From Candidatus Latescibacterota bacterium (GTDB lineage: Bacteria > Latescibacterota > UBA2968 > UBA8231), in assembly GCA_965248355.1 (NCBI GenBank), contig OZ252098.1, positions 1,390,098-1,454,097 on the forward strand: DNA of 64,000 bases, written 5' to 3'. Positions 1 through 64,000 of the stretch are shown here, one piece after another; within the stretch, counting starts at the first letter, position 1; the number at the start of each line of letters is the position of its first letter. The translations under genes were made by a program, and so were the position numbers. Below the pieces are notes generated by a model. The model did not search any database. It saw only the letters and a list, made by a program, of their open reading frames with translations, and was not told where the DNA came from.

Positions 1-69
1 GCCTGGTCAGGGGCCGGCGATCCCCTCCACCAGGGACTCCGGGCGGCCCTGTTCCTCCTGGCCCTGCTC

Positions 70-867
70 GTGCTGGCGGTGATCCTGCTAAAGGCGCGGC
101 GCCTCATGCCCCTGGAACGGGCCACGGGCGCCGCCGGGGCAGAGACCGGAGCGGCTCCGGCCCTGCCCCTGCGGATCAATCCCGCCGGGGCCTTGCCCGT
201 GGTGGTAGCCCAGGTGTGGCTCGATCCGTCCCTGGTTGCCGCCATCGCCACCTGCCTTCTCGTGGCGCTGGCCGCCCACCTGTACGCGGTCGAGGTCTTC
301 CATCCGCGCGATGCCGTCGAGCGCCTGGGACGGCTCGGGTTCCGCCTCGCCGCAGCCGCCTCCCCGGAGGACGCCGTCCGCCGTCTGCGCGACACTCAGC
401 ACCGTGTCATGGTGCCCGGCACTCTCGGACTCTGCGTGCTGGCGCTGGCGCCATGGATCGCCGCCAGCGGACTGGACCTGCGCCCGGACTGGAGCCTCAT
501 GTGCGGTCTCGACGCGCTGGTCCTCGCCGCCGTGGGCCTGCACCTGCGGCAGCAGGTCCGGAGCAGGAGATCCCTCGCCGGCCGCGAGGTTGCGCCGGTG
601 ATGGCCGCCGAGACCCGGTTCGAGCTAGACCTCGCCGCCGACGTCCTGCGCCGCGCCGGCATCGACAGCCGGATCCGCGACGACCGGGTGATCGCCGCCA
701 CCGGCACCCTCGCCCTCTGGGAGGCGAGCCGGCCGCGGTGGCCGAGCCTGACGGTGTACCCGCATCTCGGCGGCGGTCAGGCCCAGCTGCTGCTGGACGC
801 GGCCGAGGTAGAGGCCGCCGAGGGAGTGCTGCGGGAGGGCGGCCTGGCCGGGTCAGGCGCCGGCTGA
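70..867 (+). CDS. Hypothetical protein, possibly membrane-associated. It may be the C-terminal part of a gene that begins upstream of the window.
   Basis: 265-aa ORF with high GC3 codon bias and hydrophobic segments (LLVALAAHLY, LGLCVLALAPWIAAS). No recognisable catalytic motif. Confidence 0.3.
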   Translation: MLAVILLKARRLMPLERATGAAGAETGAAPALPLRINPAGALPVVVAQVWLDPSLVAAIATCLLVALAAHLYAVEVFHPRDAVERLGRLGFRLAAAASPEDAVRRLRDTQHRVMVPGTLGLCVLALAPWIAASGLDLRPDWSLMCGLDALVLAAVGLHLRQQVRSRRSLAGREVAPVMAAETRFELDLAADVLRRAGIDSRIRDDRVIAATGTLALWEASRPRWPSLTVYPHLGGGQAQLLLDAAEVEAAEGVLREGGLAGSGAG

Positions 868-899
868 GGCGGCCGCACTCGCGGGGAGTGGGCCTCTCG

Positions 900-1286
900 T
901 CACCAGTGCCGATTCACACCGTACCGGTCGAAAGCCCTGTCGATCGACACGATCACCAGATCGCGCGACAGGGCCTGGGCGATGAGCATCCGGTCGAAGG
1001 GGTCGCGATGTGGTCCGGGCAGGCGTCCGGCTCGTTCGGCATCGGCAACGCTGATGGTCAGTTCCTCGAAACCCTGGCTGGCGACGGCGCCGGCGATATC
1101 GAGCGCCACGGCTCCGCTTGCCTCCAGTCTTCCGAGTCGGAACTTGGTGGCGATCTCCCAGGCAGACGCGGCGCTGACAAGGATTTCGTTCGATTCGTCC
1201 GCGATCGTGCGGCGCGCGGGGACCGACAACCGCTCGCTGTCGGCGAGCCACCACAGCAACGCATGGGTGTCCAGCAGCGCCCGCAC
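900..1286 (-). CDS. vapC: Type II toxin VapC (PIN-domain ribonuclease)
   Basis: N-terminal 'LLDTHALLWWL' PIN signature and conserved acidic residues. It sits 2 nt downstream of the antitoxin ORF. Confidence 0.8.
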   Translation of the reverse strand: MRALLDTHALLWWLADSERLSVPARRTIADESNEILVSAASAWEIATKFRLGRLEASGAVALDIAGAVASQGFEELTISVADAERAGRLPGPHRDPFDRMLIAQALSRDLVIVSIDRAFDRYGVNRHW

Positions 1287-1288
1287 TG

Positions 1289-1522
1289 CTACCCGGCTTC
1301 CCAGACCTTCAGTTCGTCCTCCGGCAGCGGGTCGAGAAAACTGTCGGGAACGACGATCTGGCCCTTGAGGACATCGGGCTGCCGCTTGCCTGGGTGCTTG
1401 CAGCGGACGAGCCGTGCGACGGGCTCGCCCCGGCGGGCGATCACGACCTCCTCGCCGGTCTCGACTTGCGCCAGCAGCCGCGAGAGTTGGGTCTTGGCTT
1501 GATGGACATTGACGACAACCAT
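1289..1522 (-). CDS. Phd/YefM-family antitoxin
   Basis: Internal start at 'MVVVNVHQAKTQLSRLLAQVETGEEVVIARRGEPVARLV', a Phd/YefM motif. The ORF track begins further upstream at 1627, but 1522 gives a canonical 78-aa antitoxin immediately upstream of vapC. Confidence 0.7.
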   Translation of the reverse strand: MVVVNVHQAKTQLSRLLAQVETGEEVVIARRGEPVARLVRCKHPGKRQPDVLKGQIVVPDSFLDPLPEDELKVWEAG

Positions 1523-1543
1523 GGCTCTCCGCCTTCTTGAAGT

Positions 1544-1571
1544 GATCTTAGCTAAATAGATAGCTAAGATC
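1544..1571. promoter_or_regulatory. Perfect 11-bp inverted repeat (GATCTTAGCTA-aataga-TAGCTAAGATC), putative VapB/VapC autoregulatory operator
   Basis: The inverted repeat is seen directly in the sequence about 22 bp upstream of the antitoxin start. This is the expected location for a TA operator. Confidence 0.5.
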
Positions 1572-1716
1572 GGGGAAGTCAAGGCAAGACCGCGTACCGA
1601 GCAGCAATCCCCATGCTCCGCCATCACCCGGACGGCATCGCCGGGAACGGGGATTGGCCCGCTCTGCCCGATGGCCTATGATGGACGACGCCCCACCCCT
1701 CGATCCTCCACCACGG

Positions 1717-2751
1717 ATGCTGATGTCCAGAGTGAGACTCGCCCTCGTGGGCTGCGGGGGCATGTCCCGGGCGCACCTGCGCCGGTTCCACGTGCTCTCC
1801 GACCGCCTGGAGCTGGCCGCCGCCGTCGACGTCGATGCCGGCAAGGCCGCCGCCGTGGCCGAGCTGATGCCCGGGGTGCGCGCGGCCTCCGACTACCGCG
1901 AGGTCCTCGACGACGTCGATGCCGTCCTCCTCGTGCTCCCCCACCACGAGCACCACCCGGTGGGGCTCGCGTGCCTGCAGGCCGGCAAGCACGTCCTGCT
2001 GGAGAAGCCCATGGCCATCACCGAGGCCGCCTGCCTGGAGCTGATCGACGCCGGCCGCGCCGCCGGGCGGGTGCTGATGATCGCCTACTGCATGCGCTTT
2101 CACCCCCTCGTGTCGGGCATGAAGCAGCTCATCGACGACGGCGCCGCGGGCGACATCTTCCAGGTCTCGATCTGGACCGAGCAGCTCACCCGCTACCACG
2201 AGGGGCACTGGGCCCTGAAGGCGGCCACCCTCGGCGGCGGCCAGTTCTTCAGCCACGGCTGCCACTACGTCGACATCCTGCTGTGGTACCTGGGGCGGCC
2301 GGTGCGCGGCGTGCATCTGGGCACCAACCGCGGCACCCCCTGGATGGAGCGTGAGGGCACCAGCAACGCCGTCTTCGAGTTCGAGGGCGGCCGCCTGGGC
2401 TACCACTTCGGCACCTGGGGCGCCCGCGGCACGCGCTTGGGCTACGCCTTCCACGCCCACGGCACCGAAGGCATGATCGAGGCCGACATCCGGGGCGGCG
2501 AGCTGCGACTGCTCAGAGACGGGCAGACGGAGGTCGTGGGCCGCCACGAGACGGGCAAGCACACGGAGAACGAGATGGCCCATTTCCTCGACTGCATCGA
2601 GAGCGGCCGGGAGCCGCTCACCGGGGGGCCGGCGAGCCTGCAGAGCCTGCGGGCGATCTGGCGCATGTACGAGGCCGAGGCCGCCGGCGGCATGGCCGAC
2701 CTGAGGGGCCTGGGCCTGGACCAGGTCGACGAGCGCGGGAGGCTGAGGTGA
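1717..2751 (+). CDS. Gfo/Idh/MocA-family NAD(P)-dependent oxidoreductase
   Basis: N-terminal Rossmann motif 'VRLALVGCGGMSRAHL' and the 'EKP' motif. The ORF opens at TTG 1654; ATG 1717 is the chosen start. Confidence 0.75.
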   Translation: MLMSRVRLALVGCGGMSRAHLRRFHVLSDRLELAAAVDVDAGKAAAVAELMPGVRAASDYREVLDDVDAVLLVLPHHEHHPVGLACLQAGKHVLLEKPMAITEAACLELIDAGRAAGRVLMIAYCMRFHPLVSGMKQLIDDGAAGDIFQVSIWTEQLTRYHEGHWALKAATLGGGQFFSHGCHYVDILLWYLGRPVRGVHLGTNRGTPWMEREGTSNAVFEFEGGRLGYHFGTWGARGTRLGYAFHAHGTEGMIEADIRGGELRLLRDGQTEVVGRHETGKHTENEMAHFLDCIESGREPLTGGPASLQSLRAIWRMYEAEAAGGMADLRGLGLDQVDERGRLR

Positions 2752-4022
2752 GAGTCGGGGTCTCCCGCCTCGACATCACCCCCCGGGAGCCGGTGTGGCT
2801 CACCGGGTACGCGAACCGCGATCACCGCTCGGAGGGCTCCTACGCGCCGCTCTTCGCCGGCGCCCTCTACCTGGAGGGGGACGGGGACCGCGCCCTGGTG
2901 CTGACCGCCGACGTCATCGGCTTCTCGCCGCCCTGCGACGCCGAGGCCCGGCAGGCGGTCTGCGACGCCACCGGCCTGCTGCCGCGGCAGGTGGTGCTCA
3001 CCGCCACCCACACCCACTGCGGGCCCTTCTTCTCGCCCTGGAACATGCCCGGCGAGGTCGAGGCCGGGTACGCGGACTGGCTGATCGAGCGCCTCCAGGA
3101 GGCCGCGGTCACCGCCATCGGCGCCGCCGTCGAGGGGCGGGTCGAGTTCTCCCGGGGGCGCTCGGCCTTCGGCGTGAACCGGCGCCTTCCCGATGGCCGC
3201 GGCGGCGTCAGCTTCGCGCCGAATCCCGAGGGACCGATCGACCGCGACCTGGACACCCTGTGGTTCCGCAACGCCGGGGGCGAGCTGCTCGCATCGCTCA
3301 CCGTGTACGGGTGCCACCCCACCAGCATCGGCGGCTACCTCGTGGGCCCGGACTATCCCGGCTTCCTCTGCCGCCACCTGGGGGCCCGCACCGAGGCCCC
3401 AGCCCTCTTCGCAACGGGATGCGCCGGCGACGTGCGGCCCTGGTTCGGCCGCGGCGACCACGACGGCTTCGCGCGTCCCACGCTGAAGGAGCTGGAGGCG
3501 GCCGGGGCGGGCATGGCGGCGGAGGTCCTGGAGACACTCGCCGCGGCCGAGGCTGTCGCCGCCGACGGCCTGCGCATCGATCACATGTACCACCGGCTTC
3601 CCTACGCAGGGCTCCCCTCGATCGGGCGCCTCCAGGAGGCGGCGGACAGCCGCGACGACCACTGGCGCCGATGGGGCGAGATGATGCTGCCGCGCGCGAG
3701 GGCCGGCGGGCTCGCCGACGCCTGCGTCCACGAGATCCAGATGCTGCAGCTGAACCCGGACTTCCGGGTCGTCTTCCTCGGCGGCGAGGTGCTCTCCGAG
3801 ATCGGCCTGCACATCAAGAAGGCCCTCGCCCCCGCCACGACAATGACGGTGGCCTACGCCAACGGCCTGATCGCCTACGTGCCCGGCGCCGCCGCCGTCC
3901 CCCTCGGGGGCTACGAGGTGGACGGATCGTTCCACTACTTCATGAGGCCCGCCCCCTTCACCGCCGACTGCGAGAGGCTCCTCGTCGAGGGGACCGCCTC
4001 CCTGGCCGCCAGCCTGGGTTGA
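2748..4022 (+). CDS. Neutral/alkaline ceramidase-like hydrolase family protein
   Basis: 'GVSRLDITP...GYANR' N-terminal pattern and 'THTHCGP' resemble the neutral ceramidase family. Its start overlaps the upstream stop by 4 bp. Confidence 0.45.
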   Translation: MRVGVSRLDITPREPVWLTGYANRDHRSEGSYAPLFAGALYLEGDGDRALVLTADVIGFSPPCDAEARQAVCDATGLLPRQVVLTATHTHCGPFFSPWNMPGEVEAGYADWLIERLQEAAVTAIGAAVEGRVEFSRGRSAFGVNRRLPDGRGGVSFAPNPEGPIDRDLDTLWFRNAGGELLASLTVYGCHPTSIGGYLVGPDYPGFLCRHLGARTEAPALFATGCAGDVRPWFGRGDHDGFARPTLKELEAAGAGMAAEVLETLAAAEAVAADGLRIDHMYHRLPYAGLPSIGRLQEAADSRDDHWRRWGEMMLPRARAGGLADACVHEIQMLQLNPDFRVVFLGGEVLSEIGLHIKKALAPATTMTVAYANGLIAYVPGAAAVPLGGYEVDGSFHYFMRPAPFTADCERLLVEGTASLAASLG

Positions 4023-4025
4023 GAG

Positions 4026-4934
4026 ATGCCATACGATCCGGAGAACCGCACCTTCGACTGCGACCCCACCCTGAACGACTCCCAGGTCCTCGAGTTCTGC
4101 CGCGAGGGCTACCTGATGCTCCCCGGCGCCGTCCCCGACGAGATCAACGAGCGCGCCTGCCGCTACCTGAACGGGGAGATCCCCGTCGATCCGTCGTGGA
4201 TGCCGGAGGGCCTGACCATCGAGGAGCTCGAGCGCATGCGCGGCACCCACGAGCCGAGCGGGATCCTGCTCGAGGACTGGTTCGTCGAGCACGTGCTGCT
4301 GAACCCCGCCCTGGCCGGGGCCATGCGCTCCCTCCTCGGCGCCCACGTCGGCCTGCCGGTCCTCGTCAGCAACCACAGGGTCGAGTGTCCCGGCGAGGCT
4401 CAACGCTGGCACCACGACGCCGACCGGGTCTTCGGCCCCGAGCTGGAGTTCGCCGAGGTCTTCTACTTCCCCCAGGACACGCCGCCCGAGCTGGGGCCCA
4501 CCGAGATCGCCCCGCGCACCCACATCTCCCGCAGCGACGGCGACTTCACCGGCGAGGGCGTCCTCGCCGGGGGGCCCGCCGGCACCCTGGGCATCCACCA
4601 CCAGAGCATCCTGCACCGCCGCGGCGCCTCCACAGCCACGGGGCTGCGCCACATGCTCAAGTACAACTACTGGCGCACCTCGCCCCCCTGCCGCGACTGG
4701 ATCGACGACCCGGAGTTCGACCCGCGCACCGCCACGTACGGCGGCCACGCCCACTGCCAGTACGTGGCCCACATGTTCTGGTGGCTCCAAGGCAAGGGGG
4801 ACGAGTACCGCATCATCGGGGGCCAGGGCTGGCCCTTCCGCACCCCGAACCAGATCGGCCCGTCCTACGGGTACGGACGGCCCGAGGGATACCAGCCCGA
4901 CTGGCGCCGGAACCCGGACGGGTACTCGCGCTGA
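4026..4934 (+). CDS. Phytanoyl-CoA dioxygenase (PhyH)-family Fe(II)/2-oxoglutarate oxygenase
   Basis: 'HHDAD...H' 2-His-1-carboxylate arrangement and overall PhyH-like layout. Confidence 0.65.
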   Translation: MPYDPENRTFDCDPTLNDSQVLEFCREGYLMLPGAVPDEINERACRYLNGEIPVDPSWMPEGLTIEELERMRGTHEPSGILLEDWFVEHVLLNPALAGAMRSLLGAHVGLPVLVSNHRVECPGEAQRWHHDADRVFGPELEFAEVFYFPQDTPPELGPTEIAPRTHISRSDGDFTGEGVLAGGPAGTLGIHHQSILHRRGASTATGLRHMLKYNYWRTSPPCRDWIDDPEFDPRTATYGGHAHCQYVAHMFWWLQGKGDEYRIIGGQGWPFRTPNQIGPSYGYGRPEGYQPDWRRNPDGYSR

Positions 4935-5019
4935 GGCCAGGGTAGCCGGGGGCCCTTTGCGGGCAGCCGAGTCCCCGTGGGTCTCGTCAGCCCGGGGTGC
5001 CCGACCTCCTACCGAATCA

Positions 5020-5240
5020 GGCCGAGCTTTCCGACCCGGACCTGCTTGCCGGCGACGAGGCGGTAGAGGTACAGCCCCGAAGCGAGGGGCGGCCGGCTTC
5101 GTCGGTGCCGGACCAGACGCGGGTGTGAAGCCGGGCGTCAGGATCTCGCCGCGACCAGTTCGGTGACCCGCTGACCCGCGGTGTTGTGAATGGCCAGAGT
5201 CACCGGCGCGGCCTCCGGCAACTGGAAGCGCAAGGTGGTT
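5020..5240 (-). pseudogene. Degraded C-terminal remnant of a T9SS/FlgD-Ig-like C-terminal sorting-domain protein
   Basis: Minus-strand translation gives '...VTLAIHNTAGQRVTELV...' and 'SGLYLYRLVAGKQVRVGKLGLIR*' across two frames, with an internal stop. It resembles the intact CTD at 62794–63402. The remnant abuts the IS256 left end. Confidence 0.4.
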
Positions 5241-5409
5241 TCGGAGTTTCTTCGCTACCCTCGAAACCGACTTGCCGGACCGTCATGAGCTACTATCGAA
5301 AGGTGTGGAAAAAGAGAAAAGGCGACCCTACCCTTCCTAATTAGCAGCACACCACGAACGGCCCGGGTGACGCCGGGCCTGGAAGGAGAGAGTCGCCGTG
5401 AAGGAATCT

Positions 5410-6774
5410 GGCTCATCCGGGATTACTGTGGGTAGCCCCAACATGTTGTGGTCGCGGGTAGAGGTCGAGTCCGCCGCAATGGAAGTAGATGGCGGTCTGG
5501 AAGTTCGTGCGGTTGCGATAGCCTCGGGCCAGGCGCTTGACCTTCTCCACCTGGGCGTTCACCGCCTCGTTGAGGGCGTTGGTGATCCGGTGTCGCAGGT
5601 AGGTCAGGATGTTGTCCAGGCGCCGCTTCAGCGTGCGGGCCACGGCGATCACCGGCGGCAGACGGCTATGGGTGGCCCAGAAGTACCAGCGTCGGAAGAA
5701 GCGACGGGCCCACCCTTCCCGGCGGTAGGTCCACAGCTGGCGCAGATTCTCCTTCAGGGCCCAAGCGCGGCTGACCTGCAGGTCCATGGACCGCAACTCC
5801 TCGAACCGGGGCAGCAGGGCCTCGGGGATCCGGTCGGGGTGGTAGAGCCACAGATACTTGGTCCCCGTGAGGCACCTCGTCGTGCTGGGCCCGCAGCTTC
5901 TTGTGTTCTTGGCGGCGCACCCGGTCGACGGCCTCATTCATCAGTCGCAGGACGTGGAACTTGTCGAACACGATCTTGTCCTGGGCGTCGGGCACCCAGG
6001 CTTTCACGGCCGCGATGTAGGGGTCGTGCATGTCCAGGCAGATGGCCTCGATCCGCTCCAACTCCTCTTCGTCGAAGGGGAGGAAATACGCCTCCAGACT
6101 CTCCCGGCCCCGACCGTCGGCCACGTGTTCCACGCTCTGGGTCTGCAGGTCGCAGACCAGGGTCATGTACCGGTGGCGCTTGGCGAAGGCCTTCTCGTCG
6201 ACGCCGAGATGGACCGGCACCTTCCACACCTTACGGCGCTGACCCCGGTCCACGGCGCGGCCCATGACCCCCCCACAGCGATCCCAACTGAGCCCGGTGA
6301 GGCGGCTCACCGCCTCGAGGCTGCACTCCTTGGCCAAGTCGATGACGTGGGCCTCCAGGGCCCGGGTCAGACCCGAGCCGGGCTCGGCCCACTCGGAGGC
6401 GATGGAGAGCACGCCGTGGACCCGGCACTGGACCCGGGGCAGGCGGGTATGGACGTAGGTCGGCAGATCGCAGGTGTCCAGATGGCGCCATTCCCGCTCG
6501 GGGGCATGGTCGTAAACGGGACACCAAGCGTCACAGCGCGGGCAGCGCATTTTGACCCCGCGCTCATGGTCCACGTAGACATCGACCCGCTCCTGGTCCT
6601 GGAACCGCACCTCGAGCACGATCCAGGGGCGCTCGATGCGAAGCAGACGGGCATAGAACTGCTTGAGGTCGTCCATGGGCGGCCCTCCCCGATGGCGGTG
6701 GCAAGGGACTGCGAGGCTCGATCCCTATGATACCACAACATCTTGGGGGTCCCCACTCTCAACCCGGATGAGCC
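5410..6774 (-). mobile_element. ISL3-family insertion sequence with 8-bp target-site duplication AGGAATCT
   Basis: 43-bp terminal inverted repeats: 5410–5452 'ggctcatccgggattactgtgggtagcccc...' matches the reverse complement of 6732–6774. The 8-bp direct repeat 'aggaatct' lies at 5402–5409 and 6775–6782. Insertion site is about 30 bp upstream of the IS256 transposase start. Confidence 0.8.
5413..6676 (-). pseudogene. ISL3-family transposase, frameshifted (two overlapping ORFs of 336 and 174 aa)
   Basis: The N-terminal ORF has a zinc-finger motif 'CPRCDAWCPVYD' and a DDE region. The C-terminal ORF carries '...YRNRTNFQTAIYFHCGGLDLYP'. The frame changes around 5860–5940. Confidence 0.75.
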
Positions 6775-6806
6775 AGGAATCTACGCTGGCGTTCCCCCCC
6801 GCGTCC

Positions 6807-7136
6807 ATGCCCAGTTGGGAGACCTTGGAAGGCTGGGCTCGCTCTCAGATCCAGGACCTGCTGCAGCGAGTGTTGGAGGAGGAGGTGACCGAAGTGCTGG
6901 GGCGCACGCGGTATGCGCGCCGATCGGCGGTGGACGGCCCTCCGGGCTCGCGCAACGGCTATGGCAAGCCGCGGCGGCTGTCCCTGATGTCGGGCACCAT
7001 CGAGGTAAGACGGCCGCGGGTCCGGGGGCTGGAAGAGCGCTTTGAGAGCCGCATCCTGCCGCTGTTCCAGCGACGCACCCGCGAGGTGACCCAGCTGTTG
7101 CCCGAGCTCTACCTGCACGGGCTGTCGCAGGGCGAC
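6807..7136 (+). pseudogene. IS256-family (Mutator-type) transposase, N-terminal fragment cut by the IS3 insertion
   Basis: 'NGYGKPRRLSLMSGTIEVRRPRVRGLEERFESRILPLFQRRTREVTQLLPELYLHGLSQGD' is a typical IS256 N-terminus. The reading frame is broken after GD at 7136. Confidence 0.7.
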
Positions 7137-7194
7137 TGGAGTTGCCCCCGTTTGGTGGACATCCCCGATATTTGGGCAAAAGGAGGATGTCCTC

Positions 7195-7509
7195 ATGCCA
7201 CAGTCTCACCGTCCGTATCCGCCTGAGTTCCGCCAGCAGATGGTCGAGCTGGTGAGAGCCGGGCGGACCCCCGAGCAGTTGAGCCAGGAGTTCGAGCCCT
7301 CGTCCCAGGCGATTCGCAACTGGGTGCGCCAGGCGGATCGCGACGAGGGGCGGGGAGCCGAGGGAGTCACCCGCGCCGAGCGGGACGAGTTGCGGCGCCT
7401 GCGCCGGGAGAACAAGCGCCTGCGCACGGAGCGGGAGATTCTGTCAAAAGCCGCCACCTGGTTCGCTCGGGAGGCCGATTCGAGGTCGTCGAGGTCTTCG
7501 GATTCGTGA
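7195..7509 (+). CDS. IS3-family transposase OrfA (HTH)
   Basis: 'ELVRAGRTPEQLSQEFEPSSQAIRNWVRQ' HTH motif and a leucine-zipper-like C-terminus. An RBS 'aaaggagg' precedes the ATG. Confidence 0.8.
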   Translation: MPQSHRPYPPEFRQQMVELVRAGRTPEQLSQEFEPSSQAIRNWVRQADRDEGRGAEGVTRAERDELRRLRRENKRLRTEREILSKAATWFAREADSRSSRSSDS

Positions 7510-9185
7510 GCGCTCACCAGGATCAGTATCCCATCGCCACCATGTGCCGCGTCCTGGGCGTCTCCCCCAGCGGGTACTATGCGTGGCGCCGCCGGCAGCC
7601 GTCGGCGCGCTCCTTGTCCGATGCGCAGTTGACGCCCTTGATCGACCAGGTCCACACGTGGTCGCGAGGCACCTACGGGGTGCCGCGCATGGTCCGGGAG
7701 TTGAGAGCTCGCGGACAGCCCGTCAACCCCAAGCGCGTGGCTCGCCTGATGCGGGAGGCCGGCTTGCAGGGCGTCAGCCGCCGCAAGTCGACGTGTACCA
7801 CGCGGCGCGACGCGGACGCTCCGGCGGCGCCCGACCTGGTCGACCGCGACTTCGCGGCGGCCGGTCCGGACGCGTTGTGGGTGGCGGACATCGAGCGCCA
7901 CGAGGCGCTGTGGCACCGTGCGGTGGTGAAAGGCCACCGCCTTCAGTCCGTCGCAGCGGGCTGACGTAGCTGAGGGCAGCCGGATCCCAGGGGACGCGGG
8001 AGAAGGCGACAAGCCGCCCTGACAAAGCCGGGACGGACCAGCACCGTCAGATGGGCCGGGTCCGGCGAGCGAGACAGGAAGGTGTACGCAAGGAACCAGT
8101 GTCAAACGCCCCTCAGGAGACCCACCAGCTCGAACCTGACGGATCCGGGCTGGGTTGCGGTGCGCACTGGCACCGGAGTGGTGCCGGAAACTCCCGCGTC
8201 GGTCGATGTCGCCGGCAGGGAGGCCACGGGGAAGGACTGCGGCGTAACCGTGGCGATACCGCAGGGGCATAGTTGGGCACCTCCCCTGTCGAACGGTGGA
8301 ACAGGGAACGTGGGAACCCTCCCAGCGGCCCCACCCCGGTCCGCTTCGGGCGGACCGGCGGGAAGGCTCGTCGCCAGCTGATGCCGAGGGGAGGGGGCGG
8401 AGGGGCCGTAGTAGTCCGAGGCCGGGAAAGCCGGTCACATGGCGAAGGACCCCAGCGTGTTCGCAGCCACGATACATCCCATGGAGGCCGCTGATGAACA
8501 TCGGCGCACCGTGGCCCGACCTCGAAGAGGCCGAGCCCCGGGTACGAGGAATGCAATCGAAGCTGCACCAGTGGGCGGTGGCCACTGAGCCGCCACCCAT
8601 CGGCATGAACACGGGGAGAGCCGGATGCGGCGAGAGTCGCACGTCCGGTTCGGAGGGCGGACCGCAGAAACCCACTCGTTGCGAAACGAACAGGGCGCTG
8701 CGGTCCGACCCTACACCTACGTGCCGACGTGGTCTGGATTCCTGTATCTGGCCGTGGTCCTGGACGCCTGGAGCCGGCGCGTGGTGGGGTGGGCCATGGC
8801 CGGTCATCTGCGGACGGAGTTGGTCGTGCAGGCCTTGGACATGGCCCTCGGGCAACGACGTCGTCCGGAGGGGGTGATTCATCACTCGGATCAGGGATGC
8901 CAGTATTCGTCGCTGGCCTTCGGGCGCCGTTGCCGGGAGGCCGGGGTGCGGCCGTCGAGGGGCTCGGTGGGCGACTGCTACGACAACGCCCTGTGTGAGA
9001 GCTTCTTCGCCACCCTCGAGTGTGAGCTGCTCGACCGTCGCTGCTTCCCGACGCATGAGGTCGCCCGCCGCGAGATTTTTGACTACATCGAGTCTTGGTA
9101 CAACCGGCATCGCCGTCACTCGGCCCTCAACTACGAATCGCCGATGAACTTCGAACGCGCCCATGTCCAGCCGCAGGTTGCCTGA
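7506..9185 (+). CDS. IS3-family transposase OrfB (integrase/DDE), split by an 822-bp intron-like insertion
   Basis: Exon 1 (7506–7892) ends '...DALWVADI' and exon 2 (8715–9185) starts 'TYVPTWSGFLYLAVVLDAWSRRVVGWAM...' (rve domain). Exon 1 is in the −1 frame relative to orfA. The insertion is a multiple of 3 (822 bp) but contains stops. Removing it gives a canonical 286-aa OrfB. Confidence 0.7.
7893..8714 (+). mobile_element. ORF-less (intron-encoded-protein-deleted) group II intron inserted in IS3 orfB
   Basis: Canonical domain V at 8618–8651 (GAGCCGGAUGCGGCGAGAGUCGCACGUCCGGUUC: AGC triad, GNRA loop). A domain-VI-like helix (ggaccgcag/ctgcggtcc) has a bulged A 7 nt from the 3' end '...CCCUAC'. 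The boundaries exactly restore the OrfB frame. A vestigial ORF from 8494 encodes the RT/maturase N-terminal motif 'RVRGMQSKLHQWA' and then runs into domain V. The 5' end is GAGCG rather than the consensus GUGYG. Confidence 0.7.
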
Positions 9186-9403
9186 TGCGGGATCTGTTCG
9201 CCATGAAGCGGATCTTCCCGGGCCCTCCCGGGACCAGCCGGTGCTCTCCCGACCACCCGGTCTCTCGCACCGGGCCGGGGCGCCACACCGGTACCCCGAG
9301 CTCCACCCGGGCTCCGGGGCCGGGGTACTCCCACTCTACAACTTCCACATTCGGCAAAACCTGCCGAAAGCACTTAACTGTCCACCGTACGGGGGTAGCT
9401 CCA

Positions 9404-10254
9404 GACTTCGAGTTGGCCTTGCGGGGTCTGCTGGGGGGCGCCCCTGTCGGCCTCGTCCATCGCCCGTCTGCGGGCCACGTGGGAAGAGCAGTTCGAGACC
9501 TGGCAGCAGCGGCGGCTGGACGACCGGGAGTTGGTCTACGCTTGGGCCGACGGTATCTACGTGAAGGCCGGCCTGGAGAAGGACAAGGCGGCGTTGCTGG
9601 TCGTCATCGGAGCCCTGAGCGACGGCCGCAAGGAGATCCTGGCGATCCGTGCTGCGCGATCTTCGGGACCGCGGGCTGCCGGCGCCGCGGTTGGTGCTGG
9701 CCGATGGCGGCCTGCCGATCTGGAGCGCCGTCGACCAGGTCTGGCCCGAGGCCGCGCAGCAGCGCTGCTGGAATCACAAGATCCTCAACGTGCTCAACGA
9801 CCTGCCCAAGCGCGTGCAAGGCGCCGCCCGGGCGCTGCTGACGCAGATCCCCACGGCCAAGACCCGTCTGCAAGCCCAGAGACGACGCGACCGCTTCGTG
9901 GCCCGCTACGGCGAGGCCTATCCGGCCGCGTCGGCCACCCTCGAGCGCGACTGGGAGCGCATGGTCACGTTTTGCGACTTCCCGGAGGCGCACTGGAGGC
10001 ACCTGCGCACCACCAATCCGGTGGAGAGCCCCTTTGCCTCGGTCCGTTTGCGGACCAACGCGGGCAAACGCTACAAGCGGGTACAGGGAGCCACCGCCCT
10101 CATCTGACGCGTGCTGAGGGTGGCCGAGACACGATTCCGCAAGCTCAACGCGCCGGAGCTCCTGCCGGCGGTCTACGCCGGACGGAGATGCCAGGACGGC
10201 CAACCCGTCCAAGGGTTGTCCTCCACCGAGGAAGGAATCAAGAGGGCCGCCTGA
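9404..10254 (+). pseudogene. IS256-family transposase, C-terminal portion (frameshifts and an in-frame stop)
   Basis: Three frames carry, in turn, 'DFELALRGLLG', 'LVYAWADGIYVKAGLEKDKAALLVVIGALSDGRKEILAI', and 'CWNHKILNVLNDLPK...FPEAHWRHLRTTNPVES'. A TGA lies at 10105–10107 where a W is expected. The conserved tail 'RVLRVAETRFRKLNAPELL...' continues to 10254. Confidence 0.7.
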
Positions 10255-10627
10255 TCTCGTTTACACACCTTTTGACAGGACCTCCCGTCAGCGATTTGCC
10301 TGACGCCGCTGCAGGCCTTCAAGAAGGGGGTCCCAACCAAGCCCCGAGCCAAGGAGGCTGCCATGCAGAAAATCGCCGCCTAACCCTCATCCCCGAGCAG
10401 GGGCGAGTGTCAGGTCATTACCGTCACTGTAAACCCCGAGCCCAGGTCATTACCATCACTGCACACCAGTTCGTTAACCCTCTGGCGCTCGCGCAGGGCC
10501 TCCAGAGCCACCTTGGCTCCTTGACCTGTGCCGAATGCGTCTTCTTCCTCGCCATCCAGGCCCCTCCGGACAGTGGTTCGGTGCACGCAAAGTCTCGCTT
10601 AACCACCTGTCCAGGACTTGGGGTGCA

Positions 10628-11809
10628 TCACTGCCGCCGAGTTCTACCTGCGTTCTCACACAAAGACCGCAGTTCCTTAACTCGATCCAGCATGTCCAGA
10701 TCCCTGTAGGCATTCATCGCACCGTGCCATTGGGAAATGGCCTCTGGCACTCTGCCTATCCGGACGAGAAAGTAACCAAGGCTTGAACGCGAGTGTGCCA
10801 CTCCCTCCTGATTCCCCTCTAGTTGGAAAGCCTGCACTGCGGCACGCCACAGCTTCTCCGCCTCTCTCACATCCCCGCTTTCAGTACTTAATGATGCTGC
10901 GCGCGCATACACCACTGCCGGTGCCCTCTCCCCCGCAGCCTCGTAAGAGTGTAATGCTTCAATCACCAGTCGGTCCGCTCTACGGGCCTCCCCTGATCTA
11001 TCACATATCCAGGCTAACCTCACGGCCGCCACTGCAACGTGCAATGGGCGCTGCAGAAGTCGCAAGACCCTGAGTGCTTCCTCGAACCTGCCCCGAGCCG
11101 ACTCCCACTCCCCCCGTTCTGCGTGAATGTTGCCAATCTGCAAAGCCGTTAGGCCTTGAACGACCGACGGCTCCGCGTCTCTCAGCAGAGAGATCGCTCT
11201 GAGTAGAGCGCGCTCTGCCTCAGTCTCTCGCGATGACTCTAGGAAAAGCATGGCCAAGTCATGATATCCTCCACCCCTTGCCTCCTTACTCTCCTGTAGG
11301 CGGATCGCTGCCCTTAGCCGCTTCTCTGCCTCCAGCAGGCGACCCTGCCGTCGATATACATTGCCCAAGTTCTGTTCATCTACGGCCTGTGCGGCTCGAT
11401 CTCCAACCCCTCGGTGCCATTCGAGTGCGTATCCATGAAAAAGCTCCGCATCGTCCAAGTTCCCCTCAGAGCTTGCCAGCCATCCTAGGAAGCTGTAGTT
11501 GGCGGCAAGCCGGCCCTTGTCCTCTAGGTTCTTGTTGATCTCATAGGACTCCCAGACAAACTTCTCCGCCTGGATGCGGTTTCCTCGAGCCTCCTCTAGG
11601 TAGGCAAGCTCCAGGCACGCATCCGCAAAAATCCGCATCTCCTTCCCTTCAGAGGCAATCTCTCGGACTCTGCTCGCAAGCTCAGAACACCTTGCTAGGC
11701 CCCCCGCTTGCCTCTCTTGCTCCGCCTCCTTCAACCACTCCCTCAATTGCTGGACAGAACCAGATACGCGCTCCCTCTCAAGCCTTCGTGATTTGATGGA
11801 TCGACTCAC
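10628..11809 (-). CDS. TPR-repeat protein
   Basis: Repeated 34-aa units with W/LG/Y...A...A...P patterns through most of a 393-aa ORF. Local GC is about 56%. Confidence 0.55.
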   Translation of the reverse strand: MSRSIKSRRLERERVSGSVQQLREWLKEAEQERQAGGLARCSELASRVREIASEGKEMRIFADACLELAYLEEARGNRIQAEKFVWESYEINKNLEDKGRLAANYSFLGWLASSEGNLDDAELFHGYALEWHRGVGDRAAQAVDEQNLGNVYRRQGRLLEAEKRLRAAIRLQESKEARGGGYHDLAMLFLESSRETEAERALLRAISLLRDAEPSVVQGLTALQIGNIHAERGEWESARGRFEEALRVLRLLQRPLHVAVAAVRLAWICDRSGEARRADRLVIEALHSYEAAGERAPAVVYARAASLSTESGDVREAEKLWRAAVQAFQLEGNQEGVAHSRSSLGYFLVRIGRVPEAISQWHGAMNAYRDLDMLDRVKELRSLCENAGRTRRQ

Positions 11810-12337
11810 TGTCTATTGCCCATAGCCCAAACTGACTGCGAAGATTGGACATTCCGCTACGTCGAGGATACCTGGCGTTCTTGAAGAAAAAGAGAAGAGA
11901 GGATGGCCTCTTCCTTTGGGACGAAGAGTTGCACGGGGACGGAATGAACACGGGCTACCCACCAGCAACCCCACCCTGAGGACGCTCACCGCTTGCCGGC
12001 ATTCGCACTGACCCGTCTGAGCCGGACTTCGGCGCCGTCGATGGCGGAACGATTCTCAAGCAAGCGGCCGGTCCATGCGAACCCGCCGTCGGGGAGAGCT
12101 CCTGCGGTGCGGACCATGAATCCGGGTGGGAGTGCTACAAGCGAGTCCAGAGGGCGACGAGCTCTCATGTGCCGGGTCCTGAGAGTGGAGCAACGATTCC
12201 GGAAGCCCAACGCCCGCGAAACTCTTGGCTGCAGATCTGCGCCGGTCGGAGATACCAAAGGCGGCCAACCGTTCCAGCAGGGGGCCTCAACCAAGGAACG
12301 AAGTCGAGGGTCGCCCGATCTCCTTCTTGGCCACACC

Positions 12338-13855
12338 TCAGAACGGCGTCCAATCTGGGTCCCTGTCTTCCCCAGGATGGTCGACAATATGCTCTTCGGC
12401 ACCCCCCCCTATCGAGATCACGTAGATATCAGAAGCCCCTCCGTCTGCCGAGGAATAACCTGCGAAAGCTACCCGTGTGCCATCCGGTGCCCATGTGGGC
12501 GACCTTCTCAAGGACCTATCGACAGTGAGTTGTCTGGCCCCTCCGCCATCGGCCGCCATTACCCACACATGGCTCTCGGCGGGCCTGAGCTGCTCGATAA
12601 AAGCGATTTGTGTGCCGTCAGGCGACCAGGAAGGATCCCAGACAGGCCAGTCGTTGGTGGAGAGGCGCCGGACATCACCGCTTGGTAGCTGAATGCGAAA
12701 GATGGCCGAGAGGGTGTCCCGCAAGCTGACATAGGCGATGGACCGGCCGTCCGGTGACCACCTCGGATTGAAGGCACTCACCGGATCAATGGTTAGCTGC
12801 TCGGCGTCGGTGCCGTCGGCCTTCATCACAAAGATATCCGTGTTGTAGAAGCCACTTCCTTTCCGTTGCTCGCGCTCACCGTGACGATCCGATGCGAAGG
12901 CGATTAGCCGACCGTCAGGCGACCAGCAGGGATGCCCGTCCCACGCCTCGTGCTGGGTGAGGTTTATCGGCTGGCTGCCATCGGCGCGCATCAGGTAGAT
13001 CTCGGCGTTCCCATCCCTAAACGAAGTAAATGTCACTCTCAACCCGTCAGGCGACCGAGATGGATGAACTCCGTTCCCCGCCCCCGCTCCGTTTGGAGCA
13101 GGCTTCGTGCTATCCGGTTGCGAGCCATCCGATAGGGCGGTCATACTCAGAGCGGCGGACAGATCGGTGACCTCTCCTGTCTCCAGATCGAGAGAGTATA
13201 GTTCGAGATCGCCTCCAGGGATCGACCCGCTCCGCCGGCTTGAAGAGAACAGCAACTGCGTCTCCCTCAAAGGCGCGACATCGTCATTGGTGAAGCCTGA
13301 CCACTCCGGGGGTGCCTCGAAGTCCACGGTGACGCCCCGTTCACGCAACCCGGCCAGAAAGACCGCCGTTTCCCTGCTCAGCGGATTGCCAGCCAAACCC
13401 AGGCTCTGGAGGCTGTCCAGTCCCGCCACCGCCGACACATCCCGCACCCCATTGTCCGCTAGCAGCAGCACCTGCAACCGCTTGAGCGACGCCAGCGCCG
13501 AAATGTCCTCGATCCGGTTGCTCTCCAGATCGAGAAAGCGAAGCTGCTGCAGTCCAGCCAGGGGAGAGATGTCGATGATCTCGTTGTGGGAGAGGTCCAG
13601 GGCCTCGAGCCGCGTAAGCTGTTCGATCCCGCCCAACTCGGCGATGCCCCGGTCCTCGGCACTCAGGGCGGTCATCTCCGCGCCCGCTTCAGACTCATGG
13701 ACCGCCGCCTGCAGCGCCGAGTCCCGGAAGGCTAAGGCAACTCGGCCGGTTCCACCCGGGTCGGGTCCGCCTGGTCCACGACGGCTTGACTCGCAGCACG
13801 TAAGGGCGATCAATACAAGAAACCCCGTTGCCTTGATGCCCCATGTCGGCGCCAT
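12338..13855 (-). CDS. Secreted leucine-rich-repeat plus PD40/TolB-like beta-propeller protein
   Basis: Signal-peptide-like start 'MAPTWGIKATGFLVLIALTC'. LRR units 'LDLSHNEIIDISPLAGLQQLRFLDLESNRIEDISALASL...'. The C-terminal half has repeated 'SP/WSPDG..IAF' PD40 motifs. Confidence 0.6.
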   Translation of the reverse strand: MAPTWGIKATGFLVLIALTCCESSRRGPGGPDPGGTGRVALAFRDSALQAAVHESEAGAEMTALSAEDRGIAELGGIEQLTRLEALDLSHNEIIDISPLAGLQQLRFLDLESNRIEDISALASLKRLQVLLLADNGVRDVSAVAGLDSLQSLGLAGNPLSRETAVFLAGLRERGVTVDFEAPPEWSGFTNDDVAPLRETQLLFSSSRRSGSIPGGDLELYSLDLETGEVTDLSAALSMTALSDGSQPDSTKPAPNGAGAGNGVHPSRSPDGLRVTFTSFRDGNAEIYLMRADGSQPINLTQHEAWDGHPCWSPDGRLIAFASDRHGEREQRKGSGFYNTDIFVMKADGTDAEQLTIDPVSAFNPRWSPDGRSIAYVSLRDTLSAIFRIQLPSGDVRRLSTNDWPVWDPSWSPDGTQIAFIEQLRPAESHVWVMAADGGGARQLTVDRSLRRSPTWAPDGTRVAFAGYSSADGGASDIYVISIGGGAEEHIVDHPGEDRDPDWTPF

Positions 13856-14027
13856 GTTTGGGGCAATTCCAGACTTGCCCCTACAGGCGTCTTCTTCTCT
13901 CCCCCCGTGCGTCCCTTTCCGAAACCGTCTTGAACCCGTACAAATTGGATACAAGCCGATCATGCGGGGACCTCATGCCGATGGCTGGAACCCGCACTCG
14001 AGGGTACCCCTCCCACCTCGCTCTTCC

Positions 14028-15680
14028 TTAGAAGCTTCCACACTCCGGTTCCTCTATGTCCAATACGAAGCCTAGCTGAGTTGCTAGGCCTCGTCGCACT
14101 TCCCCAAGCCCTGCTCTAATCTCGGACGCTCTCACTCTCCGGGCAATTCGGCCATCTAGCCTAGCTATCAGGCTAATCGAATCTTCCGTCGCGCTCCCCT
14201 CCTCCCCCAACGAATGAAGAACCTCCCGCAGCAATGCAGTTCCCTCTAGGACCCGAAGCCGTGGATTTCTCTTTGCCCTAGCAAGCAATTCCTCTCTGCG
14301 CTGGACCGTCTCTTCTCTTCCTGCTCCAACGGGTACTAGGCTCCTGTATAGAGAATCAACCGAGACTCCCCTAGCCTCCGCTGCCGCTCCTACTGCGTAT
14401 GCTTCCGCAAACTGACTAGTCGCCCTAACTATCTCCCGGTACACCATGTGATCGTGTTCACACACTTCCTCCATAGGTAGATCTGATGTTGAAACAGTCC
14501 CCTTCGCAGATACCGCAAGGGTATCAAGGCGCCGACTCGTGGCCAGCAGCCCTGGTCCATCGCCTTCCACCGCACGTGCCATGCTAGCCCTCAAGACCCC
14601 GACCGTAATCTCACCGCGCACTCTCCTACCATTGACAAAAACGGTGGGCGTAGCACGAACGTCACATGCATGCCCAATTGCCATGTGGACACTTAGAGCA
14701 TCGCTCAATTCTCCCTTGTCTCGCACCTCTTCATAGCCCTGCGAAGCTATCCCTGACTCCTCTATCACATCCCAAACGACGCCTTGATCAAGCATCCCTC
14801 GATGGCCCATCAGACGGTCATGGAATTGCCAAAACACTCCCCGTTCCTCTGCAAAAATGGCCGCCTCATGCGCCGGAAAGGCGTTCTCATGAAAGGGTAG
14901 GGGAAAATGGATCAGTTCAAGCCTGACCATTCCCGGATCCTCACTAGCTAACACTTGCACCACGGAGTCAGCCCTAGCGCAGAACGGGCACTCGTAGTCG
15001 TAGAACACGGTCAATCTAATGGGCGCTCCGACGTCGCCAAACCCTGGGGCCACCTCCACCGGGCTTCCGAGGGCCTCACACCTAGGGCCCAGGGGTCGCC
15101 TTATCAGATACCGCACACCAAAGCTCTCGCGAAGCTTGCGCAGAAGAGAAGCTCTCTCACTCCGCAAGTACTTTGCCGTCAGGGCCTCACGCACCAAGAC
15201 TAGGAACCCCCGACTGGGATCATCCCAAACTCCCAGCCGGCTCAACAGCCGTCCCCGCTCCCTAGCGCTTGACGTATCAAACCTTCCTGAGGACCTCAGA
15301 TCCTCAATAATCCCCCACAGCCGCTTTTCCACCTCGACATGAATTGCACTTCCCAGATTGTTGGCGGCCAGCTCATCGGAGAACAGAACGGAATCCACTA
15401 GCTCCACTTGGCGATCGAAGATCGAGTCCTTCGTGGAAATCACCCGAGCATCCTGCACCATCTCTTCATAAATTTCCAGGTCACCTACTCGGCCCACAAA
15501 CCGAGACTCAGCGAAGCTCCGCACTCCCGACCCCGAGCCTGCCAAGAGCAAAACGACCAGCCACACCAACGGCAGCCGGCCCACTCGACCTCCTGGAGTG
15601 AGAAACGCCCGGAAATACCTACCCGCCTCTCCGCAGCAATGCCGATGCCCATGGTTCACCTTCCCCCTGGCTTCTTCCAT
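14028..15680 (-). CDS. DsbA-like thiol:disulfide oxidoreductase (thioredoxin-fold) protein with an N-terminal TM segment
   Basis: Thioredoxin 'YDYECPFCA' (CPFC) active site. An N-terminal TM 'LPLVWLVVLLLAGSG' follows the chosen start 'MEEARGK'. Confidence 0.55.
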   Translation of the reverse strand: MEEARGKVNHGHRHCCGEAGRYFRAFLTPGGRVGRLPLVWLVVLLLAGSGSGVRSFAESRFVGRVGDLEIYEEMVQDARVISTKDSIFDRQVELVDSVLFSDELAANNLGSAIHVEVEKRLWGIIEDLRSSGRFDTSSARERGRLLSRLGVWDDPSRGFLVLVREALTAKYLRSERASLLRKLRESFGVRYLIRRPLGPRCEALGSPVEVAPGFGDVGAPIRLTVFYDYECPFCARADSVVQVLASEDPGMVRLELIHFPLPFHENAFPAHEAAIFAEERGVFWQFHDRLMGHRGMLDQGVVWDVIEESGIASQGYEEVRDKGELSDALSVHMAIGHACDVRATPTVFVNGRRVRGEITVGVLRASMARAVEGDGPGLLATSRRLDTLAVSAKGTVSTSDLPMEEVCEHDHMVYREIVRATSQFAEAYAVGAAAEARGVSVDSLYRSLVPVGAGREETVQRREELLARAKRNPRLRVLEGTALLREVLHSLGEEGSATEDSISLIARLDGRIARRVRASEIRAGLGEVRRGLATQLGFVLDIEEPECGSF

Positions 15681-15688
15681 CTTGCTTT

Positions 15689-16474
15689 TCACTCCGTGAA
15701 ACGAATACCCAAGAAGGTTGCTGGGGCGAACAGCAAGGGCCCGGTGTCGGCCCATGTACTCCAATCTGAGAATTCTGGCCAAAATGAGTGCGCCGCGAAA
15801 TTTCCTCTCCAGATCTCACCTCTCGGTGCACCCGCCACGAAGAGGTCGCTAAACGGAATAGCCATCTCAACTACCCAGCTCTCCCTCATCCTCCCTACCC
15901 CAGTCAAGAGACCCTTCGCGTCCCACCGCACTCCATCCAAGAATGCCATCTCCACTAGAGTCTCGTCAGAAGGCGTTCCATCCCTTCGAATCTGCTCCAC
16001 CGCCTGCTCTGACGGCCACCACCTATCGTATACCAGATTGTCTGCATTCACACAGATCTGGAAGAAAGGACCACTTCCACTAGCTTCTGGCTCCAGGAAG
16101 ACTTCCACATCATCACTAGATAGCGCAATTTGCTCATCATCGCGCGCAATCCCTGCTCGTTTCACTTGCCCCTCAACACGATAGGGTGTCTGAAAAGACA
16201 CATAGAAATACGTAGAGTCAAACTGAACACACACATTCGTCCGAGCCATGGGCACGATGGCGCGGCCTGAGGTCGTCACCTTCAGATCAATACAACTTGC
16301 CCCTCCCCATTCCCCCGCACCTAGATCACCATCCACTCTTACCCCCTCAACGGCCACAGGCACTACCAAGTGCGGAGTGACTGTCCCGTCCATTGGCTTG
16401 CTCTCACCACTGACCATCCCGACTGAGCAGATGATCCCCCCGACAAGGGCCAATAGTACCGCATCCTTCCCCAT
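15689..16474 (-). CDS. Hypothetical secreted protein (possibly CBM9/DOMON-like)
   Basis: Start chosen at 'MGKDAVLLALVGGIICSVGMVSG' (signal-peptide-like). The long ORF extension upstream would overlap the neighbouring gene. Confidence 0.35.
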   Translation of the reverse strand: MGKDAVLLALVGGIICSVGMVSGESKPMDGTVTPHLVVPVAVEGVRVDGDLGAGEWGGASCIDLKVTTSGRAIVPMARTNVCVQFDSTYFYVSFQTPYRVEGQVKRAGIARDDEQIALSSDDVEVFLEPEASGSGPFFQICVNADNLVYDRWWPSEQAVEQIRRDGTPSDETLVEMAFLDGVRWDAKGLLTGVGRMRESWVVEMAIPFSDLFVAGAPRGEIWRGNFAAHSFWPEFSDWSTWADTGPLLFAPATFLGIRFTE

Positions 16475-16628
16475 CGCCAGTTTCCTCCCCTCTCTCCTTA
16501 CCGCCAGTTCCAACCCAGACGCCGAGGAGGCTCCCCCGGAAAGCAAGAAGAGGCGCGCGCGCTTTCCGACGGAGCCTCCCTTTTGGGCGTGCTCTGGCAA
16601 GTCTTGTCCTGGAACCTCCCAGATCCCC

Positions 16629-16934
16629 CTAAGGCACCAACACGCACTCCCAGTGGCAGAACATATCCACCATCGTATTTGGGCAATAGTAGGCATCTCC
16701 ATTGCTACAGGAGTCCAGCACTGGTTTCCAACTGTATTGGGAATTGCAGTTGTCGTCACACTGCTGCTGCGCCGTGCCGTATATGTCCGCAGGCACGTCG
16801 CAGTTGTAGGTGCTGCAACTCAACGCCGCGCCGCACCGATACGTCAAGGGCGTCTCACCACAGGTCGGGTTGTTTCCAGCAACAGGTACGGCCACGCCGA
16901 CATACGCGGCTGCCAACCCCAACCCAGCCATCAT
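16629..16934 (-). CDS. Small cysteine-rich secreted protein (12 Cys in about 80 mature residues)
   Basis: Signal-peptide-like 'MMAGLGLAAAYVGVAVPVAG' followed by a Cys-dense mature region (CGETPLTYRCGAALSCSTYNCD...CDDNCNS...CSNGDAYYC...FCHWEC). Confidence 0.4.
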   Translation of the reverse strand: MMAGLGLAAAYVGVAVPVAGNNPTCGETPLTYRCGAALSCSTYNCDVPADIYGTAQQQCDDNCNSQYSWKPVLDSCSNGDAYYCPNTMVDMFCHWECVLVP

Positions 16935-17113
16935 TCGGGAGACAACCCCCCGATTCTCCCTTGGGTCACCAGAAACGATTGCCATGTGCGTACTTCCCTC
17001 CCTCTTCTAAAGGGTTATGTGGAAAATGCCTCTCCAAAAAAGCGCGCGCCTCATAACCAGAATTCCCTCACTCACAGTCCAAGTGGTTGGCCTAGCCTTC
17101 TCAAGGCCAATCC

Positions 17114-18220
17114 CTAATCGTTCACTCCGTTCACTCTTGGATGATTCCTAAACACCACGGCCGCATCTTCCAAGAGTGCAGCCGAAGGCTGCACGTAGAT
17201 CTCGTGCAGATCCACTAGGGAAGGAATCCTCAATTCCTCTGGAGTCAACTCGTCTCCGAGAATGGCGGAGACCCACAGTGGAATCAGTAGGAACCGTTCA
17301 TCTCGGTGAATCTTCGCCATGTATTCTATTGCGCGATGCCACCTCGCCATCTGACTTCCGGCTCCTCCACTGCGTCTGCCTTCCTGATCATGATACAAAT
17401 GGTAGGTCCTAGCTTCTGATACATGGACGACGCCTACATCCGCCTGCATCAACCTGTACCCCAGCTCCCATCCCTCACTGAATTCAATCTGCTCATCAAA
17501 TCCCCCTACCTCCAGAAACGCACTTCTTGGCACCGTCACATTATGAGGAAAAAAAGCCACCCAGGCAAGTCCGCTGTCTGGCCAAGCCAGGAGAAGTTCC
17601 TCAATTTGCTTCTGTAGTACATCCTGCCCTGGAAAAGGATAGGCACCTTGCACGGACCTAGATCGTATCTTCTCGAAGTAACCTGTCACCATCTCAGGCG
17701 AGACCCGGACATCCAAAGATCCATCCCTCAAGTGTCGCTTCACAACGCTGGAGATGACGACATCCGCCTTCAATTCCCCACTCGTAGGGTCATCGACAAA
17801 CTCCAAGGTCGGTATACACCACAGACCTCCGGTCAACGCACAATGCCGGCGCATGTCGACAGTCCCCAAATAGACTTCCAACCATCCTGGGTCCGGAAGC
17901 GCGTCCCCATCCAAGAACATCACACACTCGCCTCGCGCCACAGACGCACCCACATTCCGAGCCTTACACCTCCCCTCTCTCTTGGAAAGACGCACTTGGC
18001 GTATCACTAGACCTTGGGACTTCCAATACTGCACCCTGACGTGGCTATTGTCATCGCATCCATCTAGGACCACTACAATCTCATACAGTTGCCTGCTGAC
18101 CGTCTGCGCACTAAGGCCAGCAAGAACCAAATGCAGTCGATTCTCCTGATTATGTGTAGCAATTACCACACTGGCCAGAGGACTCAATCGAGAATCTCCG
18201 CCTCCAGGTGGGTCCACCAA
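17114..18220 (-). CDS. Family-2 glycosyltransferase (GT-A)
   Basis: 'SVVIATHNQENRLHLVLAGLSAQT' and 'FLDGD' (DxD). The start was moved to a TTG or GTG near 18215–18220 to avoid a 112-bp overlap with the upstream gene, and is uncertain. Confidence 0.55.
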   Translation of the reverse strand: MVDPPGGGDSRLSPLASVVIATHNQENRLHLVLAGLSAQTVSRQLYEIVVVLDGCDDNSHVRVQYWKSQGLVIRQVRLSKREGRCKARNVGASVARGECVMFLDGDALPDPGWLEVYLGTVDMRRHCALTGGLWCIPTLEFVDDPTSGELKADVVISSVVKRHLRDGSLDVRVSPEMVTGYFEKIRSRSVQGAYPFPGQDVLQKQIEELLLAWPDSGLAWVAFFPHNVTVPRSAFLEVGGFDEQIEFSEGWELGYRLMQADVGVVHVSEARTYHLYHDQEGRRSGGAGSQMARWHRAIEYMAKIHRDERFLLIPLWVSAILGDELTPEELRIPSLVDLHEIYVQPSAALLEDAAVVFRNHPRVNGVND

Positions 18221-20664
18221 GCCGAATCTTGGCTCTTCTTTGCGTCCGGCCTTGTCCACAGAACGTGGGGTATCTGTTTCACCGCGTTTGAGCAAACCAC
18301 TCGATGGAGGTCCAGACTGCCAAAATAGTACTCTTCGAAGGGGGCCTCCTCTTGTTCAGCTTCAGTCCTCAATCGTCTACTCTTGCAGTTTCTCCCGTTC
18401 ATCCCACCCAGTCCGATAACCATGCTGTGGAACTCCACAGAGAGCCATCTCCCTTCGACGAACACCTCCGCCCAAGTGTGAGCGAACGGTGTCTCCCTCC
18501 AGCCGCCACACACGAATCTGTGTCCCAGTGGATATCCAAGTAATGCTCCGCTGACCTCTCGAGCAGGGATGCCTGCCAAGCGACAGAGGGAAATGAAGGC
18601 TCGAGCAGCGGTTATGCAATGCATCCCGGAACCCCCATCCAGTGCCTGATAGGTGCTACACTCCAAGCACTGGCAGGTTTCCTCTGTCTTCTCGAAGCGC
18701 TTCCCCTGCCTTATGAAGTCGTACAATGCCCGCGCCTTCTCAATGTCGCTCCCCGACCCAGCAACCCCCACTAGCACCTCTCTGATCCGCCGATCGTCCG
18801 CAATGGAAGGTGGCACCGACATGAACTCCCCACTGTACGGCGCTGCCAAGAGACCCACTTCCATTTCCCCGCTCCGAAGTGCGTTCACTCTCAAATCGCA
18901 GCAGTAGCCCACCTCCGCTGAACCACCCGGCTCCAAGTCTACCCCAAATCCATAGAAGAGACCGCAGGCCGAGAGTAGATGATTCCGCATCGCCTCTGGT
19001 TCCACCGACCGCAGTTTGATGTCCCGTTGTCGTCTATGCTGAATCGGGAATGGCACGAAGAGCAGAACTCTCCCGGAGGAAGTGCCAGCCTGCACCGATA
19101 CCCTATATTTGAGTCTCAGCACACAGCTGTCTTGTCTAGTCTGGACAGATCCCCGTTCTACAAAGAGGAAGCGTTGTCGCCTTGCCATTTGCGCGCGATA
19201 CTCCGCCTCGAAGAACGTCGAACTGTTTCGGTGCAACCAGTTCCACGATCGCAACAGGTCGTACGGGGTGGCAGACTCTTGACTAGAGGGCATACCCGCT
19301 CTCCTGGCCTCTGCAAGTAGTCTATGAACCTCACCCTTGCTTCCGAGCAACGGGTGCCCAATTCTCAGATATTTGACAAAGGTTGTCTCAGAGACTCGAT
19401 GTAAGCCGCCAGAGACCCCACTACGGGGATCCTCCTTAGGGTCGACCATTTCCTCAATCACTTGGGATACTCGGTCTACATTGTCCCACTCCCTGACGTG
19501 TCTCGAGAAGGCTCTGCATCGCTCCTCGTACTCCTGATTTTCGATTACGCGATCAACTGTCTTTCTAATTTCCTCTGCATTGGTCCACTGATTCCACTCC
19601 AGCTTAATTCCGAGACCAAGGCTACCTACTCGGTTTAGGTGGTACTCTTGATCAAGATGATCCGCCGCCCCGACAACCGGCACCCCACTCCGAAGAGCAT
19701 GGTATACGGTACCGGCGCCCCCTACCGTGATGACTGCAGATGCCTCTGCCGTAATCCAAGAAGCCGGTAGAAAATCCACTATCCGCACATTTCTAGATGG
19801 TGTAGTGGGAGCAGCCTCCCGGCTCCTGGGGCCTAACACGGTGCAGATAACACGATAGCGCTCCGAGAGCACGGAAAGGGTGTCTATCAGAAACCCCTCA
19901 AGAGCATGTCCCGTGCTGCCGCAATTGAGATAGATTAGGGGCAGGGTTGAGTCCCATCCATTTGAATCCAGGGTGACCACCTGGCGTGGCCGAGCAGGAA
20001 GGTCCAGCAGAGGTCCCACATAGTAGGCTCCCTTCCATTGGCCGGTAGGGTGGAACTGAGGCACATCCGCCACTAGAAGGCAGCTGCGCTTTCTCTTCGC
20101 CGGAGACGAACGGCATCTCCTCAAGTACTCCTCAAACGGCCCCGGCTCTGTCTCGAACCAGGTGGGAAGTTGAATCCTGTGACCGTAACTTGGGCTATTG
20201 TACGCGGCCTCGACCATGGCTAGATGGAGTCCCATGAGGCCAGCCGAGATTTGAAGGGTGGGCCGCATGTCACCAATTACGACATCGGGTCTGGTGTCCT
20301 CAATAACATCTCGTTCTGACTCAACGCAGGCATCGATGGACTCCATGTCGTAGAAGTCATACCTTGCAGATTTTATGGATCTGTCCATGGCTTCCTGAGA
20401 AAGGCTCTTCACATGCCGTACGGGGAAACCATGGTCCTTCACCATTGCAGAATTCACTCCGACACCGGCAAACTCAACATGGTGGGTTCGCCTGCGCAAG
20501 AATCGCCCGATCTTTATTGGGCGCAACGTATGCGCCAAGGAGTCACCATGAAAGAACACCAGGACTTTGAGTCGCCGCGAAGGAACACCGGAAGAAGTGA
20601 ATCTCGGGATGAGCCTTTCCAGGCTCTTCTTGGCTCTCTGGGCCAACTGGGCTGATTGGATCAC
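18184..20664 (-). CDS. Fusion protein: GT1 (MGT/UDP-glycosyltransferase-like) N-terminal half plus a transglutaminase-like cysteine-protease domain C-terminal half
   Basis: GT1 C-terminal domain 'VDFLPASWITAEASAVITVGGAGTVYHALRSGVPVVGAADHLDQEYHLNRV'. C-terminal transglutaminase core 'CQCLECSTYQALDGGSGMHCITAARAFISLCRLAGIPAREVSG...HTWAEVFVEGRWLSVE' (Cys-His-Asp). Local GC is about 52%. Confidence 0.55.
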   Translation of the reverse strand: MIQSAQLAQRAKKSLERLIPRFTSSGVPSRRLKVLVFFHGDSLAHTLRPIKIGRFLRRRTHHVEFAGVGVNSAMVKDHGFPVRHVKSLSQEAMDRSIKSARYDFYDMESIDACVESERDVIEDTRPDVVIGDMRPTLQISAGLMGLHLAMVEAAYNSPSYGHRIQLPTWFETEPGPFEEYLRRCRSSPAKRKRSCLLVADVPQFHPTGQWKGAYYVGPLLDLPARPRQVVTLDSNGWDSTLPLIYLNCGSTGHALEGFLIDTLSVLSERYRVICTVLGPRSREAAPTTPSRNVRIVDFLPASWITAEASAVITVGGAGTVYHALRSGVPVVGAADHLDQEYHLNRVGSLGLGIKLEWNQWTNAEEIRKTVDRVIENQEYEERCRAFSRHVREWDNVDRVSQVIEEMVDPKEDPRSGVSGGLHRVSETTFVKYLRIGHPLLGSKGEVHRLLAEARRAGMPSSQESATPYDLLRSWNWLHRNSSTFFEAEYRAQMARRQRFLFVERGSVQTRQDSCVLRLKYRVSVQAGTSSGRVLLFVPFPIQHRRQRDIKLRSVEPEAMRNHLLSACGLFYGFGVDLEPGGSAEVGYCCDLRVNALRSGEMEVGLLAAPYSGEFMSVPPSIADDRRIREVLVGVAGSGSDIEKARALYDFIRQGKRFEKTEETCQCLECSTYQALDGGSGMHCITAARAFISLCRLAGIPAREVSGALLGYPLGHRFVCGGWRETPFAHTWAEVFVEGRWLSVEFHSMVIGLGGMNGRNCKSRRLRTEAEQEEAPFEEYYFGSLDLHRVVCSNAVKQIPHVLWTRPDAKKSQDSAWWTHLEAEILD

Positions 20665-20689
20665 TTTAGAAGTCCCTATTCCAGGCTCA

Positions 20690-20800
20690 TTCCGGGAATA
20701 CTCCTCGAGGCTCTCCCGGCCCCGGCCGTTGGCGACGGTTCCACGCCCGATGGACCGACTCCACGGTACCAGAGCATCTTGGGGCGCCCAGAGCCAAGAG
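20690..20800 (-). pseudogene. ISL3-family transposase fragment
   Basis: The nucleotide sequence 'ctctcccggccccggccgttggcgacg' and the translation '...GRGRESLEEY' parallel the ISL3 copy at 6090–6120 ('DGRGRESLEAYF'). Confidence 0.4.
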
Positions 20801-21389
20801 CGGGGTGACGTCTACGTGTACCATGAGCGCCGGAATCTCCCCCAACCGGGGAATGGCGCCATTCTGAACACGCGCGGCCGCCCCCCAAGTGCGTAATCCG
20901 CGGCCATCTTGGAGGTGCTAGGCCGAGCCCCGATGTGGGCGTCAGTGCGATGGGATCGATCAGATTTCCCACCCTGTGCGATTGAATGTCATGGCTCGCC
21001 ATCTGGCCTAGGCAGCCCTGGAAAGGGGACGCTGGCTTGAGAAATAGTAGCTATGGTGTGGCCTCTGACATTAAAGAGGCTCCGAGGGGAGGTCCTGTGC
21101 AATCGAGAAACCGAAATTAGGCGGTCCTTCTCAATCTCTACCGGTTGGCCGTCCTGGAACCTCCTTATATAAACCTCGGGCTAAGAGGTCCGTCAAGGGA
21201 CCACCCAGATTCGCGCACCCCGGATTTGGTCGGGGTCGGTGGTACCGGATCGGTTCTCCCCCTCCTGAGATGAGGTGCACCGAGAACGGGGACCTGCACC
21301 GCAAACCCCGGAGCGGCCCCCGGTCCAGCCAGTGACGCTTGGCGAACGAGGGAATGGGTGTGAGGGATGGTCTTGGCCTCCTTCCGCTC

Positions 21390-21540
21390 CACGTGTCATT
21401 CGGCCAGTTGCTGCTCCATGTCCCGGAGGCCGAAGCTACGGCCATTGATCTGCAGGACATCGCAGTAGTGCAGCAGTCGATCCCAGATGGCCGTGGCCAG
21501 ACCCGTCGGCAGCATCTCCGGCCATTGGCGGATGCTCTTC
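21390..21540 (-). pseudogene. IstB-like (IS21 helper ATPase) C-terminal fragment
   Basis: Minus-strand 'MLPTGLATAIWDRLLHYCDVLQINGRSFGLRDMEQQLAE*' matches the IstB C-terminal pattern 'AILDRLLHH..V..I.G.SYRL'. Confidence 0.35.
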
Positions 21541-21570
21541 TTGGAGGTGATCGATCAGGGTGCTGGCGCG

Positions 21571-22749
21571 CTGCTAGTGTCATGTCGTAGAAATTACTGT
21601 ACATCTTCATGAGGATGCTGTAGGTTTCTCTTATTCTCTTTCCGAAAGGAGAAACCTATGGCGAGGGGACGACCGTTACCGGCGATAGAGTTGAGTCCGT
21701 CGGACCGGGACCAATTGGAATCGATGGCCAGATCACGGAGTCTCCCCCACGGGTTGGTGCGCCGAGCCGAGATGGTTCTGCTGGCCGCCGACGGCTGGCC
21801 CAATCAGGCGGTCGCCGCCGCGGTAGGGGTGACGCGGGCGACTGTGGGCAAGTGGCGGCGACGCTTTCTCGAGGGCGGGCTGCCGGGCTTGCATGATGAG
21901 CTGCGTCCGGGGGCGCCGCGATCGATCACGGATGAGCAGGTCGCCGAGGTGGTCTACAAGACCCTGAAGACCAAGCCCAAGGACGAAACCCAGTGGTCGG
22001 TGCGCTCCATGGGCCAGGAAACCGGCCTGTCCAAGGATGCGGTACATCGCATTTGGCGCACCTATGGTCTGCAACCCCACCGACACAAGCACTTCAAGCT
22101 GTCCACCGATCCCTTCTTCGTGGACAAAGTACGGGATATCGCCGGGTTGTACCTGAATCCCCCGGAGCACGCCATGGTTCTGTGCGTGGACGAGAAGAGC
22201 CAGATCCAGGCCTTGGAACGAACTCAGCCGATGCTGCCCTTGGGCTTGGGATACGTGGAAGGGGTTACGCACGACTACAAGCGGCACGGCACCACCACCC
22301 TGTTTGCCGCCTTGGACGTGGCCACCGGCGAAGTGATGACCCAGTGCAAATCCCGGCATCGTCACCAGGAATTCCTCCAGTTCCTACGCCACATCGAGAC
22401 CAACGTGCCCGAGGATCTCGATATCCATCTCGTCGTCGACAACTACGCCACCCATAAGCATGCCAAGATCAAGCGATGGCTGGCCAACCGTCCCCGGTTT
22501 CACGTTCACTACACCCCCACGTATGCTTCGTGGCTCAACCAAGTGGAGATCTGGTTCGGGATCATCACGCGCCAGGCCATTCGGCGCGGGTCGTTTCGGA
22601 AGGTCCCGGAGCTGGTCGAGCGGATCGAACGGTACACCGACAAGTGGAACGCCAAGGCCCGGCCCTTCGTCTGGACGGCGACGGCCGATTCCATCCTCGC
22701 CAAGGTCAAACGACTTTGTGAGCGAATCTCTGCGACATGACACTAGCAG
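21571..22749 (+). mobile_element. IS630/Tc1-mariner-family insertion sequence, intact
   Basis: Terminal inverted repeats 'ctgctagtgtcatgtcgtagaaatt' at 21571 match the reverse complement of 'gaatctctgcgacatgacactagcag' at 22724–22749. A single 360-aa transposase ORF lies inside. Confidence 0.7.
21658..22740 (+). CDS. IS630-family transposase (DDE_3)
   Basis: Winged-helix N-terminus, '[12 protein letters not shown]' and '[17 protein letters not shown]' DDE-region motifs. RBS 'aaaggag' upstream. Confidence 0.85.
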
Positions 22750-22846
22750 TCCGTTGGAAAAAGGCGAGGGATGAGGGAGGTACCAACTCCCCTCGTACGG
22801 GTCCTTTACTAGATTAGGCAGGCCACGTACCCAAGGAGCCGGATCG

Positions 22847-24284
22847 ATGTCGCTGAGCCGACGACCCGAGAGCCAGCAACAGGAGATGTGGGTGCCGACC
22901 CACACGCTGCCGGAGGCGCCGGGGTGTCCGTTCTACACGCAACTGATTCAGTTGCTGCTGGCGGCGCATGGGTTTGACCGCTTTGTCGAGTCTCGGTGCG
23001 CCCCGTATTACGCCGAGACGCTGGGCCGGCCGAGCATCGCGCCGGGGGTCTATTTCCGCATGCTCTTGATCGGCTACTTCGAGGGCCTGGGCTCGGAGCG
23101 GGGCATCGCCTGGCGGGTGGCCGACTCGGTGTCGCTGCGCCGTTTTCTGGGCTACGCCCTGAGCGAGGCCACGCCGGATCACTCGAGCCTGACGCGCATT
23201 CGTCAGCGTCTGCCGTCGGAGATCTACCAGGAGGTGTTCAACTGGGTGCTGACCGTGCTGGCCAAGGAGGGGCTTTTGAAGGGCAAGACCCTGGCGGTGG
23301 ACGCCACGACCCTGGAGGCCAACGCCGCCCTGCGCAGCGTCGTGCGGCGGGACACCGGGCAAGGCTACCGCGAGTACCTGGAGGACTTGGCCCGGGCCGA
23401 AGGAATCGAGACGCCGACGCGCCAGGACCTGGCCCGGCTCGACAAGAAACGGCCGCGCAAAGGCTCCAACCAGGACTGGAAGCATCCCCGAGGATCCGGA
23501 GGCCCGCATCACCAAGATGAAGGACGGGCGGACCCACCTGGCGCATAAAGCCGAACACGCGGTCGATCTGGACACCCAGGCCTTGGTGGCGGTCCAGGTG
23601 ACCGGCGCCGACGAGGGAGACACCTCGTCCCTGTCTTGGACGCTGATCCAGAGCGATCTGAATCTGCAGGCCGTGTCGCAGGATCCGAAAGCCAAGAACC
23701 ATCTGCATGGCCAACCGATGTCGGAAGTGGTGACGGACAAAGGGGTATCACAGCAACGACACGACCAAGAGGCTGAAGGGCGCTCAGATTCGCGGCTACC
23801 TGTCCGAGCCCGACCGGGGGCGCCGTCGGTGGAAGGACCGGGCCGCCCAGGCGGCCGTGTATGCCAATCGACGCCGGATTCGAGGGCCCCGGGGCCGCGC
23901 CCTGCAACGGCGTCGAGCCGAATGCGCGGAACGCAGTTTCGCTCACACCTACGAACGCGGGGGGCTGCGACGGACGCACCTGCGGGGCCACGCCAACATC
24001 TACAAGCGGCTGAGCCTTCATGGCAGCGCCTTCAATCTGGGCTTGGCCATGCGGAAGCTCACCGGCTGCGGGACCCCGAGGGGTCTGCGGGCACTGGGGG
24101 CCGTTTTTTCGGTCTTCAAGGCGGGTTTGCAGGTCGCTCGGGCCCTCTCGCGTCGCGCCGGCGGCCTCTTCCTCACCTGGGTCCGGGATCGATTCCTCAT
24201 CCGTTGCCGCCGCCTTCACCCAGAGCGACCGGACGTGATCCAAAACGTGGCTTTCTCAACGGGCTGCTAGACCTCATGTATTGA
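22847..24284 (+). pseudogene. IS5/IS1182-family transposase, frameshifted (at least 3 frames)
   Basis: Frame 1 has the DUF772-like N-terminus '...YFRMLLIGYFEGLGSERGIAWRVADSVSLRRFLG'. Frame 2 has 'KDGRTHLAHKAEHAVDLDTQALVAVQVTGADEGD'. Frame 3 has '...AVYANRRRIRGPRGRALQRRRAECAERSFAHTYERGGLRRTHLRGHANIYKRLSLHGSAFNLGLAMRKL'. Confidence 0.65.
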
Positions 24285-25152
24285 CCGGTACATAAAGGTC
24301 TAGCGATGATTGATGACCTTGAACAGTAGGTGGGCCTTTGCGACCGGTCCAGGGCCCGGCAATCACGTCGGCGCTGTCGACGCTCCAGCACCAGAACTTC
24401 TCCGCGTACCCCACCACCAGGCGCGTGCCCTCGTCGTGGTCGACGTAGGGCGGGCGCGCCGGGCTGTACATGGTGTCGGTGAGGTCGCGGACCAGGGCCG
24501 TCTCCACGCCCCACTTGGTCATCTGCTTGATGCCGAAGCTGCGGTGGAGGACGCACATGTTGGTGTGCACGCCGAGGATCAGCATGCGGGTCACGCCGCG
24601 GGCCTGCAGGCAGGCGTAGACCAGGCGGCCGTCGTCGGAGATCAGGTCCCGCTCCGGATCGATGTCGATGCCGGGGTGCTGGCTCTTCCAGGCCTTGTAG
24701 GAGTCGTTCTCGGCCACGGTGGTGCCGTTGTCGGCGGCGTCCACCGGCAGGGGCGGGTCGTACTCGGCCGCCTCCCCGCCCGGGGCGAAGAGCTGCCCCA
24801 CGAGGGAATCGGGATCCTGGGCCGCCGCCGGCAACTCCTCCGCGGGATCTGCCGGCTCCGCCTCCAGGGCACGGAGGCGGGCCGGGTGCTCCGCGTAGAA
24901 CTCCATCGTGCCCGAGGGCGCGTGGACGATCTGCACCCCGGCGGCGCGAGCCACCGTCACCGTCTGATTCATGCGCGGCACCAGCGGCTCCATGCGCTCG
25001 CGGGCGCCGCGGCACCAGTGGCTGTCCCAGACGTCGCACAGCAGCAGGGCCGTGGCCGCCGTTGGCCACGCGGCCTCCTCCGTTACCGTGCGCCACACGC
25101 GGTGGCCGCCCTCGTCGAGGGTCAGCCGCTGGCGGCGCAGGTGGAGGTTCAT
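24274..25152 (-). CDS. Isochorismatase-family cysteine hydrolase
   Basis: 'LLLCDVWDSHWC' and 'LILGVHTNMCVL' motifs. Confidence 0.55.
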   Translation of the reverse strand: MNLHLRRQRLTLDEGGHRVWRTVTEEAAWPTAATALLLCDVWDSHWCRGARERMEPLVPRMNQTVTVARAAGVQIVHAPSGTMEFYAEHPARLRALEAEPADPAEELPAAAQDPDSLVGQLFAPGGEAAEYDPPLPVDAADNGTTVAENDSYKAWKSQHPGIDIDPERDLISDDGRLVYACLQARGVTRMLILGVHTNMCVLHRSFGIKQMTKWGVETALVRDLTDTMYSPARPPYVDHDEGTRLVVGYAEKFWCWSVDSADVIAGPWTGRKGPPTVQGHQSSLDLYVPVNT

Positions 25153-25153
25153 C

Positions 25154-26314
25154 TTAGAAGGAGTCCTTCACGTCCATGGTCCGGGACGGCCCCTCCTTGA
25201 CCCTGGAGGTGGCCACGCGCTTCTGCAGCTCGTCGTAGTAGAGGTCGGCGTCGACGGGGATATCGACCCAGCTGTCGGTCCAGGTGGACAGGAGCATGGC
25301 GTTGAACAGCTCGACGCTGTGGATGCCGTCGAGGCCGGGGGCCAGCAGCTCGGTCTCGCCGCCGTCGCGGATCGACTGTACCCAGTTGGCCGTGATCGTC
25401 CGGTGCTCGCCGTCGCCGCCAGCGGGCGGCACCTGGCAGGTCCACACGTCGGGGCTGCCGAAGCCGCCGGGGTACTCCTTGAGAAAGCGGCTCACCGACT
25501 GCTCGGTGCGGTGGAAGACGATGCCGCCGTCCTCAGCGACGATCTTGCCGCGGTCGCCGGTGATCTCGAGGCGGTTGGTCCCCGGGGCGTCGCCGGTGCC
25601 GGTGACGAAGACGCCCGTGGCGCCGTTGGGGTACTCGACGAAGGCGGTGACGTCGTCCTCCACCTCGATGTCGTGGTGCTTGCCGAAGTAGCAGAAGCCC
25701 CGCAGGCGCGAGGGCATGCCGCAGACCCACTGCCACAGGTCGAGGTTGTGGGGGCACTGGTTGGCGAGCACGCCCCCGCCCTCGCCGGCCCAGGTCGCCC
25801 GCCAGCCGCCGGAGTCGTAGTAGCTCTGGGCGCGGAACCAGTTGGTGATGATGTAGTTCGTGCGCTGGATCTCCCCTAACTCGCCGGAGGAGACCAGCTC
25901 CTTCAGCTTCCGCGTCTGGCCGCGGGCCCGCTGGTTGAGCATCAGGGCGAAGACCGTCCCCGCCTTCTCGGCGGCGGCGTTCATCTGTTTCACCTGGCGC
26001 GTGTACACGCCCGCGGGCTTCTCCGACATGACGTGCAGGCCGGCCTCGAAGGCGGCCACGGCGATGGGCGGGTGCAGGTAGTGGGGGGTGGCGATGAGCA
26101 CGGCGTCGATCTCGCCCGATCCGATCATCCCCTCCGGGGTGTCGAAGCGCTTCACGCCGTCGCCCAGGCTGCTCTCGGCCCACGCGAGCCTCTCGGGGCT
26201 GGCGTCGGCCACCGCGGCGAGCCGGCCCGCCGGGATCTGCCCCTTCGAGAGGTACTCGCAGTGATTGCCCCCCATGCCGCCGATGCCGGCGACGCCGATC
26301 CGTACCTCGTCCAT
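25154..26314 (-). CDS. Gfo/Idh/MocA-family oxidoreductase
   Basis: 'VRIGVAGIGGMGGNHCEYL' Rossmann motif and an 'EKP' motif. Confidence 0.75.
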   Translation of the reverse strand: MDEVRIGVAGIGGMGGNHCEYLSKGQIPAGRLAAVADASPERLAWAESSLGDGVKRFDTPEGMIGSGEIDAVLIATPHYLHPPIAVAAFEAGLHVMSEKPAGVYTRQVKQMNAAAEKAGTVFALMLNQRARGQTRKLKELVSSGELGEIQRTNYIITNWFRAQSYYDSGGWRATWAGEGGGVLANQCPHNLDLWQWVCGMPSRLRGFCYFGKHHDIEVEDDVTAFVEYPNGATGVFVTGTGDAPGTNRLEITGDRGKIVAEDGGIVFHRTEQSVSRFLKEYPGGFGSPDVWTCQVPPAGGDGEHRTITANWVQSIRDGGETELLAPGLDGIHSVELFNAMLLSTWTDSWVDIPVDADLYYDELQKRVATSRVKEGPSRTMDVKDSF

Positions 26315-26346
26315 CCTGTCTCTCCTGTTTTCTTCCGGTGGTCAGG

Positions 26347-27237
26347 TCAGCCGGCGGCGGAGCCGAGGCGCCCCGGCGCGCCGACGGGTTGGCCGGAACG
26401 GCAGACGACCGGGAAATGGGGTCCCGCCCCGGCCATGGGAGCCCCGTCCGGCAGCTCGACGAACTGCTTCATCACGTGGTTGCCGCTGGCGTCGTAGCGG
26501 GCCTCGCCGGTCATGTAGTGGATGGCGATCGCCCGCCGCGGACGCCCCGAGGTGTTGGGGGGCGAGCCGTGCCAGGTCAGGGAGTGGTGGAAGGAGATCT
26601 CCCCCCGCCTCACCGGCCAGGGCCGCGGCTTCACCTGCGTCACGTCGGTGCCGTCGGGCGGCTCGAAGGCCTCGATGGCCGAGAAGTCGGCCAGGCTCTC
26701 CAGGTGGCGCTGGGTGCGCAGGAACTCGATCTGGTTCCCCCACCGGTGGCTGCCGGGAACCATCCACATGCAGCCGTTCTCCTCGTCGGCGTCGTCCATG
26801 GGGATCCACGCCGAGACCGGGGTCATGGGCTTGATGATCGGCCACAGGGGCGCGTCCTGGTGCCAGTTGGTGGGCCCCCCCGCCGCCGCCGGCTTGTACT
26901 GGATCTGGTCGTGCCACACCTGCAAGTCCCGCTGCCCCGTGAGCTGACTGACCGCCTTGACGATGAAGGGATGGTAGATCAGGCGCTCGAAGGCCGGCGA
27001 GGCCTCCCAGATGTTGACGATCTGCCACACCGGCGACGGGCTGACCCCTCCGCCCCGGGACTTCATGTCGTGGAACAGCACCGGCCGCGGCTGCCCGTCG
27101 GCGAAGCCGTCGGGGCCGATCTCCAGGATCGCCTCCAGGCCCTCGGTGATCTCGTCGACCTCGCTCTGCCGCAGGACGGGTCCGCTGTTGAGGAACCCGT
27201 CCTGGTGGAACCGTTCGATCTGTTCGGGAGTGAGCAT
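26347..27237 (-). CDS. Phytanoyl-CoA dioxygenase (PhyH)-family oxygenase (second copy, not a duplicate of 4026–4934)
   Basis: Start 'MLTPEQIERFHQDGFL' at ATG 27237, plus 'WHQDAPLW' and 'H' motifs. The 993-aa track ORF is an upstream-extended artefact. Confidence 0.7.
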   Translation of the reverse strand: MLTPEQIERFHQDGFLNSGPVLRQSEVDEITEGLEAILEIGPDGFADGQPRPVLFHDMKSRGGGVSPSPVWQIVNIWEASPAFERLIYHPFIVKAVSQLTGQRDLQVWHDQIQYKPAAAGGPTNWHQDAPLWPIIKPMTPVSAWIPMDDADEENGCMWMVPGSHRWGNQIEFLRTQRHLESLADFSAIEAFEPPDGTDVTQVKPRPWPVRRGEISFHHSLTWHGSPPNTSGRPRRAIAIHYMTGEARYDASGNHVMKQFVELPDGAPMAGAGPHFPVVCRSGQPVGAPGRLGSAAG

Positions 27238-27432
27238 CGGGCAAGTGTACGCCGGCGGGATGAGATCTTCAATCGCCCAGCGGGCACCCTTGTATCCCCC
27301 GTGGCGCGGCCCTTCGTTCTTCCGCGCGCGGGGACCGGCGCCGCGGGGGATCGCACCCCGGACGGACGCCCCACCCTCTCCCCCATTCCAGATGGAAGGC
27401 CTCCCGTGACCGAATCGGACTGGCTCCGCTAC

Positions 27433-29352
27433 ATGTTGCCCCTGCCCCGGCAGGTGTCGATCCCGGGCTCCGTGAGTCGCTCTCGAAAGGCGGTCCGGGT
27501 GACCGCCGCCGGACCGGCCGACGAGGTCCTGGAGGAGGCCGTGGATCTCCTCACCGAGGCGGTGGGCCACCGCTGCGAGGGGGAGGCGCAGCTGACGATC
27601 ACCCTCGGCCGGATCGGTGATCTCGAGGCCGTGCCGGATGAGCGCCTGGCCGGTGCCCGCAACCCCGGGCAGGCGTACGTGATCACCGCTCCCTCGGAGG
27701 GCGAGATCGTCATCGCCGGGGGCTCGAGCGTCGGCGCCCTCTACGGCGCGGTCACCCTGGCTCAGTTGCTGGACGCATCGGCCGGCGCCGACCCCGTCGA
27801 GGCGCCCCTCGCCGAGATCGTCGACTGGCCGGAGATGGAGGAGCGCGGCGTCTGGAACTATCCCGACGCGCCCCGCTGGGTCCCGTGGATGGCCGGCCTC
27901 AAGCTCAACTACGGGAAGATGGCCGGCACCTCCCTCGGCCAGGTGGAGCGCGGCCGGCCGGTTGCGGCAGAGATCGACGCCGACCTCATGGTGCGCGCCC
28001 GGCGGCGGGGATTCGCCTACGTCCCCTTCATCTCGCACCTGAACTTCCTCCACGACAGCGGGATCTTCCGCGCCTGGCCGGAGCTGGCCGGCCAGGGGGA
28101 CGCCGCCCTGGCGGGGCGCTACTTCGCTCACAAGGAGGGCAACCAGCACCGGGCGCCCTGCGCCTCGCAGCCGGTCCTCGTCGACCTGCTGGCCGAGTGG
28201 ATGCTCTCCATCGCCGAGCAGGGGGCCGGCGAGATCAGCTGCTGGCTCAGCGAGCGCCCCTGCCAGTGCCAGTGCGAGCGCTGCACGCCCGTGGGCCAGT
28301 TCGTGCTGGAGACCCGCGCCTTCGTCGCCGCCTGGCAGCGCGCCCGCCAGCGCTTCCCGGGCCTGGTGATCCGCATCTTCTCCTCCACCACCACCCCGGA
28401 GCAGGACGACCGCGTCCTGGCCGAGCTGCCGGAGGAGGTGCGCTTCGAGCGCGCCTGCGCCACGGCCATGGAGCGCTGGCGCAACCTGCCGCGGGACCGC
28501 TTCGCCAACCCCTGCCTCGACGCGGCCGCCGCCGCCGGCCGCTGGATCGCCAGCTACGACGTGCCGCTGCAGGCCTACGGCAACGTCGACACGCCGGAGT
28601 TCAAGGTGCCCCAGTTCTCGGCCCAGCGGGTGCGGGACTTCGTGGCGCAGCTGGCGCGGCGGGGATACGCCGGCGCCTACGGCATGATGGCCTGGAGCAA
28701 CATGACCCGCGAGACCAGCGGGCTCTGCGTCTGCGCCCTGGCCGAGTACGCTTGGAACCCCGGCGGCCGCGGCGTCCGGGAGTTCGCCGAGGCCTGGGCC
28801 ACTCGCGAGGGCTTGTCGGACCCGGCCGCCGTCGGCGCCTGGGCGGAACTGATAGGCGAGGTCGAGTTCGACGTCTACGACTCCGACTTCCCCATGTGCT
28901 GGTCCTGGGGGCACGCGGCGGCCATGGTCGAGGAGGGGCAAGCGCCGCGCTTCGGCGACGGCATGTTCCGCCACTTCTCGGACGAGGAGGACTTCGAGCG
29001 AAAGCTGGAGACCTGCCGGAGGGCGGCCGAACTGGTGGAGGGGTTGGAGCGCGGGGACCTGGCGCTGGCCACGGAGGTGGTGGGCTCGTACGTGGCCCTG
29101 ATCCGCGCGGTCTGGAGGATCGCCCACGAAATGGCCCACGCCGACCGGACTTCGGAGGCCGGTCAGCGCGGGCTCATGAAGGGCGTGGAAGAGCTGGAGG
29201 AGGCCGGCGAGGCCAACGTCGAGGCCATCCGGGCCTGGCGCTCGCACTTGGGGCCGGAGCCGTGGAACCAGCGGGTCCACGACGCCATGGCCGGCACCCG
29301 CGACACGGTGCGGCGCATCGCCGGCCACGTCCGCGACCGCTACATCTACTGA
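27433..29352 (+). CDS. Glycoside hydrolase family 20-like (beta-N-acetylhexosaminidase N-domain-like) protein with no signal peptide
   Basis: 'MLPLPRQVSIPGSV...' and 'AEIVDWPEMEERGVWNY' resemble the GH20 domain-1/TIM-barrel entry. An unusual 'CWLSERPCQCQCERCTP' Cys cluster is present. The first 365 aa of the track ORF lie antisense to the PhyH gene and are rejected. Confidence 0.4.
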   Translation: MLPLPRQVSIPGSVSRSRKAVRVTAAGPADEVLEEAVDLLTEAVGHRCEGEAQLTITLGRIGDLEAVPDERLAGARNPGQAYVITAPSEGEIVIAGGSSVGALYGAVTLAQLLDASAGADPVEAPLAEIVDWPEMEERGVWNYPDAPRWVPWMAGLKLNYGKMAGTSLGQVERGRPVAAEIDADLMVRARRRGFAYVPFISHLNFLHDSGIFRAWPELAGQGDAALAGRYFAHKEGNQHRAPCASQPVLVDLLAEWMLSIAEQGAGEISCWLSERPCQCQCERCTPVGQFVLETRAFVAAWQRARQRFPGLVIRIFSSTTTPEQDDRVLAELPEEVRFERACATAMERWRNLPRDRFANPCLDAAAAAGRWIASYDVPLQAYGNVDTPEFKVPQFSAQRVRDFVAQLARRGYAGAYGMMAWSNMTRETSGLCVCALAEYAWNPGGRGVREFAEAWATREGLSDPAAVGAWAELIGEVEFDVYDSDFPMCWSWGHAAAMVEEGQAPRFGDGMFRHFSDEEDFERKLETCRRAAELVEGLERGDLALATEVVGSYVALIRAVWRIAHEMAHADRTSEAGQRGLMKGVEELEEAGEANVEAIRAWRSHLGPEPWNQRVHDAMAGTRDTVRRIAGHVRDRYIY

Positions 29353-29377
29353 AAGCGGCGGCGGACGCCGGCCGGGA

Positions 29378-29815
29378 TCAGCCGGCCACGGCGGCGTGTA
29401 TCTCCGTCCAGTCGTCGAGGTTGTTGAGGTTCACCGCGTCCTTGATCGAGCCGTCGTCGGCGACCCCGGCGGCCGACAGGATGGCGCCGCGGGTGTCGTC
29501 GTCGTGGTCGTAGCCTCGGATGGCGGCGTTGGAGGCCTCGATCTCCCCCTGGGGGATGCTGCCGCCCCGCTGCTGAACGACCCAGGCCTCGAACTGGGCA
29601 TAGGTGGGCAGGTTGGACTTGATGTAGCCCACGGCCGCGTCGCGGTCGACCGACAGCCCGTCGAGGACCATCTGGTCGAAGCCCTGTCCGCACTCGTCGT
29701 ACCCGTCCTCGAGCTGTCCCTTGGCGCTCAGCAGTACCTTCGACCACAGCCTCGGCAGGTGGATGGCCCCGAGGGGACCGGCCAGGTCCGAGCTGATCAG
29801 CGGAATCGTGCCCAT
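29378..29815 (-). CDS. Hypothetical protein
   Basis: Start chosen at 'MGTIPLISSDLAGPLG'. No recognisable motif. Confidence 0.3.
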   Translation of the reverse strand: MGTIPLISSDLAGPLGAIHLPRLWSKVLLSAKGQLEDGYDECGQGFDQMVLDGLSVDRDAAVGYIKSNLPTYAQFEAWVVQQRGGSIPQGEIEASNAAIRGYDHDDDTRGAILSAAGVADDGSIKDAVNLNNLDDWTEIHAAVAG

Positions 29816-29952
29816 AATGGTTCCTCCGGTGTGAGTGGGGCGGAGAAATAGGGCGGCCCGGTCGCGGGCGTCAAGCATCGGGCTTGCCGGGCACGCGGCA
29901 GCCTGCTATGGTGCACGCAACCCGATATCGACCCGACACCAGGAGCGCGGAC

Positions 29953-30933
29953 ATGCACGCCGGCACCCAGCAGTTCAACACCAGCGATCACGATCTCGAG
30001 TTCCTCGCCCGCCACGGGGTGACCGCCAAGAGCGAGAACCACATCACCTTCCACCGGGAGTTCGGGTGGGACGTGAAGGAGCTGATCGAGAAGAAGGAGA
30101 AGTGCGCCCGCTTCGGCGTCGACCTGGAGATGGTGGCCATCCCCGTCCACTCCCTCGGCGTCGACGGCTGCAGCACTCCCAACTACATGCGCGGCCGGTA
30201 CGACGAGGGCGACCAGGAGATCGAGCTGGTCTGCAACATGATCCGCCAGGCCGCCGAAGCCGGCATCCCGGCGGTGAAGTACTTCCTGTGCGAGATGGAG
30301 AACCAGCGCACCGAGTCGACGCCCCCGGGACGGGGCAACTCACAATACAGCACCTGGAACCTGGAGAAGGCCGACGACTCGCCGCGCTACGACGAGCCGG
30401 TCACGGCCGAGCAGAACTGGGAGCGCATCACCCATTACCTGGAACGCGTCGTGCCGGTGGCCGAGGAGTGCAAGGTGCGCATGGCCTGCCACCCCTGCGA
30501 CCCGTGGCTGCCGCCGGGCTTCAAGGGCGTCGACCGCGTCCTCGGGGGCCCCGAGGGCTTCCGGCGCTTCATCACCATCTGCGAGAGCGACTACCACGGC
30601 GTCAACCTCTGCCTGGGCTGCATGGCCGAGGCCTCCACCGACCCGCGCAACGAGGTGCCGGAGATCATCCGCTACTTCGGGTCGCGCGACAAGATCTTCC
30701 TCTGCCACTTCCGCAACATCGTCGGCGGCCGCAACAAGTTCCAGGAGGTGTGGCCGGACGAGGGCGTCATGAGCATGCACCGCAACATCGGCGCCCTGAA
30801 TGAGGTGGGCTATCCGCACATGGTCGTGCCCGACCACGCCCCCGGCCACCCCGACTCCGACGGCTACCAGGCCTGGGCCTACGAGTTCGGCTACATCCAG
30901 GCCATGATCCAGTCGGTGACCGACGAGGACTGA
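29953..30933 (+). CDS. uxuA: Mannonate dehydratase
   Basis: 'VRMACHPCDPWLPPG...', '...LCHFRNIVGGRNKFQEVWPDEG...', 'MVVPDHAP' align with the UxuA motifs 'VRMAVHPDDPP', 'THLRS', 'MRPDHG'. Confidence 0.65.
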   Translation: MHAGTQQFNTSDHDLEFLARHGVTAKSENHITFHREFGWDVKELIEKKEKCARFGVDLEMVAIPVHSLGVDGCSTPNYMRGRYDEGDQEIELVCNMIRQAAEAGIPAVKYFLCEMENQRTESTPPGRGNSQYSTWNLEKADDSPRYDEPVTAEQNWERITHYLERVVPVAEECKVRMACHPCDPWLPPGFKGVDRVLGGPEGFRRFITICESDYHGVNLCLGCMAEASTDPRNEVPEIIRYFGSRDKIFLCHFRNIVGGRNKFQEVWPDEGVMSMHRNIGALNEVGYPHMVVPDHAPGHPDSDGYQAWAYEFGYIQAMIQSVTDED

Positions 30934-30955
30934 GCGCCCCGAGAGGCGCGGCTCT

Positions 30956-33493
30956 CTACAGAGCCGAGGCGCGCCTCGTCAGCTCGGCCCGGGCCTCGGC
31001 GAAGAGGGCGATCAGCCGCGCCCGCACCTCCTCGTCCCTGAACACGCCGATGCGCTCGGCCCAGGCGACGCCGCCCTCCATGTGGGTGAGCAGGTACTCC
31101 CCGTCGCCCTCCTCGAAGGCGCCCCTCCGGCCGACGTCGACGTAGACCGGCGACGAGTGGGCCATCACCGGCCCGGCGTCGGTGGCGTACGGCCCCCAGC
31201 AGCGGGCGGCGATCCAGCAGGGCTTGCCGCACTCGATCTCCGTCTTCAGGGTGATCGAGCGATCGCCCTCCCCCGCCGTCTCCCGCTCCCGGGGGACGCC
31301 GTTGACCACCAGCTCCACCGCGGTCAGGGGCCAGACGCTCCAGGCCCGGGCCTCCACCTCCACGGTGCCGCCGTTGCCGGGCAGGTCGAGCTGGCCGCCC
31401 ATGGGCACGCCGTCGACGCGCAGGTCGATCATGGCGCCGGTGCTGGCGAAGGTCTGACCCGAGCGCACCGCCCGGCACCAGTTGTCGAAGGTGAACTCCC
31501 GGCCCTCGGCGAGGCGGGCATAGGTCCGCGAGCCGCCGAGGATGCGGCCGTTGGACATCTTGTCCGTGCCCCCGACGATGGGCAGCTTCTGGCCCACGTT
31601 CAGCCACCGGTAGTAGCCGCGCTCGCCCTGCCCGATCCGCTCGCCCTCCCAGATCCAGCACATCTCCGCGGCGTCGGCCTGGCCGAGGACGATGTTGGCG
31701 GCGTTCTCGAAGTCGGGGACCGGCATGTGGGGCATGATGACGAGGCCGCCCTGGGCGCGGCACTGCTCCGCCCAGTCCGCCATCAGCGCCTGGATCTCGC
31801 CGCCGACCCAGTCCTCCTGGGGGCCTCCCGTGCACATGGGCGCCACCAGTTCCCGCAGGCCGAGCAGGCTGATGTGGCCGAGCACGTGCTGGCGGTTCTC
31901 CTGGCTCACGTAGACGAGGTGGTTCTCCGTCGACGTGGGCGCCACGCCGCCGGTGAACTCCTCCCAGCTGGTGAACAGCCGCCCCCACTGGCTGGCCAGC
32001 AGGTGCACCACGTTCAGGTCCTCCCCCTCGGCCTCCAGCACGCTCGACTGGGAGGAGAGAAAGTGGACGTGGGTGTCCCCGGACCAGTAGCCCTCGGCCT
32101 TCATGTCGAAGGCGCGCTGCACGGCCAGGGTCAGGTGCCGCTGCCCGGGCTTGATCTCCAGCTGCCGGCGCGCCGGCTCGTACTCGAAGCCGCGGGCCAC
32201 CTCGACGAAGCTGGCCCCCACGGGCAGCTCGATCTGGCAGGTCCCGTCGATGTAGGCGTACGGGGTGCCTCCCGTCTTGCAGTCGCCGCCCATGTCCTCG
32301 AACCAGGCGATGTTGACGTCGGCCTGGTGGCCGTGGGGGGCGAGGTAGACCCCCTCCTTCGAGCGGAAGTGGACGCGGCAGCCCACCGGGTCCCCCGTGT
32401 CGGCGTCGACGACGCGCACGTGCACCCACTGCCGGCCCTCGCCGTCCACCACCTGGACGCGCACGGGTCCGGACTCGGCCTCGCCCCGCTCCAGGACCTC
32501 GCCCCAGCGGAAGCCGGCGGCCGCCTCCCCCGAGGTCACCTCCAGGTTGGCCAGCGGCGAGCCGTGGACCTCGACCTGGCCTCCCGGGCCGACCTGCTGT
32601 CCGCCGCGGCCCCAGCCGGTCTCGTCGGTGGTCAGGAAGTCCGGGCCGGGAAGGAACAGGTCGTCCTGGCGCGCGATCACCCCCCGGTCCACGCCGACCT
32701 CCGGGGCTTCCTCGCCGCCCTCCACCGTCACCGCCACGGTGCGCCGCGCCTCCCAGTGGAAGGGGTCCTCCTGCTCCTGGCACAGGGTGACGGCGCCGAG
32801 GACCAGGGGCGTGGGCGTCGCCGCCTCCAGGACCACCTCGGCGATCTCCGCCTCCGGGCTGGGCACGGCCAGGTCGAAGAGCCACCAGCCCGTCAGGTCG
32901 CCGCCCATGGCGCCCGTCCCGCCGGCGGGACGGCCGTCGGCCCGGTCGTAGCGCGAGTACACGCCCACCTGGGAGCCGCCGTACCCGAGGGCCGGCTCGT
33001 GGAGGCCCACGGAGTCGAAGTGCCGGCCGTTGCGGCACAGGAAGGGATGGTGGCCCCAGGGGGCGTTGATGTCGTGGATCTCCCAGCGCCGGCGCAGGGG
33101 CTGCGCGGACTCGGAGCCATCGGCGAAGCGGACGACGTAGCGGCCGAGGGCCTCGCCCGCCCCCTCGAGGGTGGCCCACTCCCCGTCCACGGGAGCGCAG
33201 GCGTGGGCGAAGAGCAGGCGGCGGGCCCGGGCGCCCACGGGGATGACCACCCGCGACTCGGCGGCCTCCCCGGCCGCGGCGACCACGAAGCGCCGCTCGG
33301 CGTCGGCTTTCGCCAGCTGGAAGGGGACGCCGAGGAAGAGGCACTCGCCGGCCGGCAGACCATCCAGAGGCGTGGCGTGCGGATCGTCGCCGGAGTGGGG
33401 CCACAGCCAGCGCCCGCCGAGATCGATGTTCCCCGTGCCGGCGTTGCAGAGGCTCGTCAGGTCCAGAGGTTGGAAGGAATCGTTCATTGTCAT
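30956..33493 (-). CDS. Two-domain protein: N-terminal domain of unknown function (about 430 aa) plus C-terminal PHP-domain metal-dependent phosphoesterase/hydrolase (CehA/McbA-like)
   Basis: 'YWSGDTHVHFLSSQ' PHP motif and downstream His/Asp ligand pattern. RBS 'aaagga' before the chosen start. Confidence 0.5.
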   Translation of the reverse strand: MTMNDSFQPLDLTSLCNAGTGNIDLGGRWLWPHSGDDPHATPLDGLPAGECLFLGVPFQLAKADAERRFVVAAAGEAAESRVVIPVGARARRLLFAHACAPVDGEWATLEGAGEALGRYVVRFADGSESAQPLRRRWEIHDINAPWGHHPFLCRNGRHFDSVGLHEPALGYGGSQVGVYSRYDRADGRPAGGTGAMGGDLTGWWLFDLAVPSPEAEIAEVVLEAATPTPLVLGAVTLCQEQEDPFHWEARRTVAVTVEGGEEAPEVGVDRGVIARQDDLFLPGPDFLTTDETGWGRGGQQVGPGGQVEVHGSPLANLEVTSGEAAAGFRWGEVLERGEAESGPVRVQVVDGEGRQWVHVRVVDADTGDPVGCRVHFRSKEGVYLAPHGHQADVNIAWFEDMGGDCKTGGTPYAYIDGTCQIELPVGASFVEVARGFEYEPARRQLEIKPGQRHLTLAVQRAFDMKAEGYWSGDTHVHFLSSQSSVLEAEGEDLNVVHLLASQWGRLFTSWEEFTGGVAPTSTENHLVYVSQENRQHVLGHISLLGLRELVAPMCTGGPQEDWVGGEIQALMADWAEQCRAQGGLVIMPHMPVPDFENAANIVLGQADAAEMCWIWEGERIGQGERGYYRWLNVGQKLPIVGGTDKMSNGRILGGSRTYARLAEGREFTFDNWCRAVRSGQTFASTGAMIDLRVDGVPMGGQLDLPGNGGTVEVEARAWSVWPLTAVELVVNGVPRERETAGEGDRSITLKTEIECGKPCWIAARCWGPYATDAGPVMAHSSPVYVDVGRRGAFEEGDGEYLLTHMEGGVAWAERIGVFRDEEVRARLIALFAEARAELTRRASAL

Positions 33494-33512
33494 CCTTTCG
33501 GTTCGTGCCAGG

Positions 33513-34481
33513 TCATCCGGCTCCGAGCACTCGGGCATAGTGGTCCAGGGACAGGTTGCCGCCGCTGAGCACCCCCACCACCCGCCGTCCCGCCAGCCGC
33601 GGGCCCAGACGCGCCGCCGCCGCCAGGGGCGCCGCGGCCGCTCCCTCGGCCAGGAGCCGGGCGTCGCGGGCGTACCAGCGGATCGCCTCCTCGATCTCCT
33701 CGTCGGTCACGAGGACGAGGTCGTCGAGGTGGCGCCACAGGATCTCCATGGTCATCTCGAAGGGCACGCGCGTGGCCAGGCCCTCGTGGACGGTCCGCAT
33801 CTCCGCCTCCACGTCGAGGCGGCGCTCCGACCAGGCCCGCCAGACCGCGGGGGCCGCGGCGGACTGCACGCCGATGACCTCGATCTCCGGGTTGCGGGCC
33901 TTGGCCGCCAGGCAGGTCCCCGCGGCCGCGCTGCCGCCGCCAACGGGCACGAGGATCACCTCCGTCCCGGGCGCGGCCTCGAGGATCTCCACGGCCATGG
34001 TGCCCGCCCCCGCGATCAGCTCGGGCTCGTTGGCCGAGTGCACGTAGCGTCGCCCCTCCCGCCGGGCCACCTCCTCCACCTCGACCCGCGCCTCGTCGAA
34101 GTCGCGGCCGTGGCGGCGCACCTCGGCGCCGAGGCGCTCCATGGCCTCCAGCTTGGCCGGGTTGGCGCCCTCGGCCGGGGCGTAGATCACCACCGAGGCG
34201 CCGAATCTTCCGCCGGCCCAGGCCATGGCCTGGCCGTGGTTGCCGGTGCTGGCGCTGATCAGGCCGCCGGCGAGCTCGGCCTCCGACAGACGCCCTACAA
34301 GGTTGACGGCGCCGCGGACCTTGAAGGCGCCCACGGGCTGGAAGCTCTCGCACTTGACGGCGTAGTCGCAGCCGAGCCGCTTCGACAGGGCCTCGCTGCC
34401 GATCAGGGGCGTGGGCGCCAGGTGCTCCTTCAGGAAGGACCTGGCCGCGTCCACGTCGGCCGCCGTGGGAAGCCGGGTCAT
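33513..34481 (-). CDS. PLP-dependent threonine/serine dehydratase-family enzyme (fold type II)
   Basis: Lys motif 'SFQPVGAFKVRGA' and 'STGNHGQA'. About 320 aa, typical of catabolic dehydratases and racemases. Confidence 0.7.
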   Translation of the reverse strand: MTRLPTAADVDAARSFLKEHLAPTPLIGSEALSKRLGCDYAVKCESFQPVGAFKVRGAVNLVGRLSEAELAGGLISASTGNHGQAMAWAGGRFGASVVIYAPAEGANPAKLEAMERLGAEVRRHGRDFDEARVEVEEVARREGRRYVHSANEPELIAGAGTMAVEILEAAPGTEVILVPVGGGSAAAGTCLAAKARNPEIEVIGVQSAAAPAVWRAWSERRLDVEAEMRTVHEGLATRVPFEMTMEILWRHLDDLVLVTDEEIEEAIRWYARDARLLAEGAAAAPLAAAARLGPRLAGRRVVGVLSGGNLSLDHYARVLGAG

Positions 34482-35257
34482 GGCCGGTGCTCCCGGACCG
34501 CGGCCAGGGCTTCGGCCAGGTGGCGGCGGTAGAGGTCCAGGTCGAGGCCGACGGCGAGGATGCGGTAGCCCTTGTCGAGCAGCTCGCGAGCCTCCTCCGC
34601 GGTGGCGGCGAGGCGGCCCAGGGCCTTGCCCTCGGCCTCGCAGGCGCGGCGCACTTCCTCCTCGGCGGCCAGGTAGTCGGGGTGGTCGAAGAGGCCCGGG
34701 CGGCCGCTGAAGTTGGCCAGGTCGAACTGGCCGATCCAGAGGACGTCGATCCCCTTCACGGCGGCGATCTCCGGGGCGTTCCGGACCCCCCAGGGGCTCT
34801 CGATCTGGGCGATCACGAGGGTGCGCTCGTCGGCCTGGCGCATCTTCTCTTCCAGCGCCTCGTCGGCGCGGTAGTCGTCGTGGGCGACGCCGAAGGCGGC
34901 TCCCCGGCGTCCGGCCATGGGGTAGCGGCAGAACCCGGCCAGGCGCCGGGCCTGGTCGGCGTCGTCGACCATGGGCGCCATGACGCCGAGGGCGCCGGCG
35001 TCGAGGACCCGCGCCGCGAAGTGGTACTCGGCGGCCGGGATGCGCACGAAGGGCACCGCGCCGGTCCCGCCGCAGGTGGCCACGAGGCCGCGGATCGTCT
35101 CCATCGACCAGGCCGTGTGCTCCATGTCGAAGAGCACGAACTCGGCGCCGGCGTTGTCGGCGAGGCGGGCCACGCCGGTGGTCCCGAACTCCATCACCAT
35201 GGTGCCGAAGGACCGGCCGCCCTCCAGCAGGCGGCGCTTGACGGGGTTCTCTCTCAC
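34478..35257 (-). CDS. HpcH/HpaI-family class II (pyruvate/2-oxoacid) aldolase
   Basis: 'DMEHTAW...VRIP...YPMAGRRG' pattern parallel to HpaI/GarL. GTG start at 35257 preceded by GGAGG. A 4-bp overlap couples it to the upstream gene. Confidence 0.7.
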   Translation of the reverse strand: MRENPVKRRLLEGGRSFGTMVMEFGTTGVARLADNAGAEFVLFDMEHTAWSMETIRGLVATCGGTGAVPFVRIPAAEYHFAARVLDAGALGVMAPMVDDADQARRLAGFCRYPMAGRRGAAFGVAHDDYRADEALEEKMRQADERTLVIAQIESPWGVRNAPEIAAVKGIDVLWIGQFDLANFSGRPGLFDHPDYLAAEEEVRRACEAEGKALGRLAATAEEARELLDKGYRILAVGLDLDLYRRHLAEALAAVREHRP

Positions 35258-36300
35258 TCGCCCCTCCGGCGGCGGGCGCAGGCCGCCAGCTTCGCGCGGA
35301 ACGGTTCCGCCTCCAGCACCTCGCCGTTGACCACGTGGCCGGGGGCGCGTCCCTCGGAGACGGCGAGGATGCCGGCGAAGGCGCTCTCCCCCATCATGCG
35401 GAAGCTCTCGTCCGTCCAGGCCAGGGAGTGGGGCGCCAGGATCACGTTGTCGAGCAGGAGCAGGGGATCGCGAGGATCGACGGGTTCCTCCTCGAAGACG
35501 TCGAGGGCGGCGCCGGCGATGGCGCCCTGCCCCAGGGCCGCGGTCAGCGCCGCCTGATCGACGATGGGCCCGCGGGCGACGTTGATCAAGTGGGCCGTCG
35601 GCTTCATCCGGTCCAGCTCCGCGGCGCCGATGAGGTGGCGGGTCTCCGGGGTCAGGGCACAGCAGATGAGGACGAAGTCGGCCTCCCTGAGCAAGTCCGC
35701 CAACGACACCAGCCGCGCCCCCAGCCCGGCGGCGGCCTGCTCGTCGGCGAAGGGATCGGCGGCCAGCAGGGTCATCTCGAAGGGCGCGCACAGCCGGCAG
35801 ACCTCGCGGCCGATGTTGCCCAGCCCCACCACGCCGAGGGTGCGCCCCCGCAGGCCGAGGCCCATGTGGTCGACCCTCTCCGGCCAGCGCCCTTCGCGGG
35901 TGAGCCGGTCCTTGGCCGGCAGCCGGTGGGCCAGGGCCAGGAGGAAGGCCATGGCGGCGCTGGCCACGGGACGCCGTACGCCGTCGGGGGTGATGGTCAG
36001 GGCCACCCCGGCGCGCGTGCAGGCGTCCACGTCCACCGAGTCGTAACCGACCCCGATGCGGGCCACCACCGCCAGCCGGCCGGCGTCCGCCAGGGTTGCC
36101 GCCGAGATCCTCGGGGCCAGGACGAGCAGGGCGTCGCAGTCGGCGACGGCCTCGGCCGGCACCTCGTCGGCGCCCTCCTCGAGGCAGTGCCACTCGACGC
36201 CCTCGGTCCGGTCCAGCGGGGAGAGGTCGATATCGGGAAAGGCCTGGCGGCCGTCGGGCCGCAGGAAGTCCATGGTGAGACCGACGCGAAACATCCTCAT
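35254..36300 (-). CDS. D-isomer-specific 2-hydroxyacid dehydrogenase (NAD-binding)
   Basis: 'GVVGLGNIGREV' NAD-binding motif and 'HLINVARG'. Confidence 0.75.
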   Translation of the reverse strand: MRMFRVGLTMDFLRPDGRQAFPDIDLSPLDRTEGVEWHCLEEGADEVPAEAVADCDALLVLAPRISAATLADAGRLAVVARIGVGYDSVDVDACTRAGVALTITPDGVRRPVASAAMAFLLALAHRLPAKDRLTREGRWPERVDHMGLGLRGRTLGVVGLGNIGREVCRLCAPFEMTLLAADPFADEQAAAGLGARLVSLADLLREADFVLICCALTPETRHLIGAAELDRMKPTAHLINVARGPIVDQAALTAALGQGAIAGAALDVFEEEPVDPRDPLLLLDNVILAPHSLAWTDESFRMMGESAFAGILAVSEGRAPGHVVNGEVLEAEPFRAKLAACARRRRGE

Positions 36301-37037
36301 CCTCCTCCGGAACGGATTCGGGCCTCGGCCTCGCCCAGGGCCGCGGCGTTGTCCCAGGCGGCGATCAGATCGGCCCGGGCCCGCTCGGTTTCCCCGCCGA
36401 GGCGCCCTGCTTCGGCGACGAGGGCCGGCAGGGCGCGGACGACGTTGTCCACGATGGTCACCGTGGCGGCGCGGGCCGTGCGCGACAGCGGGTTCAGGTC
36501 GACGGTCAGGACCTGGCGGCCCATGCGGCGCAGGGCCTCGCAGCGGTCGCCGTCCTCGAGGGGGACGAAGATCACGTCCGCCTCGAGCAGTCCCTCGGGG
36601 TGCACGTGGCGGCGGTTCGAGTCGAGCCCCTCGAGGGCGGTCCCGGCCTCGGGCAGCAGGACACGCTCGGCGCCGTGGGCCTCCAGGTGGGCGGCGATGG
36701 CGCGCTCCCGCTCGCGGGAGCCGTGGAAGATGTTGACCTCGAGGGGAGCCCCGGTGAGCCGGGAGAGCCGCACCAGCTCCCCGGGGACCAGGGCGGCGGC
36801 GTTGCCGTTCACCGAGAGCACCGGTTGGCCGGCGGCCAGCAGCCAGGCCGCCGCCGCTTCGCAGGCGCGCCGGGCCCAGGGTCCGCTGCGCTCGCCCAAG
36901 AGGTAGTCGCAGGCCTCGCCGCGGCCGTGGGCGATCAGCCCGTGAGGCGAGGTGATGCCCGCCTCGACGCCGGCCACGATCAGGTCCCGCGTGAGCAGGG
37001 AGGCGCGGCGCGGATGGCTCTCGGGGACGTCGGTCAC
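36297..37037 (-). CDS. Conserved hypothetical protein; possibly an archaeal-type 4-phosphopantoate–beta-alanine ligase (PPS, COG1701/DUF137)-like ATP-dependent ligase (tentative)
   Basis: At 246 aa it matches PPS proteins in size and sits next to a short GHMP kinase, which is the archaeal PoK/PPS arrangement. The assignment rests on length and context, not on a verified motif. Motifs present: 'HGRGEA', 'SVNGNAAALVP'. Confidence 0.3.
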   Translation of the reverse strand: MTDVPESHPRRASLLTRDLIVAGVEAGITSPHGLIAHGRGEACDYLLGERSGPWARRACEAAAAWLLAAGQPVLSVNGNAAALVPGELVRLSRLTGAPLEVNIFHGSRERERAIAAHLEAHGAERVLLPEAGTALEGLDSNRRHVHPEGLLEADVIFVPLEDGDRCEALRRMGRQVLTVDLNPLSRTARAATVTIVDNVVRALPALVAEAGRLGGETERARADLIAAWDNAAALGEAEARIRSGGG

Positions 37038-37879
37038 GGCTCGATGAGCCCGACGCGGCGGGTCGACAGGGCGGTCTCGGTGGAGCCCGGGAAGGGGACG
37101 TCGCTGAAGACGGCGTTGCCGAGCATGATCATGGAGGCTTGGCCGCCGCGCCGGGTCACCTCGTCGACGGCGGCGCGCACCCCTTCGTGGGCCATGAGGC
37201 CGCTGCCGGACGCGAAGGCCCGGGACTCGCGGATGACGCTGCCCAGGTCCAGGGACGGCGCCTCGCGGAGACCCCCCAAGGCGGCCAGGGCCGAGTCGGC
37301 GGCGGCGTTGATCCGCCGGCGGCGCTCCGGGTCGGAGAGGATGTCCCGCGTGCGGATGGGGCCGAAGTGCCGGTAGTGGATGGAGGCCCCGGGGGCCAGG
37401 GGCATGCGCTGGGCCGCGAGGGGGTCTCCGGCGACGAGCTTCACCAGGCAGCCGCCGTGGTACTGGGCGCAGACATCCCCCAGGCCGGTGAGGTTCTCCA
37501 CCTCGGCCACGTGGGCGGCGGTGGCCAGGGCGCGCTCGGACAGCCCCAGGTCGAGCAGGGCGTTGGCCGCGTAGGCCGCGGCCAGCGAAGAAGCTCCGCT
37601 GAGGCCGAAGCCGCTGCTCAGGGGCAGGGGCGTCTCGACGTCGACGGCCAGCCGCTGCCCGGGCGCGACCCGCTCCAGCACGGCCGCCACCGTGGGGAAC
37701 TCGATCTCCTCGCCGTTGAAGGTGATGCCGCCGCCCCCGCGGCGGACCGAGACGGTGGCCCCCTCGCGCACGGTGAAGCCGAGGCCGAGGGAGTGCATCC
37801 GCGCCGGGTCCTCGTGGGGGATCACCTTGAAGACGCCGGAGATGTTTCCCGGCGCGAAGGCGGCCGCCGCCTCAGCCAT
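37034..37879 (-). CDS. GHMP-family small-molecule kinase (pantoate-kinase-like in size and N-terminus)
   Basis: GHMP ATP-binding loop 'PLSSGFGLSGASSLAAA'. N-terminal 'APGNISGVFKV'. 281 aa. Confidence 0.65.
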   Translation of the reverse strand: MAEAAAAFAPGNISGVFKVIPHEDPARMHSLGLGFTVREGATVSVRRGGGGITFNGEEIEFPTVAAVLERVAPGQRLAVDVETPLPLSSGFGLSGASSLAAAYAANALLDLGLSERALATAAHVAEVENLTGLGDVCAQYHGGCLVKLVAGDPLAAQRMPLAPGASIHYRHFGPIRTRDILSDPERRRRINAAADSALAALGGLREAPSLDLGSVIRESRAFASGSGLMAHEGVRAAVDEVTRRGGQASMIMLGNAVFSDVPFPGSTETALSTRRVGLIEP

Positions 37880-38561
37880 GGACGGCCTCCGGCGCCAGCC
37901 GCTGCGCCTGCAGCCAGCCCGGCAACCGGGCGACTCCGTCGAGCAGGGCCAGGGGCGCGTAGGGGGCGAAGGCCGGAGCCCCGGTGGTGCCGCTGAGGAC
38001 GGCCACGAAGCGGATCGCCCCCCGCCGCGCCGCCTCGGCGTCGGGAAGGCTGTCCCCCACGTAGAGGGACTCGGCGGCGTCGACCTGGAGACGGTCCAGG
38101 GCCAGGTGCAGGCAGCCGGGATCCGGCTTGTGCTCGGAGACGTCCTCGGCCCCGATCACGGCCCCCACGAGGTGACGCAACCCCTCCCGGTCGAGGATCC
38201 CCTCGATGCGGTAACGGTACTTGGTGGAGGCGATGGCGCAGGCCAGGCCCCGGGAGCGCAGTTCCTCCAGCACGCCGGGGACGGCGTCGTAGACCACGGT
38301 GCCCGCGGCCATGACCTGGTCGGCGCGCTCGAGGAAGAGCCTTCCGAACTCGACGCTGCGCCCCCGCTCCGCCTCGCCGTTGAGTGCGGCCAGGATGTTG
38401 GGTACGGAAAGGCCGATGGTGCGCCGGATCTCCTCCTCCCCGGACAGGTCGAGGCCCATGCGCCGCTGGGCATAACGCACGCAGTCGATGACGCCCACGG
38501 AGGAGTCCGCCAGGGTGTAGTCGAAGTCGAAGAGGACCGCCTTGAGCGGCGTCAGGCCCAT
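37872..38561 (-). CDS. HAD-superfamily phosphatase (phosphoglycolate-phosphatase-like)
   Basis: Motif I 'LFDFDYTL', 'KPDP' and 'GDSLPD'. Confidence 0.7.
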   Translation of the reverse strand: MGLTPLKAVLFDFDYTLADSSVGVIDCVRYAQRRMGLDLSGEEEIRRTIGLSVPNILAALNGEAERGRSVEFGRLFLERADQVMAAGTVVYDAVPGVLEELRSRGLACAIASTKYRYRIEGILDREGLRHLVGAVIGAEDVSEHKPDPGCLHLALDRLQVDAAESLYVGDSLPDAEAARRGAIRFVAVLSGTTGAPAFAPYAPLALLDGVARLPGWLQAQRLAPEAVHG

Positions 38562-38566
38562 GCCGG

Positions 38567-39379
38567 TCACGCTTCGGCCGGCGAGGCCGTGGCCCCCGCC
38601 TGGGCGCCGGCGTTCACCCCCAGCCCGCGGCGGTAGGCCTCCAGGGGCAGCAGATCCTCGGGGCCCACGTTGCCGATGTTGGCCTGGGGGCCGAAGCGGT
38701 CGATCAGGTCCCGGCGCATGCTGTGCACGTGATGCTCGCTCACCCCGGCGATCCACGGGCCGGGCAGCTCGAACATCACCTTCTCCAGGCCAACGGAGTC
38801 GACGATCCCGTCGATGTCGGCCGCCGTCCCCGCGTCGCCGCGGATCAGCTCCGCCGCCTCCACCAGAAGCAGGCTGGCTCCCGCCTCCATGCACGCCCTG
38901 GCGTCGTCGGCCAGGGGTACGGCGTTGGCCAAGCCTTCCTTCTTGCCCACCTCCCCGAGGACCTTCAGCCCGAACTCCTCTACCGCCCGGACGATGACCC
39001 GCTCCTTCCACCGCAGCGTCACCGGGGCCAGGTTGTCCGAGACCTCCACCCAGCGGTAGCCGGCCTCGACACAGGCCGGGAGGTAGCGTTCCAGGAGGCC
39101 GTGGACCTCGGCGTACTCCAGGAACTGCCCCCCGGGGAAGGGCTCCACGTGCCACGACAGGTAGCGGTCGATCTTCTCCGTCAGCAGCTTCGCCGGGTGC
39201 AGCCGCGAGAGCCCCACGGCGATCTTGGCGAAGTCGAAGCAGTCGGCCCCGACCGCGATCAGGTCCCGCTGCCGGTGCGGCCCGAGGCCCCAGTCGATGA
39301 CCATTGTCAGCCCCGAGGCGCGCGGCTTGGCGGTGCGCTCCGGGGCCAGATGTCCGTCGAGTCCGTCGAAGGGATGCAC
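38567..39379 (-). CDS. comA: (2R)-phospho-3-sulfolactate synthase (ComA family)
   Basis: 'KPRASGLTMVIDWG...DFAKIAVGLS...FPGGQFLEYA...WVEVSDN...VLGEVGKK...VMFELP' follows the ComA family pattern, including the diagnostic 'KPR..GLT.V.D.G' N-terminus and 'EVGKK'. Confidence 0.75.
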   Translation of the reverse strand: MHPFDGLDGHLAPERTAKPRASGLTMVIDWGLGPHRQRDLIAVGADCFDFAKIAVGLSRLHPAKLLTEKIDRYLSWHVEPFPGGQFLEYAEVHGLLERYLPACVEAGYRWVEVSDNLAPVTLRWKERVIVRAVEEFGLKVLGEVGKKEGLANAVPLADDARACMEAGASLLLVEAAELIRGDAGTAADIDGIVDSVGLEKVMFELPGPWIAGVSEHHVHSMRRDLIDRFGPQANIGNVGPEDLLPLEAYRRGLGVNAGAQAGATASPAEA

Positions 39380-39443
39380 TTCGCGGTCCTTCGTGGTGGG
39401 TTTGGAAGCGCGCTAACCTACGAAAAGGCCCCCTACTCCGTCA

Positions 39444-39481
39444 CGGCACTTGCCGCGTTCCCCCGAGGCCCGCGATGTTTC
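39444..39481. promoter_or_regulatory. 38-bp bipartite motif R1 (CGGCACTTGCCGC–N15–GCGATGTTTC). Putative operator/FCB-type promoter (TTG...TAnnTTTG-like) upstream of the helicase gene.
   Basis: A near-palindromic 13-mer plus a conserved 10-mer at fixed spacing. The same architecture recurs at 47087–47124. Confidence 0.4.
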
Positions 39482-39543
39482 TGACCGCCGCGGGCGACCG
39501 AGAGCCCGCCGGCCGGTTCCGGTCCGAGTAGGAATGACCATCC

Positions 39544-42500
39544 ATGGAAACAGGCTCTACTCTCCCATGTCTCTCGCTGGACCTCGAGGTCGGAAAGCAG
39601 GACCGTCGCATCCATGCGTTCGCCGCGATCCGATCGGATACCGACGACCGCCTCGTCTTCAACGGCGGTAACCTCGCCGCAGAACTGGCAAGACTGGACG
39701 ATCTCGCGCACGGTGCCGACTTCCTGCTGGGCCACAACCTGGTCCTCTTCGACCTGCCGCATCTGAAAGCCGCGAAACCCAACCTCCGGCTGTTGCGGTT
39801 GCCGGCGGTGGATACGCTGTGGCTCAATCCCCTCGCCTTTCCGCGTAACCCCTATCACGGTTTGGTCAAGCATTACCAGGACGGACAACTCAAGCGAGGG
39901 CGGCTGAACGATCCCGAACTCGATGCCCGGCTCGCGCTCGACGTCTTTCGTGACCAATGGCGCGCTCTCGGCTCCGCTTCACCGGATCTCTTGCTCGCGT
40001 GGCATTGGTTGACAACGGCGGGCGATATCGGGGACGGCTTCGACAGATTCTTCTCCTCGCTGCGTGAGTCTCCCCGGCCCTCGGACGCGGAAGCCCGCGC
40101 GGCGATAGAGGGACGGTTGGCGGACAGCGCCTGCCGGACCCACGGGCGCGAGGCCACGACAGATCCGGCCCTCTTTGGCTGGGCGCTGGCCTACGCCCTC
40201 GCCTGGCTTTCGGTGGCCGGTGGCAACTCTGTCATGCCGCCGTGGGTACGCCACCAATTCCCCGAGGCGGGACGACTGGTTAGCCGGCTGCGGGATACAG
40301 CTTGTGGAGACTCCGCCTGCGTGTGGTGCCGGGAGCGGCATGACGCCCGCAGGGAACTCTCCCGCTGGTTCGGCTTCAACGGCTTCCGTCCCGAACCTTC
40401 GAGCGCGGACGGAAGCCCGATGCAGCAGTCCATCGTTGAAGCGGCGATGGCCGGGGAGCACGTCCTCGGGATCCTTCCCACCGGCACCGGAAAGTCGCTC
40501 TGCTACCAGATCCCGGCTCTTTCGCGTTACGACAAGACCGGCGCCCTTACAGTGGTGATCTCACCCCTGGTCGCGCTCATGGCGGACCAGGTGGCGGGAC
40601 TGGAAGCACACGGCATCGGGTCGTGTGTCGCCATTAACGGCCTTCTGTCCATGCCCGAGCGGGCCGATGCGCTGGACCGGGTGCGGCTCGGAGACGCCGG
40701 ACTGGTGCTCGTCTCGCCCGAGCAGCTGCGCAGCCAGTCCTTCCGCCGCGTGCTGAACCAGCGCGAGATCGGCGCCTGGGTCATGGACGAAGCCCACTGC
40801 CTGTCGCGATGGGGGCACGACTTCCGACCCGACTACCGCTACGTGGGGCGCTTCATACGCGAGAAGGCGGGATCGGGGCCTGTCCCGCCGGTGTTGTGCC
40901 TCACCGCGACCGCGAAGCCCGATGTCGTCGAGGACATCGCCCGGTACTTCCGAGACTCCATCGGAGCGGAGCTCACAGTCTTCGACGGCGGAGCCCAGCG
41001 CACGAACCTCGAGTTCGTGGTGGTTCCGACCACCGGTGGCGAAAAGTTTTCTCACATCCACCAGATCCTGATGGCTGACCTGCCCCAGGACACGCCCGGC
41101 GGTGCCATCGTCTACTGTGCGACCCGGCGTCAGACCGAAGAGGTGGCGGAGTTTCTGCAGATGAAGGAGATCGCGGCGGACCACTTCCACGCGGGTCTGC
41201 CGCCCGAGACCAAGAAGAGCGTCCAGCTACGCTTCATCGCGGGCGAGCTCCGGGTGATCGCCGCCACCAATGCCTTCGGCATGGGCATCGACAAGCCGGA
41301 CGTGCGGCTGGTGATCCACGCCGACATCCCGGGCTCGCTCGAGAACTACCTGCAGGAGGCGGGGCGCGCCGGGCGGGACCGGGAGACCGCGCGCTGTGTG
41401 CTGTTGTACTCGACGGACGACGTCGAGCGCCAGTTCGGGATGTCCGCCCGGTCGCGCCTCACGCGCCGGGAAATCCACGGCATCCTGCGGGCGCTCCGGA
41501 ACCTCGACCGGAAGAAGCGTCTGAAGGGCGAGGTGGTTGCCACCGCGGGCGAGATCCTCCTGGAGGAGGACGAGAAGGTATTCGAGCGGGACTCAGCCAC
41601 CGACGATACCCGGGTGCGGACCGCCATCGCCTGGTTGGAGGAGGCGGTGCTGCTCACCCGTGAGGAGAACGAGGTGCGGGTGTTTCCCTCGTCCCTTCGG
41701 GTGAGTTCGGTGGAAGAAGCCCGAGCCAAGATCGAGAGCTCGCCCATTGCGGACGCCTACCGCCACCAGTTCCAGCTCATCGCTGAGAAGCTGATCGACG
41801 CCGACCCGGACGAAGGCATCTCCACCGATGAGCTGATGGGCGTGTCTGGCTTGAGCCCCGAAGGTGTACGCGCCGCCCTCTACGACCTGGAGCGCCTCGG
41901 CATCGCGAGGAACGAAACGGCGCTCACCGCCTTCGTCCATACCGGGGTGGAGAGAAGCTCGCTGAAGCGTCTTGACGAGGCGGAGAGTCTTGAGAAGGCA
42001 TTGATCGAGCACCTCCGTCTTGCTGCGCCGGACATGGGTAAGGGTGAGTCCTGGGCTCTGCATTTACGAGTCGCGTCGCAGGTTCTGCGAGATGCTGGGG
42101 TTGTCGATCCTCTTCCCGAGCGGCTATGGCGCATTCTTCGCAGCATTGCCGCTGACGGCCGCGGCGAGGGGGGCGGCTCTGGGAGCCTCGGGATCCGGAA
42201 GCGCGATGCGGAGACCGTGCAGGTAACACTGCAACGCGACTGGCAAGCCCTGGAGGAGACCGCATCGCGGCGCCGTGCGGGGTCGAGACGCCTGCTGGAA
42301 CACCTGCTCGCCGGCCTGTCGCCTGGGAGCCGGGGCACGGATCTCCTGGCCGAGACCACCCTGGGAGAGCTCATGGGCGCGCTAATGTCCGACTTGCTCC
42401 TCAAGAGCAGGCTCAAGAGTCCTGAGAAACTGCTGGACCGAGCTCTCCTGTGGCTGCACGAGCAGGAGGTCATCCGCCTCCACAAGGGTCTCGCGGTCTT

Positions 42501-44748
42501 TCGCCCCGCCATGACCATCCGGCTCACGGACGAGAAGCCGGGGCGGGGATTCGCCACGGCCGACTTCGAGCCGCTCAGACTGCACTACGAGGGGCAGGTT
42601 CGGCAAATCCACGTCATGGTGGAATTCGCGCGGCGGGGTCTGGAGGCCATGGCGGAGGCGCTTCGTCTGGCCATGGAATACTTCGGCATGAACGAGGAGG
42701 AATTCCTGCACCGCTGGCTTCCGGAACGGAGTCGAGAGATCGCCCGCGAGACCACCCCGGAATCGTGGCGGACCATCGTCGAGAGCCTCAAGAACCCCGT
42801 CCAACAGCGGATCGTTGCGGATGATCGAGAGCAGACGAACGTGCTGGTTCTCGCCGGTCCTGGTTCAGGAAAAACGCGGGTGCTGGTGCATCGCATCGCC
42901 TACCTGGTGCGGGCCAGACGCGAGAATCCCCGCGGCATCCTGGCCCTTGCCTACAACCGGCACGCGGCGGTGGAAATTCGGCGGCGCATCTTGGGATTGA
43001 TCGGTGATGAAGCCCGGGGGGTGACCGTGCTCACGTGCCATGCGCTGGCCATGCGACTGGTGGGAGCCAGCTTCCAAGAGCGAGAACGGCGGCGGCTCGA
43101 CGACGATGCATTCCGGGAGGTGTTGCGCCAGGCAGTAGCACTGCTGCGCGGCGAGGGGCTGGAACCGGAGGAAGCGGACGAACAGCGAGAACGACTTCTT
43201 GCGGGCTTCCGCTGGATCCTTGTGGACGAATACCAGGACATCGCTGCGGATCAGTACGAGTTGATATCGGCCCTGGCCGGACGGACTCAGAGAGATGAGG
43301 ATCGCAAGCTCACCCTCTTTGCAGTAGGGGACGACGACCAGAACATCTACGCCTTCAATGGCGCGTCGGTCGAGTTCATCCGCCGCTTCGAAGCGGACTA
43401 CGGTCCGAAGCCCACCTACTTGACCGACAACTACCGCTCCACCGGCCACATCATCGCTGCGGCCAATGCATTGATCGAGCCGGCGCGCGAACGGATGAAG
43501 ACCGGATATCCCATCTGCATAGATCGGCCTCGTGCGAAGAACCCACCGGGCGGCGACTGGCGGGAACTGGACTCGGTCGCTCAAGGCCGTGTGCAGGTTC
43601 TACCAGCGCTACACGATCCGATCATACAAGCGCAGGTTGCGATCACGGAGTTGCAACGCCTCGCTACCCTAGCTCCCGACTGGGACTGGTCCAGGTGCGG
43701 GGTCGTCGCGCGGGAATGGAAGTACCTCGATCCGGTACGTGCATTCTGCGAAGTAAATGGTCTTCCGGTCCAGATGGGAAACGAAGACATCCCGAGCTTC
43801 TGGCTCCTGCGAGACACCCGGACGATGGTCGAATGGCTGCGTGGACGGGATACCTCCTTGGTGAACAGCCCCGACCTCCGTGATTGGGTGAATGCACGTC
43901 CTTCAGGACCCTGGGTCGAGCTTCTTCAGGAGGCTCTGGATGAACATGAGCTTGAAACCGGAGCAGGTGCGGAAGTGAGGGTGGACCCCTTCATCGAGTG
44001 GCTGGCCGAGTGGGGCCGGGAACTTCGTCGCCGCCAGCGCGGGCTCCTGCTGTTGACCGCACATCGCGCCAAGGGATTGGAGTTCGACCACGCGGCCGTG
44101 CTTGACGGAGGCTGGAACAAGATCGACGTCGACAAGGGGGAGGACGAGGACGCGCCAAGACGGCTCTACTACGTGGCCATGACCCGCGCCCGGAAGACCC
44201 TTGCTCTGATTCGATTTCCCGGGCCGCATCGGCTGCTTGATGAATTGCAGGGCAATCCCTCGGTGCTGCAACGAGACGCCGGGTGGCCTGACTTCGCGAG
44301 GGAACCTGAGGCCCCGGCGTATTCGGGGCGATCACGCCCGCACCACGCCCCTGGCGGCTTGCTGCCGGAAACCCTGGAACTCGCGCGTCAATATCGACGG
44401 CCGGGCCTGCGCAGGGTCGATCTGGGATTCGCGGGGCGTCTTCGGCCCAACCATCCGGTGCATCGTGCGATCTCCGCCCTGTCGTCCGGCGATAAGCTGG
44501 AGACACGCGTGACCGAGGCGGGACGTTGGGAATTGCTCGACCTCTCAGGAAGGGTGGTGGGGCGCCTTGCCCGTGACTTCAAACCCCCACCGGGAACGCA
44601 GTGCAGGTCCGCAACAGTTCTGGCCATCATGTCCTGGAGCCGTGACCTGTCGGACTCAAAATACCACGACAGCATACCGTGCGATTCCTGGGAGGTCGTG
44701 GTGCCGGAGTTGGTGTTCGAACCAGTGGCGAGCAACCCGGAAGGTTGA
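39544..44748 (+). CDS. Giant tri-domain nuclease-helicase: DnaQ/DEDDh 3'-5' exonuclease + RecQ-family SF2 helicase + UvrD/PcrA-family SF1 helicase (1734 aa)
   Basis: N-terminal exonuclease 'LDLEVGKQ...FLLGHNLVLFDLPHL'. RecQ motifs 'LGILPTGTGKSLCYQIPAL', 'DEAHCLSRWGHDFRPDY', 'ATNAFGMGIDKPDVRLVIH'. UvrD motifs 'VLAGPGSGKT', 'ILVDEYQD', 'YRST', 'TAHRAKGLEFD', 'YVAMTRAR'. Confidence 0.8.
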   Translation: METGSTLPCLSLDLEVGKQDRRIHAFAAIRSDTDDRLVFNGGNLAAELARLDDLAHGADFLLGHNLVLFDLPHLKAAKPNLRLLRLPAVDTLWLNPLAFPRNPYHGLVKHYQDGQLKRGRLNDPELDARLALDVFRDQWRALGSASPDLLLAWHWLTTAGDIGDGFDRFFSSLRESPRPSDAEARAAIEGRLADSACRTHGREATTDPALFGWALAYALAWLSVAGGNSVMPPWVRHQFPEAGRLVSRLRDTACGDSACVWCRERHDARRELSRWFGFNGFRPEPSSADGSPMQQSIVEAAMAGEHVLGILPTGTGKSLCYQIPALSRYDKTGALTVVISPLVALMADQVAGLEAHGIGSCVAINGLLSMPERADALDRVRLGDAGLVLVSPEQLRSQSFRRVLNQREIGAWVMDEAHCLSRWGHDFRPDYRYVGRFIREKAGSGPVPPVLCLTATAKPDVVEDIARYFRDSIGAELTVFDGGAQRTNLEFVVVPTTGGEKFSHIHQILMADLPQDTPGGAIVYCATRRQTEEVAEFLQMKEIAADHFHAGLPPETKKSVQLRFIAGELRVIAATNAFGMGIDKPDVRLVIHADIPGSLENYLQEAGRAGRDRETARCVLLYSTDDVERQFGMSARSRLTRREIHGILRALRNLDRKKRLKGEVVATAGEILLEEDEKVFERDSATDDTRVRTAIAWLEEAVLLTREENEVRVFPSSLRVSSVEEARAKIESSPIADAYRHQFQLIAEKLIDADPDEGISTDELMGVSGLSPEGVRAALYDLERLGIARNETALTAFVHTGVERSSLKRLDEAESLEKALIEHLRLAAPDMGKGESWALHLRVASQVLRDAGVVDPLPERLWRILRSIAADGRGEGGGSGSLGIRKRDAETVQVTLQRDWQALEETASRRRAGSRRLLEHLLAGLSPGSRGTDLLAETTLGELMGALMSDLLLKSRLKSPEKLLDRALLWLHEQEVIRLHKGLAVFRPAMTIRLTDEKPGRGFATADFEPLRLHYEGQVRQIHVMVEFARRGLEAMAEALRLAMEYFGMNEEEFLHRWLPERSREIARETTPESWRTIVESLKNPVQQRIVADDREQTNVLVLAGPGSGKTRVLVHRIAYLVRARRENPRGILALAYNRHAAVEIRRRILGLIGDEARGVTVLTCHALAMRLVGASFQERERRRLDDDAFREVLRQAVALLRGEGLEPEEADEQRERLLAGFRWILVDEYQDIAADQYELISALAGRTQRDEDRKLTLFAVGDDDQNIYAFNGASVEFIRRFEADYGPKPTYLTDNYRSTGHIIAAANALIEPARERMKTGYPICIDRPRAKNPPGGDWRELDSVAQGRVQVLPALHDPIIQAQVAITELQRLATLAPDWDWSRCGVVAREWKYLDPVRAFCEVNGLPVQMGNEDIPSFWLLRDTRTMVEWLRGRDTSLVNSPDLRDWVNARPSGPWVELLQEALDEHELETGAGAEVRVDPFIEWLAEWGRELRRRQRGLLLLTAHRAKGLEFDHAAVLDGGWNKIDVDKGEDEDAPRRLYYVAMTRARKTLALIRFPGPHRLLDELQGNPSVLQRDAGWPDFAREPEAPAYSGRSRPHHAPGGLLPETLELARQYRRPGLRRVDLGFAGRLRPNHPVHRAISALSSGDKLETRVTEAGRWELLDLSGRVVGRLARDFKPPPGTQCRSATVLAIMSWSRDLSDSKYHDSIPCDSWEVVVPELVFEPVASNPEG

Positions 44749-44899
44749 GCAACGTCTTGCGGAACAGCTGCGGTGCCCCGGTGCCTGCGCTCGGATTCGC
44801 TCAAGCGGCGGCTGCCTCGGGGCGATTTTCCATCCGCCGCCCGCAAAGCTACCTTCCCGGCAGGCGTCTCGACCCGGCGCCGATCCCGAGGAGGCCGCC

Positions 44900-45808
44900 A
44901 TGACCATCACAGCCGACGTTCAGACCCTTCCGCAGCGCATCCTCGGCAAGACCGGCGAGCGCGTCCCCGTCCTCGGCCTCGGCTCGGCCTGCGGAGGACT
45001 GGGCCTGGGCGACGCCGAGGCGATCGAGCTCTACGAGAAGGCCATCGACCGCGGCGTCACCTACATCGACACCGCCCCGGGCTACGAGCGCGCCCAGCGG
45101 CAGCTCGGACACGTGGTGCCCCGCCGCCGCGACGAGCTCTTCCTGGTCACCAAGTCGCCCACCGCCGACGGCGCCGAGGCCGTGCGCCTGCTGGAGCAGA
45201 ACCTGCGCGATCTCGGCACCGACGCCGTGGACCTGTGCTACGTCCACTCCCTGGGCAACTACGACGTCGACCAGGTCCTGGCCCCCGACGGCGCCCTCGC
45301 CGGTTTGCGAGAAGCCCAGAGGCGGGGGCTGACCCGCTACGTCGGCTTCACCGCACATCACAAGACCGGAAGCTCGGAGCGCGTCCTCCGGGAGGCGGAG
45401 GTCGACGTCATCATGGTGGCCCTCAACTTCGTCGACCACCACACCTACGGCTTCGACCGCACCGTGCTGCCCCTGGCCGCCGAACGCAACGTCGGCGTGG
45501 CCGCCATGAAGGTCTACGGCGGCGCCGAGGCGATGGAGTACCAAACGCGGGAGGACGAGGACCAGCGCCCCTCCGCCCTGGAGGCCAGCGCCCCCGCCTT
45601 CGATCACGAACGCGCCCTGCGCTGGGCCCTCGGCCTGCCGGGCGTCAACGTCGCCGTGGTCGGCATGTACTCCGAGGAGGAGCTGGACCGCAACATCGAG
45701 TGGGCCCGCCGCTGGCAGCCGCTGACAGCGGAGGAGGAGGCGCAACTGCTGGAGGAAGGCCGGCGTATCGCCCGCTCCTGGGGCGACCACTACGGGGATA
45801 CCACATGA
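44900..45808 (+). CDS. Aldo/keto reductase-family oxidoreductase
   Basis: 'RILGKTGERVPVLGLGS...' with strong SD 'GAGGAGG' upstream. AKR-like 'IDTAPGY', 'HHKTG'. Confidence 0.7.
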   Translation: MTITADVQTLPQRILGKTGERVPVLGLGSACGGLGLGDAEAIELYEKAIDRGVTYIDTAPGYERAQRQLGHVVPRRRDELFLVTKSPTADGAEAVRLLEQNLRDLGTDAVDLCYVHSLGNYDVDQVLAPDGALAGLREAQRRGLTRYVGFTAHHKTGSSERVLREAEVDVIMVALNFVDHHTYGFDRTVLPLAAERNVGVAAMKVYGGAEAMEYQTREDEDQRPSALEASAPAFDHERALRWALGLPGVNVAVVGMYSEEELDRNIEWARRWQPLTAEEEAQLLEEGRRIARSWGDHYGDTT

Positions 45809-46755
45809 CAACGCCCAAGGGCCAAACAGAACACGCACTGATCGGCGAAGTCGAAAAGCTGATCGATGAAGGAGCGCGGCTCTACGAGAAGGAAACGGAG
45901 GAGTTTCCCCGCCTCCACTTCGACCGGCATCTCTACCAGCCCCTGTTGGTTGAGAAGAGCGACAAGGTAAAGACGGCGCCCCCGGCGTTGAACCAGAGCG
46001 AACAGCGGTTCGTGAAGGATCTGAAAGCCCACTGGAAAGCCGAACGCGACCGATCCCTCGCCGGGATGGAACTGTTCCTCCTGCGGAATCTGAGCCGTGG
46101 GGTCGGCGTTGGCTTCTTTGAGACAAGAGGCTTCTATCCTGACTTCATCCTCTGGATCAAGAAGGGGGAGCAACAGCACATCGTCTTTGTGGAGCCGCAC
46201 GGAATGATCCACGCAGAAGCATACCAGCACGACGACAGGGCCCGGCTTCACGAAAGGCTGGCGGAGTTGACAAGGGAACTCGGCAATGAGAATGTGACCT
46301 TGGACTCCTACATCATTTCCGCAACTCGTTACGACGACCTTCGCAAGAGGTACGACGACGGTTCATGGGACATGGAGAGATTTGCAGGGGCGCATATTCT
46401 GTTTGCGGAAGACTGCTACATCAAGAGGATCTTTCAGGGAGTTTGCCAGGCAAGGCTGCACTTCCCTGAAGACAGAATCGCCGAATTCTGCCGGCGCCAT
46501 CACATCCGGCGCATGGCCCTGTTCGGCTCGGTTCTCCGCGACGACTTCACCTCCGAAAGCGACGTCGATGTGCTGGTGGAGTTCGCGCCCGGCCAAACGC
46601 CGGGACTGGCCTTCATCACCATTCAGGACGAGTTGTCGGAGATATTCGGCCAGCGAGTGGATCTGCACACCTTCAGCGGAATCGAGGGAAGCCGGAACCG
46701 GTTGCTTCGGGAGGAGATTCTCAAGTCTGCGGAGATTCGGTATGAGCAGGCGTGA
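45805..46755 (+). CDS. Fusion of an uncharacterised N-terminal domain (about 200 aa) with a C-terminal MntA-type minimal nucleotidyltransferase (antitoxin-like)
   Basis: C-terminal 'RRMALFGSVLRDDFTSESDVDVLVEF' MNT signature (GS...D.D). The N-terminal part has no recognised motif. ATGA overlap with the AKR stop. Confidence 0.6.
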   Translation: MTTPKGQTEHALIGEVEKLIDEGARLYEKETEEFPRLHFDRHLYQPLLVEKSDKVKTAPPALNQSEQRFVKDLKAHWKAERDRSLAGMELFLLRNLSRGVGVGFFETRGFYPDFILWIKKGEQQHIVFVEPHGMIHAEAYQHDDRARLHERLAELTRELGNENVTLDSYIISATRYDDLRKRYDDGSWDMERFAGAHILFAEDCYIKRIFQGVCQARLHFPEDRIAEFCRRHHIRRMALFGSVLRDDFTSESDVDVLVEFAPGQTPGLAFITIQDELSEIFGQRVDLHTFSGIEGSRNRLLREEILKSAEIRYEQA

Positions 46756-47086
46756 TGACCGGGTAAGCCTGGTCGATATGCTCATCTACGCCAGGGAAGC
46801 CGTCGCCTTGTCCGGGCAGAAAAGTCTGAAGGACCTGGAAAAGGATCGGGTTGTTCAGCTCGCCCTGCAGAAACTGGTGGAGATTGTCGGCGAAGCGGCC
46901 AATCGCGTTTCCCAGGAGACACAGCAAGGTCATCTGGAAATCCCTTGGCCCCAAATCATCGGAATGCGCAACCGCCTGGTTCACGGCTACGATGAGGTCA
47001 ATCTCGAGATCCTGTGGAAGATTGTTGAGACTGACTTCCCTCCACTCATCCAGCAACTGGAAGAGATCGTTGGAGACGAGCCATAG
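46742..47086 (+). CDS. hepT: HepT-like HEPN (DUF86) toxin
   Basis: 'RNRLVHGYDEVNLEILWKIV' R-x4-6-H HEPN motif. Overlaps the MNT gene by 14 bp. Confidence 0.7.
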   Translation: MSRRDDRVSLVDMLIYAREAVALSGQKSLKDLEKDRVVQLALQKLVEIVGEAANRVSQETQQGHLEIPWPQIIGMRNRLVHGYDEVNLEILWKIVETDFPPLIQQLEEIVGDEP

Positions 47087-47124
47087 CGGCACTTGCCGCC
47101 CCGGACCGGGGGCGGCGATGTTTC
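47087..47124. promoter_or_regulatory. 38-bp bipartite motif R2 (copy of R1 architecture) immediately after hepT
   Basis: 'cggcacttgccgc' + 15 nt + 'gcgatgtttc', identical in spacing to R1. Confidence 0.4.
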
Positions 47125-47139
47125 GGGCGAGGGCGATCC

Positions 47140-47594
47140 TACCACCACAAGACCGGAAGCCGGAACGCGTCCTCCGGGAGGCGCAGGTCGACGTCATCAT
47201 CGTAACCCTCAACTTCGACGACCACCACACCTACGGCTTCGACCGCACCGTGCTGCCCCTGGCGGCGGAGCGCAACGTCGGCGTGGCGGCCATGAAGGTC
47301 TACGGCGGCGCCGAGGCGATGGAGTACCGCACCGGTGAGGACGAGGACGGGCGCCCCTCCGCCCTGGAGGCAAACGCGCGGGACTTCGACCACGAGAGAG
47401 CCTTCCGCTGGGCCCTCGGCCTGCTTGGCGTCGGGGTCGCCGTGATCGGCATGTACTCGGAGAAGGAGCTGGACCACAACATCGAGTGGGCCCGCCGCTG
47501 GCAGCCGCTCACGGCGGAGGAGGAGGCGCAATTGCTGGAGGAGGGCCGGCGCATCGCCCGCTCCTGGGGCGACCACTACGGGGACCTGCTGTGA
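47140..47594 (+). pseudogene. Orphan, roughly 90%-identical duplicate of the 3' 455 bp of the AKR gene (45353–45808)
   Basis: Nucleotide and protein alignment: 'RVLREAQVDVIIVTLNFDDHHTYGFDRTVLPLAAERNVGVAAMKVYGGAEAMEY...' vs copy 1 '...REAEVDVIMVALNFVDHHTYGFDRTVLPLAAERNVGVAAMKVYGGAEAMEY...'. No 5' half. Confidence 0.7.
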
Positions 47595-47836
47595 CCCTCT
47601 CCGCTTTGCGGCGGGAGCCGCCCGAGGGCCGCGCCGACTTCGTCAGGGAGATCGCCGACGACGTGAGCCGGCGCATCCGCGAGGGCCTCGTGGCCGAGGC
47701 CGAGGCCCGGGAGTTGGCCGCGGGTCTGCGCTTTCAGGCGGGACTGCTGCTGCCGGGCCGCCTGGAGGCGTTCGACCGCATCTACGGCTCCCGCTTCGAG
47801 CGCCTGATCCGCCAGTTCCTGCGCGGGGAGAGCTGA
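47591..47836 (+). CDS. Hypothetical small protein (GTG start overlapping the AKR-fragment stop)
   Basis: 81-aa ORF with coding-like codon bias. No motif. Confidence 0.3.
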   Translation: MTLSALRREPPEGRADFVREIADDVSRRIREGLVAEAEARELAAGLRFQAGLLLPGRLEAFDRIYGSRFERLIRQFLRGES

Positions 47837-47964
47837 AGGCGACGGCGGTGGTCCCTATGCGTTCGGGTATCGTCGACACCAGCCGGCCCGTCTTGCGAGG
47901 TAGGAGGACAGCGCCGAGCGTTGATGAAGTTGGCTCATCGATCGGATGAGGGAAGCTCGGGTTT

Positions 47965-48756
47965 CTACGGTAACAGAACTGGCTTCAGATCAAACCTGTT
48001 CCCATCGGTGCTCATTTGATAGAGTGGTATATCGGGCATTTCCTTGAGAAGAGCAAGAACCGTCTCGATGTCTGAACGGGAAGCACGTATACCGAAGGTG
48101 ATGGACCGTACGCGTGCATCCGTACTCTTTTCACGGACGAGTTCTCCGGGCTCTTTTGAAAAGAAAACTAGCCGCCACTCAAGCTCGTACCTCCAGCACG
48201 GAGCTTTCGTGTACAGAATCTTATTCATGAAGCCCACAGGGTCTTCAAAGAAACTGAGATCCTCGGTTATTGGACGCCTGTTACTGTATTCGACCCTCCT
48301 GCATGCACTTCCTCCCAGGTCGTTGTTGGGCGTGCGTTCGTATTCGATACAGATACCCCTGTGGTTGTCGGCGTAGTGAGACCACATAAGCACTTCGAAC
48401 GGCGTAGCACTGAGCGAAGCAACACCACAAGTCCGTATTGCTTCCTGCATCCACGAGAGGGCTTCAATCATCTTCTGTCTCTCGTCATGCACATTGTCAA
48501 CGGTGTAGTTCTCCGGTTCGCCCTTGGATCGTGCGCATTCGTTCAAGTGGGCGGCAATGTCCGCGTCCGAAAATGAAGGCTTGAAGACAGAAAGTGTATC
48601 AAAGGGATCATTGAATGAGCGGGGCTTGGCGAGCCAGAGAATCCCTTTGACCAAGCTCGATATGGAATGTTTGTCAATGGGGCAGTACCTAAACAGTGAA
48701 GTAGGGTTGTCCGAAGAGATTTCCTCTCTTGAAATCAAGACTGCATTCCTCCTCAA
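47965..48756 (-). CDS. DUF2971-family protein (low-GC)
   Basis: 'LMWSHYADNHRGICIEY' DUF2971 signature. GC is about 50% against a 70% background. Confidence 0.5.
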   Translation of the reverse strand: MRRNAVLISREEISSDNPTSLFRYCPIDKHSISSLVKGILWLAKPRSFNDPFDTLSVFKPSFSDADIAAHLNECARSKGEPENYTVDNVHDERQKMIEALSWMQEAIRTCGVASLSATPFEVLMWSHYADNHRGICIEYERTPNNDLGGSACRRVEYSNRRPITEDLSFFEDPVGFMNKILYTKAPCWRYELEWRLVFFSKEPGELVREKSTDARVRSITFGIRASRSDIETVLALLKEMPDIPLYQMSTDGNRFDLKPVLLP

Positions 48757-48831
48757 AGAAAGTGCCTGGCAAGGAGAGGCTTGGATTTCCTCTTCGCAGT
48801 CCTGACGGTTCCGCCGCCCCGGCGGTAACCC

Positions 48832-51504
48832 TCAGAACGCCGTCGCCGAGACCGCCTTGGCGATCATCAGCGTGGCGGCGCAGAACATGCCCACCAGGGA
48901 CATGCCCACCCCGAAGCCGACGGCCAGGACCATGGCGTACTGGCGCCACTGCTGGCGGCCGTAGCGCGGCCAGAAGTAGTGCTTGGCGATGAGGGCGCCG
49001 ATGACCTCGGTGAACATGGCGAAGAAGGTCGCCGCGCCCGCCGAGGCCACGCCCCGGATGAAGCCCCAGACGAAGAACATGGGCATGCCGAGGAACCCGA
49101 GGATCGAGTAGAGGCCCAGGCCGAAGACCAGGCCCACGACCATGATGGGCCACTTCACGCCCTTCGTGGGGTGGCCCAGGTCCTCGTCGATCTCGCCGTC
49201 GCCGTCGTCGTCCTTCTGGTTGAGGACCTCCTCGTCGGCCAGGCCGTCGAAGTCCTCGTCGCGGCCGTCGCCCGTCGACTTCGGGTCCTTCCAGAAGATC
49301 TGGAAGAACATGGGGGTCTCCAGCGAGCCCTGGAAGAAGTCGCCCCGGAAGCCGGGATGCGTGTCCAGCTCGAAGAGACAGACCACCTCGCGGTCGTGCC
49401 AGGCCTCCGGCAGGCGCACGCGCAGCATGGTCTCGGCCTGGGCCACCACGCCGCCGTCGGCGGGAGACAGCCGCAGGGGCCGCGGCAGGTCCGGGTTGGT
49501 CCTGCTGTCCGGGGGCGGCTCGAGCAGGACCGGCTGCTGCCGGTCGGCGCCGGCGCCGGGGAAGTCGGTGTAGAAGTACCCCGTCGCCGACCAGGGCCCG
49601 TAGCGCCGCAGCCCGGGATTCTGGATCTGCACCTCGTCGGAGACCCGGACGCGCCAGTAGTAGAGGGAACGGTCCTTCAGGTTGGCCGGGCTCCAGGCCA
49701 CCTCTCCCGGGGGCAGGACGCGGCCCTCCACCTCTTCCCCCGCCTCGTAGGTGAGGCTGTACTGGGTCGCCGAGAACCGCACCGCCTCCTGGAAGGCGCG
49801 GGCGGGCCAGAAGGTCTGCACGTAGGGGTAGGCGTCGGAGGGGATGGGAGCCAGCTTCCACAGGAAGCTCCAGTACATCAGGCTGGCGCCGAGGACGATG
49901 GGCACCATGACCAGCTCCGCCTTCAGCAGGCTGGTGAAGCGCATCCCCGTCAGCTCGATGATGCGGAAGGTCTCGGCGTTGCCGCCGAAGTCGGCCCCCG
50001 CCAGGGGCACGAACCAGATCTCGACGCCGCGGTACCCGGTGAGAAAGACGATCGCCTCGTGCAGGTGCGGGATCTGCACGTTCTGCCCGATCAAGCCGTC
50101 CAACCGCGCCGAGACGAAGGACATGATGGGGGCGTAGACGAAGGCGAGGACCAGCATCACCACCAGGATGCCGGTGGTGACCAGCGACGGGAACAGGGTC
50201 TTGGCCAGGAGGAGGGGATAGGCGGCGGCGAGGAAGAACAGGCTGAGGCAGATCCACACCGGGAAGTCGCCCCGGTTGAGATGCTTCACGCAATAGCCGC
50301 GGATGCGGGACGGCTCATGGCACTCCGGGTGCCGGCAGACGTCGGGGTCGTGGCCTTGGGCCTCCGCCTCGGACCGGTCCTCCCGGTGCTCCCGGGTGCC
50401 GCGCACCACCTGCACCAGGGAGATGATGGTGGTGGCGAAGATGACGCCCAGCCCGAAGGGCTGCCAGAAGTCGACGCCGGCGGTGATCTGCGTCTGCACG
50501 GCGCCCATGCCCGGCACCCAGTGGGGCATGAACCCGTAGTGGTGCAGCAGCGGCGACAGGACGATGAAGGAGACGACCGCGGCGAAGGAGCCCATGACGC
50601 TGTAGAACGGCAGCAGCAGGCCGGCGAAGATCGGCGACAGGCTGAAGCTGATGGCGATCGGCGTGGCCCCGAGGTAGCGCCCCAGGGTCGGGGTGAGGTC
50701 GGCGAAGGGGATGGGCAGGATCGTGACCTTGGTGCCGGCGAAGACCTCGGTGAGGGACGGGATCCCCACGTAGACGAAACCGAAGACGAGGCCGATCGCC
50801 CCCCCCATGGTGAAGCAGGGCCACTTCCAGGTCTGCTTCTCCGAGCCGCTCTCCTCGGCCAGGGCCATGGCCCCGAGGGCGGCCTGGGGCGCCGTGGGGA
50901 AGGGCAGGCGCTCGCGGTCGGAGACCAGCCGGAAGAGGACGTACCCGGAGGTGAACCAGGTGATGCGGCCGACGATGATGCCCAGCACCAGCAGGGCGAT
51001 GGGCAGGGCCCAGTCCATGTGGAGGAAGGTGCGCTGCAGGATCGCCTCGGAGTCGGGCGGCGGCGAGAACCACCCGTACCCGAGCCACTTCAGGCCCACC
51101 AGCTTCTCCGTGAGGCCGAACTGGGCGGCCTCCTGGGAGCCGACGAAGTACTGCCGCCAGATCAGCTGCAGGAAGGTGCCGGTCTCGGCGCGCACGATCA
51201 GCTGCGAGGCGACGTAGGTGAGCAGGAAGATCTCCTGCCGCCTCAGGGTCGTGAAGGAGCGCTTGGCGATCTCCAGGAAGAGGATCACCGTCACCCACTG
51301 GGCCGCGTCGCCGATGCCGATGCCGGTCACCAGCGACAGGTACATCTGGCCCGGGGTCATGATGAAGGCGATGAACAGCACCCCCACCAGGGTCTTGATG
51401 GTGTACCCGTGCTCGAAGCGTTCCGGCGCCTGCAAGAGATCCCGGTATTCGTTGATCTCCTGGTACTGGCGCTCTCGCTTCGTCTGTCGGGATTTTTCCG
51501 CCAT
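48832..51504 (-). CDS. 890-aa polytopic membrane protein (at least 12 TM). Possibly an OPT-superfamily transporter with an inserted cytoplasmic Cys4 zinc-ribbon and a large extracytoplasmic domain.
   Basis: N-terminal 'YTIKTLVGVLFIAFIMTPGQMYLSLVTG' resembles the OPT-family entry motif. 'CRHPECHEPSRIRGYCVKH' is zinc-ribbon-like. Many hydrophobic helices. Confidence 0.45.
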   Translation of the reverse strand: MAEKSRQTKRERQYQEINEYRDLLQAPERFEHGYTIKTLVGVLFIAFIMTPGQMYLSLVTGIGIGDAAQWVTVILFLEIAKRSFTTLRRQEIFLLTYVASQLIVRAETGTFLQLIWRQYFVGSQEAAQFGLTEKLVGLKWLGYGWFSPPPDSEAILQRTFLHMDWALPIALLVLGIIVGRITWFTSGYVLFRLVSDRERLPFPTAPQAALGAMALAEESGSEKQTWKWPCFTMGGAIGLVFGFVYVGIPSLTEVFAGTKVTILPIPFADLTPTLGRYLGATPIAISFSLSPIFAGLLLPFYSVMGSFAAVVSFIVLSPLLHHYGFMPHWVPGMGAVQTQITAGVDFWQPFGLGVIFATTIISLVQVVRGTREHREDRSEAEAQGHDPDVCRHPECHEPSRIRGYCVKHLNRGDFPVWICLSLFFLAAAYPLLLAKTLFPSLVTTGILVVMLVLAFVYAPIMSFVSARLDGLIGQNVQIPHLHEAIVFLTGYRGVEIWFVPLAGADFGGNAETFRIIELTGMRFTSLLKAELVMVPIVLGASLMYWSFLWKLAPIPSDAYPYVQTFWPARAFQEAVRFSATQYSLTYEAGEEVEGRVLPPGEVAWSPANLKDRSLYYWRVRVSDEVQIQNPGLRRYGPWSATGYFYTDFPGAGADRQQPVLLEPPPDSRTNPDLPRPLRLSPADGGVVAQAETMLRVRLPEAWHDREVVCLFELDTHPGFRGDFFQGSLETPMFFQIFWKDPKSTGDGRDEDFDGLADEEVLNQKDDDGDGEIDEDLGHPTKGVKWPIMVVGLVFGLGLYSILGFLGMPMFFVWGFIRGVASAGAATFFAMFTEVIGALIAKHYFWPRYGRQQWRQYAMVLAVGFGVGMSLVGMFCAATLMIAKAVSATAF

Positions 51505-51672
51505 CAGGCCACCTGTCGCAGGGCGAGATCAGCCAACAAGAGTTTCGCGCCAGCGAAACTCGCAACAAAGCCGCGCAGCGGCTTTGCGATCTCCTGGTAC
51601 TGGCGCTCGCGCTTCGTCTGTCGGGGTTTTTCCGCCATCAGGCCGCCTGTCGCAGGGCGGGATCAACCCACA
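51461..51672. repeat. Tandem direct duplication (about 85 bp ×2, 45-bp spacer) of the 5' end and leader of the 890-aa gene, with hairpins in the spacer
   Basis: 51461–51545 and 51590–51672 are roughly 90% identical. Copy B encodes a decoy 'MAEKPRQTKRERQYQEI...' start. The spacer holds a 9-bp-stem hairpin (gagtttcgc/gcgaaactc) and an 8-bp-stem hairpin. Confidence 0.6.
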
Positions 51673-51693
51673 CGCGCAGCGGCTTTGCGCGTT

Positions 51694-54600
51694 TCACGAG
51701 ATCTCCTCCACCGGGTCCAGCTCCAGCTCGCCCGCCGGCAGGGACACCTCCCGGCAGTGGACGGCGTGCTCCTCCTGGATATCCGTCTTCAGCGTCTGCC
51801 ACACCAGGAACCGCTTCCGCATCTCCAGCATGAAGCCGAGGTTGAGGCGCTGCCAGAAGGCCACGGGCCCGCTCACGCGCTCGATGTAGAGCTGGATCTC
51901 GCAGATCGACGGATTGCCCGTGGGCGCGATGGTGAACTGCAGGTACTGGCTCACCCCCATGTCGAAGGGCGCCAGCCACAGCAGCAGCTGCACGGCGCGC
52001 TCCCCCTCCTCGACGACGATGCGCGTGCGCTCGGTGTACATGTGCCCCACCGATTCGTGGCCGTACGAGCAGAAGAAGGAGTGGAGGTACCCGCACAGGG
52101 AATCCACGGCCTTCACGTTGACGGTGAAGGGGAAGGGAAAGCGCCAGACGTCGTCCTCGGGATCGGGCAGCTGCCAGCGGCGCACCACGTCGGGGACGGC
52201 CAGCTGCGCCGCCGTCCGGGCGGGGTAGACGCTGGACAACAGGACCACGGCGATCACCAGCAGGGCCGAGCCGATGGCCGCCGTGGAGGAGTAGTTGAGG
52301 GAGACCCCGCCGAGCAGGCCCAGGGAGAGCAGCACCTTGCCTCCCACCTGGCCGAGGACGTAGCCGATGACCACGCCGAGGACGCCGTAGACGCAGGACT
52401 CGGCGACGAAGAGGAAGGCGATGTGGACCGGCGCCAGCCCCACCGAGGAGTAGACGCCGATCTCGCGGAAGCGCTCGTAGACCGCCCCCATCATGGTGTT
52501 GAGGACGATCAGGGCGGCGATCAGGATGGGGATGACGAGGGCGCCGAGGCCCTCCACGCTGGTCAGGCCGATGCTGCTGTAGGCGTAGGTCCTCGGCTCG
52601 CCCTCCTCGTCGGGCATGCCCACGAAGAGGCGGAAGTTGGCCCGCGTGAGGTACTCCTCGATCAGCTGACGGCTCGGCACCTCGTCGTCGAAGGAGATGG
52701 CCACCGACATGAGCTCCGCCCCCAGGCTCTCCAGCCGGGCGTAGGGCATGACGGCCAGCCGGGCGGCGGACAAGTGCTCGTAGCCGACGTCGATGTCGGC
52801 GTCCATGAAGAAGTCGTTCATCATGAACATCTGGTCGAGGCCGGGCATGTTGAACTGCTCGAACTGCTCCTTGGCCGGCGTCAGGGGCTCGTTGTTCAGG
52901 TCCCGCACCTCCTCGAAGAGGAGAGGATCGTAGATCCCCACGACCTGCCACCCCTGGCCGAAGACGCGCACCAGGGGCCCCTCCCCGCGCTCCACCTCCT
53001 CCTCCGAGATGCCGAGCTGCTCCGCCAACGGCGCCGCCAGGATGGTGCTGCTCTCGCCGGGATCGACGAACCAGCGGCCGGCGGTCAGGGCGCGGTCGAT
53101 GCCCGTCACCTCGGGCTCGGCCGGCGTCAGGCCGAGCACGCCGAGAGCGTCCGCCTCCCGCCCCCGGAAGCGCATGGGGATGTAGCCCTCTTCCTCGAAA
53201 CCCATGGTCATCCAGGTGCGCGCCACCACGGTGCCGGCCTCGCCGAAGTGGGAGTGGAGGTAGTCGTAGACCGGCGGCTCCCAGGACCACCAGTGGATGT
53301 CGTGCATGAGGACGCCGCGGTAGAGGGGCTCCCAGTCCTTCTCGAAGCCGACGAAGCGGATGGCCGGCTTGAAGGAGGTGAAGGAGAGGACGGTGAAGGT
53401 CAGCATGGTGATCGTCGTCAGGGTCAGGCCGGTGCGCAGCACCCGGCGGCGCATGTTGGAGATGCCGAGCATGAAGGCCACGTAGGCGGTGCCGGAGCGG
53501 CTGAGGTCGCCGCTGGCGGTGCCCGCCGAGCGCTGGCGCAGCTCGGCCATGTAGGCGTTGAAGCGGGAGACGACGAGGGTGATGACGAAGATGGCCATGG
53601 CCATCACCATGAGCGCCAGCAGCACGATCACCGGGTGGGCCAGCTCGAAGGCCGGGTGCACCTGGGACAGGATCACCCAGATGACGAGCATGATGGCGGT
53701 GAACCAGGCGATCTGGCGGCGGATGTCGGGGGCCGCGAAGAGCAGGCGCTCGGCGAAGAACGCCGCCGGCACCAGGAGGGCGACGAAGAACACGAGGCCG
53801 GTGATGATGTCGTTCTGGGTGCTGCGCACGTCCGGGTAGGCCCGGTACTCCAGGCCGATCGCCTCGCGCACGTACTTGGCGTAGCGCCCCCAGTCGAGCC
53901 CGGCCATGGCCTCCTCGGCCTTCTCCACGGCCACCAGCGCGCGCTGGTGCAGAGCGTCGAGGCGCGGGTTCTCGATGGCGAACTCGCGCATGCGCTCCAT
54001 GCGCACCTCGTCGAGGCGCCACATGTCCCGCGTCGACTGCAGGGTGGCGTACGGGATCATGCGCCGCCGCGACAGGTCGAAGCCGGCCCCCTGGGCGCTC
54101 AGCTCGTCCACGGCGCCGGTGTTGTTGAGCAGCACCATCGACTTGTCCACCAGGCGCAGCGGCTCCTCCGGCGGTCCGTAGAGGACCATCATGCGCTCGA
54201 GGAAATCGCCCATGACGTAGCCGTACTGGCGGGGCACGGCGCCGCGGTCGTCCAGCACCTTCATCCCCCTGTGGGAGTTGCCGAAGGTGAAGTGGAACCC
54301 GGCGTGGATGCGGTCGTGGATCTCGATGCTCTCGGTCTCGAAGAGGATCGTCGTCCACACCGTCTCCGCCTTGGTCAGGCCCTGCCGCCAGGCGCCGATC
54401 TTCTGGGCCCGATCGCCGAGGTCCGTGGCGTAGGTGATCTCCCCCGTCTCTTCATCGAGGAGGAAGGCGTGCACCTCCATCCTCCCCCGGGACAGGCCGT
54501 TGACGGCGTAGTTGCCCTCGTCGTCGGCCAGGGCGATCCAGGGGCGCCACATGTCGGGGTAGTAGTCGTGGAGGAGGACCACGGCGCCGTGGGGCACCGG

Positions 54601-56511
54601 GTCCTCGGGCGTGGCCGAGCGCCTCGGCAGCAGCCGCAGCCGGCCGTCGATGGCGACCCGGCCGTCGGGCAGGTTCTTGTCGTGGGCGGGACCGAGCTTC
54701 TCCCACTCGGACCCGAAGAGGCCGGGGTCGGCCAGGGCCCGGGTGAGGACGTGGTTGATCATCTCGCTCTGGCGGGCCACGTTGCCGAAGTCGACCCGGT
54801 CGGGGCGGTCCAGGGGGCTGTCGAGGGCCGACCGCCGGTCGGTGGTGGTCACCAGGTTGAGGGCCACCAGACCCACGTCGCGGGCGATCTCGCCGTCCTC
54901 GCGGTAGACGTCCTCGTCGAGGTAGCTGTCCCACGACAGGCCCTTGATGGGGCTGACGAGGTTGACGAGGCCCCGGGGCTCGCGTCCGAGATCCGCGGCC
55001 GCGCCGGCGGCATGGCGCGAGAAGCTGCGCCCGAGGGCGACGAAGAACCGGCGGTGGGCGGACGCACGGGCGCTGTGCACCAGACCGACCTGGTCGGACT
55101 GGCTCGACAGGTCGAGGGCCAGGAAGAGATTGATGTCGAGGCTGTCCGGCTCCAGGCGGATGCCGAGGGAGTCCGGCTTGATGCGCCGGCGCTTCAACTG
55201 GGCCCTGAGCCGCGGCAGGTCGACGGACTCGAGGACCGGTCCGCCGGCCGTGTCGCGCAGCCGCACCCCCAGGGTGTCGAGGGGGATGGCGAGGGCGTCG
55301 GTCTGCCGGACCAGCTTGTCGACCTTCAGGGAATCGGCGACGAAGCGCTTCGGCATGCGGCCGCGGAAGGGGGCCAGCCGGCGCGCGTGCTTGTTGAGCC
55401 ACTGGAACAGCCCCCTGTCGCCCTGGAAGTGGGAGCCCGTGGCCACCAGCACCACCGAGCGCGCCGGCGGGTGGTCGCGCAGGTGGCGCGCCAGCTCGAG
55501 GAGGGCGGCGATGCCGCAGGCGCTCTCGGCGGCCGGCGCCTCCGAGGGAACCACCGAAAGCCCGTCGTAGTAGGCGTGGACGGCGACCAGCTCCTCGGCA
55601 AGGCCGGGCGTGGTGCCGGGCACGCGGCCCCATATCGCCCAGGTCGTGTGCCTCTCGAAGTCCATGCGCGCCCGCAGATGCACGGCGATCTCGCCGTCGC
55701 CGAGGCGCTGCCGCAGACGCAGGGCCGCCTGCCGCCCGAGCCAGAACCTCGGCACGTCGACGGGGGTCCAGCTCCACTTGGTGCGCGACTCGAAGTTCGT
55801 CGTCTCCTCGGGCTCGACGAAGATGATCGCCTGGGCGCCGAGAGCGGCCGCGTTCTTCCAGTTCGTCCAGGTGTTGAACTCCATGAGGACGACGGCGCCC
55901 TCCATGGCATGGCCGTTGAAGTCGGCGTGCTCCCCGGCGCCGCCGTAGAACAGGTGCCCGCGCCGGCCCTCGGGCCCGAGGGTGTTGGTGCGCACCAGGT
56001 TCGGCCACAACGACTGCAGCGGGATCCTCTCCACCACGCCGCCGCCCTCGTCGAGCAGCTCCAGGGAGGCGCCGTGGTCCATGGGCACGACGATCTCGTA
56101 GGGCTCGCGCTGCACCTCGCGGACCCCCGCGGCGCGCAGCTCCCGCTCCACGAAGTAGGCGGCGAAGCGGTCGCCCGGGTAGCCGGCGATCCGCGACCCG
56201 TGGGAGGAGAGCTGGCGGATGGTGTGGGCGATCCGGCCGAAGGCGTCGCCCTCCGCGGGGGCCGCGGCCTTGGCCGGGGCCGTCTCCGCGGCGGAAACCA
56301 GGGCCGGCGCTGCGAGGGCGGCCAAGGCCAGCGCCGACAGGAGCGCCAAGGCAGCGCGCCGGCCGCTCCGGGGGCGCGGCCCGGGAGGGACCGGTGGCGC
56401 GAGGGCCGCCAGGCCGGTGAGAACCCGGCCACTCCAGAGGCGCGGCCGAGGAAGGGGCGGCGGCGCGGCGTCCCAAGCCGCGGCGCGGTGGAGGCGCATC
56501 CCGGCCTTCAT
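51694..56511 (-). CDS. About 1605-aa membrane protein: signal/anchor + PA/M28-peptidase-like domain + large extracytoplasmic region + C-terminal FtsX-like (MacB-type) permease module
   Basis: Start at ATG 56511 (ATGA overlap with the upstream gene). 'ESACGIAALLELARHL...VVLVATGSHFQGDRGLFQW' is M28-like. 'RRRVLRTGLTLTTITMLTFTVLSF' is FtsX TM1. C-terminal 'ERFREIGVYSSVGLAPVHIAFLFVAESCVYGVLGVVIGYVLG' is FtsX TM2–4. The 1908-aa track ORF carries a 303-aa N-terminal antisense extension. Confidence 0.55.
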   Translation of the reverse strand: MKAGMRLHRAAAWDAAPPPLPRPRLWSGRVLTGLAALAPPVPPGPRPRSGRRAALALLSALALAALAAPALVSAAETAPAKAAAPAEGDAFGRIAHTIRQLSSHGSRIAGYPGDRFAAYFVERELRAAGVREVQREPYEIVVPMDHGASLELLDEGGGVVERIPLQSLWPNLVRTNTLGPEGRRGHLFYGGAGEHADFNGHAMEGAVVLMEFNTWTNWKNAAALGAQAIIFVEPEETTNFESRTKWSWTPVDVPRFWLGRQAALRLRQRLGDGEIAVHLRARMDFERHTTWAIWGRVPGTTPGLAEELVAVHAYYDGLSVVPSEAPAAESACGIAALLELARHLRDHPPARSVVLVATGSHFQGDRGLFQWLNKHARRLAPFRGRMPKRFVADSLKVDKLVRQTDALAIPLDTLGVRLRDTAGGPVLESVDLPRLRAQLKRRRIKPDSLGIRLEPDSLDINLFLALDLSSQSDQVGLVHSARASAHRRFFVALGRSFSRHAAGAAADLGREPRGLVNLVSPIKGLSWDSYLDEDVYREDGEIARDVGLVALNLVTTTDRRSALDSPLDRPDRVDFGNVARQSEMINHVLTRALADPGLFGSEWEKLGPAHDKNLPDGRVAIDGRLRLLPRRSATPEDPVPHGAVVLLHDYYPDMWRPWIALADDEGNYAVNGLSRGRMEVHAFLLDEETGEITYATDLGDRAQKIGAWRQGLTKAETVWTTILFETESIEIHDRIHAGFHFTFGNSHRGMKVLDDRGAVPRQYGYVMGDFLERMMVLYGPPEEPLRLVDKSMVLLNNTGAVDELSAQGAGFDLSRRRMIPYATLQSTRDMWRLDEVRMERMREFAIENPRLDALHQRALVAVEKAEEAMAGLDWGRYAKYVREAIGLEYRAYPDVRSTQNDIITGLVFFVALLVPAAFFAERLLFAAPDIRRQIAWFTAIMLVIWVILSQVHPAFELAHPVIVLLALMVMAMAIFVITLVVSRFNAYMAELRQRSAGTASGDLSRSGTAYVAFMLGISNMRRRVLRTGLTLTTITMLTFTVLSFTSFKPAIRFVGFEKDWEPLYRGVLMHDIHWWSWEPPVYDYLHSHFGEAGTVVARTWMTMGFEEEGYIPMRFRGREADALGVLGLTPAEPEVTGIDRALTAGRWFVDPGESSTILAAPLAEQLGISEEEVERGEGPLVRVFGQGWQVVGIYDPLLFEEVRDLNNEPLTPAKEQFEQFNMPGLDQMFMMNDFFMDADIDVGYEHLSAARLAVMPYARLESLGAELMSVAISFDDEVPSRQLIEEYLTRANFRLFVGMPDEEGEPRTYAYSSIGLTSVEGLGALVIPILIAALIVLNTMMGAVYERFREIGVYSSVGLAPVHIAFLFVAESCVYGVLGVVIGYVLGQVGGKVLLSLGLLGGVSLNYSSTAAIGSALLVIAVVLLSSVYPARTAAQLAVPDVVRRWQLPDPEDDVWRFPFPFTVNVKAVDSLCGYLHSFFCSYGHESVGHMYTERTRIVVEEGERAVQLLLWLAPFDMGVSQYLQFTIAPTGNPSICEIQLYIERVSGPVAFWQRLNLGFMLEMRKRFLVWQTLKTDIQEEHAVHCREVSLPAGELELDPVEEIS

Positions 56512-57230
56512 GACGCGCCGGTCCGCCTTCGGAAGCAGGCGTCCCAGTCGGCGGTGGGCTCGAAGCCGAGGATGCGGCGCGCCTTCTCGAAGGTGTAGAT
56601 CCCGGGGCCGCGGAAGGAGAGGACGTTGAAGCTCTGGAAGTCGTCCGGGATCTCCTCCGCCTCCAGGGCCAGCCGGCAGATGTGGTGCAGGTCCTGCCAG
56701 ACCACGGTGAAGGCGGGCGCGTCCCGGGGCTCGGCCGCGGGCTCCGGCGCCGGGCCCAGACCGTTGAAGACGAAGTAGGCGGTCTGGATGCCGTGGGCCT
56801 GGGCGAAGACCCGGCAGATCTCGGCGCTCAGCCACTTGGAGAGGACGTAGCAGCCGGTGCCCGGCGCGGCGGGCGCGTCGTCGACGCCGAAGTCGTGATC
56901 GTAGGCCGAGCGCACGGCCTGGGGGCCGGAGTGGATGACCTTGCGGATGCCCAGCTCGGCGGCGGCCTTCATCACGTGCCAGGCGCCGGCGGTGTTGACG
57001 TCGAAGCTGTCCACGGGGTGCTCGCGCACGACCGTGAAGTTCATGATCGCGTCCATGCCCCGGGCCGCCTCCAGCACCTGCTCGTAGGAGCGCACGTCCA
57101 CCCTCTCCACAGGGCGGCCCTCCGGGTGGTCCTGCACGTCGGTGAGGCGCAGCTCGTAGTCCTTCTCCAGGCCCGGGGTGAGATAGGGCCCGACCAGACC
57201 GGAGGCGCCCAGGAAAAGGATCTTCTTCAT
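56508..57230 (-). CDS. NAD(P)-binding epimerase/dehydratase-like (atypical short SDR) protein
   Basis: 'MKKILFLGASGLVGPYL' Rossmann motif. About 240 aa. Confidence 0.55.
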   Translation of the reverse strand: MKKILFLGASGLVGPYLTPGLEKDYELRLTDVQDHPEGRPVERVDVRSYEQVLEAARGMDAIMNFTVVREHPVDSFDVNTAGAWHVMKAAAELGIRKVIHSGPQAVRSAYDHDFGVDDAPAAPGTGCYVLSKWLSAEICRVFAQAHGIQTAYFVFNGLGPAPEPAAEPRDAPAFTVVWQDLHHICRLALEAEEIPDDFQSFNVLSFRGPGIYTFEKARRILGFEPTADWDACFRRRTGAS

Positions 57231-57997
57231 GCGCCGGCTCCGGCCGCCCACTGGCGGTGGAAGTCGTGCCGGGGCTCGAAGCCCATCTCGCGAATACCGT
57301 CGAGGAGGAACTTCGGGTGCGGGGGCTGATGGCAGACGTGCCGCACCTGCCAGCGCCCCACCCAGTTGCGGGACCCCGCCCGGTCCCGGCCCAGGGCCAG
57401 CTCCACGGCGGCGGCCGCATCCCGCGGATCGAGCCAGGTCAGGTCCGGTTCGGTGCCCTCGGCGACTTCGTCCTCGCGGGCCAGGCGTCCCAGCCGCAGC
57501 ACGGTGACGGTGACGGCGTGGTCGCGGGCGAACTCCCGGGTGACCTGCTCGGCCAGGTGATACGCCAGGCGACTCATGGCCGTCCCCGGCCGCGGACGCT
57601 GTTGCTCGGAGACGTACACGTCGTCCGGGACCTCGTGGAACACCTCCAGGGAGCTGCAGTAGACGAGGCGCGACACACCCGACTCGACTGCGGCCTGCAG
57701 CAGGGCGCGGGTCCCGCGCGTGGCCCGGTCGAGGAGGGCGCGCTCGCACTCGTAGGAATCGGCGGGCGGAAGAGCGGGAGGCCCGGCCGGGCCGGTATGG
57801 ACGATGGCGTCGACCCCGGCCACCGCGAGGCAGGCGCCGTCGGCATCGTACAGGTCGGCGTCGACGACCTCGAGGCCGGAGGCGTCCGGTGCTTCGGCGC
57901 CCGGGGGGCGGGCGACCCGGAGCCGGTGATCCCCGGAGAGCCTGTCCAGGAGGACGCGGCCCATGCGGCTCGTACCCTCGGATACAAGAATCCGCAT
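57227..57997 (-). CDS. NAD(P)-binding domain protein (NmrA/epimerase-like)
   Basis: 'MRILVSEGTSRMGRVLLDRL' Rossmann-like N-terminus. ATGA coupling to the downstream gene. Confidence 0.5.
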   Translation of the reverse strand: MRILVSEGTSRMGRVLLDRLSGDHRLRVARPPGAEAPDASGLEVVDADLYDADGACLAVAGVDAIVHTGPAGPPALPPADSYECERALLDRATRGTRALLQAAVESGVSRLVYCSSLEVFHEVPDDVYVSEQQRPRPGTAMSRLAYHLAEQVTREFARDHAVTVTVLRLGRLAREDEVAEGTEPDLTWLDPRDAAAAVELALGRDRAGSRNWVGRWQVRHVCHQPPHPKFLLDGIREMGFEPRHDFHRQWAAGAGA

Positions 57998-58113
57998 GTC
58001 GGGGACAACTCCGGTGAGGATCCGCGCTCGGGCCCGCGCGCGAGTTGGGGAAGGGCTGCCGGCAGAGTGAGTTACGCCGGAAGCGGCAACCTACCGACGC
58101 CCCGGAGGGGCTG

Positions 58114-59319
58114 TCAAGCCAAGGGGCCCGGGCCCGCGGCGGGGTCCTGTCCGCAGAAGTTCAGGGCGGTGGCCGCGTAGACCCGCGCCACCCGCACCAG
58201 CTCGGCCACGGGGACCCGTTCGCCGGTGGTGTGGGCCCCGGTCGCCGCCGGACCATGGGTGATGGCGGGGATCCCGGCTTGCGCGCAGAAGCGGTTGCCG
58301 TCATCGAGGAAGGGCTTGTCCGCCCAGGGCAGGGCGGCGCCGTCCATGGCCTCCACCGCGCCTTGGAAAGCCCTCACGAGGGGGTCCTCCGGGCGCAGCT
58401 CGAAGGCCTCCCCCACGATCTGGAACTCCACCCGGGCCTCGGCGCCGAAGCGGGAGGCCACGGACCCGGCCAGGGCCGCCAGCTCCTCGCGGACCGTCTC
58501 GCCCCGGCCTTGGGAGACCCATCGGCGCGTGCCCTGGAGCCGGCAGGCCACCGGGGCCTGGTTGAAGATCTCCCCCGACCCGAGCTTGCCCACGAAGACG
58601 GAGTCCCGGCCGCTCACCTCGTGGCGGGTCTGGCTCAGGCGCGCGTCCAGATCTCTAAGCTCCCCCACCAGGGCGGCCCCGGCGGCGACCACGTCCGGGG
58701 TCTCCGGGGGCCGCAGGACCTCGTGCACGGCCTCCCCCGGCCGGGTCAGGCGGATGTCGAAGACGCCCATGCCGCGGCCCGCTCCCGGCAGCCGGTCGGC
58801 CAGGTACTCGGGCAGGAGCACGCCGTCGCCCACGTATCCCTCCCGGATGAGGGCCGCCAGCTGACGGCCGTCCCCCCAGGGAGCCTCGTGGTGGTCGTGG
58901 GCGGTGAGCAGGATCCCGCCGGCCCGCGGCAGGCCGGAGTCGCGCAGGGCGCGCAGGGCCTCCACGGCGGCGGCGATTCCGCCCTTCATGTCCGCCGACC
59001 CCGAGCCCGTGAGCACGCCGCCGCGGACGGCCGGCGGCTCGAAGGGCAGGTGCACGATGTCCAGGTGGCCGTTGAACTGCAGCCAGCGCCCCGGGGCGCC
59101 GCTGTCGAGACGGGCGACGACCGCCGGCGACTCCGGCCAGTCGGCGGCCGGACGCTCCACCTCGAAGCCGTCCGCCCGCAACCGCCGGTCCAGCCGCTCC
59201 GCCGCTTCCCCGGCGGATCTCGTGGGGCTGGCCGCGGCGACCAGGTCCACCGCGGTCTCCAGCAGGCGAGTCTCGTCGACGGCCTCGGCCACGGCGCGGT
59301 GATCAGCAGCGCCGGTCAT
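58114..59319 (-). CDS. M20-family metallopeptidase/deacylase (ArgE/DapE/ACY1-like)
   Basis: 'GSGSADMKGGIAA' motif. Strong SD 'GGAGGAGGAG' before ATG 59319. Confidence 0.7.
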   Translation of the reverse strand: MTGAADHRAVAEAVDETRLLETAVDLVAAASPTRSAGEAAERLDRRLRADGFEVERPAADWPESPAVVARLDSGAPGRWLQFNGHLDIVHLPFEPPAVRGGVLTGSGSADMKGGIAAAVEALRALRDSGLPRAGGILLTAHDHHEAPWGDGRQLAALIREGYVGDGVLLPEYLADRLPGAGRGMGVFDIRLTRPGEAVHEVLRPPETPDVVAAGAALVGELRDLDARLSQTRHEVSGRDSVFVGKLGSGEIFNQAPVACRLQGTRRWVSQGRGETVREELAALAGSVASRFGAEARVEFQIVGEAFELRPEDPLVRAFQGAVEAMDGAALPWADKPFLDDGNRFCAQAGIPAITHGPAATGAHTTGERVPVAELVRVARVYAATALNFCGQDPAAGPGPLA

Positions 59320-59387
59320 GCTGTTCTCCTCCTCCACGGCCTCTCCCCTTTCACTGTCACGGGAACTTTGGTAGTCTAAGCCGCACC

Positions 59388-60977
59388 ATGCGCCCGACAC
59401 CACCACCCTACGGCATCATCTACAACTGGGACGGGGCCCCTCACGGGTACGACGAGGTCCCCCAGTCTATGGAGTCCTTCCTGGAGCGCGTCTACGCGCC
59501 GGTGGAACAGACCCAGGTGGGCGCCCTGTTCTGGTGCGTCGGCGAGCACGGGGCGCGCTGGCCCTCGACCGTCCTGGAGCAGCTCGGCGACATCCACTCG
59601 CGGCGCTACGAAGGGGCCGGCCCCCTGGCGCACACCGAGAACATCCGCCTCATGGTCGAGCGCGGGGAGGACCCGCAGGCGGCGCTCATCGAACGCGGCC
59701 GCAGCCTGGGGCTGCAGGTCTACGCCTCGATGCGCATGAACGACAACCACTTCAACGGCGCCCAGGTCTCCGACCTGCCCACCCTGCACCACACGGAGAT
59801 GACCGACCTGCGGCGCCAGCACCCCGAGTGGCTCCTGGGCTCCCGCACCTCCGAGTGGTTCGCCCTCTCCTGGGACATGTCGGTCCCCGAGGTGCGCCGC
59901 CACCGGCTCGAGCACATCCGCGAGGTCTGCGAGCGCTACGACTGGGACGGCGTCGAGCTGGACTGGCAGCGCCACGCCTTCCACCTGCCCGCCGACGACG
60001 CCTTCCGCCTGCGCTACGTCCTCACCGACCTGCAGCGGGCCGTGCGCCGCTGCGCCGACGAGATCGGCCGGAAGCGCGGGAGGCCGCTGTTCGTGGCCGT
60101 GCGGGTCGCCGGCAACCTGCACATGTGCGAGCAGCTCGGCTACGACCTGCCCGCCTGGCTGGAGGAGGGTCTGGTGGACCTCGTCGCGGCCGGCGGCGGG
60201 GCGGCCACCGACCCCGACGTGGACGTGGCCGGTTTCACCGACCTCTGCAGGACCCATGGCGTGCCCATGTACCCCGGCTTCGACGGCGGCCTCCCCGACC
60301 CCTGGGTCGGCCCCGAGCCGGCCGATGACAAGGACCGGCTGCGCACCCGCGCCATCGCCGCCCGCCACTGGCACCAGGGCGCCGACGGGATCTACGCCTT
60401 CAACTGGCACGCCGGCCGGAACAACCGCCGCGAGCTGCTGAACCAGGTCGGCAGCCCGGAGAGCCTGGCCGCCACCGACAAGGTCCATGCCGCCACCCAC
60501 CGGTTCCTCCAGCACGAGGGGGATTGGCGCGGCGCCTACAGCAACGACCGCGTGCGGGGCACGGTCCCGGTGGCCCTCAAGGAGACGATCACCGAATCCG
60601 GCCCGCTGATCCTCCTCGACGTGGCCGACGACTTCGAGACCCACCCGCCCCGCGCCCTGGAGCTGCGCCTCCACCTGAGCGAGTGGGCCCGGGGCGACGA
60701 GGTCACCGTCCGCTGGGACGGCGCCGAGCTGCCGGCGCCCACCGTGACCTACGACACCACCGGCGATCCCCACGGGATCTCGGGGGTGCAGGCCGCCGCG
60801 TGGGTGCGATTCGCACTGGCCCCCGGCCAGGTGAAAGGTGGGCGGCATGGCGTCGAGGTCATCCTGCGGCGACGTCATCCGCAGATGGCCTGCGATCTCG
60901 TGTTGACCGACGTGGAGCTGGTGGTGGCCTACTCGGAAGGCCTGGCCGGCACCCTGCTGGAAGCCGCCGGCTCCTGA
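59388..60977 (+). CDS. Hypothetical TIM-barrel glycosidase-like protein (GHL10/DUF4015-like?)
   Basis: 'RMNDNHF', 'DGVELDWQRH' patterns. No signal peptide. Confidence 0.35.
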   Translation: MRPTPPPYGIIYNWDGAPHGYDEVPQSMESFLERVYAPVEQTQVGALFWCVGEHGARWPSTVLEQLGDIHSRRYEGAGPLAHTENIRLMVERGEDPQAALIERGRSLGLQVYASMRMNDNHFNGAQVSDLPTLHHTEMTDLRRQHPEWLLGSRTSEWFALSWDMSVPEVRRHRLEHIREVCERYDWDGVELDWQRHAFHLPADDAFRLRYVLTDLQRAVRRCADEIGRKRGRPLFVAVRVAGNLHMCEQLGYDLPAWLEEGLVDLVAAGGGAATDPDVDVAGFTDLCRTHGVPMYPGFDGGLPDPWVGPEPADDKDRLRTRAIAARHWHQGADGIYAFNWHAGRNNRRELLNQVGSPESLAATDKVHAATHRFLQHEGDWRGAYSNDRVRGTVPVALKETITESGPLILLDVADDFETHPPRALELRLHLSEWARGDEVTVRWDGAELPAPTVTYDTTGDPHGISGVQAAAWVRFALAPGQVKGGRHGVEVILRRRHPQMACDLVLTDVELVVAYSEGLAGTLLEAAGS

Positions 60978-61329
60978 CGGCCGCCCGACGCCTGGGCGCC
61001 TGAGACCCGTTGCAACCCCCTCTCCGTTGAAGATCACCGCCCTCGAGCTGACGCCGGTGCGCACCCACCGCGAGATGGGACGCCGCGCCCCCAGCGATCC
61101 CGAGCCGGCCGAGTCCCGCCACGTGGTCGTGCAGCTCCACACCAACGCGGGCGTGACCGGGCTCGGCGAGATGTCGGATGTGGGCTGGGAGTTGGACGCC
61201 GGATCCGCCGCCCGCCTGCAGGCCGCCCTGGAGCCGCTGCTGCTCGGCGCCGACGCCTGGCGCCGGGGCCCGCTGCTGGAAGAGCTATCGCGCCGTCCCT
61301 GGGGGAAGTGTACCCCGTCAACTGGACAG

Positions 61330-61810
61330 GAATTGGGCTTGTACAAGCGAGAGTCTCGAGGGGAGGGTCCAGTTCGGCGAGGAATTCTTCAAAGCTCATC
61401 GGGCCCAGATGTAAGTATTGAATGCGCCCTACGGGCATGGTAAAGGTGTGGGAGCCCGCGGCGACAACCGGCAACTCGGGGTGGTCCTCGAGGAAATAGC
61501 GCAGGGCGGGCAGGGCGTGGGGGGTCGCCTGGATTTCGTCGAGGAAGAGTATGCTGCCCGGTGCCAACAGCGGTTGATCCAGGAGCCCTTGGAGTTCCCG
61601 GCGGATGTGCCTCAGGTCCAAGGTCTGGAACACGGGGTCCAGGTCCGGGTGGCGCTCGAGGTTGATTTCGTTGAGGTGCAGGTGATTGGACTGGGCGAAT
61701 TGTCGCACCAGGGTGGATTTGCCCACTTGACGGGCCCCGCGGATGACCAGCGGCTTTCGCTGTGGAGCGGCCAGCCATTTGGCCAGAGCGCGTTCAGCCG
61801 ACCTGTACAT
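61330..61810 (-). pseudogene. N-terminal fragment of a COG1373-type AAA+ ATPase (AAA_14/DUF4143 family), embedded antisense in the enolase gene
   Basis: 'MYRSAERALAKWLAAPQRKPLVIRGARQVGKSTLVRQF...ILFLDEIQ...YLHLGPMSFEEFL' (Walker A 'GARQVGKST', Walker B 'FLDE'). Truncated after about 160 aa. Confidence 0.5.
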
Positions 61811-61820
61811 GATGAATAAG

Positions 61821-61865
61821 AATGCCCCCGTTTTCGTGCGTATAGCGTACGAAAACGGGGGCATT
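61821..61865. terminator. Perfect 17-bp-stem hairpin (aatgcccccgttttcgt...acgaaaacgggggcatt) followed by TTTT, candidate bidirectional rho-independent terminator
   Basis: The inverted repeat is read directly in the sequence. T-rich tracts lie on both sides. Confidence 0.45.
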
Positions 61866-62793
61866 TTGCAAGGAGGGCGCCGAGCTGCCGGCGCCCACCG
61901 TGACCTACTGCTGGAGGAGCTGTCGCGCCGTCCCTGGGAGCACCAGGTCCTCTGCGGCATCGACATGGCCGTGCACGACGCGGTGGCGCGTGAGCTCGGC
62001 GTGCCTCTAACCGCCCTCCTCGGGGGCGCCTTTCGCGACCGCGTCCCCTTCGCCTATCCCCTCGCCTGCTGCCGGGACGAGGCGACGTGGCGGCCAACCT
62101 CGACCGCATCGAGCGCCGCCTCGGCGAGGGGCATGGCGCCTTCCGCTACTACTTCGGCGTCGACCTGGATTGTGACGAGAGCCTCCTCGACCGGGCCCGC
62201 TCCCGCTGGGGCGACGGCCTGACGCTGACCGCCCTCGACGCCAGCGGCCGCTTCTCGCCCGCCGACGCCGTGGCGGCGCTGAAACGCCTGGCGCCCTTTG
62301 CTCCGGACGTCTTCGAGTCCCCGGTGCGCGGCCGGCACCGTGCGCCGGCGGAGGACTTCCTGGCGGTGAAGGCCGAGATCGACGTGCCGATCTCCGAGCA
62401 CACGGCCGACGAAGCCTCAGCCCTGCGGATGGCCCGGGCCGGCGCCGTGGACGTCTTCAACACCGGACTCGGGTACGCCGGCATCGAGCCCTGCCGCCGC
62501 ACCTTCGCCATGGCCCGCCAGTTCGGTCTGGGAACGCTGATGGGCAGCACCGTGGAGATGTCGATCGGCACCGCCGCGAGAGTCCACGTGGCGGCGGCCA
62601 CGGCGAACCTCGATCACGGCTGCTACATGGCGGGCCCCTTGGTGTACCACGAGGACCTAACCGTGGAGCCGGTCCGCTACGAAGAGGGGCAGGTGCTGGT
62701 GCCCGACGGCCCGGGGCTGGGCGTCGAGCTGGATCCCGAGAAGCTGCGGGCGCTGCAGATCTGAGCGGCGCTATTCGATGCGGCTCCAGCCTC

Positions 62794-63402
62794 TCATCGA
62801 AGCAGAGTCAGTTTCCTCATCTTGACGACATCGCCCGCGACGAGACGGGCCAGGTACACCCCGCTGGCAAGGGATTCGTGCCCTTCGGTGTCCCACACGG
62901 CCTCGTAGGCGCCGGGAGAGTGCATCCCGTTGGCCAGAGAGGCCATCGGCTGACCGAGGGCATTGTAGATGGTCAGCGTTACCTGACCGTCCCGGGAGAC
63001 CGTGTAAGGAATCCTCGTCTCGCCGTTGAAGGGGTTGGGATAGTTGCTGTGCAAGGCAGATACGGACGGTTCGGAGAGATGGTGCACAGCTGTCCTGGCA
63101 GGGAGGTAGAGGGCGATGCTTTCTGGACGTTCGTTGTTTCGCCCATAGAGGAAGTGTTCAAAATAAACGGAATGCGCATCTATTTCGTCCCTGTCCAACC
63201 GATGGAGACTCACCCAATCCGCCGCCTGCAATGGGCCCAGCGGACTCGATTGCCAAGTCATCCAGTATACCCGATCACGAGCCAGGGCGATGGGAGTGCG
63301 GTCCCATACAAGAAAGCCATGTGGGTCTCGGTAAAGGCTTTCCCTTTCACCGCCATCCGAATCAATCCTCCACAATCCCTTTTCGTCTGCCCAGTAGATC
63401 AA
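62794..63402 (-). CDS. T9SS/FlgD-Ig-like C-terminal sorting-domain protein with YWTD/NHL-like repeat, 5'-truncated by the IS5 insertion
   Basis: C-terminal '...PNPFNGETRIPYTVSRDGQVTLTIYNALGQPMASL...SGVYLARLVAGDVVKMRKLTLLR*'. The ORF abuts the IS5 end at about 63430. Confidence 0.55.
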   Translation of the reverse strand: MIYWADEKGLWRIDSDGGERESLYRDPHGFLVWDRTPIALARDRVYWMTWQSSPLGPLQAADWVSLHRLDRDEIDAHSVYFEHFLYGRNNERPESIALYLPARTAVHHLSEPSVSALHSNYPNPFNGETRIPYTVSRDGQVTLTIYNALGQPMASLANGMHSPGAYEAVWDTEGHESLASGVYLARLVAGDVVKMRKLTLLR

Positions 63403-63440
63403 CTCTTGTTGACCATCAACAGCAATGTCGTGAACCTATC

Positions 63441-63998
63441 TCAAAATTGAAATTGCTTAAGTAAAATCAGGATGGAGGCAAGTTGGACGAAGCCAAGAAA
63501 ATTCTCCGGATACAATTCCCAGCGAGTGATCACTCGACGCTGCCATTGAAGCCAAGCGAAGAATCTCTCCACCATCCAACGCCGCACATAGCGACGCAAT
63601 CGGCGTCCGTCCTGAGTCTTTTTCTTGGTTCGGTTCTGGCGATGGGGAGCGATCATCTCGACCCCTTCTTTCTTCAGCTCCTCATCTAACGGGTCGCTGT
63701 CGTAGGCTTTGTCTCCAATCAAGTTCTTGGGTTTGTCTTCGATCAGGTAGAAGTCAAACGTCAACTGAACCAGCGTCACTTCATGATGGTTCGCTGCATG
63801 CGTGCTCACCGACAAGGGAAGCCCATGGCGGTCCACGATCCCCATGACTCGTACGCCCTTGCCTCGCTTGGTGTGGCCGATATCGGCACCTCCACCCTTG
63901 GCCGCCGAGAACATGCCATCAATGAAAGCTTCCGATTCGTCCAAGTCCCCTTGCTCGTGAAGAGTCTGGGCCAGGTCCACGAGAACTTCGCGTAACAC
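63441..63998 (-). CDS. IS5-family (IS427/IS5 group) transposase, partial (N-terminus beyond the window edge)
   Basis: 'IGDKAYDSD...ERFFAWLQWQRRVITRWE' DDE_Tnp_1 C-terminal motifs. GC is about 50%. Confidence 0.75.
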   Translation of the reverse strand: MLREVLVDLAQTLHEQGDLDESEAFIDGMFSAAKGGGADIGHTKRGKGVRVMGIVDRHGLPLSVSTHAANHHEVTLVQLTFDFYLIEDKPKNLIGDKAYDSDPLDEELKKEGVEMIAPHRQNRTKKKTQDGRRLRRYVRRWMVERFFAWLQWQRRVITRWELYPENFLGFVQLASILILLKQFQF

Positions 63999-64000
63999 CC

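Follow-up and report, generated by a model that had tools for sequence, protein, structure and literature searches.

The locus described here raises the question of how many mobile elements it holds, in what order they arrived, and what state each of them is in. A first-pass annotation of the window (the whole 64-kb stretch of DNA that was analysed) had read the locus as an IS256-family element interrupted twice, once by an ISL3-family element and once by an IS3-family element that itself contains an ORF-less group II intron. We found this four-element nest, with boundaries and duplications essentially where they had been placed (Table 1). With a probability of about 0.9, the locus is a record of successive mobile-DNA insertions in which the IS3 element is intact but for an intron at the homing site of the intron's own lineage. 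That site is the Asp-Ile^Thr-Tyr junction (a caret marks junctions throughout) in W..DITY, the motif with the first catalytic Asp. The same reading holds that the intron has lost its reverse transcriptase and has an apparently sound ribozyme.

Table 1. Coordinates of the nested elements and their parts in the window.
Feature	Position	Strand	Details
Left flank repeat of IS256	5280..5286	.	CCGTCAT; pairs with 10285-10291 at 6/7 positions
IS256 segment 1	5287..5409	+	Left inverted repeat 5287-5311, leader, GTG start 5398, first 4 codons
ISL3 target-site duplication, left copy	5402..5409	.	AGGAATCT
ISL3-family element	5410..6774	-	1365 bp; inverted repeats 5410-5452 and 6732-6774; transposase 6676 down to 5413
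ISL3 target-site duplication, right copy	6775..6782	.	AGGAATCT
IS256 segment 2	6783..7136	+	Transposase codons ~5-122; ends in the GAC duplicated by IS3
IS3-family element	7137..9403	+	2267 bp (1445 bp without intron); inverted repeats 7137-7161 and 9379-9403
IS3 orfA	7195-7509	+	
IS3 slippery motif	7446-7450	+	A AAA G
IBS1	7887..7892	+	GACAUC; last 6 nt of 5' exon, the Asp-Ile codons of the W..DITY motif
ORF-less group II intron	7893..8714	+	822 nt; 5' end GAGCG, 3' end AC
EBS1	8205-8210	+	GAUGUC; pairs 6/6 with IBS1
Remnant of intron-encoded protein	8494-8583	+	First 30 codons
Intron domain V	8618-8651	+	
Intron domain VI	8657-8713	+	13-pair basal helix, 8657-8669 with 8698-8711
Bulged branch-point A	8708	+	7 nt from intron 3' end
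IS3 orfB stop	9183-9185	+	
IS3 spacer	9186-9378	+	Non-conserved; orfB stop to right repeat
IS256 segment 3	9407..10284	+	Lesions, original stop 10252-10254, right inverted repeat 10260-10284
Right flank repeat of IS256	10285..10291	.	CCGTCAG

Three IS families and a group II intron are nested at one locus

All three transposase family assignments passed the curated NCBIfam cut-offs, and Pfam agreed with them. The IS256 transposase matched transpos_IS256 at 251.9 bits (cut-off, 150) and Pfam Transposase_mut at 169.9 bits; compared with intact proteins of 417-418 aa, it shows 93% identity. The ISL3 transposase matched transpos_ISL3 at 302.4 bits (cut-off, 180) together with DDE_Tnp_ISL3, HTH_Tnp_ISL3, and Zn_ribbon_ISL3. 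For the IS3 element, transpos_IS3 scored 349.6 bits (cut-off, 160); orfA matched HTH_Tnp_1, and orfB matched rve, HTH_21, and rve_3. The ribozyme is that of a group II intron (RF00029, 63.3 bits; cut-off, 40).

The element ends lie essentially where they had been described. The terminal inverted repeats of the IS256 element, which extends from 5287 to 10284, match at 20 of 25 positions; the 43-nt inverted repeats of the ISL3 element are 84% matched; and those of the IS3 element (TGGAGTTGCCCCCGTTTGGTGGACA and TGGAGCTACCCCCGTACGGTGGACA, with the ends TGGAG...CTCCA) match at 21 of 25. The target-site duplications of the two inner insertion sequences are perfect, with 8 bp flanking the ISL3 element and GAC flanking the IS3 element at 7134-7136 and 9404-9406. 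A length of ~1.2-1.5 kb, inverted repeats, and an 8-bp duplication are standard for the ISL3 family, and repeats ending in TG...CA with a 3-4-bp duplication for the IS3 family; the two elements agree with this. The pieces are not one composite element, for each of them is found by itself elsewhere: the IS256 element as L013 to L017, the ISL3 element as L098, the IS3 element as L018 and L101, and the intron as L001 to L010, which lie within different transposase genes.

Insertion sequences are a classic source of misassembly, and the nest could in principle be an artefact of wrongly joined repeats. However, every insertion is flanked by duplicated host-element sequence, and excision restores the host reading frame exactly, which mis-joining at repeats would not do. 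A comparable but different nest, in which an IS256 element carries another IS and the IS3 element, is present in an independent assembly. We therefore regard an artefact as extremely improbable.

The interrupted IS256-family element is the oldest layer

We rebuilt the IS256 element in silico by excising the ISL3 and IS3 elements and one copy of each duplication. The remainder is 1355 bp long (1398 bp with 43 deleted bases put back) and aligns over its full length (bases 1 to 1355) with intact copies of 1396-1398 bp in metagenome contigs. Its identity is 98.3% over aligned bases to L013 and 89.5-89.7% to L014 to L017. The standard for the family is an element of ~1.3-1.5 kb with terminal inverted repeats and an 8-9-bp target-site duplication. 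The repeats flanking the element in the window are imperfect (CCGTCAT and CCGTCAG, 6/7); among the relatives, the duplication is 8 bp in L013, L015, and L017, 7 bp in L014, and missing in L016. The frameshifts and the Trp-to-stop change reported earlier for the transposase correspond to the loss of 5 nt after 9434 and of 38 nt after 9646, and to a TGG-to-TGA change at 10105-10107. Judged by its sequence, this IS256 copy is dead.

The ISL3 element, found at 5410-6774 with its 8-bp duplication as previously located, is 95.9% identical to an intact 1364-bp copy (L098:914-2277) that itself has an 8-bp duplication. The frameshift noted in its transposase consists of one surplus C at 5872; should the assembly rest on long reads, a single-base change of this kind may be an error of sequencing. 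The element had been placed just upstream of the IS256 transposase start. This fits an alternative ATG at 6807, from which it lies 24 nt upstream, but the insertion falls after codon 4 of the GTG-start ORF, the start used by gene callers for the intact relatives.

Because the clean duplications consist of IS256 sequence, the IS256 element is the earliest insertion and the ISL3 and IS3 elements came later. The order of events had been called datable; the relative order stands, but dates in time do not follow from it. The history we propose would have four steps. At the margin of a low-GC island, an IS256-family element would have landed downstream of a gene of PhyH-like type. An ISL3-family element would have entered its first codons in the opposite orientation with an 8-bp duplication, and an IS3-family element would have entered codon ~122 in the same orientation with a 3-bp duplication. 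The disrupted IS256 element would then have decayed through its two deletions and stop codon, and the ISL3 element would have gained its 1-nt frameshift.

GC content drops from ~0.72 to 0.53-0.62 between 10 and 23 kb. MAGs of Latescibacterota, Chloroflexi, and Poribacteria carry the closest named homologues of the flanking PhyH-like gene (66-72% identity). Look-ups of the exact proteins gave no record for this gene or for orfB exon 2.

The first-pass annotation also inferred a long-lived insertion hotspot, which we regard as overstated. A dead IS can take up further insertions neutrally, and their accumulation does not require that the insertion rate be raised. A true hotspot with sequence-directed targeting might be read from two observations: the IS3 element sits at different positions in two independent IS256 copies (window and L101) with TTCGAG next in both, and the low-GC island has clusters of IS remnants at either edge. 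However, two cases with a 6-nt motif in common count for little, the target sequences differ among the three elements, and insertions surviving in already dead DNA account for the pattern without targeting. We consider such a hotspot unlikely.

The IS3-family element is interrupted only by the intron

Excision of the IS3 element rejoins the IS256 transposase as ..SQGD^FELAL.., which agrees with the earlier description of an insertion at 7137-9403 whose GAC duplication splits the G-D-F-E codons. Apart from the intron, the element looks intact, with its inverted repeats, orfA, the A AAA G motif, and an orfB of the DD(35)E type (35 residues between the second Asp and the Glu, as read from the sequence). 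The -1 frame is open from A AAA G onward, and a frameshift is predicted there.

The 193-nt spacer in front of the right inverted repeat was considered as a passenger RNA or an extra insertion. We dropped this idea: the spacer is unlike that of the closest relative, its length in the clade runs from 50 to 290 nt, and its fold z-score is only -2.7.

The earlier reading of orfB as split by an 822-bp group II intron was confirmed. The intron divides orfB exactly at ADI^TYV, and its excision restores the frame, giving ..DALWVADI^TYVPTWSGFLYLAVVLD.. A related genome carries an intron-less copy of the same IS3 element (L101; identities of 98.9% and 93.5% for the parts on either side of the intron site) in which the empty site reads GCGGATATC^ACCTACGTG, and 80 further, more distant IS3 relatives are likewise uninterrupted there. 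L101 was also examined as an earlier state of the same IS256::IS3 insertion and rejected as such, since its right flank corresponds to window position 9489 and not to 9404.

The intron has lost its protein and keeps a conserved ribozyme

Comparison supports the fold of domains V and VI. Across 8 relatives these domains are 98.9% paired, and in 13 pairs both partners have changed; the observed pairing was reached by none of 500 shuffles, and slid controls gave 31-50%. The window intron contributes a compensatory C-G pair of its own in domain VI. Covariation also backs the assignment of the EBS1 loop, which pairs 7/7 in L012 with a different exon. At otherwise invariant ribozyme columns, 6.7% of positions are changed in the window intron, within the 5.3-7.5% range of full-length relatives; there is therefore no excess decay. 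Over its 5' 690 nt, the intron shares 74-82% identity with full-length introns encoding TIGR04416 proteins, and domains I-IV are homologous to theirs. A full-length intron with an RT/maturase gene matches it at 80% identity. The Rfam D1-D4 class models gave no match on the intron even at E <= 1.

The 3' end, AC, fits the consensus AY, and the 5' end is GAGCG versus the canonical GUGYG. The A at intron position 2 is invariant in 8/8 members of the IS3-targeting subclade, whereas the more distant L011 (Mycobacterium) and L012 (Streptomyces) have the canonical GUGCG start and other insertion sites. Yeast aI5gamma likewise begins with GAGCG.

What is missing is the protein. Its reading frame is reduced to codons 1-30, and the residual domain IV measures 35 nt versus 1351-1369 nt in full-length relatives; the 64-kb window contains no reverse transcriptase gene. 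The intron thus combines a lost ORF with what is apparently a sound ribozyme. Production of the full OrfAB transposase would require that the intron be spliced out, and the predicted ligated junction across 7892/8715 reads ..GCGGACATC-ACCTACGTG.. Both splicing and onward mobility would depend on a trans-acting protein encoded by a related intron at another place in the genome.

Related introns share the target site and have repeatedly lost the ORF

The 5' junction could be read in seven other copies (L001, L002, L003, L004, L005, L007, and L010), and every one of them lies at ..GA(C/T)AT(C/A)^AC.. in an rve-type transposase gene. Some of these hosts are divergent, and the orfB genes around L001/L004 and L003 are only 34-39% identical to that of the window over the 3'-exon part. 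The host genomes are also very different and include Rhodococcus besides MAGs labelled Acidimicrobiales, Actinomycetes, and Spirochaetia. Viral contigs were scanned for the 15-mer GAGCGCCACGAGGCG, which gave 120 chance matches and the intron in none of them, and a search of E. coli genomes with a full-length relative returned a domain V match only, to an unrelated intron in a DUF932 gene.

A genome scan by domain V search gave seven complete related copies (including the duplicate pair L001/L004), of which two are ORF-less (L002 and L003) and one, L005, is a further decayed 418-nt stump. The window intron is nearest to the full-length L007 (82%), which encodes an RT/maturase (TIGR04416, 369 bits), and the ORF-less L003 is 94% identical to the full-length L001. 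The end points of the deletions differ among the ORF-less copies. A common origin of the three ORF-less copies was rejected on these pairwise identities and unlike deletion ends, and the ORF has therefore been lost more than once in the sublineage. The ORF-less copies in the window, L002, and L003 all retain the ~190-nt 5' part of domain IV; in the window and L002 this includes a hairpin that co-varies among full-length relatives.

These observations bear on whether the intron is simply a decaying remnant, that is, a full-length intron that homed in, lost its ORF in place, and is now inert, so that orfB is permanently inactivated. Independent ORF loss across the lineage, unlike deletion ends, the continued decay of L005 to a stump, and the decay of all surrounding elements speak for this account. 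However, conserved ribozyme positions carry no excess of changes, domain VI has acquired a compensatory pair, the EBS1-IBS1 pairing is perfect, both intron ends are intact, and the 5' part of domain IV has been kept in three ORF-less copies, with its co-varying hairpin in two of them. We think an inert remnant is a serious possibility but not the likelier one.

A second question is when the intron arrived. It may have ridden in within the IS3 element, the IS3::intron unit having transposed as DNA into the IS256 element, in which case the intron was not the last event. The lineage sits in IS3-type orfB genes of many genomes, so that intron-bearing IS3 units do exist, and IS3 transposition requires only the ends and a transposase supplied in trans. 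Against this, an IS3 element that is 93-99% identical and intron-free occurs in a related genome, so the intron is no fixed part of this IS3 element, and the window offers nothing that separates such a ride from later retrohoming. We give the joint arrival somewhat less than even odds. The first-pass annotation had the intron coming "last or with the IS3," and leaving both orders standing was correct.

It is tempting to go further and define a distinct sublineage that begins with GAGCG, is of actinobacterial type, is specialised on the W..DI^TY site of IS3-type genes, and repeatedly yields non-autonomous ORF-less derivatives, which have not lost the 5' part of domain IV and are spliced or mobilised in trans by the protein of a relative. 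We put this forward tentatively, as a proposal that we doubt will hold in full.

Comparison with known introns

A close parallel in habit is E.c.I4/IntA, a group II intron of class A that occurs in Escherichia and Shigella and, with S.f.I1, homes into conserved positions of the IS3-family transposase genes of IS629, IS911, ISEc16, and ISEc31 (PMC3522654; PMC3552965). It too has no endonuclease domain, and it naturally targets orfB genes of the IS3 family in the conserved stretch encoding the first catalytic Asp; the fragment in E. coli MG1655, fetched via the ykfC locus, lies within IS911 after ..WCGDVTY. However, E.c.I4 inserts 7 nt further 3' (after ACC TAT A, versus after GAC ATC in the window) and begins with GUGUG rather than GAGCG. 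It encodes a protein, YkfC, that shares only 39% identity with that of L007, and its ribozyme has only a short stretch in common with the family of the window intron. On these comparisons, E.c.I4 is a separate lineage that has converged on the same target region.

Nearer in sequence are the introns annotated ltrA on Rhodococcus, Streptomyces, and Mycobacterium plasmids, with ribozymes 66-75% identical to the window intron and proteins 54-75% identical to that of L007. The intron of Rhodococcus rhodochrous pNit also starts with GAGCG and lies at WVADI^ in an IS3 orfB. Matches to these actinobacterial plasmid relatives cover <=84% of the 822-nt intron query; the plasmid copies therefore carry the ORF.

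RmInt1 of Sinorhizobium meliloti resides in ISRm2011-2, and its splicing efficiency has been discussed as controlling the spread of the host IS (PMC4238363; PMC3035460). Like the window lineage, it lives in an IS transposase gene and its protein has no endonuclease domain. It is, however, a different, ORF-containing intron whose host is not of the IS3 family, and we set it beside the window intron by description only.

ORF-less bacterial group II introns have been described as rare (PMC4424553), in part because surveys begin from the RT gene. In Thermosynechococcus elongatus, such introns are acted on in trans (PMC2882425; reviewed in PMC4424553). The window intron resembles them in that the ribozyme is kept and the protein lost, and it would be expected to depend on a related intron-encoded protein elsewhere in the genome. 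It differs in belonging to an actinobacterial-type, IS3-targeting lineage in which ORF loss is seemingly recurrent and in which the protein acting in trans is a presumed one.

Significance

The locus is a mobile-DNA pile-up of an ordinary and already understood type, and it offers a clean, fully resolvable teaching case of nested mobile elements. It also carries a warning for annotation, as gene callers can be expected to report five or six transposase fragments here. What is new, as far as the sequence comparisons go, is the context of a GAGCG sublineage, the shared IS3 site, and the repeated loss of the ORF, and these parallel what is known of E.c.I4. ORF-less forms may be common in the IS3-targeting lineage, with two ORF-less copies and one stump among seven copies besides that of the window. 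If ORF-less copies are spliced in trans, the output of IS3 transposase would be tied to whether a second mobile element is present, and ORF-less derivatives would act as a conditional switch on this output. Such coupling would add a little to the picture drawn from E.c.I4 and RmInt1 and would introduce no new principle.

Three insertion sequences and a group II intron nested at one locus

The locus belongs to a genome with a high GC content (~70-75%). The open reading frames in the region, listed and read, include fragments of three kinds of transposase. Through repeat search and direct inspection, we recovered all of the element boundaries proposed in the first-pass annotation, which had described an IS256 element interrupted by ISL3 and IS3 copies, with the IS3 orfB itself split by a group II intron. 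Both that observation and its interpretation stand. The reconstructed proteins scored 252 (IS256), 350 (IS3), and 302 (ISL3) bits against NCBIfam models, all above the curated thresholds. In Pfam, the IS256 protein matched Transposase_mut, the IS3 proteins matched rve, HTH_21, and HTH_Tnp_1, and the ISL3 protein matched DDE_Tnp_ISL3 together with its zinc ribbon and HTH. The only Rfam family above its gathering score anywhere in the window was the group II intron domain V-VI model (8616-8714; 63.3 bits, E = 4e-10). Each element was found alone elsewhere; therefore, the locus is not one composite element. The clean duplications and restored reading frames rule out mis-assembly as the cause of the nest. 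Insertion sequences nested in dead ones, and a group II intron in a transposase gene, are a well-known phenomenon.

Features of the nest, its surroundings, and related loci
Feature	Sequence	Coordinates	Description
IS256 left inverted repeat	Window	5287-5311	GAGCTACTATCGAAAGGTGTGGAAA; partner 10260-10284, 20/25 match
ISL3	Window	5410-6774	43-nt inverted repeats, 84% matched; perfect AGGAATCT flanking each end
IS3	Window	7137-9403	Ends TGGAG...CTCCA, 21/25; GAC flanking each end
822-nt insert (group II intron)	Window	7893-8714	Excision joins ..DALWVADI to TYVPTWSGFLYLAVVLD..
IS630-type transposase gene, apparently intact	Window	21658-22740	DDE_3 and HTH domains; far edge of low-GC island
DUF772/IS5-like transposase, frameshifted	Window	22847-24284	Adjoins IS630-type gene, far edge of low-GC island
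L101 nest	L101 (related genome)	2248-5548	IS256 left end, UPF0236-type transposase gene, intron-less IS3, IS256 equivalent to window 9489-9649
Intron stump, 418 nt	L005 (intron relative)	4088-4505	First 90 nt, domain IV 5' part, ~70 nt of ORF 3' end, domains V-VI

Condition of the insertion sequences

With the nested elements excised, the 1355-bp IS256 reconstruction aligns from first to last base with intact metagenome copies of 1396-1398 bp. The closest of these, L013, is 98.3% identical over aligned bases; relative to it, the window copy carries two deletions, of 5 nt (after 9434) and 38 nt (after 9646). A TGA also replaces the relatives' Trp (ATALI*RVL versus ATALIWRVL). Several lesions leave the IS256 dead. 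CCGTCAT and CCGTCAG, the flanks that abut it, agree at 6 of 7 positions; of the five intact copies, three carry perfect 8-bp duplications and one has a 7-bp duplication. A second, more divergent IS256-family remnant lies at 12080-12325, within the low-GC island; it shares 74% DNA identity with nt 1141-1332 of the nested IS256 and ~40% identity at the protein level.

The ISL3 shares 95.9% identity with L098, an intact copy of 1364 bp whose 8-bp duplication is TCTTTGAG. The two differ in length by a single additional C in the window copy, at 5872, which breaks the frame. The ISL3 is dead if this single-base insertion is real; an assembly error is possible. Two short pieces resembling internal ISL3 (46-54 nt, 83-85% identical) occur in opposite orientations at 20694-20833.

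Judged by its sequence, the IS3 is apparently intact apart from the intron. Both inverted repeats are present, orfA is complete, the -1 frame is open at the A AAA G motif (7446-7450), and the Asp, Asp, and Glu residues of orfB are present with a 35-residue spacing. We fetched 80 uninterrupted relatives with protein identity of up to 78%, and WVADITYV was unbroken in all of them. A 193-nt noncoding spacer (9186-9378; fold z-score -2.7) separates the stop codon of orfB from the right inverted repeat; in relatives, the spacer measures 50-290 nt (elements of 1253-1491 bp) without sequence conservation.

An exact match to the window OrfA led to L101, a contig of a related genome whose backbone shares 85-94% identity with window 55.6-58.1 kb. 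There the same IS3 lacks the intron (98.9% and 93.5% identity over the two exon parts), and GCGGATATC runs directly into ACCTACGTG at the empty site. This IS3 likewise sits in a degraded IS256, at a different position and adjoining a further IS, and thus such nests recur in this organism group. The window contains no UPF0236-type transposase gene; a 57-nt stretch at 61304-61360 shares 93% identity with L101 2529-2585, which lies shortly before that gene on its upstream side in L101.

Setting of the nest

Synteny with L099, a 93%-identical metagenome contig, ends at 4934, the stop codon of a PhyH-like gene. Of the next gene, only a C-terminal remnant is left (5012-5248, minus strand; the last ~80 residues, 37% identical to the L099 protein). 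Therefore, this gene was truncated at or near the IS256 insertion. Beyond the nest, a low-GC island at ~10.3-21.5 kb encodes TPR, LRR/PD40, DsbA-like, and glycosyltransferase proteins. The earlier placement of the nest at the edge of such an island fits these limits and the IS elements at the far edge. The site may attract insertions or may simply tolerate them. Targeting is hinted at only by the TTCGAG that follows the IS3 in both of its insertions into IS256, in the window and in L101. Just right of the IS256 (10411-10467) are two 25-nt direct repeats, CAGGTCATTACCGTCACTGTAAACC and CAGGTCATTACCATCACTGCACACC, 88% identical and 32 nt apart.

An apparently well-preserved intron ribozyme

A scan for the exact domain V, with one genome per species, gave eight loci; over its 5' 690 nt, the window intron shares 74-82% identity with them. 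Pairing in domains V and VI reaches 98.9% across eight relatives, with 13 pairs changed on both sides and one compensatory pair private to the window intron; none of 500 shuffles reached the observed value, and slid controls gave 31-50%. The bulged A is positioned 7 nt from the intron 3' end. All six bases of a hairpin loop at 8205-8210 (GAUGUC) are complementary to the six bases that end the exon (GACAUC). In L012, a distant relative with a different exon, the corresponding loop CUUUUUG stands opposite CAAGAAG, and this covariation supports assignment of the loop as EBS1. The window intron has changed at 6.7% of the columns that do not vary among the other five deep-branching members, within the 5.3-7.5% of full-length members; thus, the ribozyme shows no extra decay.

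The 5' end, GAGCG, is unusual and is invariant in IS3-targeting members; more distant relatives begin GUGCG. In the minimum-free-energy fold, intron bases 2-7 (AGCGCC) form a local hairpin with bases 12-17 (GGCGCU) at 7894-7909. The predicted fold allows pairing between U17 and the unusual A2 in the GAGCG subclade; in the distant relative L011, the canonical U2 cannot pair, position 17 being C.

Recurrent loss of the intron ORF

Domain IV holds an ORF of 1351-1369 nt in three scan copies (the duplicate pair L001/L004, and L007) and in L010, a Rhodococcus plasmid copy. The L007 product is a group II RT/maturase (TIGR04416, 369 bits) without an endonuclease domain. The window intron keeps only the first 30 codons. 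From the conserved ..CTGCACCA.TGGGC to domain V, the ORF-less copies keep 35 (window), 35 (L002), and 32 (L003) nt. A fourth copy, L005, has lost domains I-III too, its stump being without most of them; its host IS3 and the window IS3 share 72% identity in orfB. The window intron is nearest to full-length L007 (82%, versus 76-77% for other ORF-less copies), L003 shares 94% identity with full-length L001, and the copies have different junction sequences. Thus, ORF loss was recurrent.

The ~190-nt 5' part of domain IV is kept in 3/3 ORF-less copies and mostly in L005. In the window and L002, this remnant includes a hairpin that covaries among full-length relatives (arms GAUCAG/CUGAUC in L007, GGCCG/CGGCC in L001, GACGG/CCGUC in L010, and GGUGGC/GCCACC in the window). 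We infer that retention as a protein-binding region would explain its presence in ORF-less copies. Reviews describe bacterial ORF-less introns as rare and as usually accompanied by relatives able to supply a protein in trans (PMC4424553), an action that has been demonstrated experimentally (PMC2882425). No ORF-less copy was found among PLSDB plasmids.

A shared target site in IS3-type transposase genes

All seven other copies with a readable 5' junction (L001, L002, L003, L004, L005, L007, and L010) are inserted between ..GA(C/T)AT(C/A) and AC.., splitting the Asp-Ile from the Thr-Tyr (or Thr-Lys) codons of the W..DIT motif in rve-type transposase genes. These genes vary widely: those of L001/L004 and L003 are only 34-39% identical to the window orfB over the 3'-exon part. 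The ORF-less L002 copy (362-1182) is a GC-rich intron in AT-rich flanks (locus GC, 45%), and its EBS1-IBS1 pairs at only 4/6 positions, which suggests a recent horizontal arrival or insertion at a noncognate IS3-type site. In L010 (Rhodococcus rhodochrous plasmid pNit; 1856-6395), the 3' exon expected after the IS3-borne intron breaks off after ACCT and gives way to different sequence and a second ltrA gene; a second intron may have inserted beside the first.

E.c.I4, a class A intron of E. coli and Shigella, is known to home into conserved sites within IS629, IS911, and related IS3 elements (PMC3522654; PMC3552965), and IS3 targeting by group II introns is therefore not new in principle. The E.c.I4 fragment of MG1655 lies in IS911 orfB after ..WCGDVTY, 7 nt downstream of the window intron's site, and begins GUGUG rather than the GAGCG of the window sublineage, and the E.c.I4 protein is 39% identical to that of L007. 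Because site, 5' end, and protein differ, E.c.I4 represents a distinct lineage that has converged on this conserved stretch. The annotated small RNA EyeA (L100, the MG1655 ykfC locus, 4081-4155; MG1655 272580-272654) lies inside the 5' ribozyme part of this fragment, upstream of ykfC. What is added here is a sublineage that begins GAGCG, is tied to the DITY site, and has lost its ORF recurrently, a modest extension, based on eight copies, of the E.c.I4 and RmInt1 precedents.

Follow-up and report, generated by a model that had tools for sequence, protein, structure and literature searches.

An RT-less group II intron with a GAGCG 5' end in an IS3-family transposase gene, and its RT-less siblings

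The 64-kb stretch of DNA analysed here (the window; all coordinates refer to it) contains a group II intron without a reverse transcriptase (RT), which splits the orfB transposase gene of an IS3-family element. RNA domains I-III, the domain IV (DIV) stem, domain V (DV) and domain VI (DVI) are all present, and the missing segment is ~1.35 kb of domain IVb. It has at least four RT-less siblings at 84-97% identity, housed by other IS3-family genes and by an hsdS gene, which the original prediction of a lone degenerate intron had overlooked. We consider it moderately likely that this is a non-autonomous, domain IVb-deleted intron that is spliced with the maturase of a related intron acting in trans, and that its lineage was mobilised in the same way.

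Boundaries, host gene and RNA domains

The host element has the components of an IS3-family insertion sequence: orfA (HTH), an overlapping orfB (rve DDE core), inverted repeats and a 3-bp duplication (Table 1). Its insertion target is an IS256-like transposase gene (Pfam Transposase_mut in the flank), and the region around it is a stack of nested, partly broken IS elements. A second copy of the IS3, intron-less and with homology covering window 7135-9412, lies in L001. It aligns to 7135-7892 and 8714-9412, the two segments meeting at a single base, and presents the homing site unoccupied (GGATATC/ACCTAC; …GGCGGATATC/ACCTAC…, the slash marking the insertion point). This places the intron at 7893-8714; the assignment of one C is ambiguous. 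Excision joins ...LWVADI to TYVPTW... in a stop-free 285-aa OrfB (Pfam HTH_21, rve, rve_3), so the predicted precise split of orfB stands. The unspliced orfB frame enters the intron and stops at 7962-7964, and transposase expression from this copy depends on intron removal, as had also been predicted. In practice little follows for the window: a single IS3 copy is switched off as long as the intron stays in.

The sole Rfam match across the 64 kb is RF00029 at 8616-8714 (+), which covers the full model (1-77) and scores 63.3 bits (gathering score 40; E 4e-10). It agrees with the earlier description of a textbook domain V and of a bulged A near the 3' end; the latter is A8708, the 7th base counted from the 3' end ...CCCUAC. 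The Rfam group-II-D1D4 families 1-7 (RF01998-RF02012) gave no match in 7000-9500, even with E up to 10. RF02003 does match an unrelated second intron present in L125 and L126. Domains I-III are 74-79% identical to those of full-length relatives, and the window intron forms 154 of 167 RNAalifold consensus pairs (92%; relatives 90-99%) in a predicted, uncurated structure whose pairs derive from RT-bearing relatives only.

Alignment to the full-length relatives supports loss of the intron-encoded protein (IEP) through an internal deletion, as first proposed: it retains intron positions 1-685 and 704-819 and shows a loss of ~1350 nt from the RT/maturase ORF. The remnant in domain IV, ahead of domain V, is somewhat longer than the ~25 codons initially counted, with about 30 codons (MNIGAPWPDLEEAEPRVRGMQSKLHQWAVA), and tblastn recovers IEP residues 1-32 only. 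The deletion junction is the 6-nt loop (8583-8588) of a hairpin, and TGA (8606-8608), once the ORF stop, has fallen out of frame. No RT or maturase was found in the 64-kb window. Lacking its own, the intron could receive protein help only in trans, which upholds the earlier view. In well-studied introns, the protein binds at the DIV arm that bears the ribosome-binding site and start codon.

Table 1. Coordinates of the intron, its exon-recognition elements and the host IS3 element in the window
Feature	Position	Strand	Evidence or remark
IS3-family insertion sequence	7138..9403	+	1444 bp without the intron; homology to second copy in L001
IS3 terminal inverted repeats (25 nt)	7138-7162 (TGGAGTTGCCCCCGTTTGGTGGACA) and 9379-9403		read from sequence
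IS3 3-bp target duplication GAC	7135-7137 and 9404-9406		read from sequence
IS3 orfA, 104 aa	7195..7509	+	Pfam HTH_Tnp_1; identical protein encoded in L001
IS3 orfB exon 1, end ...LWVADI	7506..7892	+	Pfam and translation
IBS2 UGGGU	7878-7882 (-15 to -11)	+	complementary to EBS2; covaries across relatives
IBS1 GACAUC	7887-7892 (-6 to -1)	+	complementary to EBS1
Group II intron, RT-less, 822 nt, GAGCG...CCCUAC	7893..8714	+	empty site, Rfam, relatives
EBS2 ACCCAC, domain I	8120..8125	+	pairs with exon 7877-7882
EBS1 GAUGUC, domain I	8205..8210	+	6/6 complementary to IBS1 GACAUC
Candidate EBS3, U of CAUAG loop	8270	+	pairs with first 3'-exon base A8715
Domain IV remnant	8456..8613	+	RNAfold of 8450-8614, -72.8 kcal/mol
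DIV basal stem CGUGUUC / GAACACG	8456-8462 / 8607-8613	+	covaries in relatives
DIV arm: Shine-Dalgarno GGAGG; start codon ATG	8483-8487; 8494-8496	+	RNAfold
Hairpin GGGCGGUGGC / GCCGCCACCC	8573..8598	+	RNAfold; junction alignment with L127, L125, L129 and full-length relatives
Domain V: AGC triad 8619-8621, AC bulge, GAGA tetraloop	8618..8651	+	Rfam
Domain VI: bulged branch-point candidate A8708; intron end C8714	8654..8714	+	Rfam and relatives' alignment
IS3 orfB exon 2, TYVPTW... to stop codon	8715..9185	+	encodes rve catalytic core

The GAGCG 5' end and exon recognition in the relatives

The boundary consensus of group II introns is 5' GUGYG ... AY 3'. The 3' AC of the window intron fits it and the 5' GAGCG deviates, with A for U at position 2. 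The original prediction read this end correctly from the sequence, but took it as a sign of degeneracy, and that interpretation does not survive comparison with the homologues. A at position 2 (A2) occurs in 10 of 10 homologues that have exon sequence at W-x-x-D-x (IS3-type) codons, an eleventh at such codons, L074, lacking its 5' exon and falling outside the count; 2 of the 45 U2 homologues lie at W-x-x-D-x sites. Six of the ten A2 homologues are full-length introns with complete RVT_1+GIIM ORFs, found in Streptomyces, Rhodococcus, Nocardioides, Lentzea and Solirubrobacterales. GAGCG is therefore a lineage variant and gives no grounds for exclusion from group II. Chance or a mis-set boundary was ruled out as its source, since the empty site fixes the boundary and the U2 relatives align in register.

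These full-length A2 relatives share with the window intron the IS3 orfB site (…W-x-x-D-I/T…), GAGCG, a 3' end of CCC(C)UAC and an identical EBS1, and differ from it in their length of 2.16-2.20 kb and in encoding a complete RT/maturase. Examples are the intron of Rhodococcus rhodochrous pNit (NZ_CP032676, annotated ltrA WP_159419616.1) and that of Streptomyces sp. SID13031; the pNit IEP, the one IEP checked, is RVT_1+GIIM with no Pfam HNH match. Two of the full-length A2 introns are 99.4% identical, yet they occupy different exons in different species, which indicates that A2 introns moved recently. In reference genomes the clade was found in Actinomycetota. It inserts immediately downstream of the stretch coding for the first catalytic-aspartate motif of DDE transposases, and its A2 subclade after W-x-x-D-(I/F) of IS3-family orfB.

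No compensating partner for A2 was found: no column in domains I-III or V-VI splits A2 from U2 beyond phylogenetic markers. A literature search on the GAGCG 5' end and the role of the second nucleotide returned nothing pertinent. GAGCG is workable as a 5' end across a whole subclade, which matters for intron-finding pipelines that require GUGYG, and the subclade supplies structure-function studies with a naturally occurring U2A variant.

Exon recognition in the relatives appears to be IIB-style, with EBS1, EBS2 and a candidate EBS3. EBS1 occupies the homologous loop in all relatives. EBS2/IBS2 complementarity is 5-6 of 6 in the window, ACCCA(C)/(G)UGGGU, and the relatives have AGCCA/UGGCU (L066, L091), GACCA/UGGUC (L081, L129) and UUCCC/GGGAA (L118), so that four different pairs covary. 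The column of the candidate EBS3 holds U where the first 3'-exon base is A; L081 and L038 (exon U) have A there and L072 (exon C) has G, but L129 and L013 do not follow the pattern. C8204, the 5' neighbour of EBS1, is unable to pair with A8715.

RT-less siblings, their history and present competence

The siblings occupy several kinds of target. L127, complete at 820 nt and 93% identical, lies inside an hsdS-like gene whose exon offers IBS2 UGGGU and IBS1 GACUUC at the right spacing. L129-L131 represent a copy of 852 nt, hosted by another gene of the IS3 family; its EBS2 has become GACCA, which matches the exon UGGUC. L126, 96% identical and in a third IS3-like gene, keeps IEP residues 1-42 only, and L125 has the same deletion junction as the window. 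IBS1/IBS2 matches are present at the window, L127, L129-131 and L126 sites. None of the five sampled copies has an RT. The occurrence of an RT-less RNA at four or more different sites argues that the lineage was probably mobilised in trans, the copies moving after ORF loss.

Short N-terminal IEP queries returned only 30-72 aa ORFs and led to these siblings. Exact-match scans and short N-terminal queries, both weak searches, turned up no RT-bearing sibling with more than 80% identity; P0008 and P0010 are more distant, fragmented RT-bearing relatives. This negative result, the absence of an RT from the 64-kb window and the empty homing site in L001 weigh against the favoured reading. Exact matching of the deletion junction GTGGCCACTGAGCCGCCACCCATC and of a window-specific domain I hairpin against JGI metagenome contigs gave 0 matches each, and the sibling copies found in JGI samples differ at the words used.

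In the mechanism proposed here, the IS3 transcript would fold first, EBS1 then pairing with exon positions -6 to -1 and EBS2 with -15 to -11. A maturase from a related intron elsewhere in the cell would bind the DIV arm, A8708 would attack the 5' splice site, and exon joining would restore the 285-aa OrfB. Without the maturase, only a truncated OrfB with no DDE core would be made and the IS3 copy would be silent.

The most serious alternative, though a rather unlikely one, is that the same element is a dead relic, unable to splice with or without a maturase, which inactivates this IS3 copy and is itself in neutral decay. The helix substitutions speak for this reading. Among private substitutions on terminal branches, 12 of 38 break a pair in RT-less copies, against 23 of 203 in RT-bearing introns (Fisher p = 0.004). 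The window has 4 broken and 3 kept, and together with L126 and L127 reaches 9 of 19, near the neutral expectation, compared with 11% in the RT-bearing introns. The window copy gives no sign of ongoing selection on its helices, its share of consensus pairs is the lowest in the subclade, and G.A and G.G replace U.G and G.U at two positions invariant in relatives. The lack of a nearby RT and the broken IS surroundings also fit decay. The counts are small, however, and every catalytic and recognition element checked is intact: triad, bulge and loop of DV, the branch A, EBS1 and EBS2, the DIV stem, and the intron's two ends. Six private changes fall at 202 otherwise invariant columns, comparably isolated RT-bearing relatives having 5-8; four of the six are common to L126, at another site, and therefore predate the insertion in the window. 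Furthermore, the orfB exons around the intron are intact across 285 codons, whereas the intron-less sister copy in L001 has decayed. Near-neutral helix breakage in the recent copies makes present competence uncertain, as the original prediction held, although not for the reason it gave, the GAGCG end. From the sequence, the chance that the window copy can still splice appears about even.

It is improbable that the RT-less form never moved, an RT-bearing intron having homed into the IS3 and lost its ORF there; similar junctions would then have arisen independently, the top of the DIVb stem being the point on which deletions converge. The tree, ((window, L126), (L127, L125)), L129, gives this account some room: L126, the closest relative of the window intron (8 shared derived sites), retains a longer ORF remnant and is nested among the RT-less copies. 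Junction breakpoints also differ by a few to ~25 nt among copies; the 5' breakpoints of the window, L127/L125 and L129 are distinct, and one hairpin holds the junction in its loop in every case. Against it, no RT-bearing member of the sublineage was found at any of the five sites, and the 3' breakpoint sequence (A/C/T)TG(A/C)GC(C/T)GCC is common to all 4 copies that retain that flank. In addition, the EBS2 of L129 fits its own target, and the L129 branch is long and under structural constraint, with 16 pairs kept and 3 broken. A history of one deletion followed by spread was not adopted as stated, since the nested position of L126 means that it needs extra events.

That the compact ribozyme needs no maturase in vivo and splices by itself, an idea put forward for C.te.I1 of Clostridium tetani, an ORF-less intron that shows robust self-splicing in vitro and whose genome has no IEP gene (PMC4424553), is very improbable: it would suit the absence of a maturase near the window element, but all five siblings keep the DIV arm with the start-codon region, as expected if a protein binds, and all relatives carry maturase domains.

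A further proposal is put forward tentatively, namely that an A2 RT-less lineage may have persisted long enough for divergence of up to ~15%, spreading among IS3-family transposase genes and hsdS while retargeting EBS2. If true, this would be a MITE-like, doubly parasitic lineage, living in insertion sequences and borrowing the reverse transcriptase of other introns, and its persistence would contradict the idea that bacterial non-autonomous derivatives are not maintained.

Comparison with known non-autonomous and IS-resident introns

RT-less introns of this type are a known but uncommon situation in bacteria. The few bacterial non-autonomous derivatives reported in 2008, as summarised in the review PMC4424553, likewise carry IEP remnants and are presumed to rely in trans on related IEPs; that summary presents them as few in number and short-lived, whereas the window sublineage comprises RT-less copies 84-97% identical at four or more different sites.

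RmInt1 in ISRm2011-2 of Sinorhizobium meliloti (PMC4238363, PMC3035460) resembles the window intron in its clade's apparent use of an endonuclease-less IEP and in having an IS transposase gene as its home. As both introns lie inside such a gene, splicing efficiency gates the expression and spread of the host IS. RmInt1 differs in having its own IEP, high mobility, a canonical 5' motif and a host, ISRm2011-2, outside the IS3 family.

The closest precedent is the set of ORF-less introns of Thermosynechococcus (TeI3; Mohr, Ghanem & Lambowitz 2010, PMC2882425). In Thermosynechococcus elongatus, trans mobilisation of ORF-deleted introns is documented and the dependence of ORF-less introns on the IEPs of related introns has been demonstrated, and this family, the one proliferating case that has been well studied, serves as a model of the way in which introns might become dependent on a common trans-acting splicing machinery (PMC2882425). 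In both families a deletion of ~1.4-1.5 kb inside DIVb has left N- and C-terminal pieces of the ORF that can still be recognised. Their ORF-less copies occupy several sites, show good EBS/IBS pairing and have diverged in their EBS sequences, and among the siblings are twintrons and an IEP region into which an IS has inserted. TeI3 introns differ in belonging to CL/IIB1, in their endonuclease-containing IEPs, in being confined to one genome with identical breakpoints, and in having driver IEPs found experimentally. In the window family, the IEP of the relatives has no HNH match, the copies are spread across several metagenome assemblies, the 5' end is GAGCG, the breakpoints vary, the tree speaks against a single clean deletion, and no driver IEP was found. 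A second, unrelated RT-less lineage, with apparently endonuclease-less relatives and distributed across several transposase genes of uncultured bacteria, would broaden the picture drawn from Thermosynechococcus.

Identity, boundaries and setting of the intron

An Rfam scan of the 64-kb window matched a single family, RF00029 (group II intron, domains V-VI), on the + strand at 8616-8714, over the full model length (63.3 bits, gathering score 40; E 4e-10). Together with the triad, bulge and loop of domain V and the bulged A of domain VI, this confirms the originally reported group II intron with canonical domains V and VI; the interpretation attached to it was borne out in part. The intron begins with GAGCG. 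The metagenome contig L001 carries an intron-free second copy of the IS3 element, to which window 7135-7892 and 8714-9412 align, meeting at one base; the intron thus spans 7893-8714, a C leaving an ambiguity of 1 nt. The empty site reads GGATATC/ACCTAC (slashes mark junctions). Intron removal fuses ...LWVADI with TYVPTW... into a stop-free 285-aa OrfB with HTH_21, rve and rve_3 domains, as expected of an exact split of orfB.

The full-length intron of the Rhodococcus rhodochrous plasmid pNit (L002) carries the gene of its intron-encoded protein (IEP), which has RVT_1 and GIIM domains and no match to HNH. Positions 1-685 and 704-819 of the window intron have counterparts in L002, and from the RT/maturase ORF ~1350 nt have been lost. 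The final ~20 nt of that ORF survive, with the former stop codon out of frame. A tblastn search of the window for an RT found only IEP residues 1-32. The predicted loss of the IEP thus stands, as does a short remnant, although of ~30 rather than ~25 codons. A blastn search against plasmids returned 153 records with related introns, chiefly from Streptomyces and Rhodococcus.

The region around the intron is a nest of insertion sequences, the IS3 element itself sitting within an IS256-like transposase gene that is additionally frameshifted near 9650. The orfB exons of the window copy are intact, unlike orfB of the intron-less copy (L001 9941-11399), which frameshifts and stop codons disrupt after ~residue 165. 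The homing site in L001 is empty and has one base changed (GAUAUC). At 1-255, L001 encodes a sigma-54 activator, an uncommon gene among Actinobacteria; as the intron's reference-genome relatives are all actinobacterial, the window may come from a host of a different phylum.

Features of the window, and sibling introns lacking the RT (window coordinates unless a locus is named)
Feature	Position	Strand	Details
ISL3-like element	5408-6776		45-nt inverted repeats; adjoins IS256-like gene / IS3
IS256-like gene (Transposase_mut)	6780-7137 / 9404-10107		split by IS3
IS3-family insertion sequence	7138-9403	+	25-nt inverted repeats, GAC target duplication
IS3 orfA	7195-7509	+	
IS3 orfB	two exons around intron 7893-8714	+	
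EBS2	8120-8125		ACCCA(C)
EBS1	8205-8210		GAUGUC
Domain IV basal stem	8456-8462 with 8607-8613		retained; covaries among relatives
Domain IV arm	Shine-Dalgarno 8483-8487, start codon 8494		retained; ~30 IEP codons
Hairpin	8573-8598		retained; deletion junction in loop
Domain V	8618-8651	+	AGC triad, AC bulge, GAGA loop
Domain VI	bulged A at 8708	+	seven bases from 3' end ...CCCUAC
Direct repeats	45375-45674 / 47161-47460		300 nt, 88% identity, spaced 1786 nt
Direct repeats	51454-51538 / 51588-51672		85 nt, 93% identity, spaced 134 nt
Sibling L127	L127 4400-5219		820 nt, complete; 93% identity to window
Sibling L125			partial; 91% identity; host site beyond contig end
Siblings L129-L131			852 nt; 84.5% identity (BLAST, whole intron)
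Sibling L126			5' part only; 96% identity

Homing sites and the GAGCG 5' end

Members of the intron clade (loci L002-L124) sit directly after the first catalytic-aspartate motif codons in the DDE transposases of three IS families: W-x-x-D-(I/F) in IS3, HWEGDL in IS30 and LGVDEH(V/I) in ISL3. Conserved transposase codons thus serve these introns as homing sites. All reference-genome homologues are from Actinomycetota. In the window intron, the exon-binding site EBS1 is fully complementary to IBS1 (GACAUC), and EBS2 pairs with exon UGGGU at -15 to -11. The EBS2 column changes with the exon elsewhere, reading AGCCA opposite UGGCU (L066, L091), GACCA opposite UGGUC (L081, L129) and UUCCC opposite GGGAA (L118). 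For A8715, the candidate EBS3 is U8270, with covariation in three relatives and two exceptions. By these pairings, exon recognition is intact.

The GAGCG start had been read as degeneracy. Homologues were sought by scanning for the first 19 bases of the intron with position 2 left free, using one genome per species and retaining only BLAST-supported hits. Only homologues whose 5' exon sequence sufficed were counted; later-found metagenome copies are included, and L074 (A at position 2, A2) and three U2 loci, which lack such sequence, are left out. A2 occurs at ten W-x-x-D-x sites besides that of the window and at no other site; U2 occurs at two such sites (L100, L033) and at 43 others. Complete ORFs are present in six of the A2 introns, which measure 2.16-2.20 kb. 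With 99.4% identity between them, L002 and L074 occupy different exons in two Rhodococcus species, so A2 introns moved recently. Position 2 has no covarying column in the alignment, and A2 and U2 sequences are interleaved in a neighbour-joining tree. GAGCG is a lineage trait, a heritable and evidently workable variant, and no sign of decay.

A multi-site RT-less family and its state of constraint

When the remnant ORF was used as query against the protein collection, all hits were short ORFs, and their contigs yielded sibling introns. L127 (GAGCG...CCCUAC) is inserted at LWVRDF/KGNDPRF in an hsdS-like gene for a type I restriction specificity subunit (Pfam Methylase_S); this site mimics the IS3 site in nucleotides, offering UGGGU (IBS2) and GACUUC (IBS1) at the correct spacing. 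Its deletion junction lies within the same hairpin loop as in the window, and that of L125 is also as in the window. L129-L131 occupy another IS3-family gene (VWSWDI/SWLPG), where EBS2 fits their own exon; their 3' breakpoint is that of the window and their 5' side is nine codons longer. L126, in a third IS3-like gene, retains IEP residues 1-42 followed by foreign DNA, its own RT being absent. The RT is therefore missing from all sampled members of the sublineage, at least four different sites being occupied, and the window intron belongs to a multi-site RT-less family.

Informative sites favour ((window, L126), (L127, L125)), L129; the window shares eight derived states with L126 and none with L127. 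On this sequence comparison, the family history appears not to be a clean single deletion. A single large deletion in the ancestor, with the copies later trimmed back to the hairpin independently, is one possible explanation; repeated large deletions converging on the DIVb stem would be another, and recombination between copies a third.

The window carries 6 private changes at 202 columns invariant in every other sequence, against 5-8 in RT-bearing relatives of comparable isolation, and forms 92% of the pairs in a consensus built from RT-bearing relatives alone (their own range, 90-99%). On terminal branches, 12/38 private helix substitutions (32%) break a base pair in RT-less copies, against 23/203 (11%) in RT-bearing relatives (Fisher p = 0.004); individual recent copies therefore appear relaxed. 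The share is 9/19 (47%) for the window, L126 and L127 only and 3/19 (16%) for L129, whose long branch looks constrained. Relaxed constraint is usual for inserted copies of mobile elements. The evidence for decay is these helix-breaking substitutions rather than the 5' end, and the chances that the window copy would still splice are about even.

Several relatives carry nested introns. In L125 (432/433) and L126 (8399/8400), a different group II intron has inserted just past the domain V hairpin (...GUCCGGUU/GUGUG...) to give a twintron, at a position that may recall the stem-loop targeting of class C introns; the window has no insertion at the corresponding position, 8650/8651. This inner intron matches RF02003 (group-II-D1D4-4) and begins GUGUGUCC; the L126 copy contains RVT_1+GIIM ORFs of its own, just 35-38% identical to the IEP of the window intron's clade. 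Further nested copies occur in L054 (~7411), L049 (~5476-5569), L101 (~4663-4865) and L108 (~1303), one behind the RRFDDLF codons in the RT ORF of a related intron and the others, preceded by GCAGCCUGA or GAGGUGAGAGACC, within domain I of introns of the same type. In L002 (5680-7711), the IS3 3' exon diverges 4 nt past the intron (ACCT/CATGGG...); at ~6012 comes another related intron, starting with GUGCG and equipped with an ltrA of its own, which makes this a further compound insertion.

Comparison with known systems

The analysis adds to the original prediction a heritable GAGCG variant, a multi-site RT-less family and a decay signal from helix-breaking substitutions. The closest precedent is the TeI3 family of T. 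elongatus. It combines a ~1.5-kb DIVb deletion and leftover pieces of the ORF with retrohoming-based spread, EBS divergence and driver IEPs that act in trans, and it includes twintrons and an IEP interrupted by an IS (PMC2882425). RmInt1 within ISRm2011-2 is a precedent for an IS-resident intron that restricts the spread of its IS (PMC4238363). A review describes bacterial ORF-less introns as rare and short-lived, usually with related IEP-encoding introns alongside (PMC4424553). The window intron is set apart by lineage (the relatives' IEP has no HNH match; structural class is not assigned here) and by its GAGCG 5' end, and its family by its spread across several metagenome assemblies; the searches turned up no driver IEP for it.

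Follow-up and report, generated by a model that had tools for sequence, protein, structure and literature searches.

A divergent GT1–transglutaminase, GT2 and TPR cassette in foreign DNA at a variable site of a Gemmatimonadaceae chromosome

The 64,000-nucleotide stretch of DNA analyzed here (the window) carries 10.4 kb of foreign cargo within a 19.4-kb strain-specific insertion riddled with insertion sequences (IS). The insertion occupies a variable site of a Gemmatimonadaceae chromosome, and at the core of its cargo is a conserved triad cassette in a divergent copy. We regard all this as highly probable. The triad consists of a GT1–transglutaminase (GT1–TGase) fusion, a GT2 glycosyltransferase and a TPR protein; it is conserved, uncharacterized and otherwise present almost only in genomes labelled Latescibacterota. 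As an overall explanation we favor a foreign island whose triad would act on co-encoded exported proteins, and we give this reading a probability of about one half. The features of the insertion are listed in Table 1.

Table 1. Location of the insertion, its cargo genes and the bordering IS elements (window positions)
Feature	Coordinates	Strand	Evidence or remarks
Strain-specific block: IS nest, cargo and IS debris (19.4 kb)	4938–24363	.	Missing in a relative of 94–96% identity
ISL3-family element, frameshifted transposase	5408–6776	-	45-nt inverted repeats, 5408–5452 / 6732–6776
IS256/Mutator-family element interrupted by an IS3 element (7195–9185)	6777–10290	+	Transposase_mut on 6663–7226 and 9649–10107; outer IS256 ends approximate
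Low-GC cargo	10300–20700	-	Seven intact genes, all on the same strand; GC, GC3, TETRA
TPR protein, 393 aa, cytoplasmic	10628–11809	-	Pfam TPR_12, E=2.9e-22
LRR plus PD40/TolB-like beta-propeller protein, exported	12338–13963	-	PD40 E=2.9e-30; LRR_4 E=2.9e-17; TolB propeller E=2.9e-51
DsbA-like thiol-disulfide oxidoreductase, membrane-anchored	14028–15680	-	DSBA E=1e-13, Thioredoxin_4 E=2.5e-12; residues 248–394 of the long ORF
CBM9-like exported protein	15689–16474	-	Start MGKD; SD-like GGGGAGG upstream
Mini-protein ORF, 118 aa	16629–16985	-	Signal-like hydrophobic stretch (residues 18–37) followed by a 10-Cys part of about 80 residues
GT2 (GT-A) glycosyltransferase, cytoplasmic	17114–18295	-	Glycos_transf_2, E=1.7e-19
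GT1 (UGT-type; EryCIII-like_C/UDPGT) plus Transglut_core fusion, 826 aa	18184–20664	-	Pfam; putative catalytic C683/H729/E744
ISL3 fragment adjoining the GT1–TGase start	20694–20746	.	54 bp, 85% identity to 6082–6135
IstB (IS21 helper) C-terminal fragment	21399–21554	-	IstB_IS21 E=3.1e-9; profile positions 190–237 of 238
IS630-family element, intact 360-aa transposase	21571–22749	+	25-nt inverted repeats; DDE_3 and HTH domains
Decayed IS5/IS1182-like element	22847–24284	+	DUF772 transposase domain, E=9.3e-20, on 22847–23548

Composition, site and borders of the insertion

Base composition sets the island apart from its surroundings. Across 10–21 kb of the window, which spans the cargo at 10.3–20.7 kb, the GC content of 1-kb bins ranged from 0.534 to 0.624, and the 43 bins outside the insert had a mean of 0.692 (sd 0.050). 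The island as a whole has a GC content of 0.572, as compared with 0.714 for window positions 1–4937 and 0.722 for 24364–39000; the right-hand IS debris is also low in GC (about 0.58–0.62), up to about 23 kb. GC3 was 0.55–0.69 in the seven cargo ORFs and 0.90–0.97 in four host core genes. The TETRA z-score correlation between the island and host segments was 0.07–0.23, whereas host segments correlated with each other at 0.65–0.87. A preliminary description of this DNA had noticed the low-GC stretch and proposed GC and tetranucleotide analysis as a check; the flank values, GC3 and TETRA bear it out, the composition being foreign, and not uniform, when computed quantitatively.

An empty site was identified in two relatives. 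In L069 (GCA_022827165.1), positions 1752–4970 correspond to window 1719–4937 and positions 5005–7567 to window 24364–26932, and in both this relative and L071 window positions 4937 and 24364 are separated by 34 bp, with 94–96% nucleotide identity. As nothing but these 34 bp stands between 4937 and 24364 in the relative, the 19.4-kb block in its entirety is strain-specific. The preliminary description had suggested looking for such a site between about 5286 and about 24290, and it lies at 4937/24364. In three further relatives (L066–L068) this spot is occupied by other content; it is therefore a variable site, or hot spot, rearranged among relatives. The flanking core proteins share 90%-identity clusters with proteins of Gemmatimonadaceae MAGs, and the host assignment is based on these cluster mates. 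In contrast, the three cargo proteins checked (GT1–TGase, DsbA-like and LRR–PD40) are singleton clusters among about 15 billion proteins, and the best relatives of the GT1–TGase, at no more than 42% identity, are almost all labelled Latescibacterota. Horizontal acquisition, as proposed earlier, is thus supported by foreign composition, by the empty site and by the taxonomic difference between cargo and flanks. The donor is an unsampled lineage, the window copy being a deep lone branch. Its phylum is taken from protein affinity alone, because the TETRA correlation of the island with the pooled Latescibacterota loci is also low (0.27).

Pfam matches and inverted repeats confirmed the arrangement of mobile elements described before, with an IS256/ISL3/IS3 nest on one side and ISL3/IstB, IS630 and IS5-like sequences on the other. 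ORFs 5666–6676 and 5413–5937 of the ISL3 element matched DDE_Tnp_ISL3, HTH_Tnp_ISL3 and Zn_ribbon_ISL3. The IS3 element gave HTH_Tnp_1, HTH_21 and rve matches on 7195–7509, 7506–7964 and 8625–9185 and harbors a group II intron remnant (Rfam Intron_gpII, 8616–8714, 63 bits). ORF 23517–24284, downstream in the IS5/IS1182-like element, had no DDE match and is assigned from its sequence only. No Pfam domain was found in the 528-bp gap at 11810–12337, nor, except for the IstB fragment, in 20665–21570. The border elements belong to five IS families and are mostly decayed or nested. Self-BLAST of the left side against the right revealed the 54-bp ISL3 fragment as the only shared sequence, and no target-site duplication was seen on reading the junction sequences.

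The insert shows three features of genomic islands: 1) deviant composition, 2) lack of the block at this site in close relatives and 3) mobility genes at the borders. The first two and the presence of IS at both borders are also shared with composite transposons and IS-bounded islands. However, no matching IS pair, target-site duplication, integrase or tRNA was seen (no tRNA was found in the window and no integrase domain in the Pfam-scanned ORFs of the insert). The earlier view of a composite-transposon-like island was abandoned, given the lack of a matching IS pair, the five IS families and the failure to see a target-site duplication. The cargo probably arrived instead by IS-associated illegitimate insertion or replacement at the hot spot. 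We also rejected the IS elements as a vector shared with Latescibacterota, as no IS of the insert had a nucleotide match in any triad locus; the insert transposases gave only distant protein matches there (IS630, 28% in L050; IS3, 45% in L058).

It is highly improbable that no true insertion took place and that the low-GC block is an assembly chimera joined through shared IS repeats or an ancestral segment deleted in the relatives. The two ends of the block return to one host locus, 34 bp apart in L069 and L071, which is not normal for a chimeric join, even though the source contig, of 5.5 Mb, is assumed to derive from a metagenome assembly, IS elements bound the block on both sides and the IS630 element falls in a cluster whose 132 members occur on many large contigs. 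The singleton status of the checked cargo clusters among about 15 billion proteins also argues against this explanation. The rearrangement of the site in L066–L068 would be compatible with a deleted ancestral segment or a chimera; an ancestral segment is nevertheless disfavored because the GC3 of the block, 0.3 off that of host genes, and its unrelated TETRA signature argue against long residence.

The triad in the window and in other genomes

We found 106 homologues of the GT1–TGase, of about 832 aa, with more than 90 matching at E<1e-140 and a query coverage of 93–98%. We counted 64 triad loci, at most 4 in one genome; almost all carry the label Latescibacterota, and some MAGs with the triad bear Gemmatimonadota or Planctomycetota labels. 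In 61 of these 64 loci the GT2 gene comes after the fusion gene and on its strand, directly in all but two, and the TPR partner was detected by BLAST in 41 of 65. The fusions share a common architecture of roughly 830 aa with an invariant SWNWL… motif, an H-C catalytic pair and HTWAE. A full-text literature search found nothing on the GT1–TGase fusion or the cassette. In Latescibacterota MAGs the members of the triad are annotated merely as 'glycosyltransferase' or 'transglutaminase domain-containing protein'. The neighborhoods of the triad vary greatly from clade to clade.

The window fusion has the same organization, with an N-terminal UGT-type GT1, the SWNWL linker and a C-terminal Transglut_core domain (PF01841) carrying the Cys-His pair, and it forms a lone deep branch with no more than 42% identity to its relatives. 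Residues H590, C591 and H637, invariant in the alignment of homologues, correspond to H682, C683 and H729 of the 826-aa ORF. The GT1 domain is closest to small-molecule and lipid UGTs, namely the sterol glucosyltransferase UGT51, YjiC, OleD and CalG, and the linker bearing SWNWL, of roughly 180 residues, had no match in our Pfam and NCBIfam scans. The solved relatives found correspond to one half or the other (YjiC, OleD, CalG1–4 and UGT51; the transglutaminase-like cysteine proteases, PDB 3ISR) and in none of them are the halves fused.

Immediately downstream on the same strand, the GT2 gene abuts or overlaps the GT1–TGase stop at 18184; its true start is probably near 18217. The window GT2 shows 36–43% identity to the triad GT2s of other loci, and the best matches of the family profile were chondroitin synthase (6e-33), TarP and PglI, along with Dpm-type enzymes. 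The TPR protein aligned over its full length with the TPR protein of locus L001 (BLASTP, E=5e-27, 26% identity) and, as judged from this alignment, is the orthologue of the triad TPR partner. No hydrophobic segment was detected by hydropathy in any of the three proteins.

The window and the Latescibacterota loci are thus alike in fusion architecture, in a GT2 directly downstream, in a TPR orthologue of about 400 aa and in the presence of CBM9-type and thioredoxin-fold proteins nearby. They differ in several respects. The window copy stands apart in sequence and lies in a Gemmatimonadaceae host of about 72% GC. Its TPR gene is displaced 5.3 kb from the GT2 gene, behind four genes and a terminator-like hairpin, so that the adjacency seen elsewhere is not kept. 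A DsbA-like protein takes the place of the ResA/TlpA-like pair, the Cys-rich ORF has no conserved leader and there are no A24 peptidase, FMN-bind-like, FG-GAP/CTD or DUF4159 proteins. In agreement with this, HMMs for accessory proteins of the A- and B-type loci (Peptidase_A24-like, ResA/TlpA-like, FG-GAP with FlgD_ig/Por_Secre_tail CTD, and DUF4159) matched nothing in the island; among the accessory-cluster HMMs the CBM9 cluster c18 was alone in matching it, weakly (E=9e-4).

Exported cargo and the Cys-rich mini-protein

The remaining cargo genes encode proteins with export signals. The LRR–PD40 protein likely starts at MAPTW (13855) with a lipobox-like LIALTC; this short signal was read by eye and is below the hydropathy cut-off. 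The DsbA-like protein has an N-terminal hydrophobic segment at residues 33–56. Its N- and C-terminal extensions are unique, the thioredoxin domain alone being conserved elsewhere (coverage mostly 25–40%, up to 61%). Homologues of the DsbA-like and LRR–PD40 proteins were found in no triad locus, and their linkage to the triad was seen once. The CBM9-like protein begins with a signal-like hydrophobic segment. Its assignment is weakly supported by sequence, with a sub-threshold match to CBM9_1 (Pfam, E=0.0028) and a BLASTP match to the genuine CBM9 protein of locus L036 (E=7e-6).

The mini-protein ORF is missing from the gene calls of the source. It is preceded by a strong SD-like sequence (GGGAGGG) 8–10 nt before the ATG, its in-frame codon score beats the other frames and the number of its cysteines is even. 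We counted 10 cysteines in the translation and not the 12 reported in the preliminary description, whose list of seven cargo genes otherwise held as to intactness and domain calls, apart from the weak CBM9 assignment. A word-indexed search of 5.8 billion clusters found no homologues of the mini-protein, and two HMMER matches among 1.84 billion representatives (E about 1e-4) were giant repetitive proteins that we judged spurious. Its AF2 single-sequence model had a pLDDT of 46 and was unusable. The mini-protein is therefore best described, on these searches, as an orphan (ORFan).

In many triad loci there are thioredoxin-fold proteins together with small, secreted, hypervariable Cys-rich peptides. 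Three families of these peptides were distinguished (c3-small, c32 and c50), accompanied by ResA/TlpA-like thioredoxins; they combine a conserved leader (e.g. LREFFxSSSGLAPARQGLGLGW…) with a hypervariable Cys-rich core and matched no Pfam or NCBIfam model. The neighborhood clusters were built from non-overlapping ORFs, and the first "Cys-rich" ORF clusters were discarded as out-of-frame shadows of FG-GAP and DUF4159 genes. A metagenome search started from the peptides found components of the system in 4 of 4 loci, which is supportive but comes from few data (four short contigs); in one of them the order is thioredoxin, peptide and GT1–TGase. The window mini-protein has only its architecture in common with these peptides, a hydrophobic N-terminus followed by a Cys-rich C-terminus. 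The leader HMM of the triad loci did not match it at E<10, and the full-length peptide HMMs scored about 5 bits or less (hhalign probability no more than 1%). The earlier suggestion of a Cys-rich effector encoded with its maturation enzymes is a plausible hypothesis in view of the peptides and oxidoreductases found repeatedly in triad loci, but the window mini-protein is an orphan that matches no such family.

Proposed function and significance

Our mechanistic proposal, which is tentative, is that the triad glycosylates or processes co-encoded exported proteins in the cytoplasm. The TPR protein, the GT2 and the GT1–TGase, all without signal peptides, would act there on at least one of these proteins before Sec export, the mini-protein being the first candidate substrate. 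The TPR protein would serve as a substrate-binding adaptor, both glycosyltransferases would transfer sugars from nucleotide sugars and the papain-fold transglutaminase-like domain (Cys-His-Glu) would trim or cross-link the substrate. After export, the membrane-anchored DsbA-like protein would form the disulfides of the 10-Cys protein, and at the surface of the cell the product, together with the LRR–PD40 and CBM9-like proteins, may act in adhesion, in interaction with a host or neighbor, or in antagonism.

The affinities of the two glycosyltransferases, to lipid and small-molecule UGTs and to polysaccharide and teichoic-acid enzymes, would point towards non-protein acceptors. A close rival to our proposal, doubtful but possible, is that the glycosylated product of the triad is a lipid, a small molecule or a glycan of the envelope (a diglycosyl lipid, for instance, acylated or amidated by the transglutaminase-like domain) and that the exported neighbors are unrelated passengers or users of the glycoconjugate. 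The nearest relatives of the GT1 domain (UGT51, YjiC, OleD and CalG) and of the GT2 profile (chondroitin synthase, TarP, PglI and Dpm-type enzymes) speak for it, as do the CBM9-like protein co-encoded here, the true CBM9 protein (c18) present in several triad loci and the great differences in neighborhood between clades. However, a genome may have as many as four paralogous triads, each beside its own secreted protein or peptide array, which would be odd for a generic lipid or glycan pathway, and we saw neither a flippase nor a polymerase nor a lipid-carrier enzyme among the island genes. The obligatory TPR partner suggests protein recognition, and the recovery of triad components in all four loci of the peptide-side search also counts against this rival.

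A glycocin or RiPP bacteriocin was considered as well, in which the mini-protein precursor would be glycosylated, its leader cut by the transglutaminase-like domain, and the product disulfide-bonded and released as an antimicrobial. Sublancin is encoded in a sunA–sunT–bdbA–sunS–bdbB cluster, and papain-fold leader peptidases are known in the C39 peptidases and the lasso B proteins. As in sublancin-type clusters, the island has a small Cys-rich ORF, a GT2 and a dedicated thiol-disulfide oxidoreductase (DSBA, Thioredoxin_4) in an operon-like block, and the Latescibacterota relatives with their conserved leaders and hypervariable cores would fit this picture. In spite of this likeness, we consider it very unlikely. 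SunS (7msp, 7msn) is marginal to the GT2 profile (E=0.0045–0.0065, as compared with 6e-33 for chondroitin synthase), so the island GT2 is not SunS-like; the N-terminus of the mini-protein is hydrophobic and of Sec type, not a double-glycine leader; and the island has no ABC/C39 exporter, immunity gene or other RiPP core enzyme. Furthermore, glycocins are far smaller than the mature part, which has about 80 residues and 10 Cys, and the GT1–TGase fusion and the TPR protein are additional to the sublancin type. A lasso-peptide cluster was rejected, there being no Asn-synthetase-like ORF in the island. Membership in a defence system was likewise rejected, since the PADLOC anti-phage models gave a single generic TPR match in the island and nothing more.

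A broader version of the maturation proposal would make the triad the cytoplasmic machinery for an undescribed class of secreted, disulfide-rich, hypervariable mini-proteins (conotoxin-like or RiPP-like) that pair a conserved leader with a diversifying Cys core. Thioredoxins and a protease resembling prepilin peptidases would be its partners in Latescibacterota, and the window would represent a cross-phylum capture of the machinery with a new substrate, the orphan 10-Cys protein, and a non-homologous DsbA-type oxidase. We regard this version as unlikely.

The window documents a cross-phylum transfer by an empty site, by composition and by protein affinity, and the transferred cassette has no characterized member and no match found in the literature. 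Its comparative context is an invariant triad with repeated linkage to thiol-redox proteins and Cys-rich peptides. If the link between the triad and the exported proteins is not functional, the island would be an ordinary IS-associated gain of envelope-related genes. If it is functional, the triad would represent a new way in which poorly studied phyla make disulfide-rich peptides, glycosylated or processed, for the cell surface or for secretion, and the seven-gene island would offer a compact set for heterologous reconstitution.

A low-GC block at a variable site

The drop in GC that the preliminary description reported over the island (10300–20700) is sharp, as confirmed quantitatively by sliding-window GC, GC3 and tetranucleotide analyses. 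GC ranged from 0.534 to 0.624 in the 1-kb bins between 10 and 21 kb, whereas the 43 1-kb bins outside the insert showed a mean of 0.692 (sd 0.050); the cargo as a whole had a GC of 0.572 and the two core flanks 0.714 and 0.722. The contrast between cargo and host was greater in GC3 than in overall GC, with values of 0.55–0.69 for the seven cargo ORFs against 0.90–0.97 for four host genes and the transposases in between (about 0.79–0.80). Based on TETRA-type tetranucleotide z-scores, host segments correlated with each other at 0.65–0.87 and with two related genomes (L066 and L067) at 0.72–0.83, whereas the island correlated with the host segments at only 0.07–0.23 and gave no match to pooled Latescibacterota loci (0.27). 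The compositional deviation of the island is far beyond chance.

Two other regions of the window also contain low-GC patches. The region 39544-48800, possibly another patch of foreign or defence-like DNA, encodes a 1734-aa DEAD/Helicase_C and UvrD helicase fusion with a GC3 of 0.77, below that of core genes, and a 660-aa protein with a C-terminal nucleotidyltransferase domain; it includes two low-GC patches (0.55–0.57). Near the right end, where GC is 0.536 at 63–64 kb, a 213-aa ORF matches the C-terminal domain of a Latescibacterota FG-GAP protein cluster (E=4e-21).

The strain-specific block comprises 19.4 kb (4938–24363). In two relatives, L069 (GCA_022827165.1) and L071 (the Logan assembly of read run SRR16351679), the flanking genes lie side by side: window positions 1719–4937 and 24364–26932 match these loci at 94–96% identity and are 34 bp apart there. 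The empty site envisaged in the preliminary description is therefore present in both, joining 4937 to 24364. Three further relatives (L066–L068) have sequence in common with the window only up to 5158; beyond it their content differs and consists of giant cadherin/FN3 proteins, so the site is a variable hot spot. A chimeric assembly could in principle have produced the island; this is unlikely because both ends of the block return to one host locus. The gene remnant at the left edge of the block is common to L066–L068 up to 5158 and absent from L069; it suggests that the ancestral neighbour was a large C-terminal-domain protein truncated by IS activity.

Inverted repeats and domain matches bore out the nest of IS256, ISL3 and IS3 on the left and the ISL3/IstB debris, IS630 and IS5-like elements on the right (see table). 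About 660 bp between 7964 and 8625 interrupt the IS3 orfB, and a group II intron match lies here, within 7965-8714; it is apparently what is left of a small group II intron without an ORF, inserted in IS3, which in turn lies inside IS256. No tRNA was found in the window and no integrase domain among the scanned ORFs of the insert. The right junction deletes the last codons of an isochorismatase gene. We rejected the earlier interpretation of a composite-transposon-like island, since no target-site duplication was seen on reading the junction sequences; viewed as a mobile-DNA event, the island is of an ordinary kind, associated with IS elements and placed at a hot spot.

Features of the insert and of other low-GC patches (window positions)
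Feature	Position	Strand	Remarks
Gene remnant, T9SS-type C-terminal domain	4938-5290	-	3' end; weak HMM matches at 5012–5254
ISL3 element, left	5408–6776		45-nt inverted repeats; transposase frameshifted
IS256/Mutator transposase, left			interrupted by IS3 element
Group II intron domain V–VI	8616–8714	+	Rfam Intron_gpII, 63 bits
TPR protein		-	TPR_12 E=2.9e-22
Intergenic gap	11810-12337		528 bp; no recognisable domain
Terminator-like hairpin and T-run	11893-11914	-	in this gap, upstream of TPR gene
LRR and PD40/TolB-like propeller protein		-	PD40 E=2.9e-30; TolB propeller E=2.9e-51
DsbA/Thioredoxin_4 protein		-	Pfam/NCBIfam
CBM9-like protein		-	
Mini-protein	16629–16985	-	118 aa
Inverted repeat, 16 nt	16550-16565 and 17037-17052		471 nt between arms
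GT2		-	Pfam/NCBIfam
GT1 (EryCIII-like_C/UDPGT) fused to Transglut_core	18184–20664	-	Pfam/NCBIfam
ISL3 fragment, right			54 bp; only 30 bp from GT1–TGase start
IstB fragment, right			
IS630, right	21571–22749		intact; 25-nt inverted repeats
DUF772 (IS5/IS1182-like) element, right			decayed
Direct repeat, 444 bp	45356–45798 and 47143–47584		90% identity
DUF2971 protein	47965–48756		
213-aa ORF	62797-63435	-	Por_Secre_tail/FlgD_ig C-terminal sorting domain

A conserved triad of GT1–TGase, GT2 and TPR proteins

The GT1–transglutaminase (GT1–TGase) fusion had 106 homologues, with source names Gemmatimonadota or Latescibacterota. Almost all of them measure about 832 aa and align over 93–98% of the query at 36–42% identity. 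The taxonomic affinity of the cargo thus differs from that of the flanking core proteins, which exact-sequence matches place with "Gemmatimonadaceae bacterium" proteins in 90%-identity clusters. The contig from which the window derives is 5.5 Mb long. GT1–TGase, DsbA-like and LRR–PD40, the three cargo proteins examined in this respect, each formed a singleton cluster in a set of about 15 billion proteins. In the public gene call (P0001) the fusion is 734 aa long, with its start placed at an internal Met (position 93 of an 826-aa ORF); because homologues align from residue 1 of this ORF (GTG start at 20664), the deposited annotation is probably N-terminally truncated.

A distribution scan using one genome per GTDB species yielded 64 loci, about 55 of them labelled Latescibacterota or Latescibacteria; the other nine (six Gemmatimonadota, two Planctomycetota and one "uncultured bacterium") all had a GC of 0.51–0.66. 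Some genomes hold up to four loci. A GT2 gene (36–43% identity) follows the fusion gene on the same strand in 61/64 loci, directly in all but two, and a TPR protein of about 400 aa adjoins the pair, after GT2 in some clades and before the fusion gene in others. Since these partners recur and match those of the window, whose TPR protein aligns end to end with the triad TPR partner (E=5e-27), the core of the cargo represents a diverged version of this conserved triad, which has no name. No description of this cassette was found in the literature searched; it is widespread yet undescribed. The window copy is an unusual variant: it sits in a different phylum, its TPR gene lies away from the pair, its redox partner shows no homology to those elsewhere and the Cys-rich ORF beside it is an orphan. 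The window fusion formed a single long branch apart from every sampled clade in a neighbour-joining tree; the donor is unsampled, protein affinity being the sole pointer to its phylum. In a metagenomic locus (L072, 11026-11964) 4.4 kb separate the triad from an integrase gene of phage type, which hints that it may also travel on integrative elements.

Predicted exported cargo and triad neighbours in other loci

The seven cargo ORFs are all intact. Pfam and NCBIfam scans agreed with the TPR, LRR–PD40, DsbA-like, GT2 and GT1–TGase calls of the preliminary description. Its CBM9-like call received weak support, as CBM9_1 (E=0.0028) fell below the cut-off; the protein matched the HMM of a true CBM9 cluster (c18) at E=9e-4 and a protein of that cluster over about 220 residues (BLASTP 7e-6). 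The mini-protein has 10 cysteines rather than the 12 first counted. By hydropathy, the TPR, GT2 and GT1–TGase proteins lack a hydrophobic segment and are therefore probably cytoplasmic, and N-terminal signal or anchor segments were detected in the DsbA-like, CBM9-like and mini proteins. The LRR–PD40 N-terminus is short and lipobox-like by eye, below the hydropathy cut-off. From the hairpin upstream of the TPR gene, this gene may be transcribed apart from the six upstream genes.

Strong Shine-Dalgarno-like purine tracts precede the mini-protein ATG (GGGAGGG) and, in the CBM9-like gene, the start at MGKD (GGGGAGG); the latter makes this shorter start the better one, and with it the mini ORF occupies an otherwise empty 640-bp gap. 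The mini ORF is absent from the source's gene calls, had no credible homologue in either of two large protein searches, and did not match the peptide families of triad loci by leader HMM, full-length peptide HMMs or hhalign; its structure model was unusable. Its Shine-Dalgarno-like sequence, codon score by frame, position and even cysteine count indicate that it is probably a real gene. A GC-rich inverted repeat (GAGGCGCGCGCGCTTT / AAAAAGCGCGCGCCTC) flanks it.

Non-overlapping ORFs of the triad loci were clustered and representatives scanned against Pfam and NCBIfam. Recurring neighbours were paired ResA/TlpA-like thioredoxins, a Peptidase_A24-family membrane protein (35 bits, cut-off 26.5), a protein of about 200 aa with an FMN-bind-like motif read by eye and no Pfam or NCBIfam match, FG-GAP proteins of about 700 aa with a FlgD_ig/Por_Secre_tail C-terminal domain, DUF4159, DUF1573 and CBM9 proteins, ABC-type permeases and sigma-54-type regulators. 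The most pertinent neighbours are small secreted peptides of three families; in each family the N-terminal leader is conserved and the Cys-rich core is hypervariable. Members of the first (93–152 aa, 4–12 Cys) carry the leader M..LREFFxSSSGLAPARQGLGLGWVISALTGVAILLGAREAAA plus an AxA site and occur in 14 genome loci, often in tandem, each copy followed by a gene for one of the FG-GAP proteins (T9SS-type C-terminal domain). Loci with this family are L001, L004, L008, L010, L028, L040, L044, L047, L048, L050, L054, L055, L062, L063 and L073-L077. A scan of this first family matched no member to a Pfam or NCBIfam model; its members are undescribed, precursor-like peptides of Latescibacterota. Given the Peptidase_A24-family protein in the same loci, RQG|L (in …EFFxSSSGLAPARQG|LGLGW…) might be a class-III (prepilin-like) cleavage site. 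A metagenome search with the leader motif returned four loci, all four among system components; one is ordered thioredoxin – peptide – GT1–TGase. In L073 the full architecture recurs, with its peptide gene annotated by a gene caller. The other two families, c32 (L006, L012, L020, L022) and c50 (L015, L021, L056), come from other triad clades; a signal peptide of the form MKRIFVRAG…AKA precedes a core of about 40 variable residues that includes 4–6 Cys, and their genes adjoin ABC-2-like permeases and DUF1573 proteins.

Homology between the window and these loci is confined to the triad and, at a weak level, the CBM9-like protein; the DsbA-like, LRR–PD40 and mini proteins had no homologue in any of them. 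The window fits the triad context only in part: it has the theme in common but not the sequences, with a cytoplasmic triad accompanied by a thiol-disulfide oxidoreductase, a protein with a beta-propeller and a small, Cys-rich exported ORF.

Possible roles of the triad

We tentatively favour, at a probability of about 35%, a model in which an exported protein encoded alongside the triad is modified by it while still in the cytoplasm. The TPR protein would act as adaptor, GT1 and GT2 would add sugars and the papain-fold domain would trim or cross-link; after Sec export, the DsbA-like protein would form the disulfides. This model draws on the predicted topology, the obligatory TPR partner, the recurring thiol-redox and Cys-rich peptide partners, and the several paralogous triads per genome, each beside its own secreted-protein array. 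The transglutaminase-like domain retains a Cys-His pair and has Glu at the third position (C683, H729, E744; mean pLDDT of the AF2 fusion model, 76). The main rival, that the triad builds a glycolipid, a glycan or a small molecule, is suggested by the nearest structural relatives of both transferases, the GT2 profile being nearest to chondroitin synthase, TarP and PglI; we regard it as only slightly less probable. The same profile shows essentially no relationship to SunS, the glycocin enzyme, and a glycocin- or RiPP-type bacteriocin cluster is a weaker reading, with most of the hallmarks of such a cluster not found. PADLOC found no defence system. The triad may also represent a novel system that matures secreted peptides rich in disulfides and hypervariable in sequence, which we consider unlikely at present.
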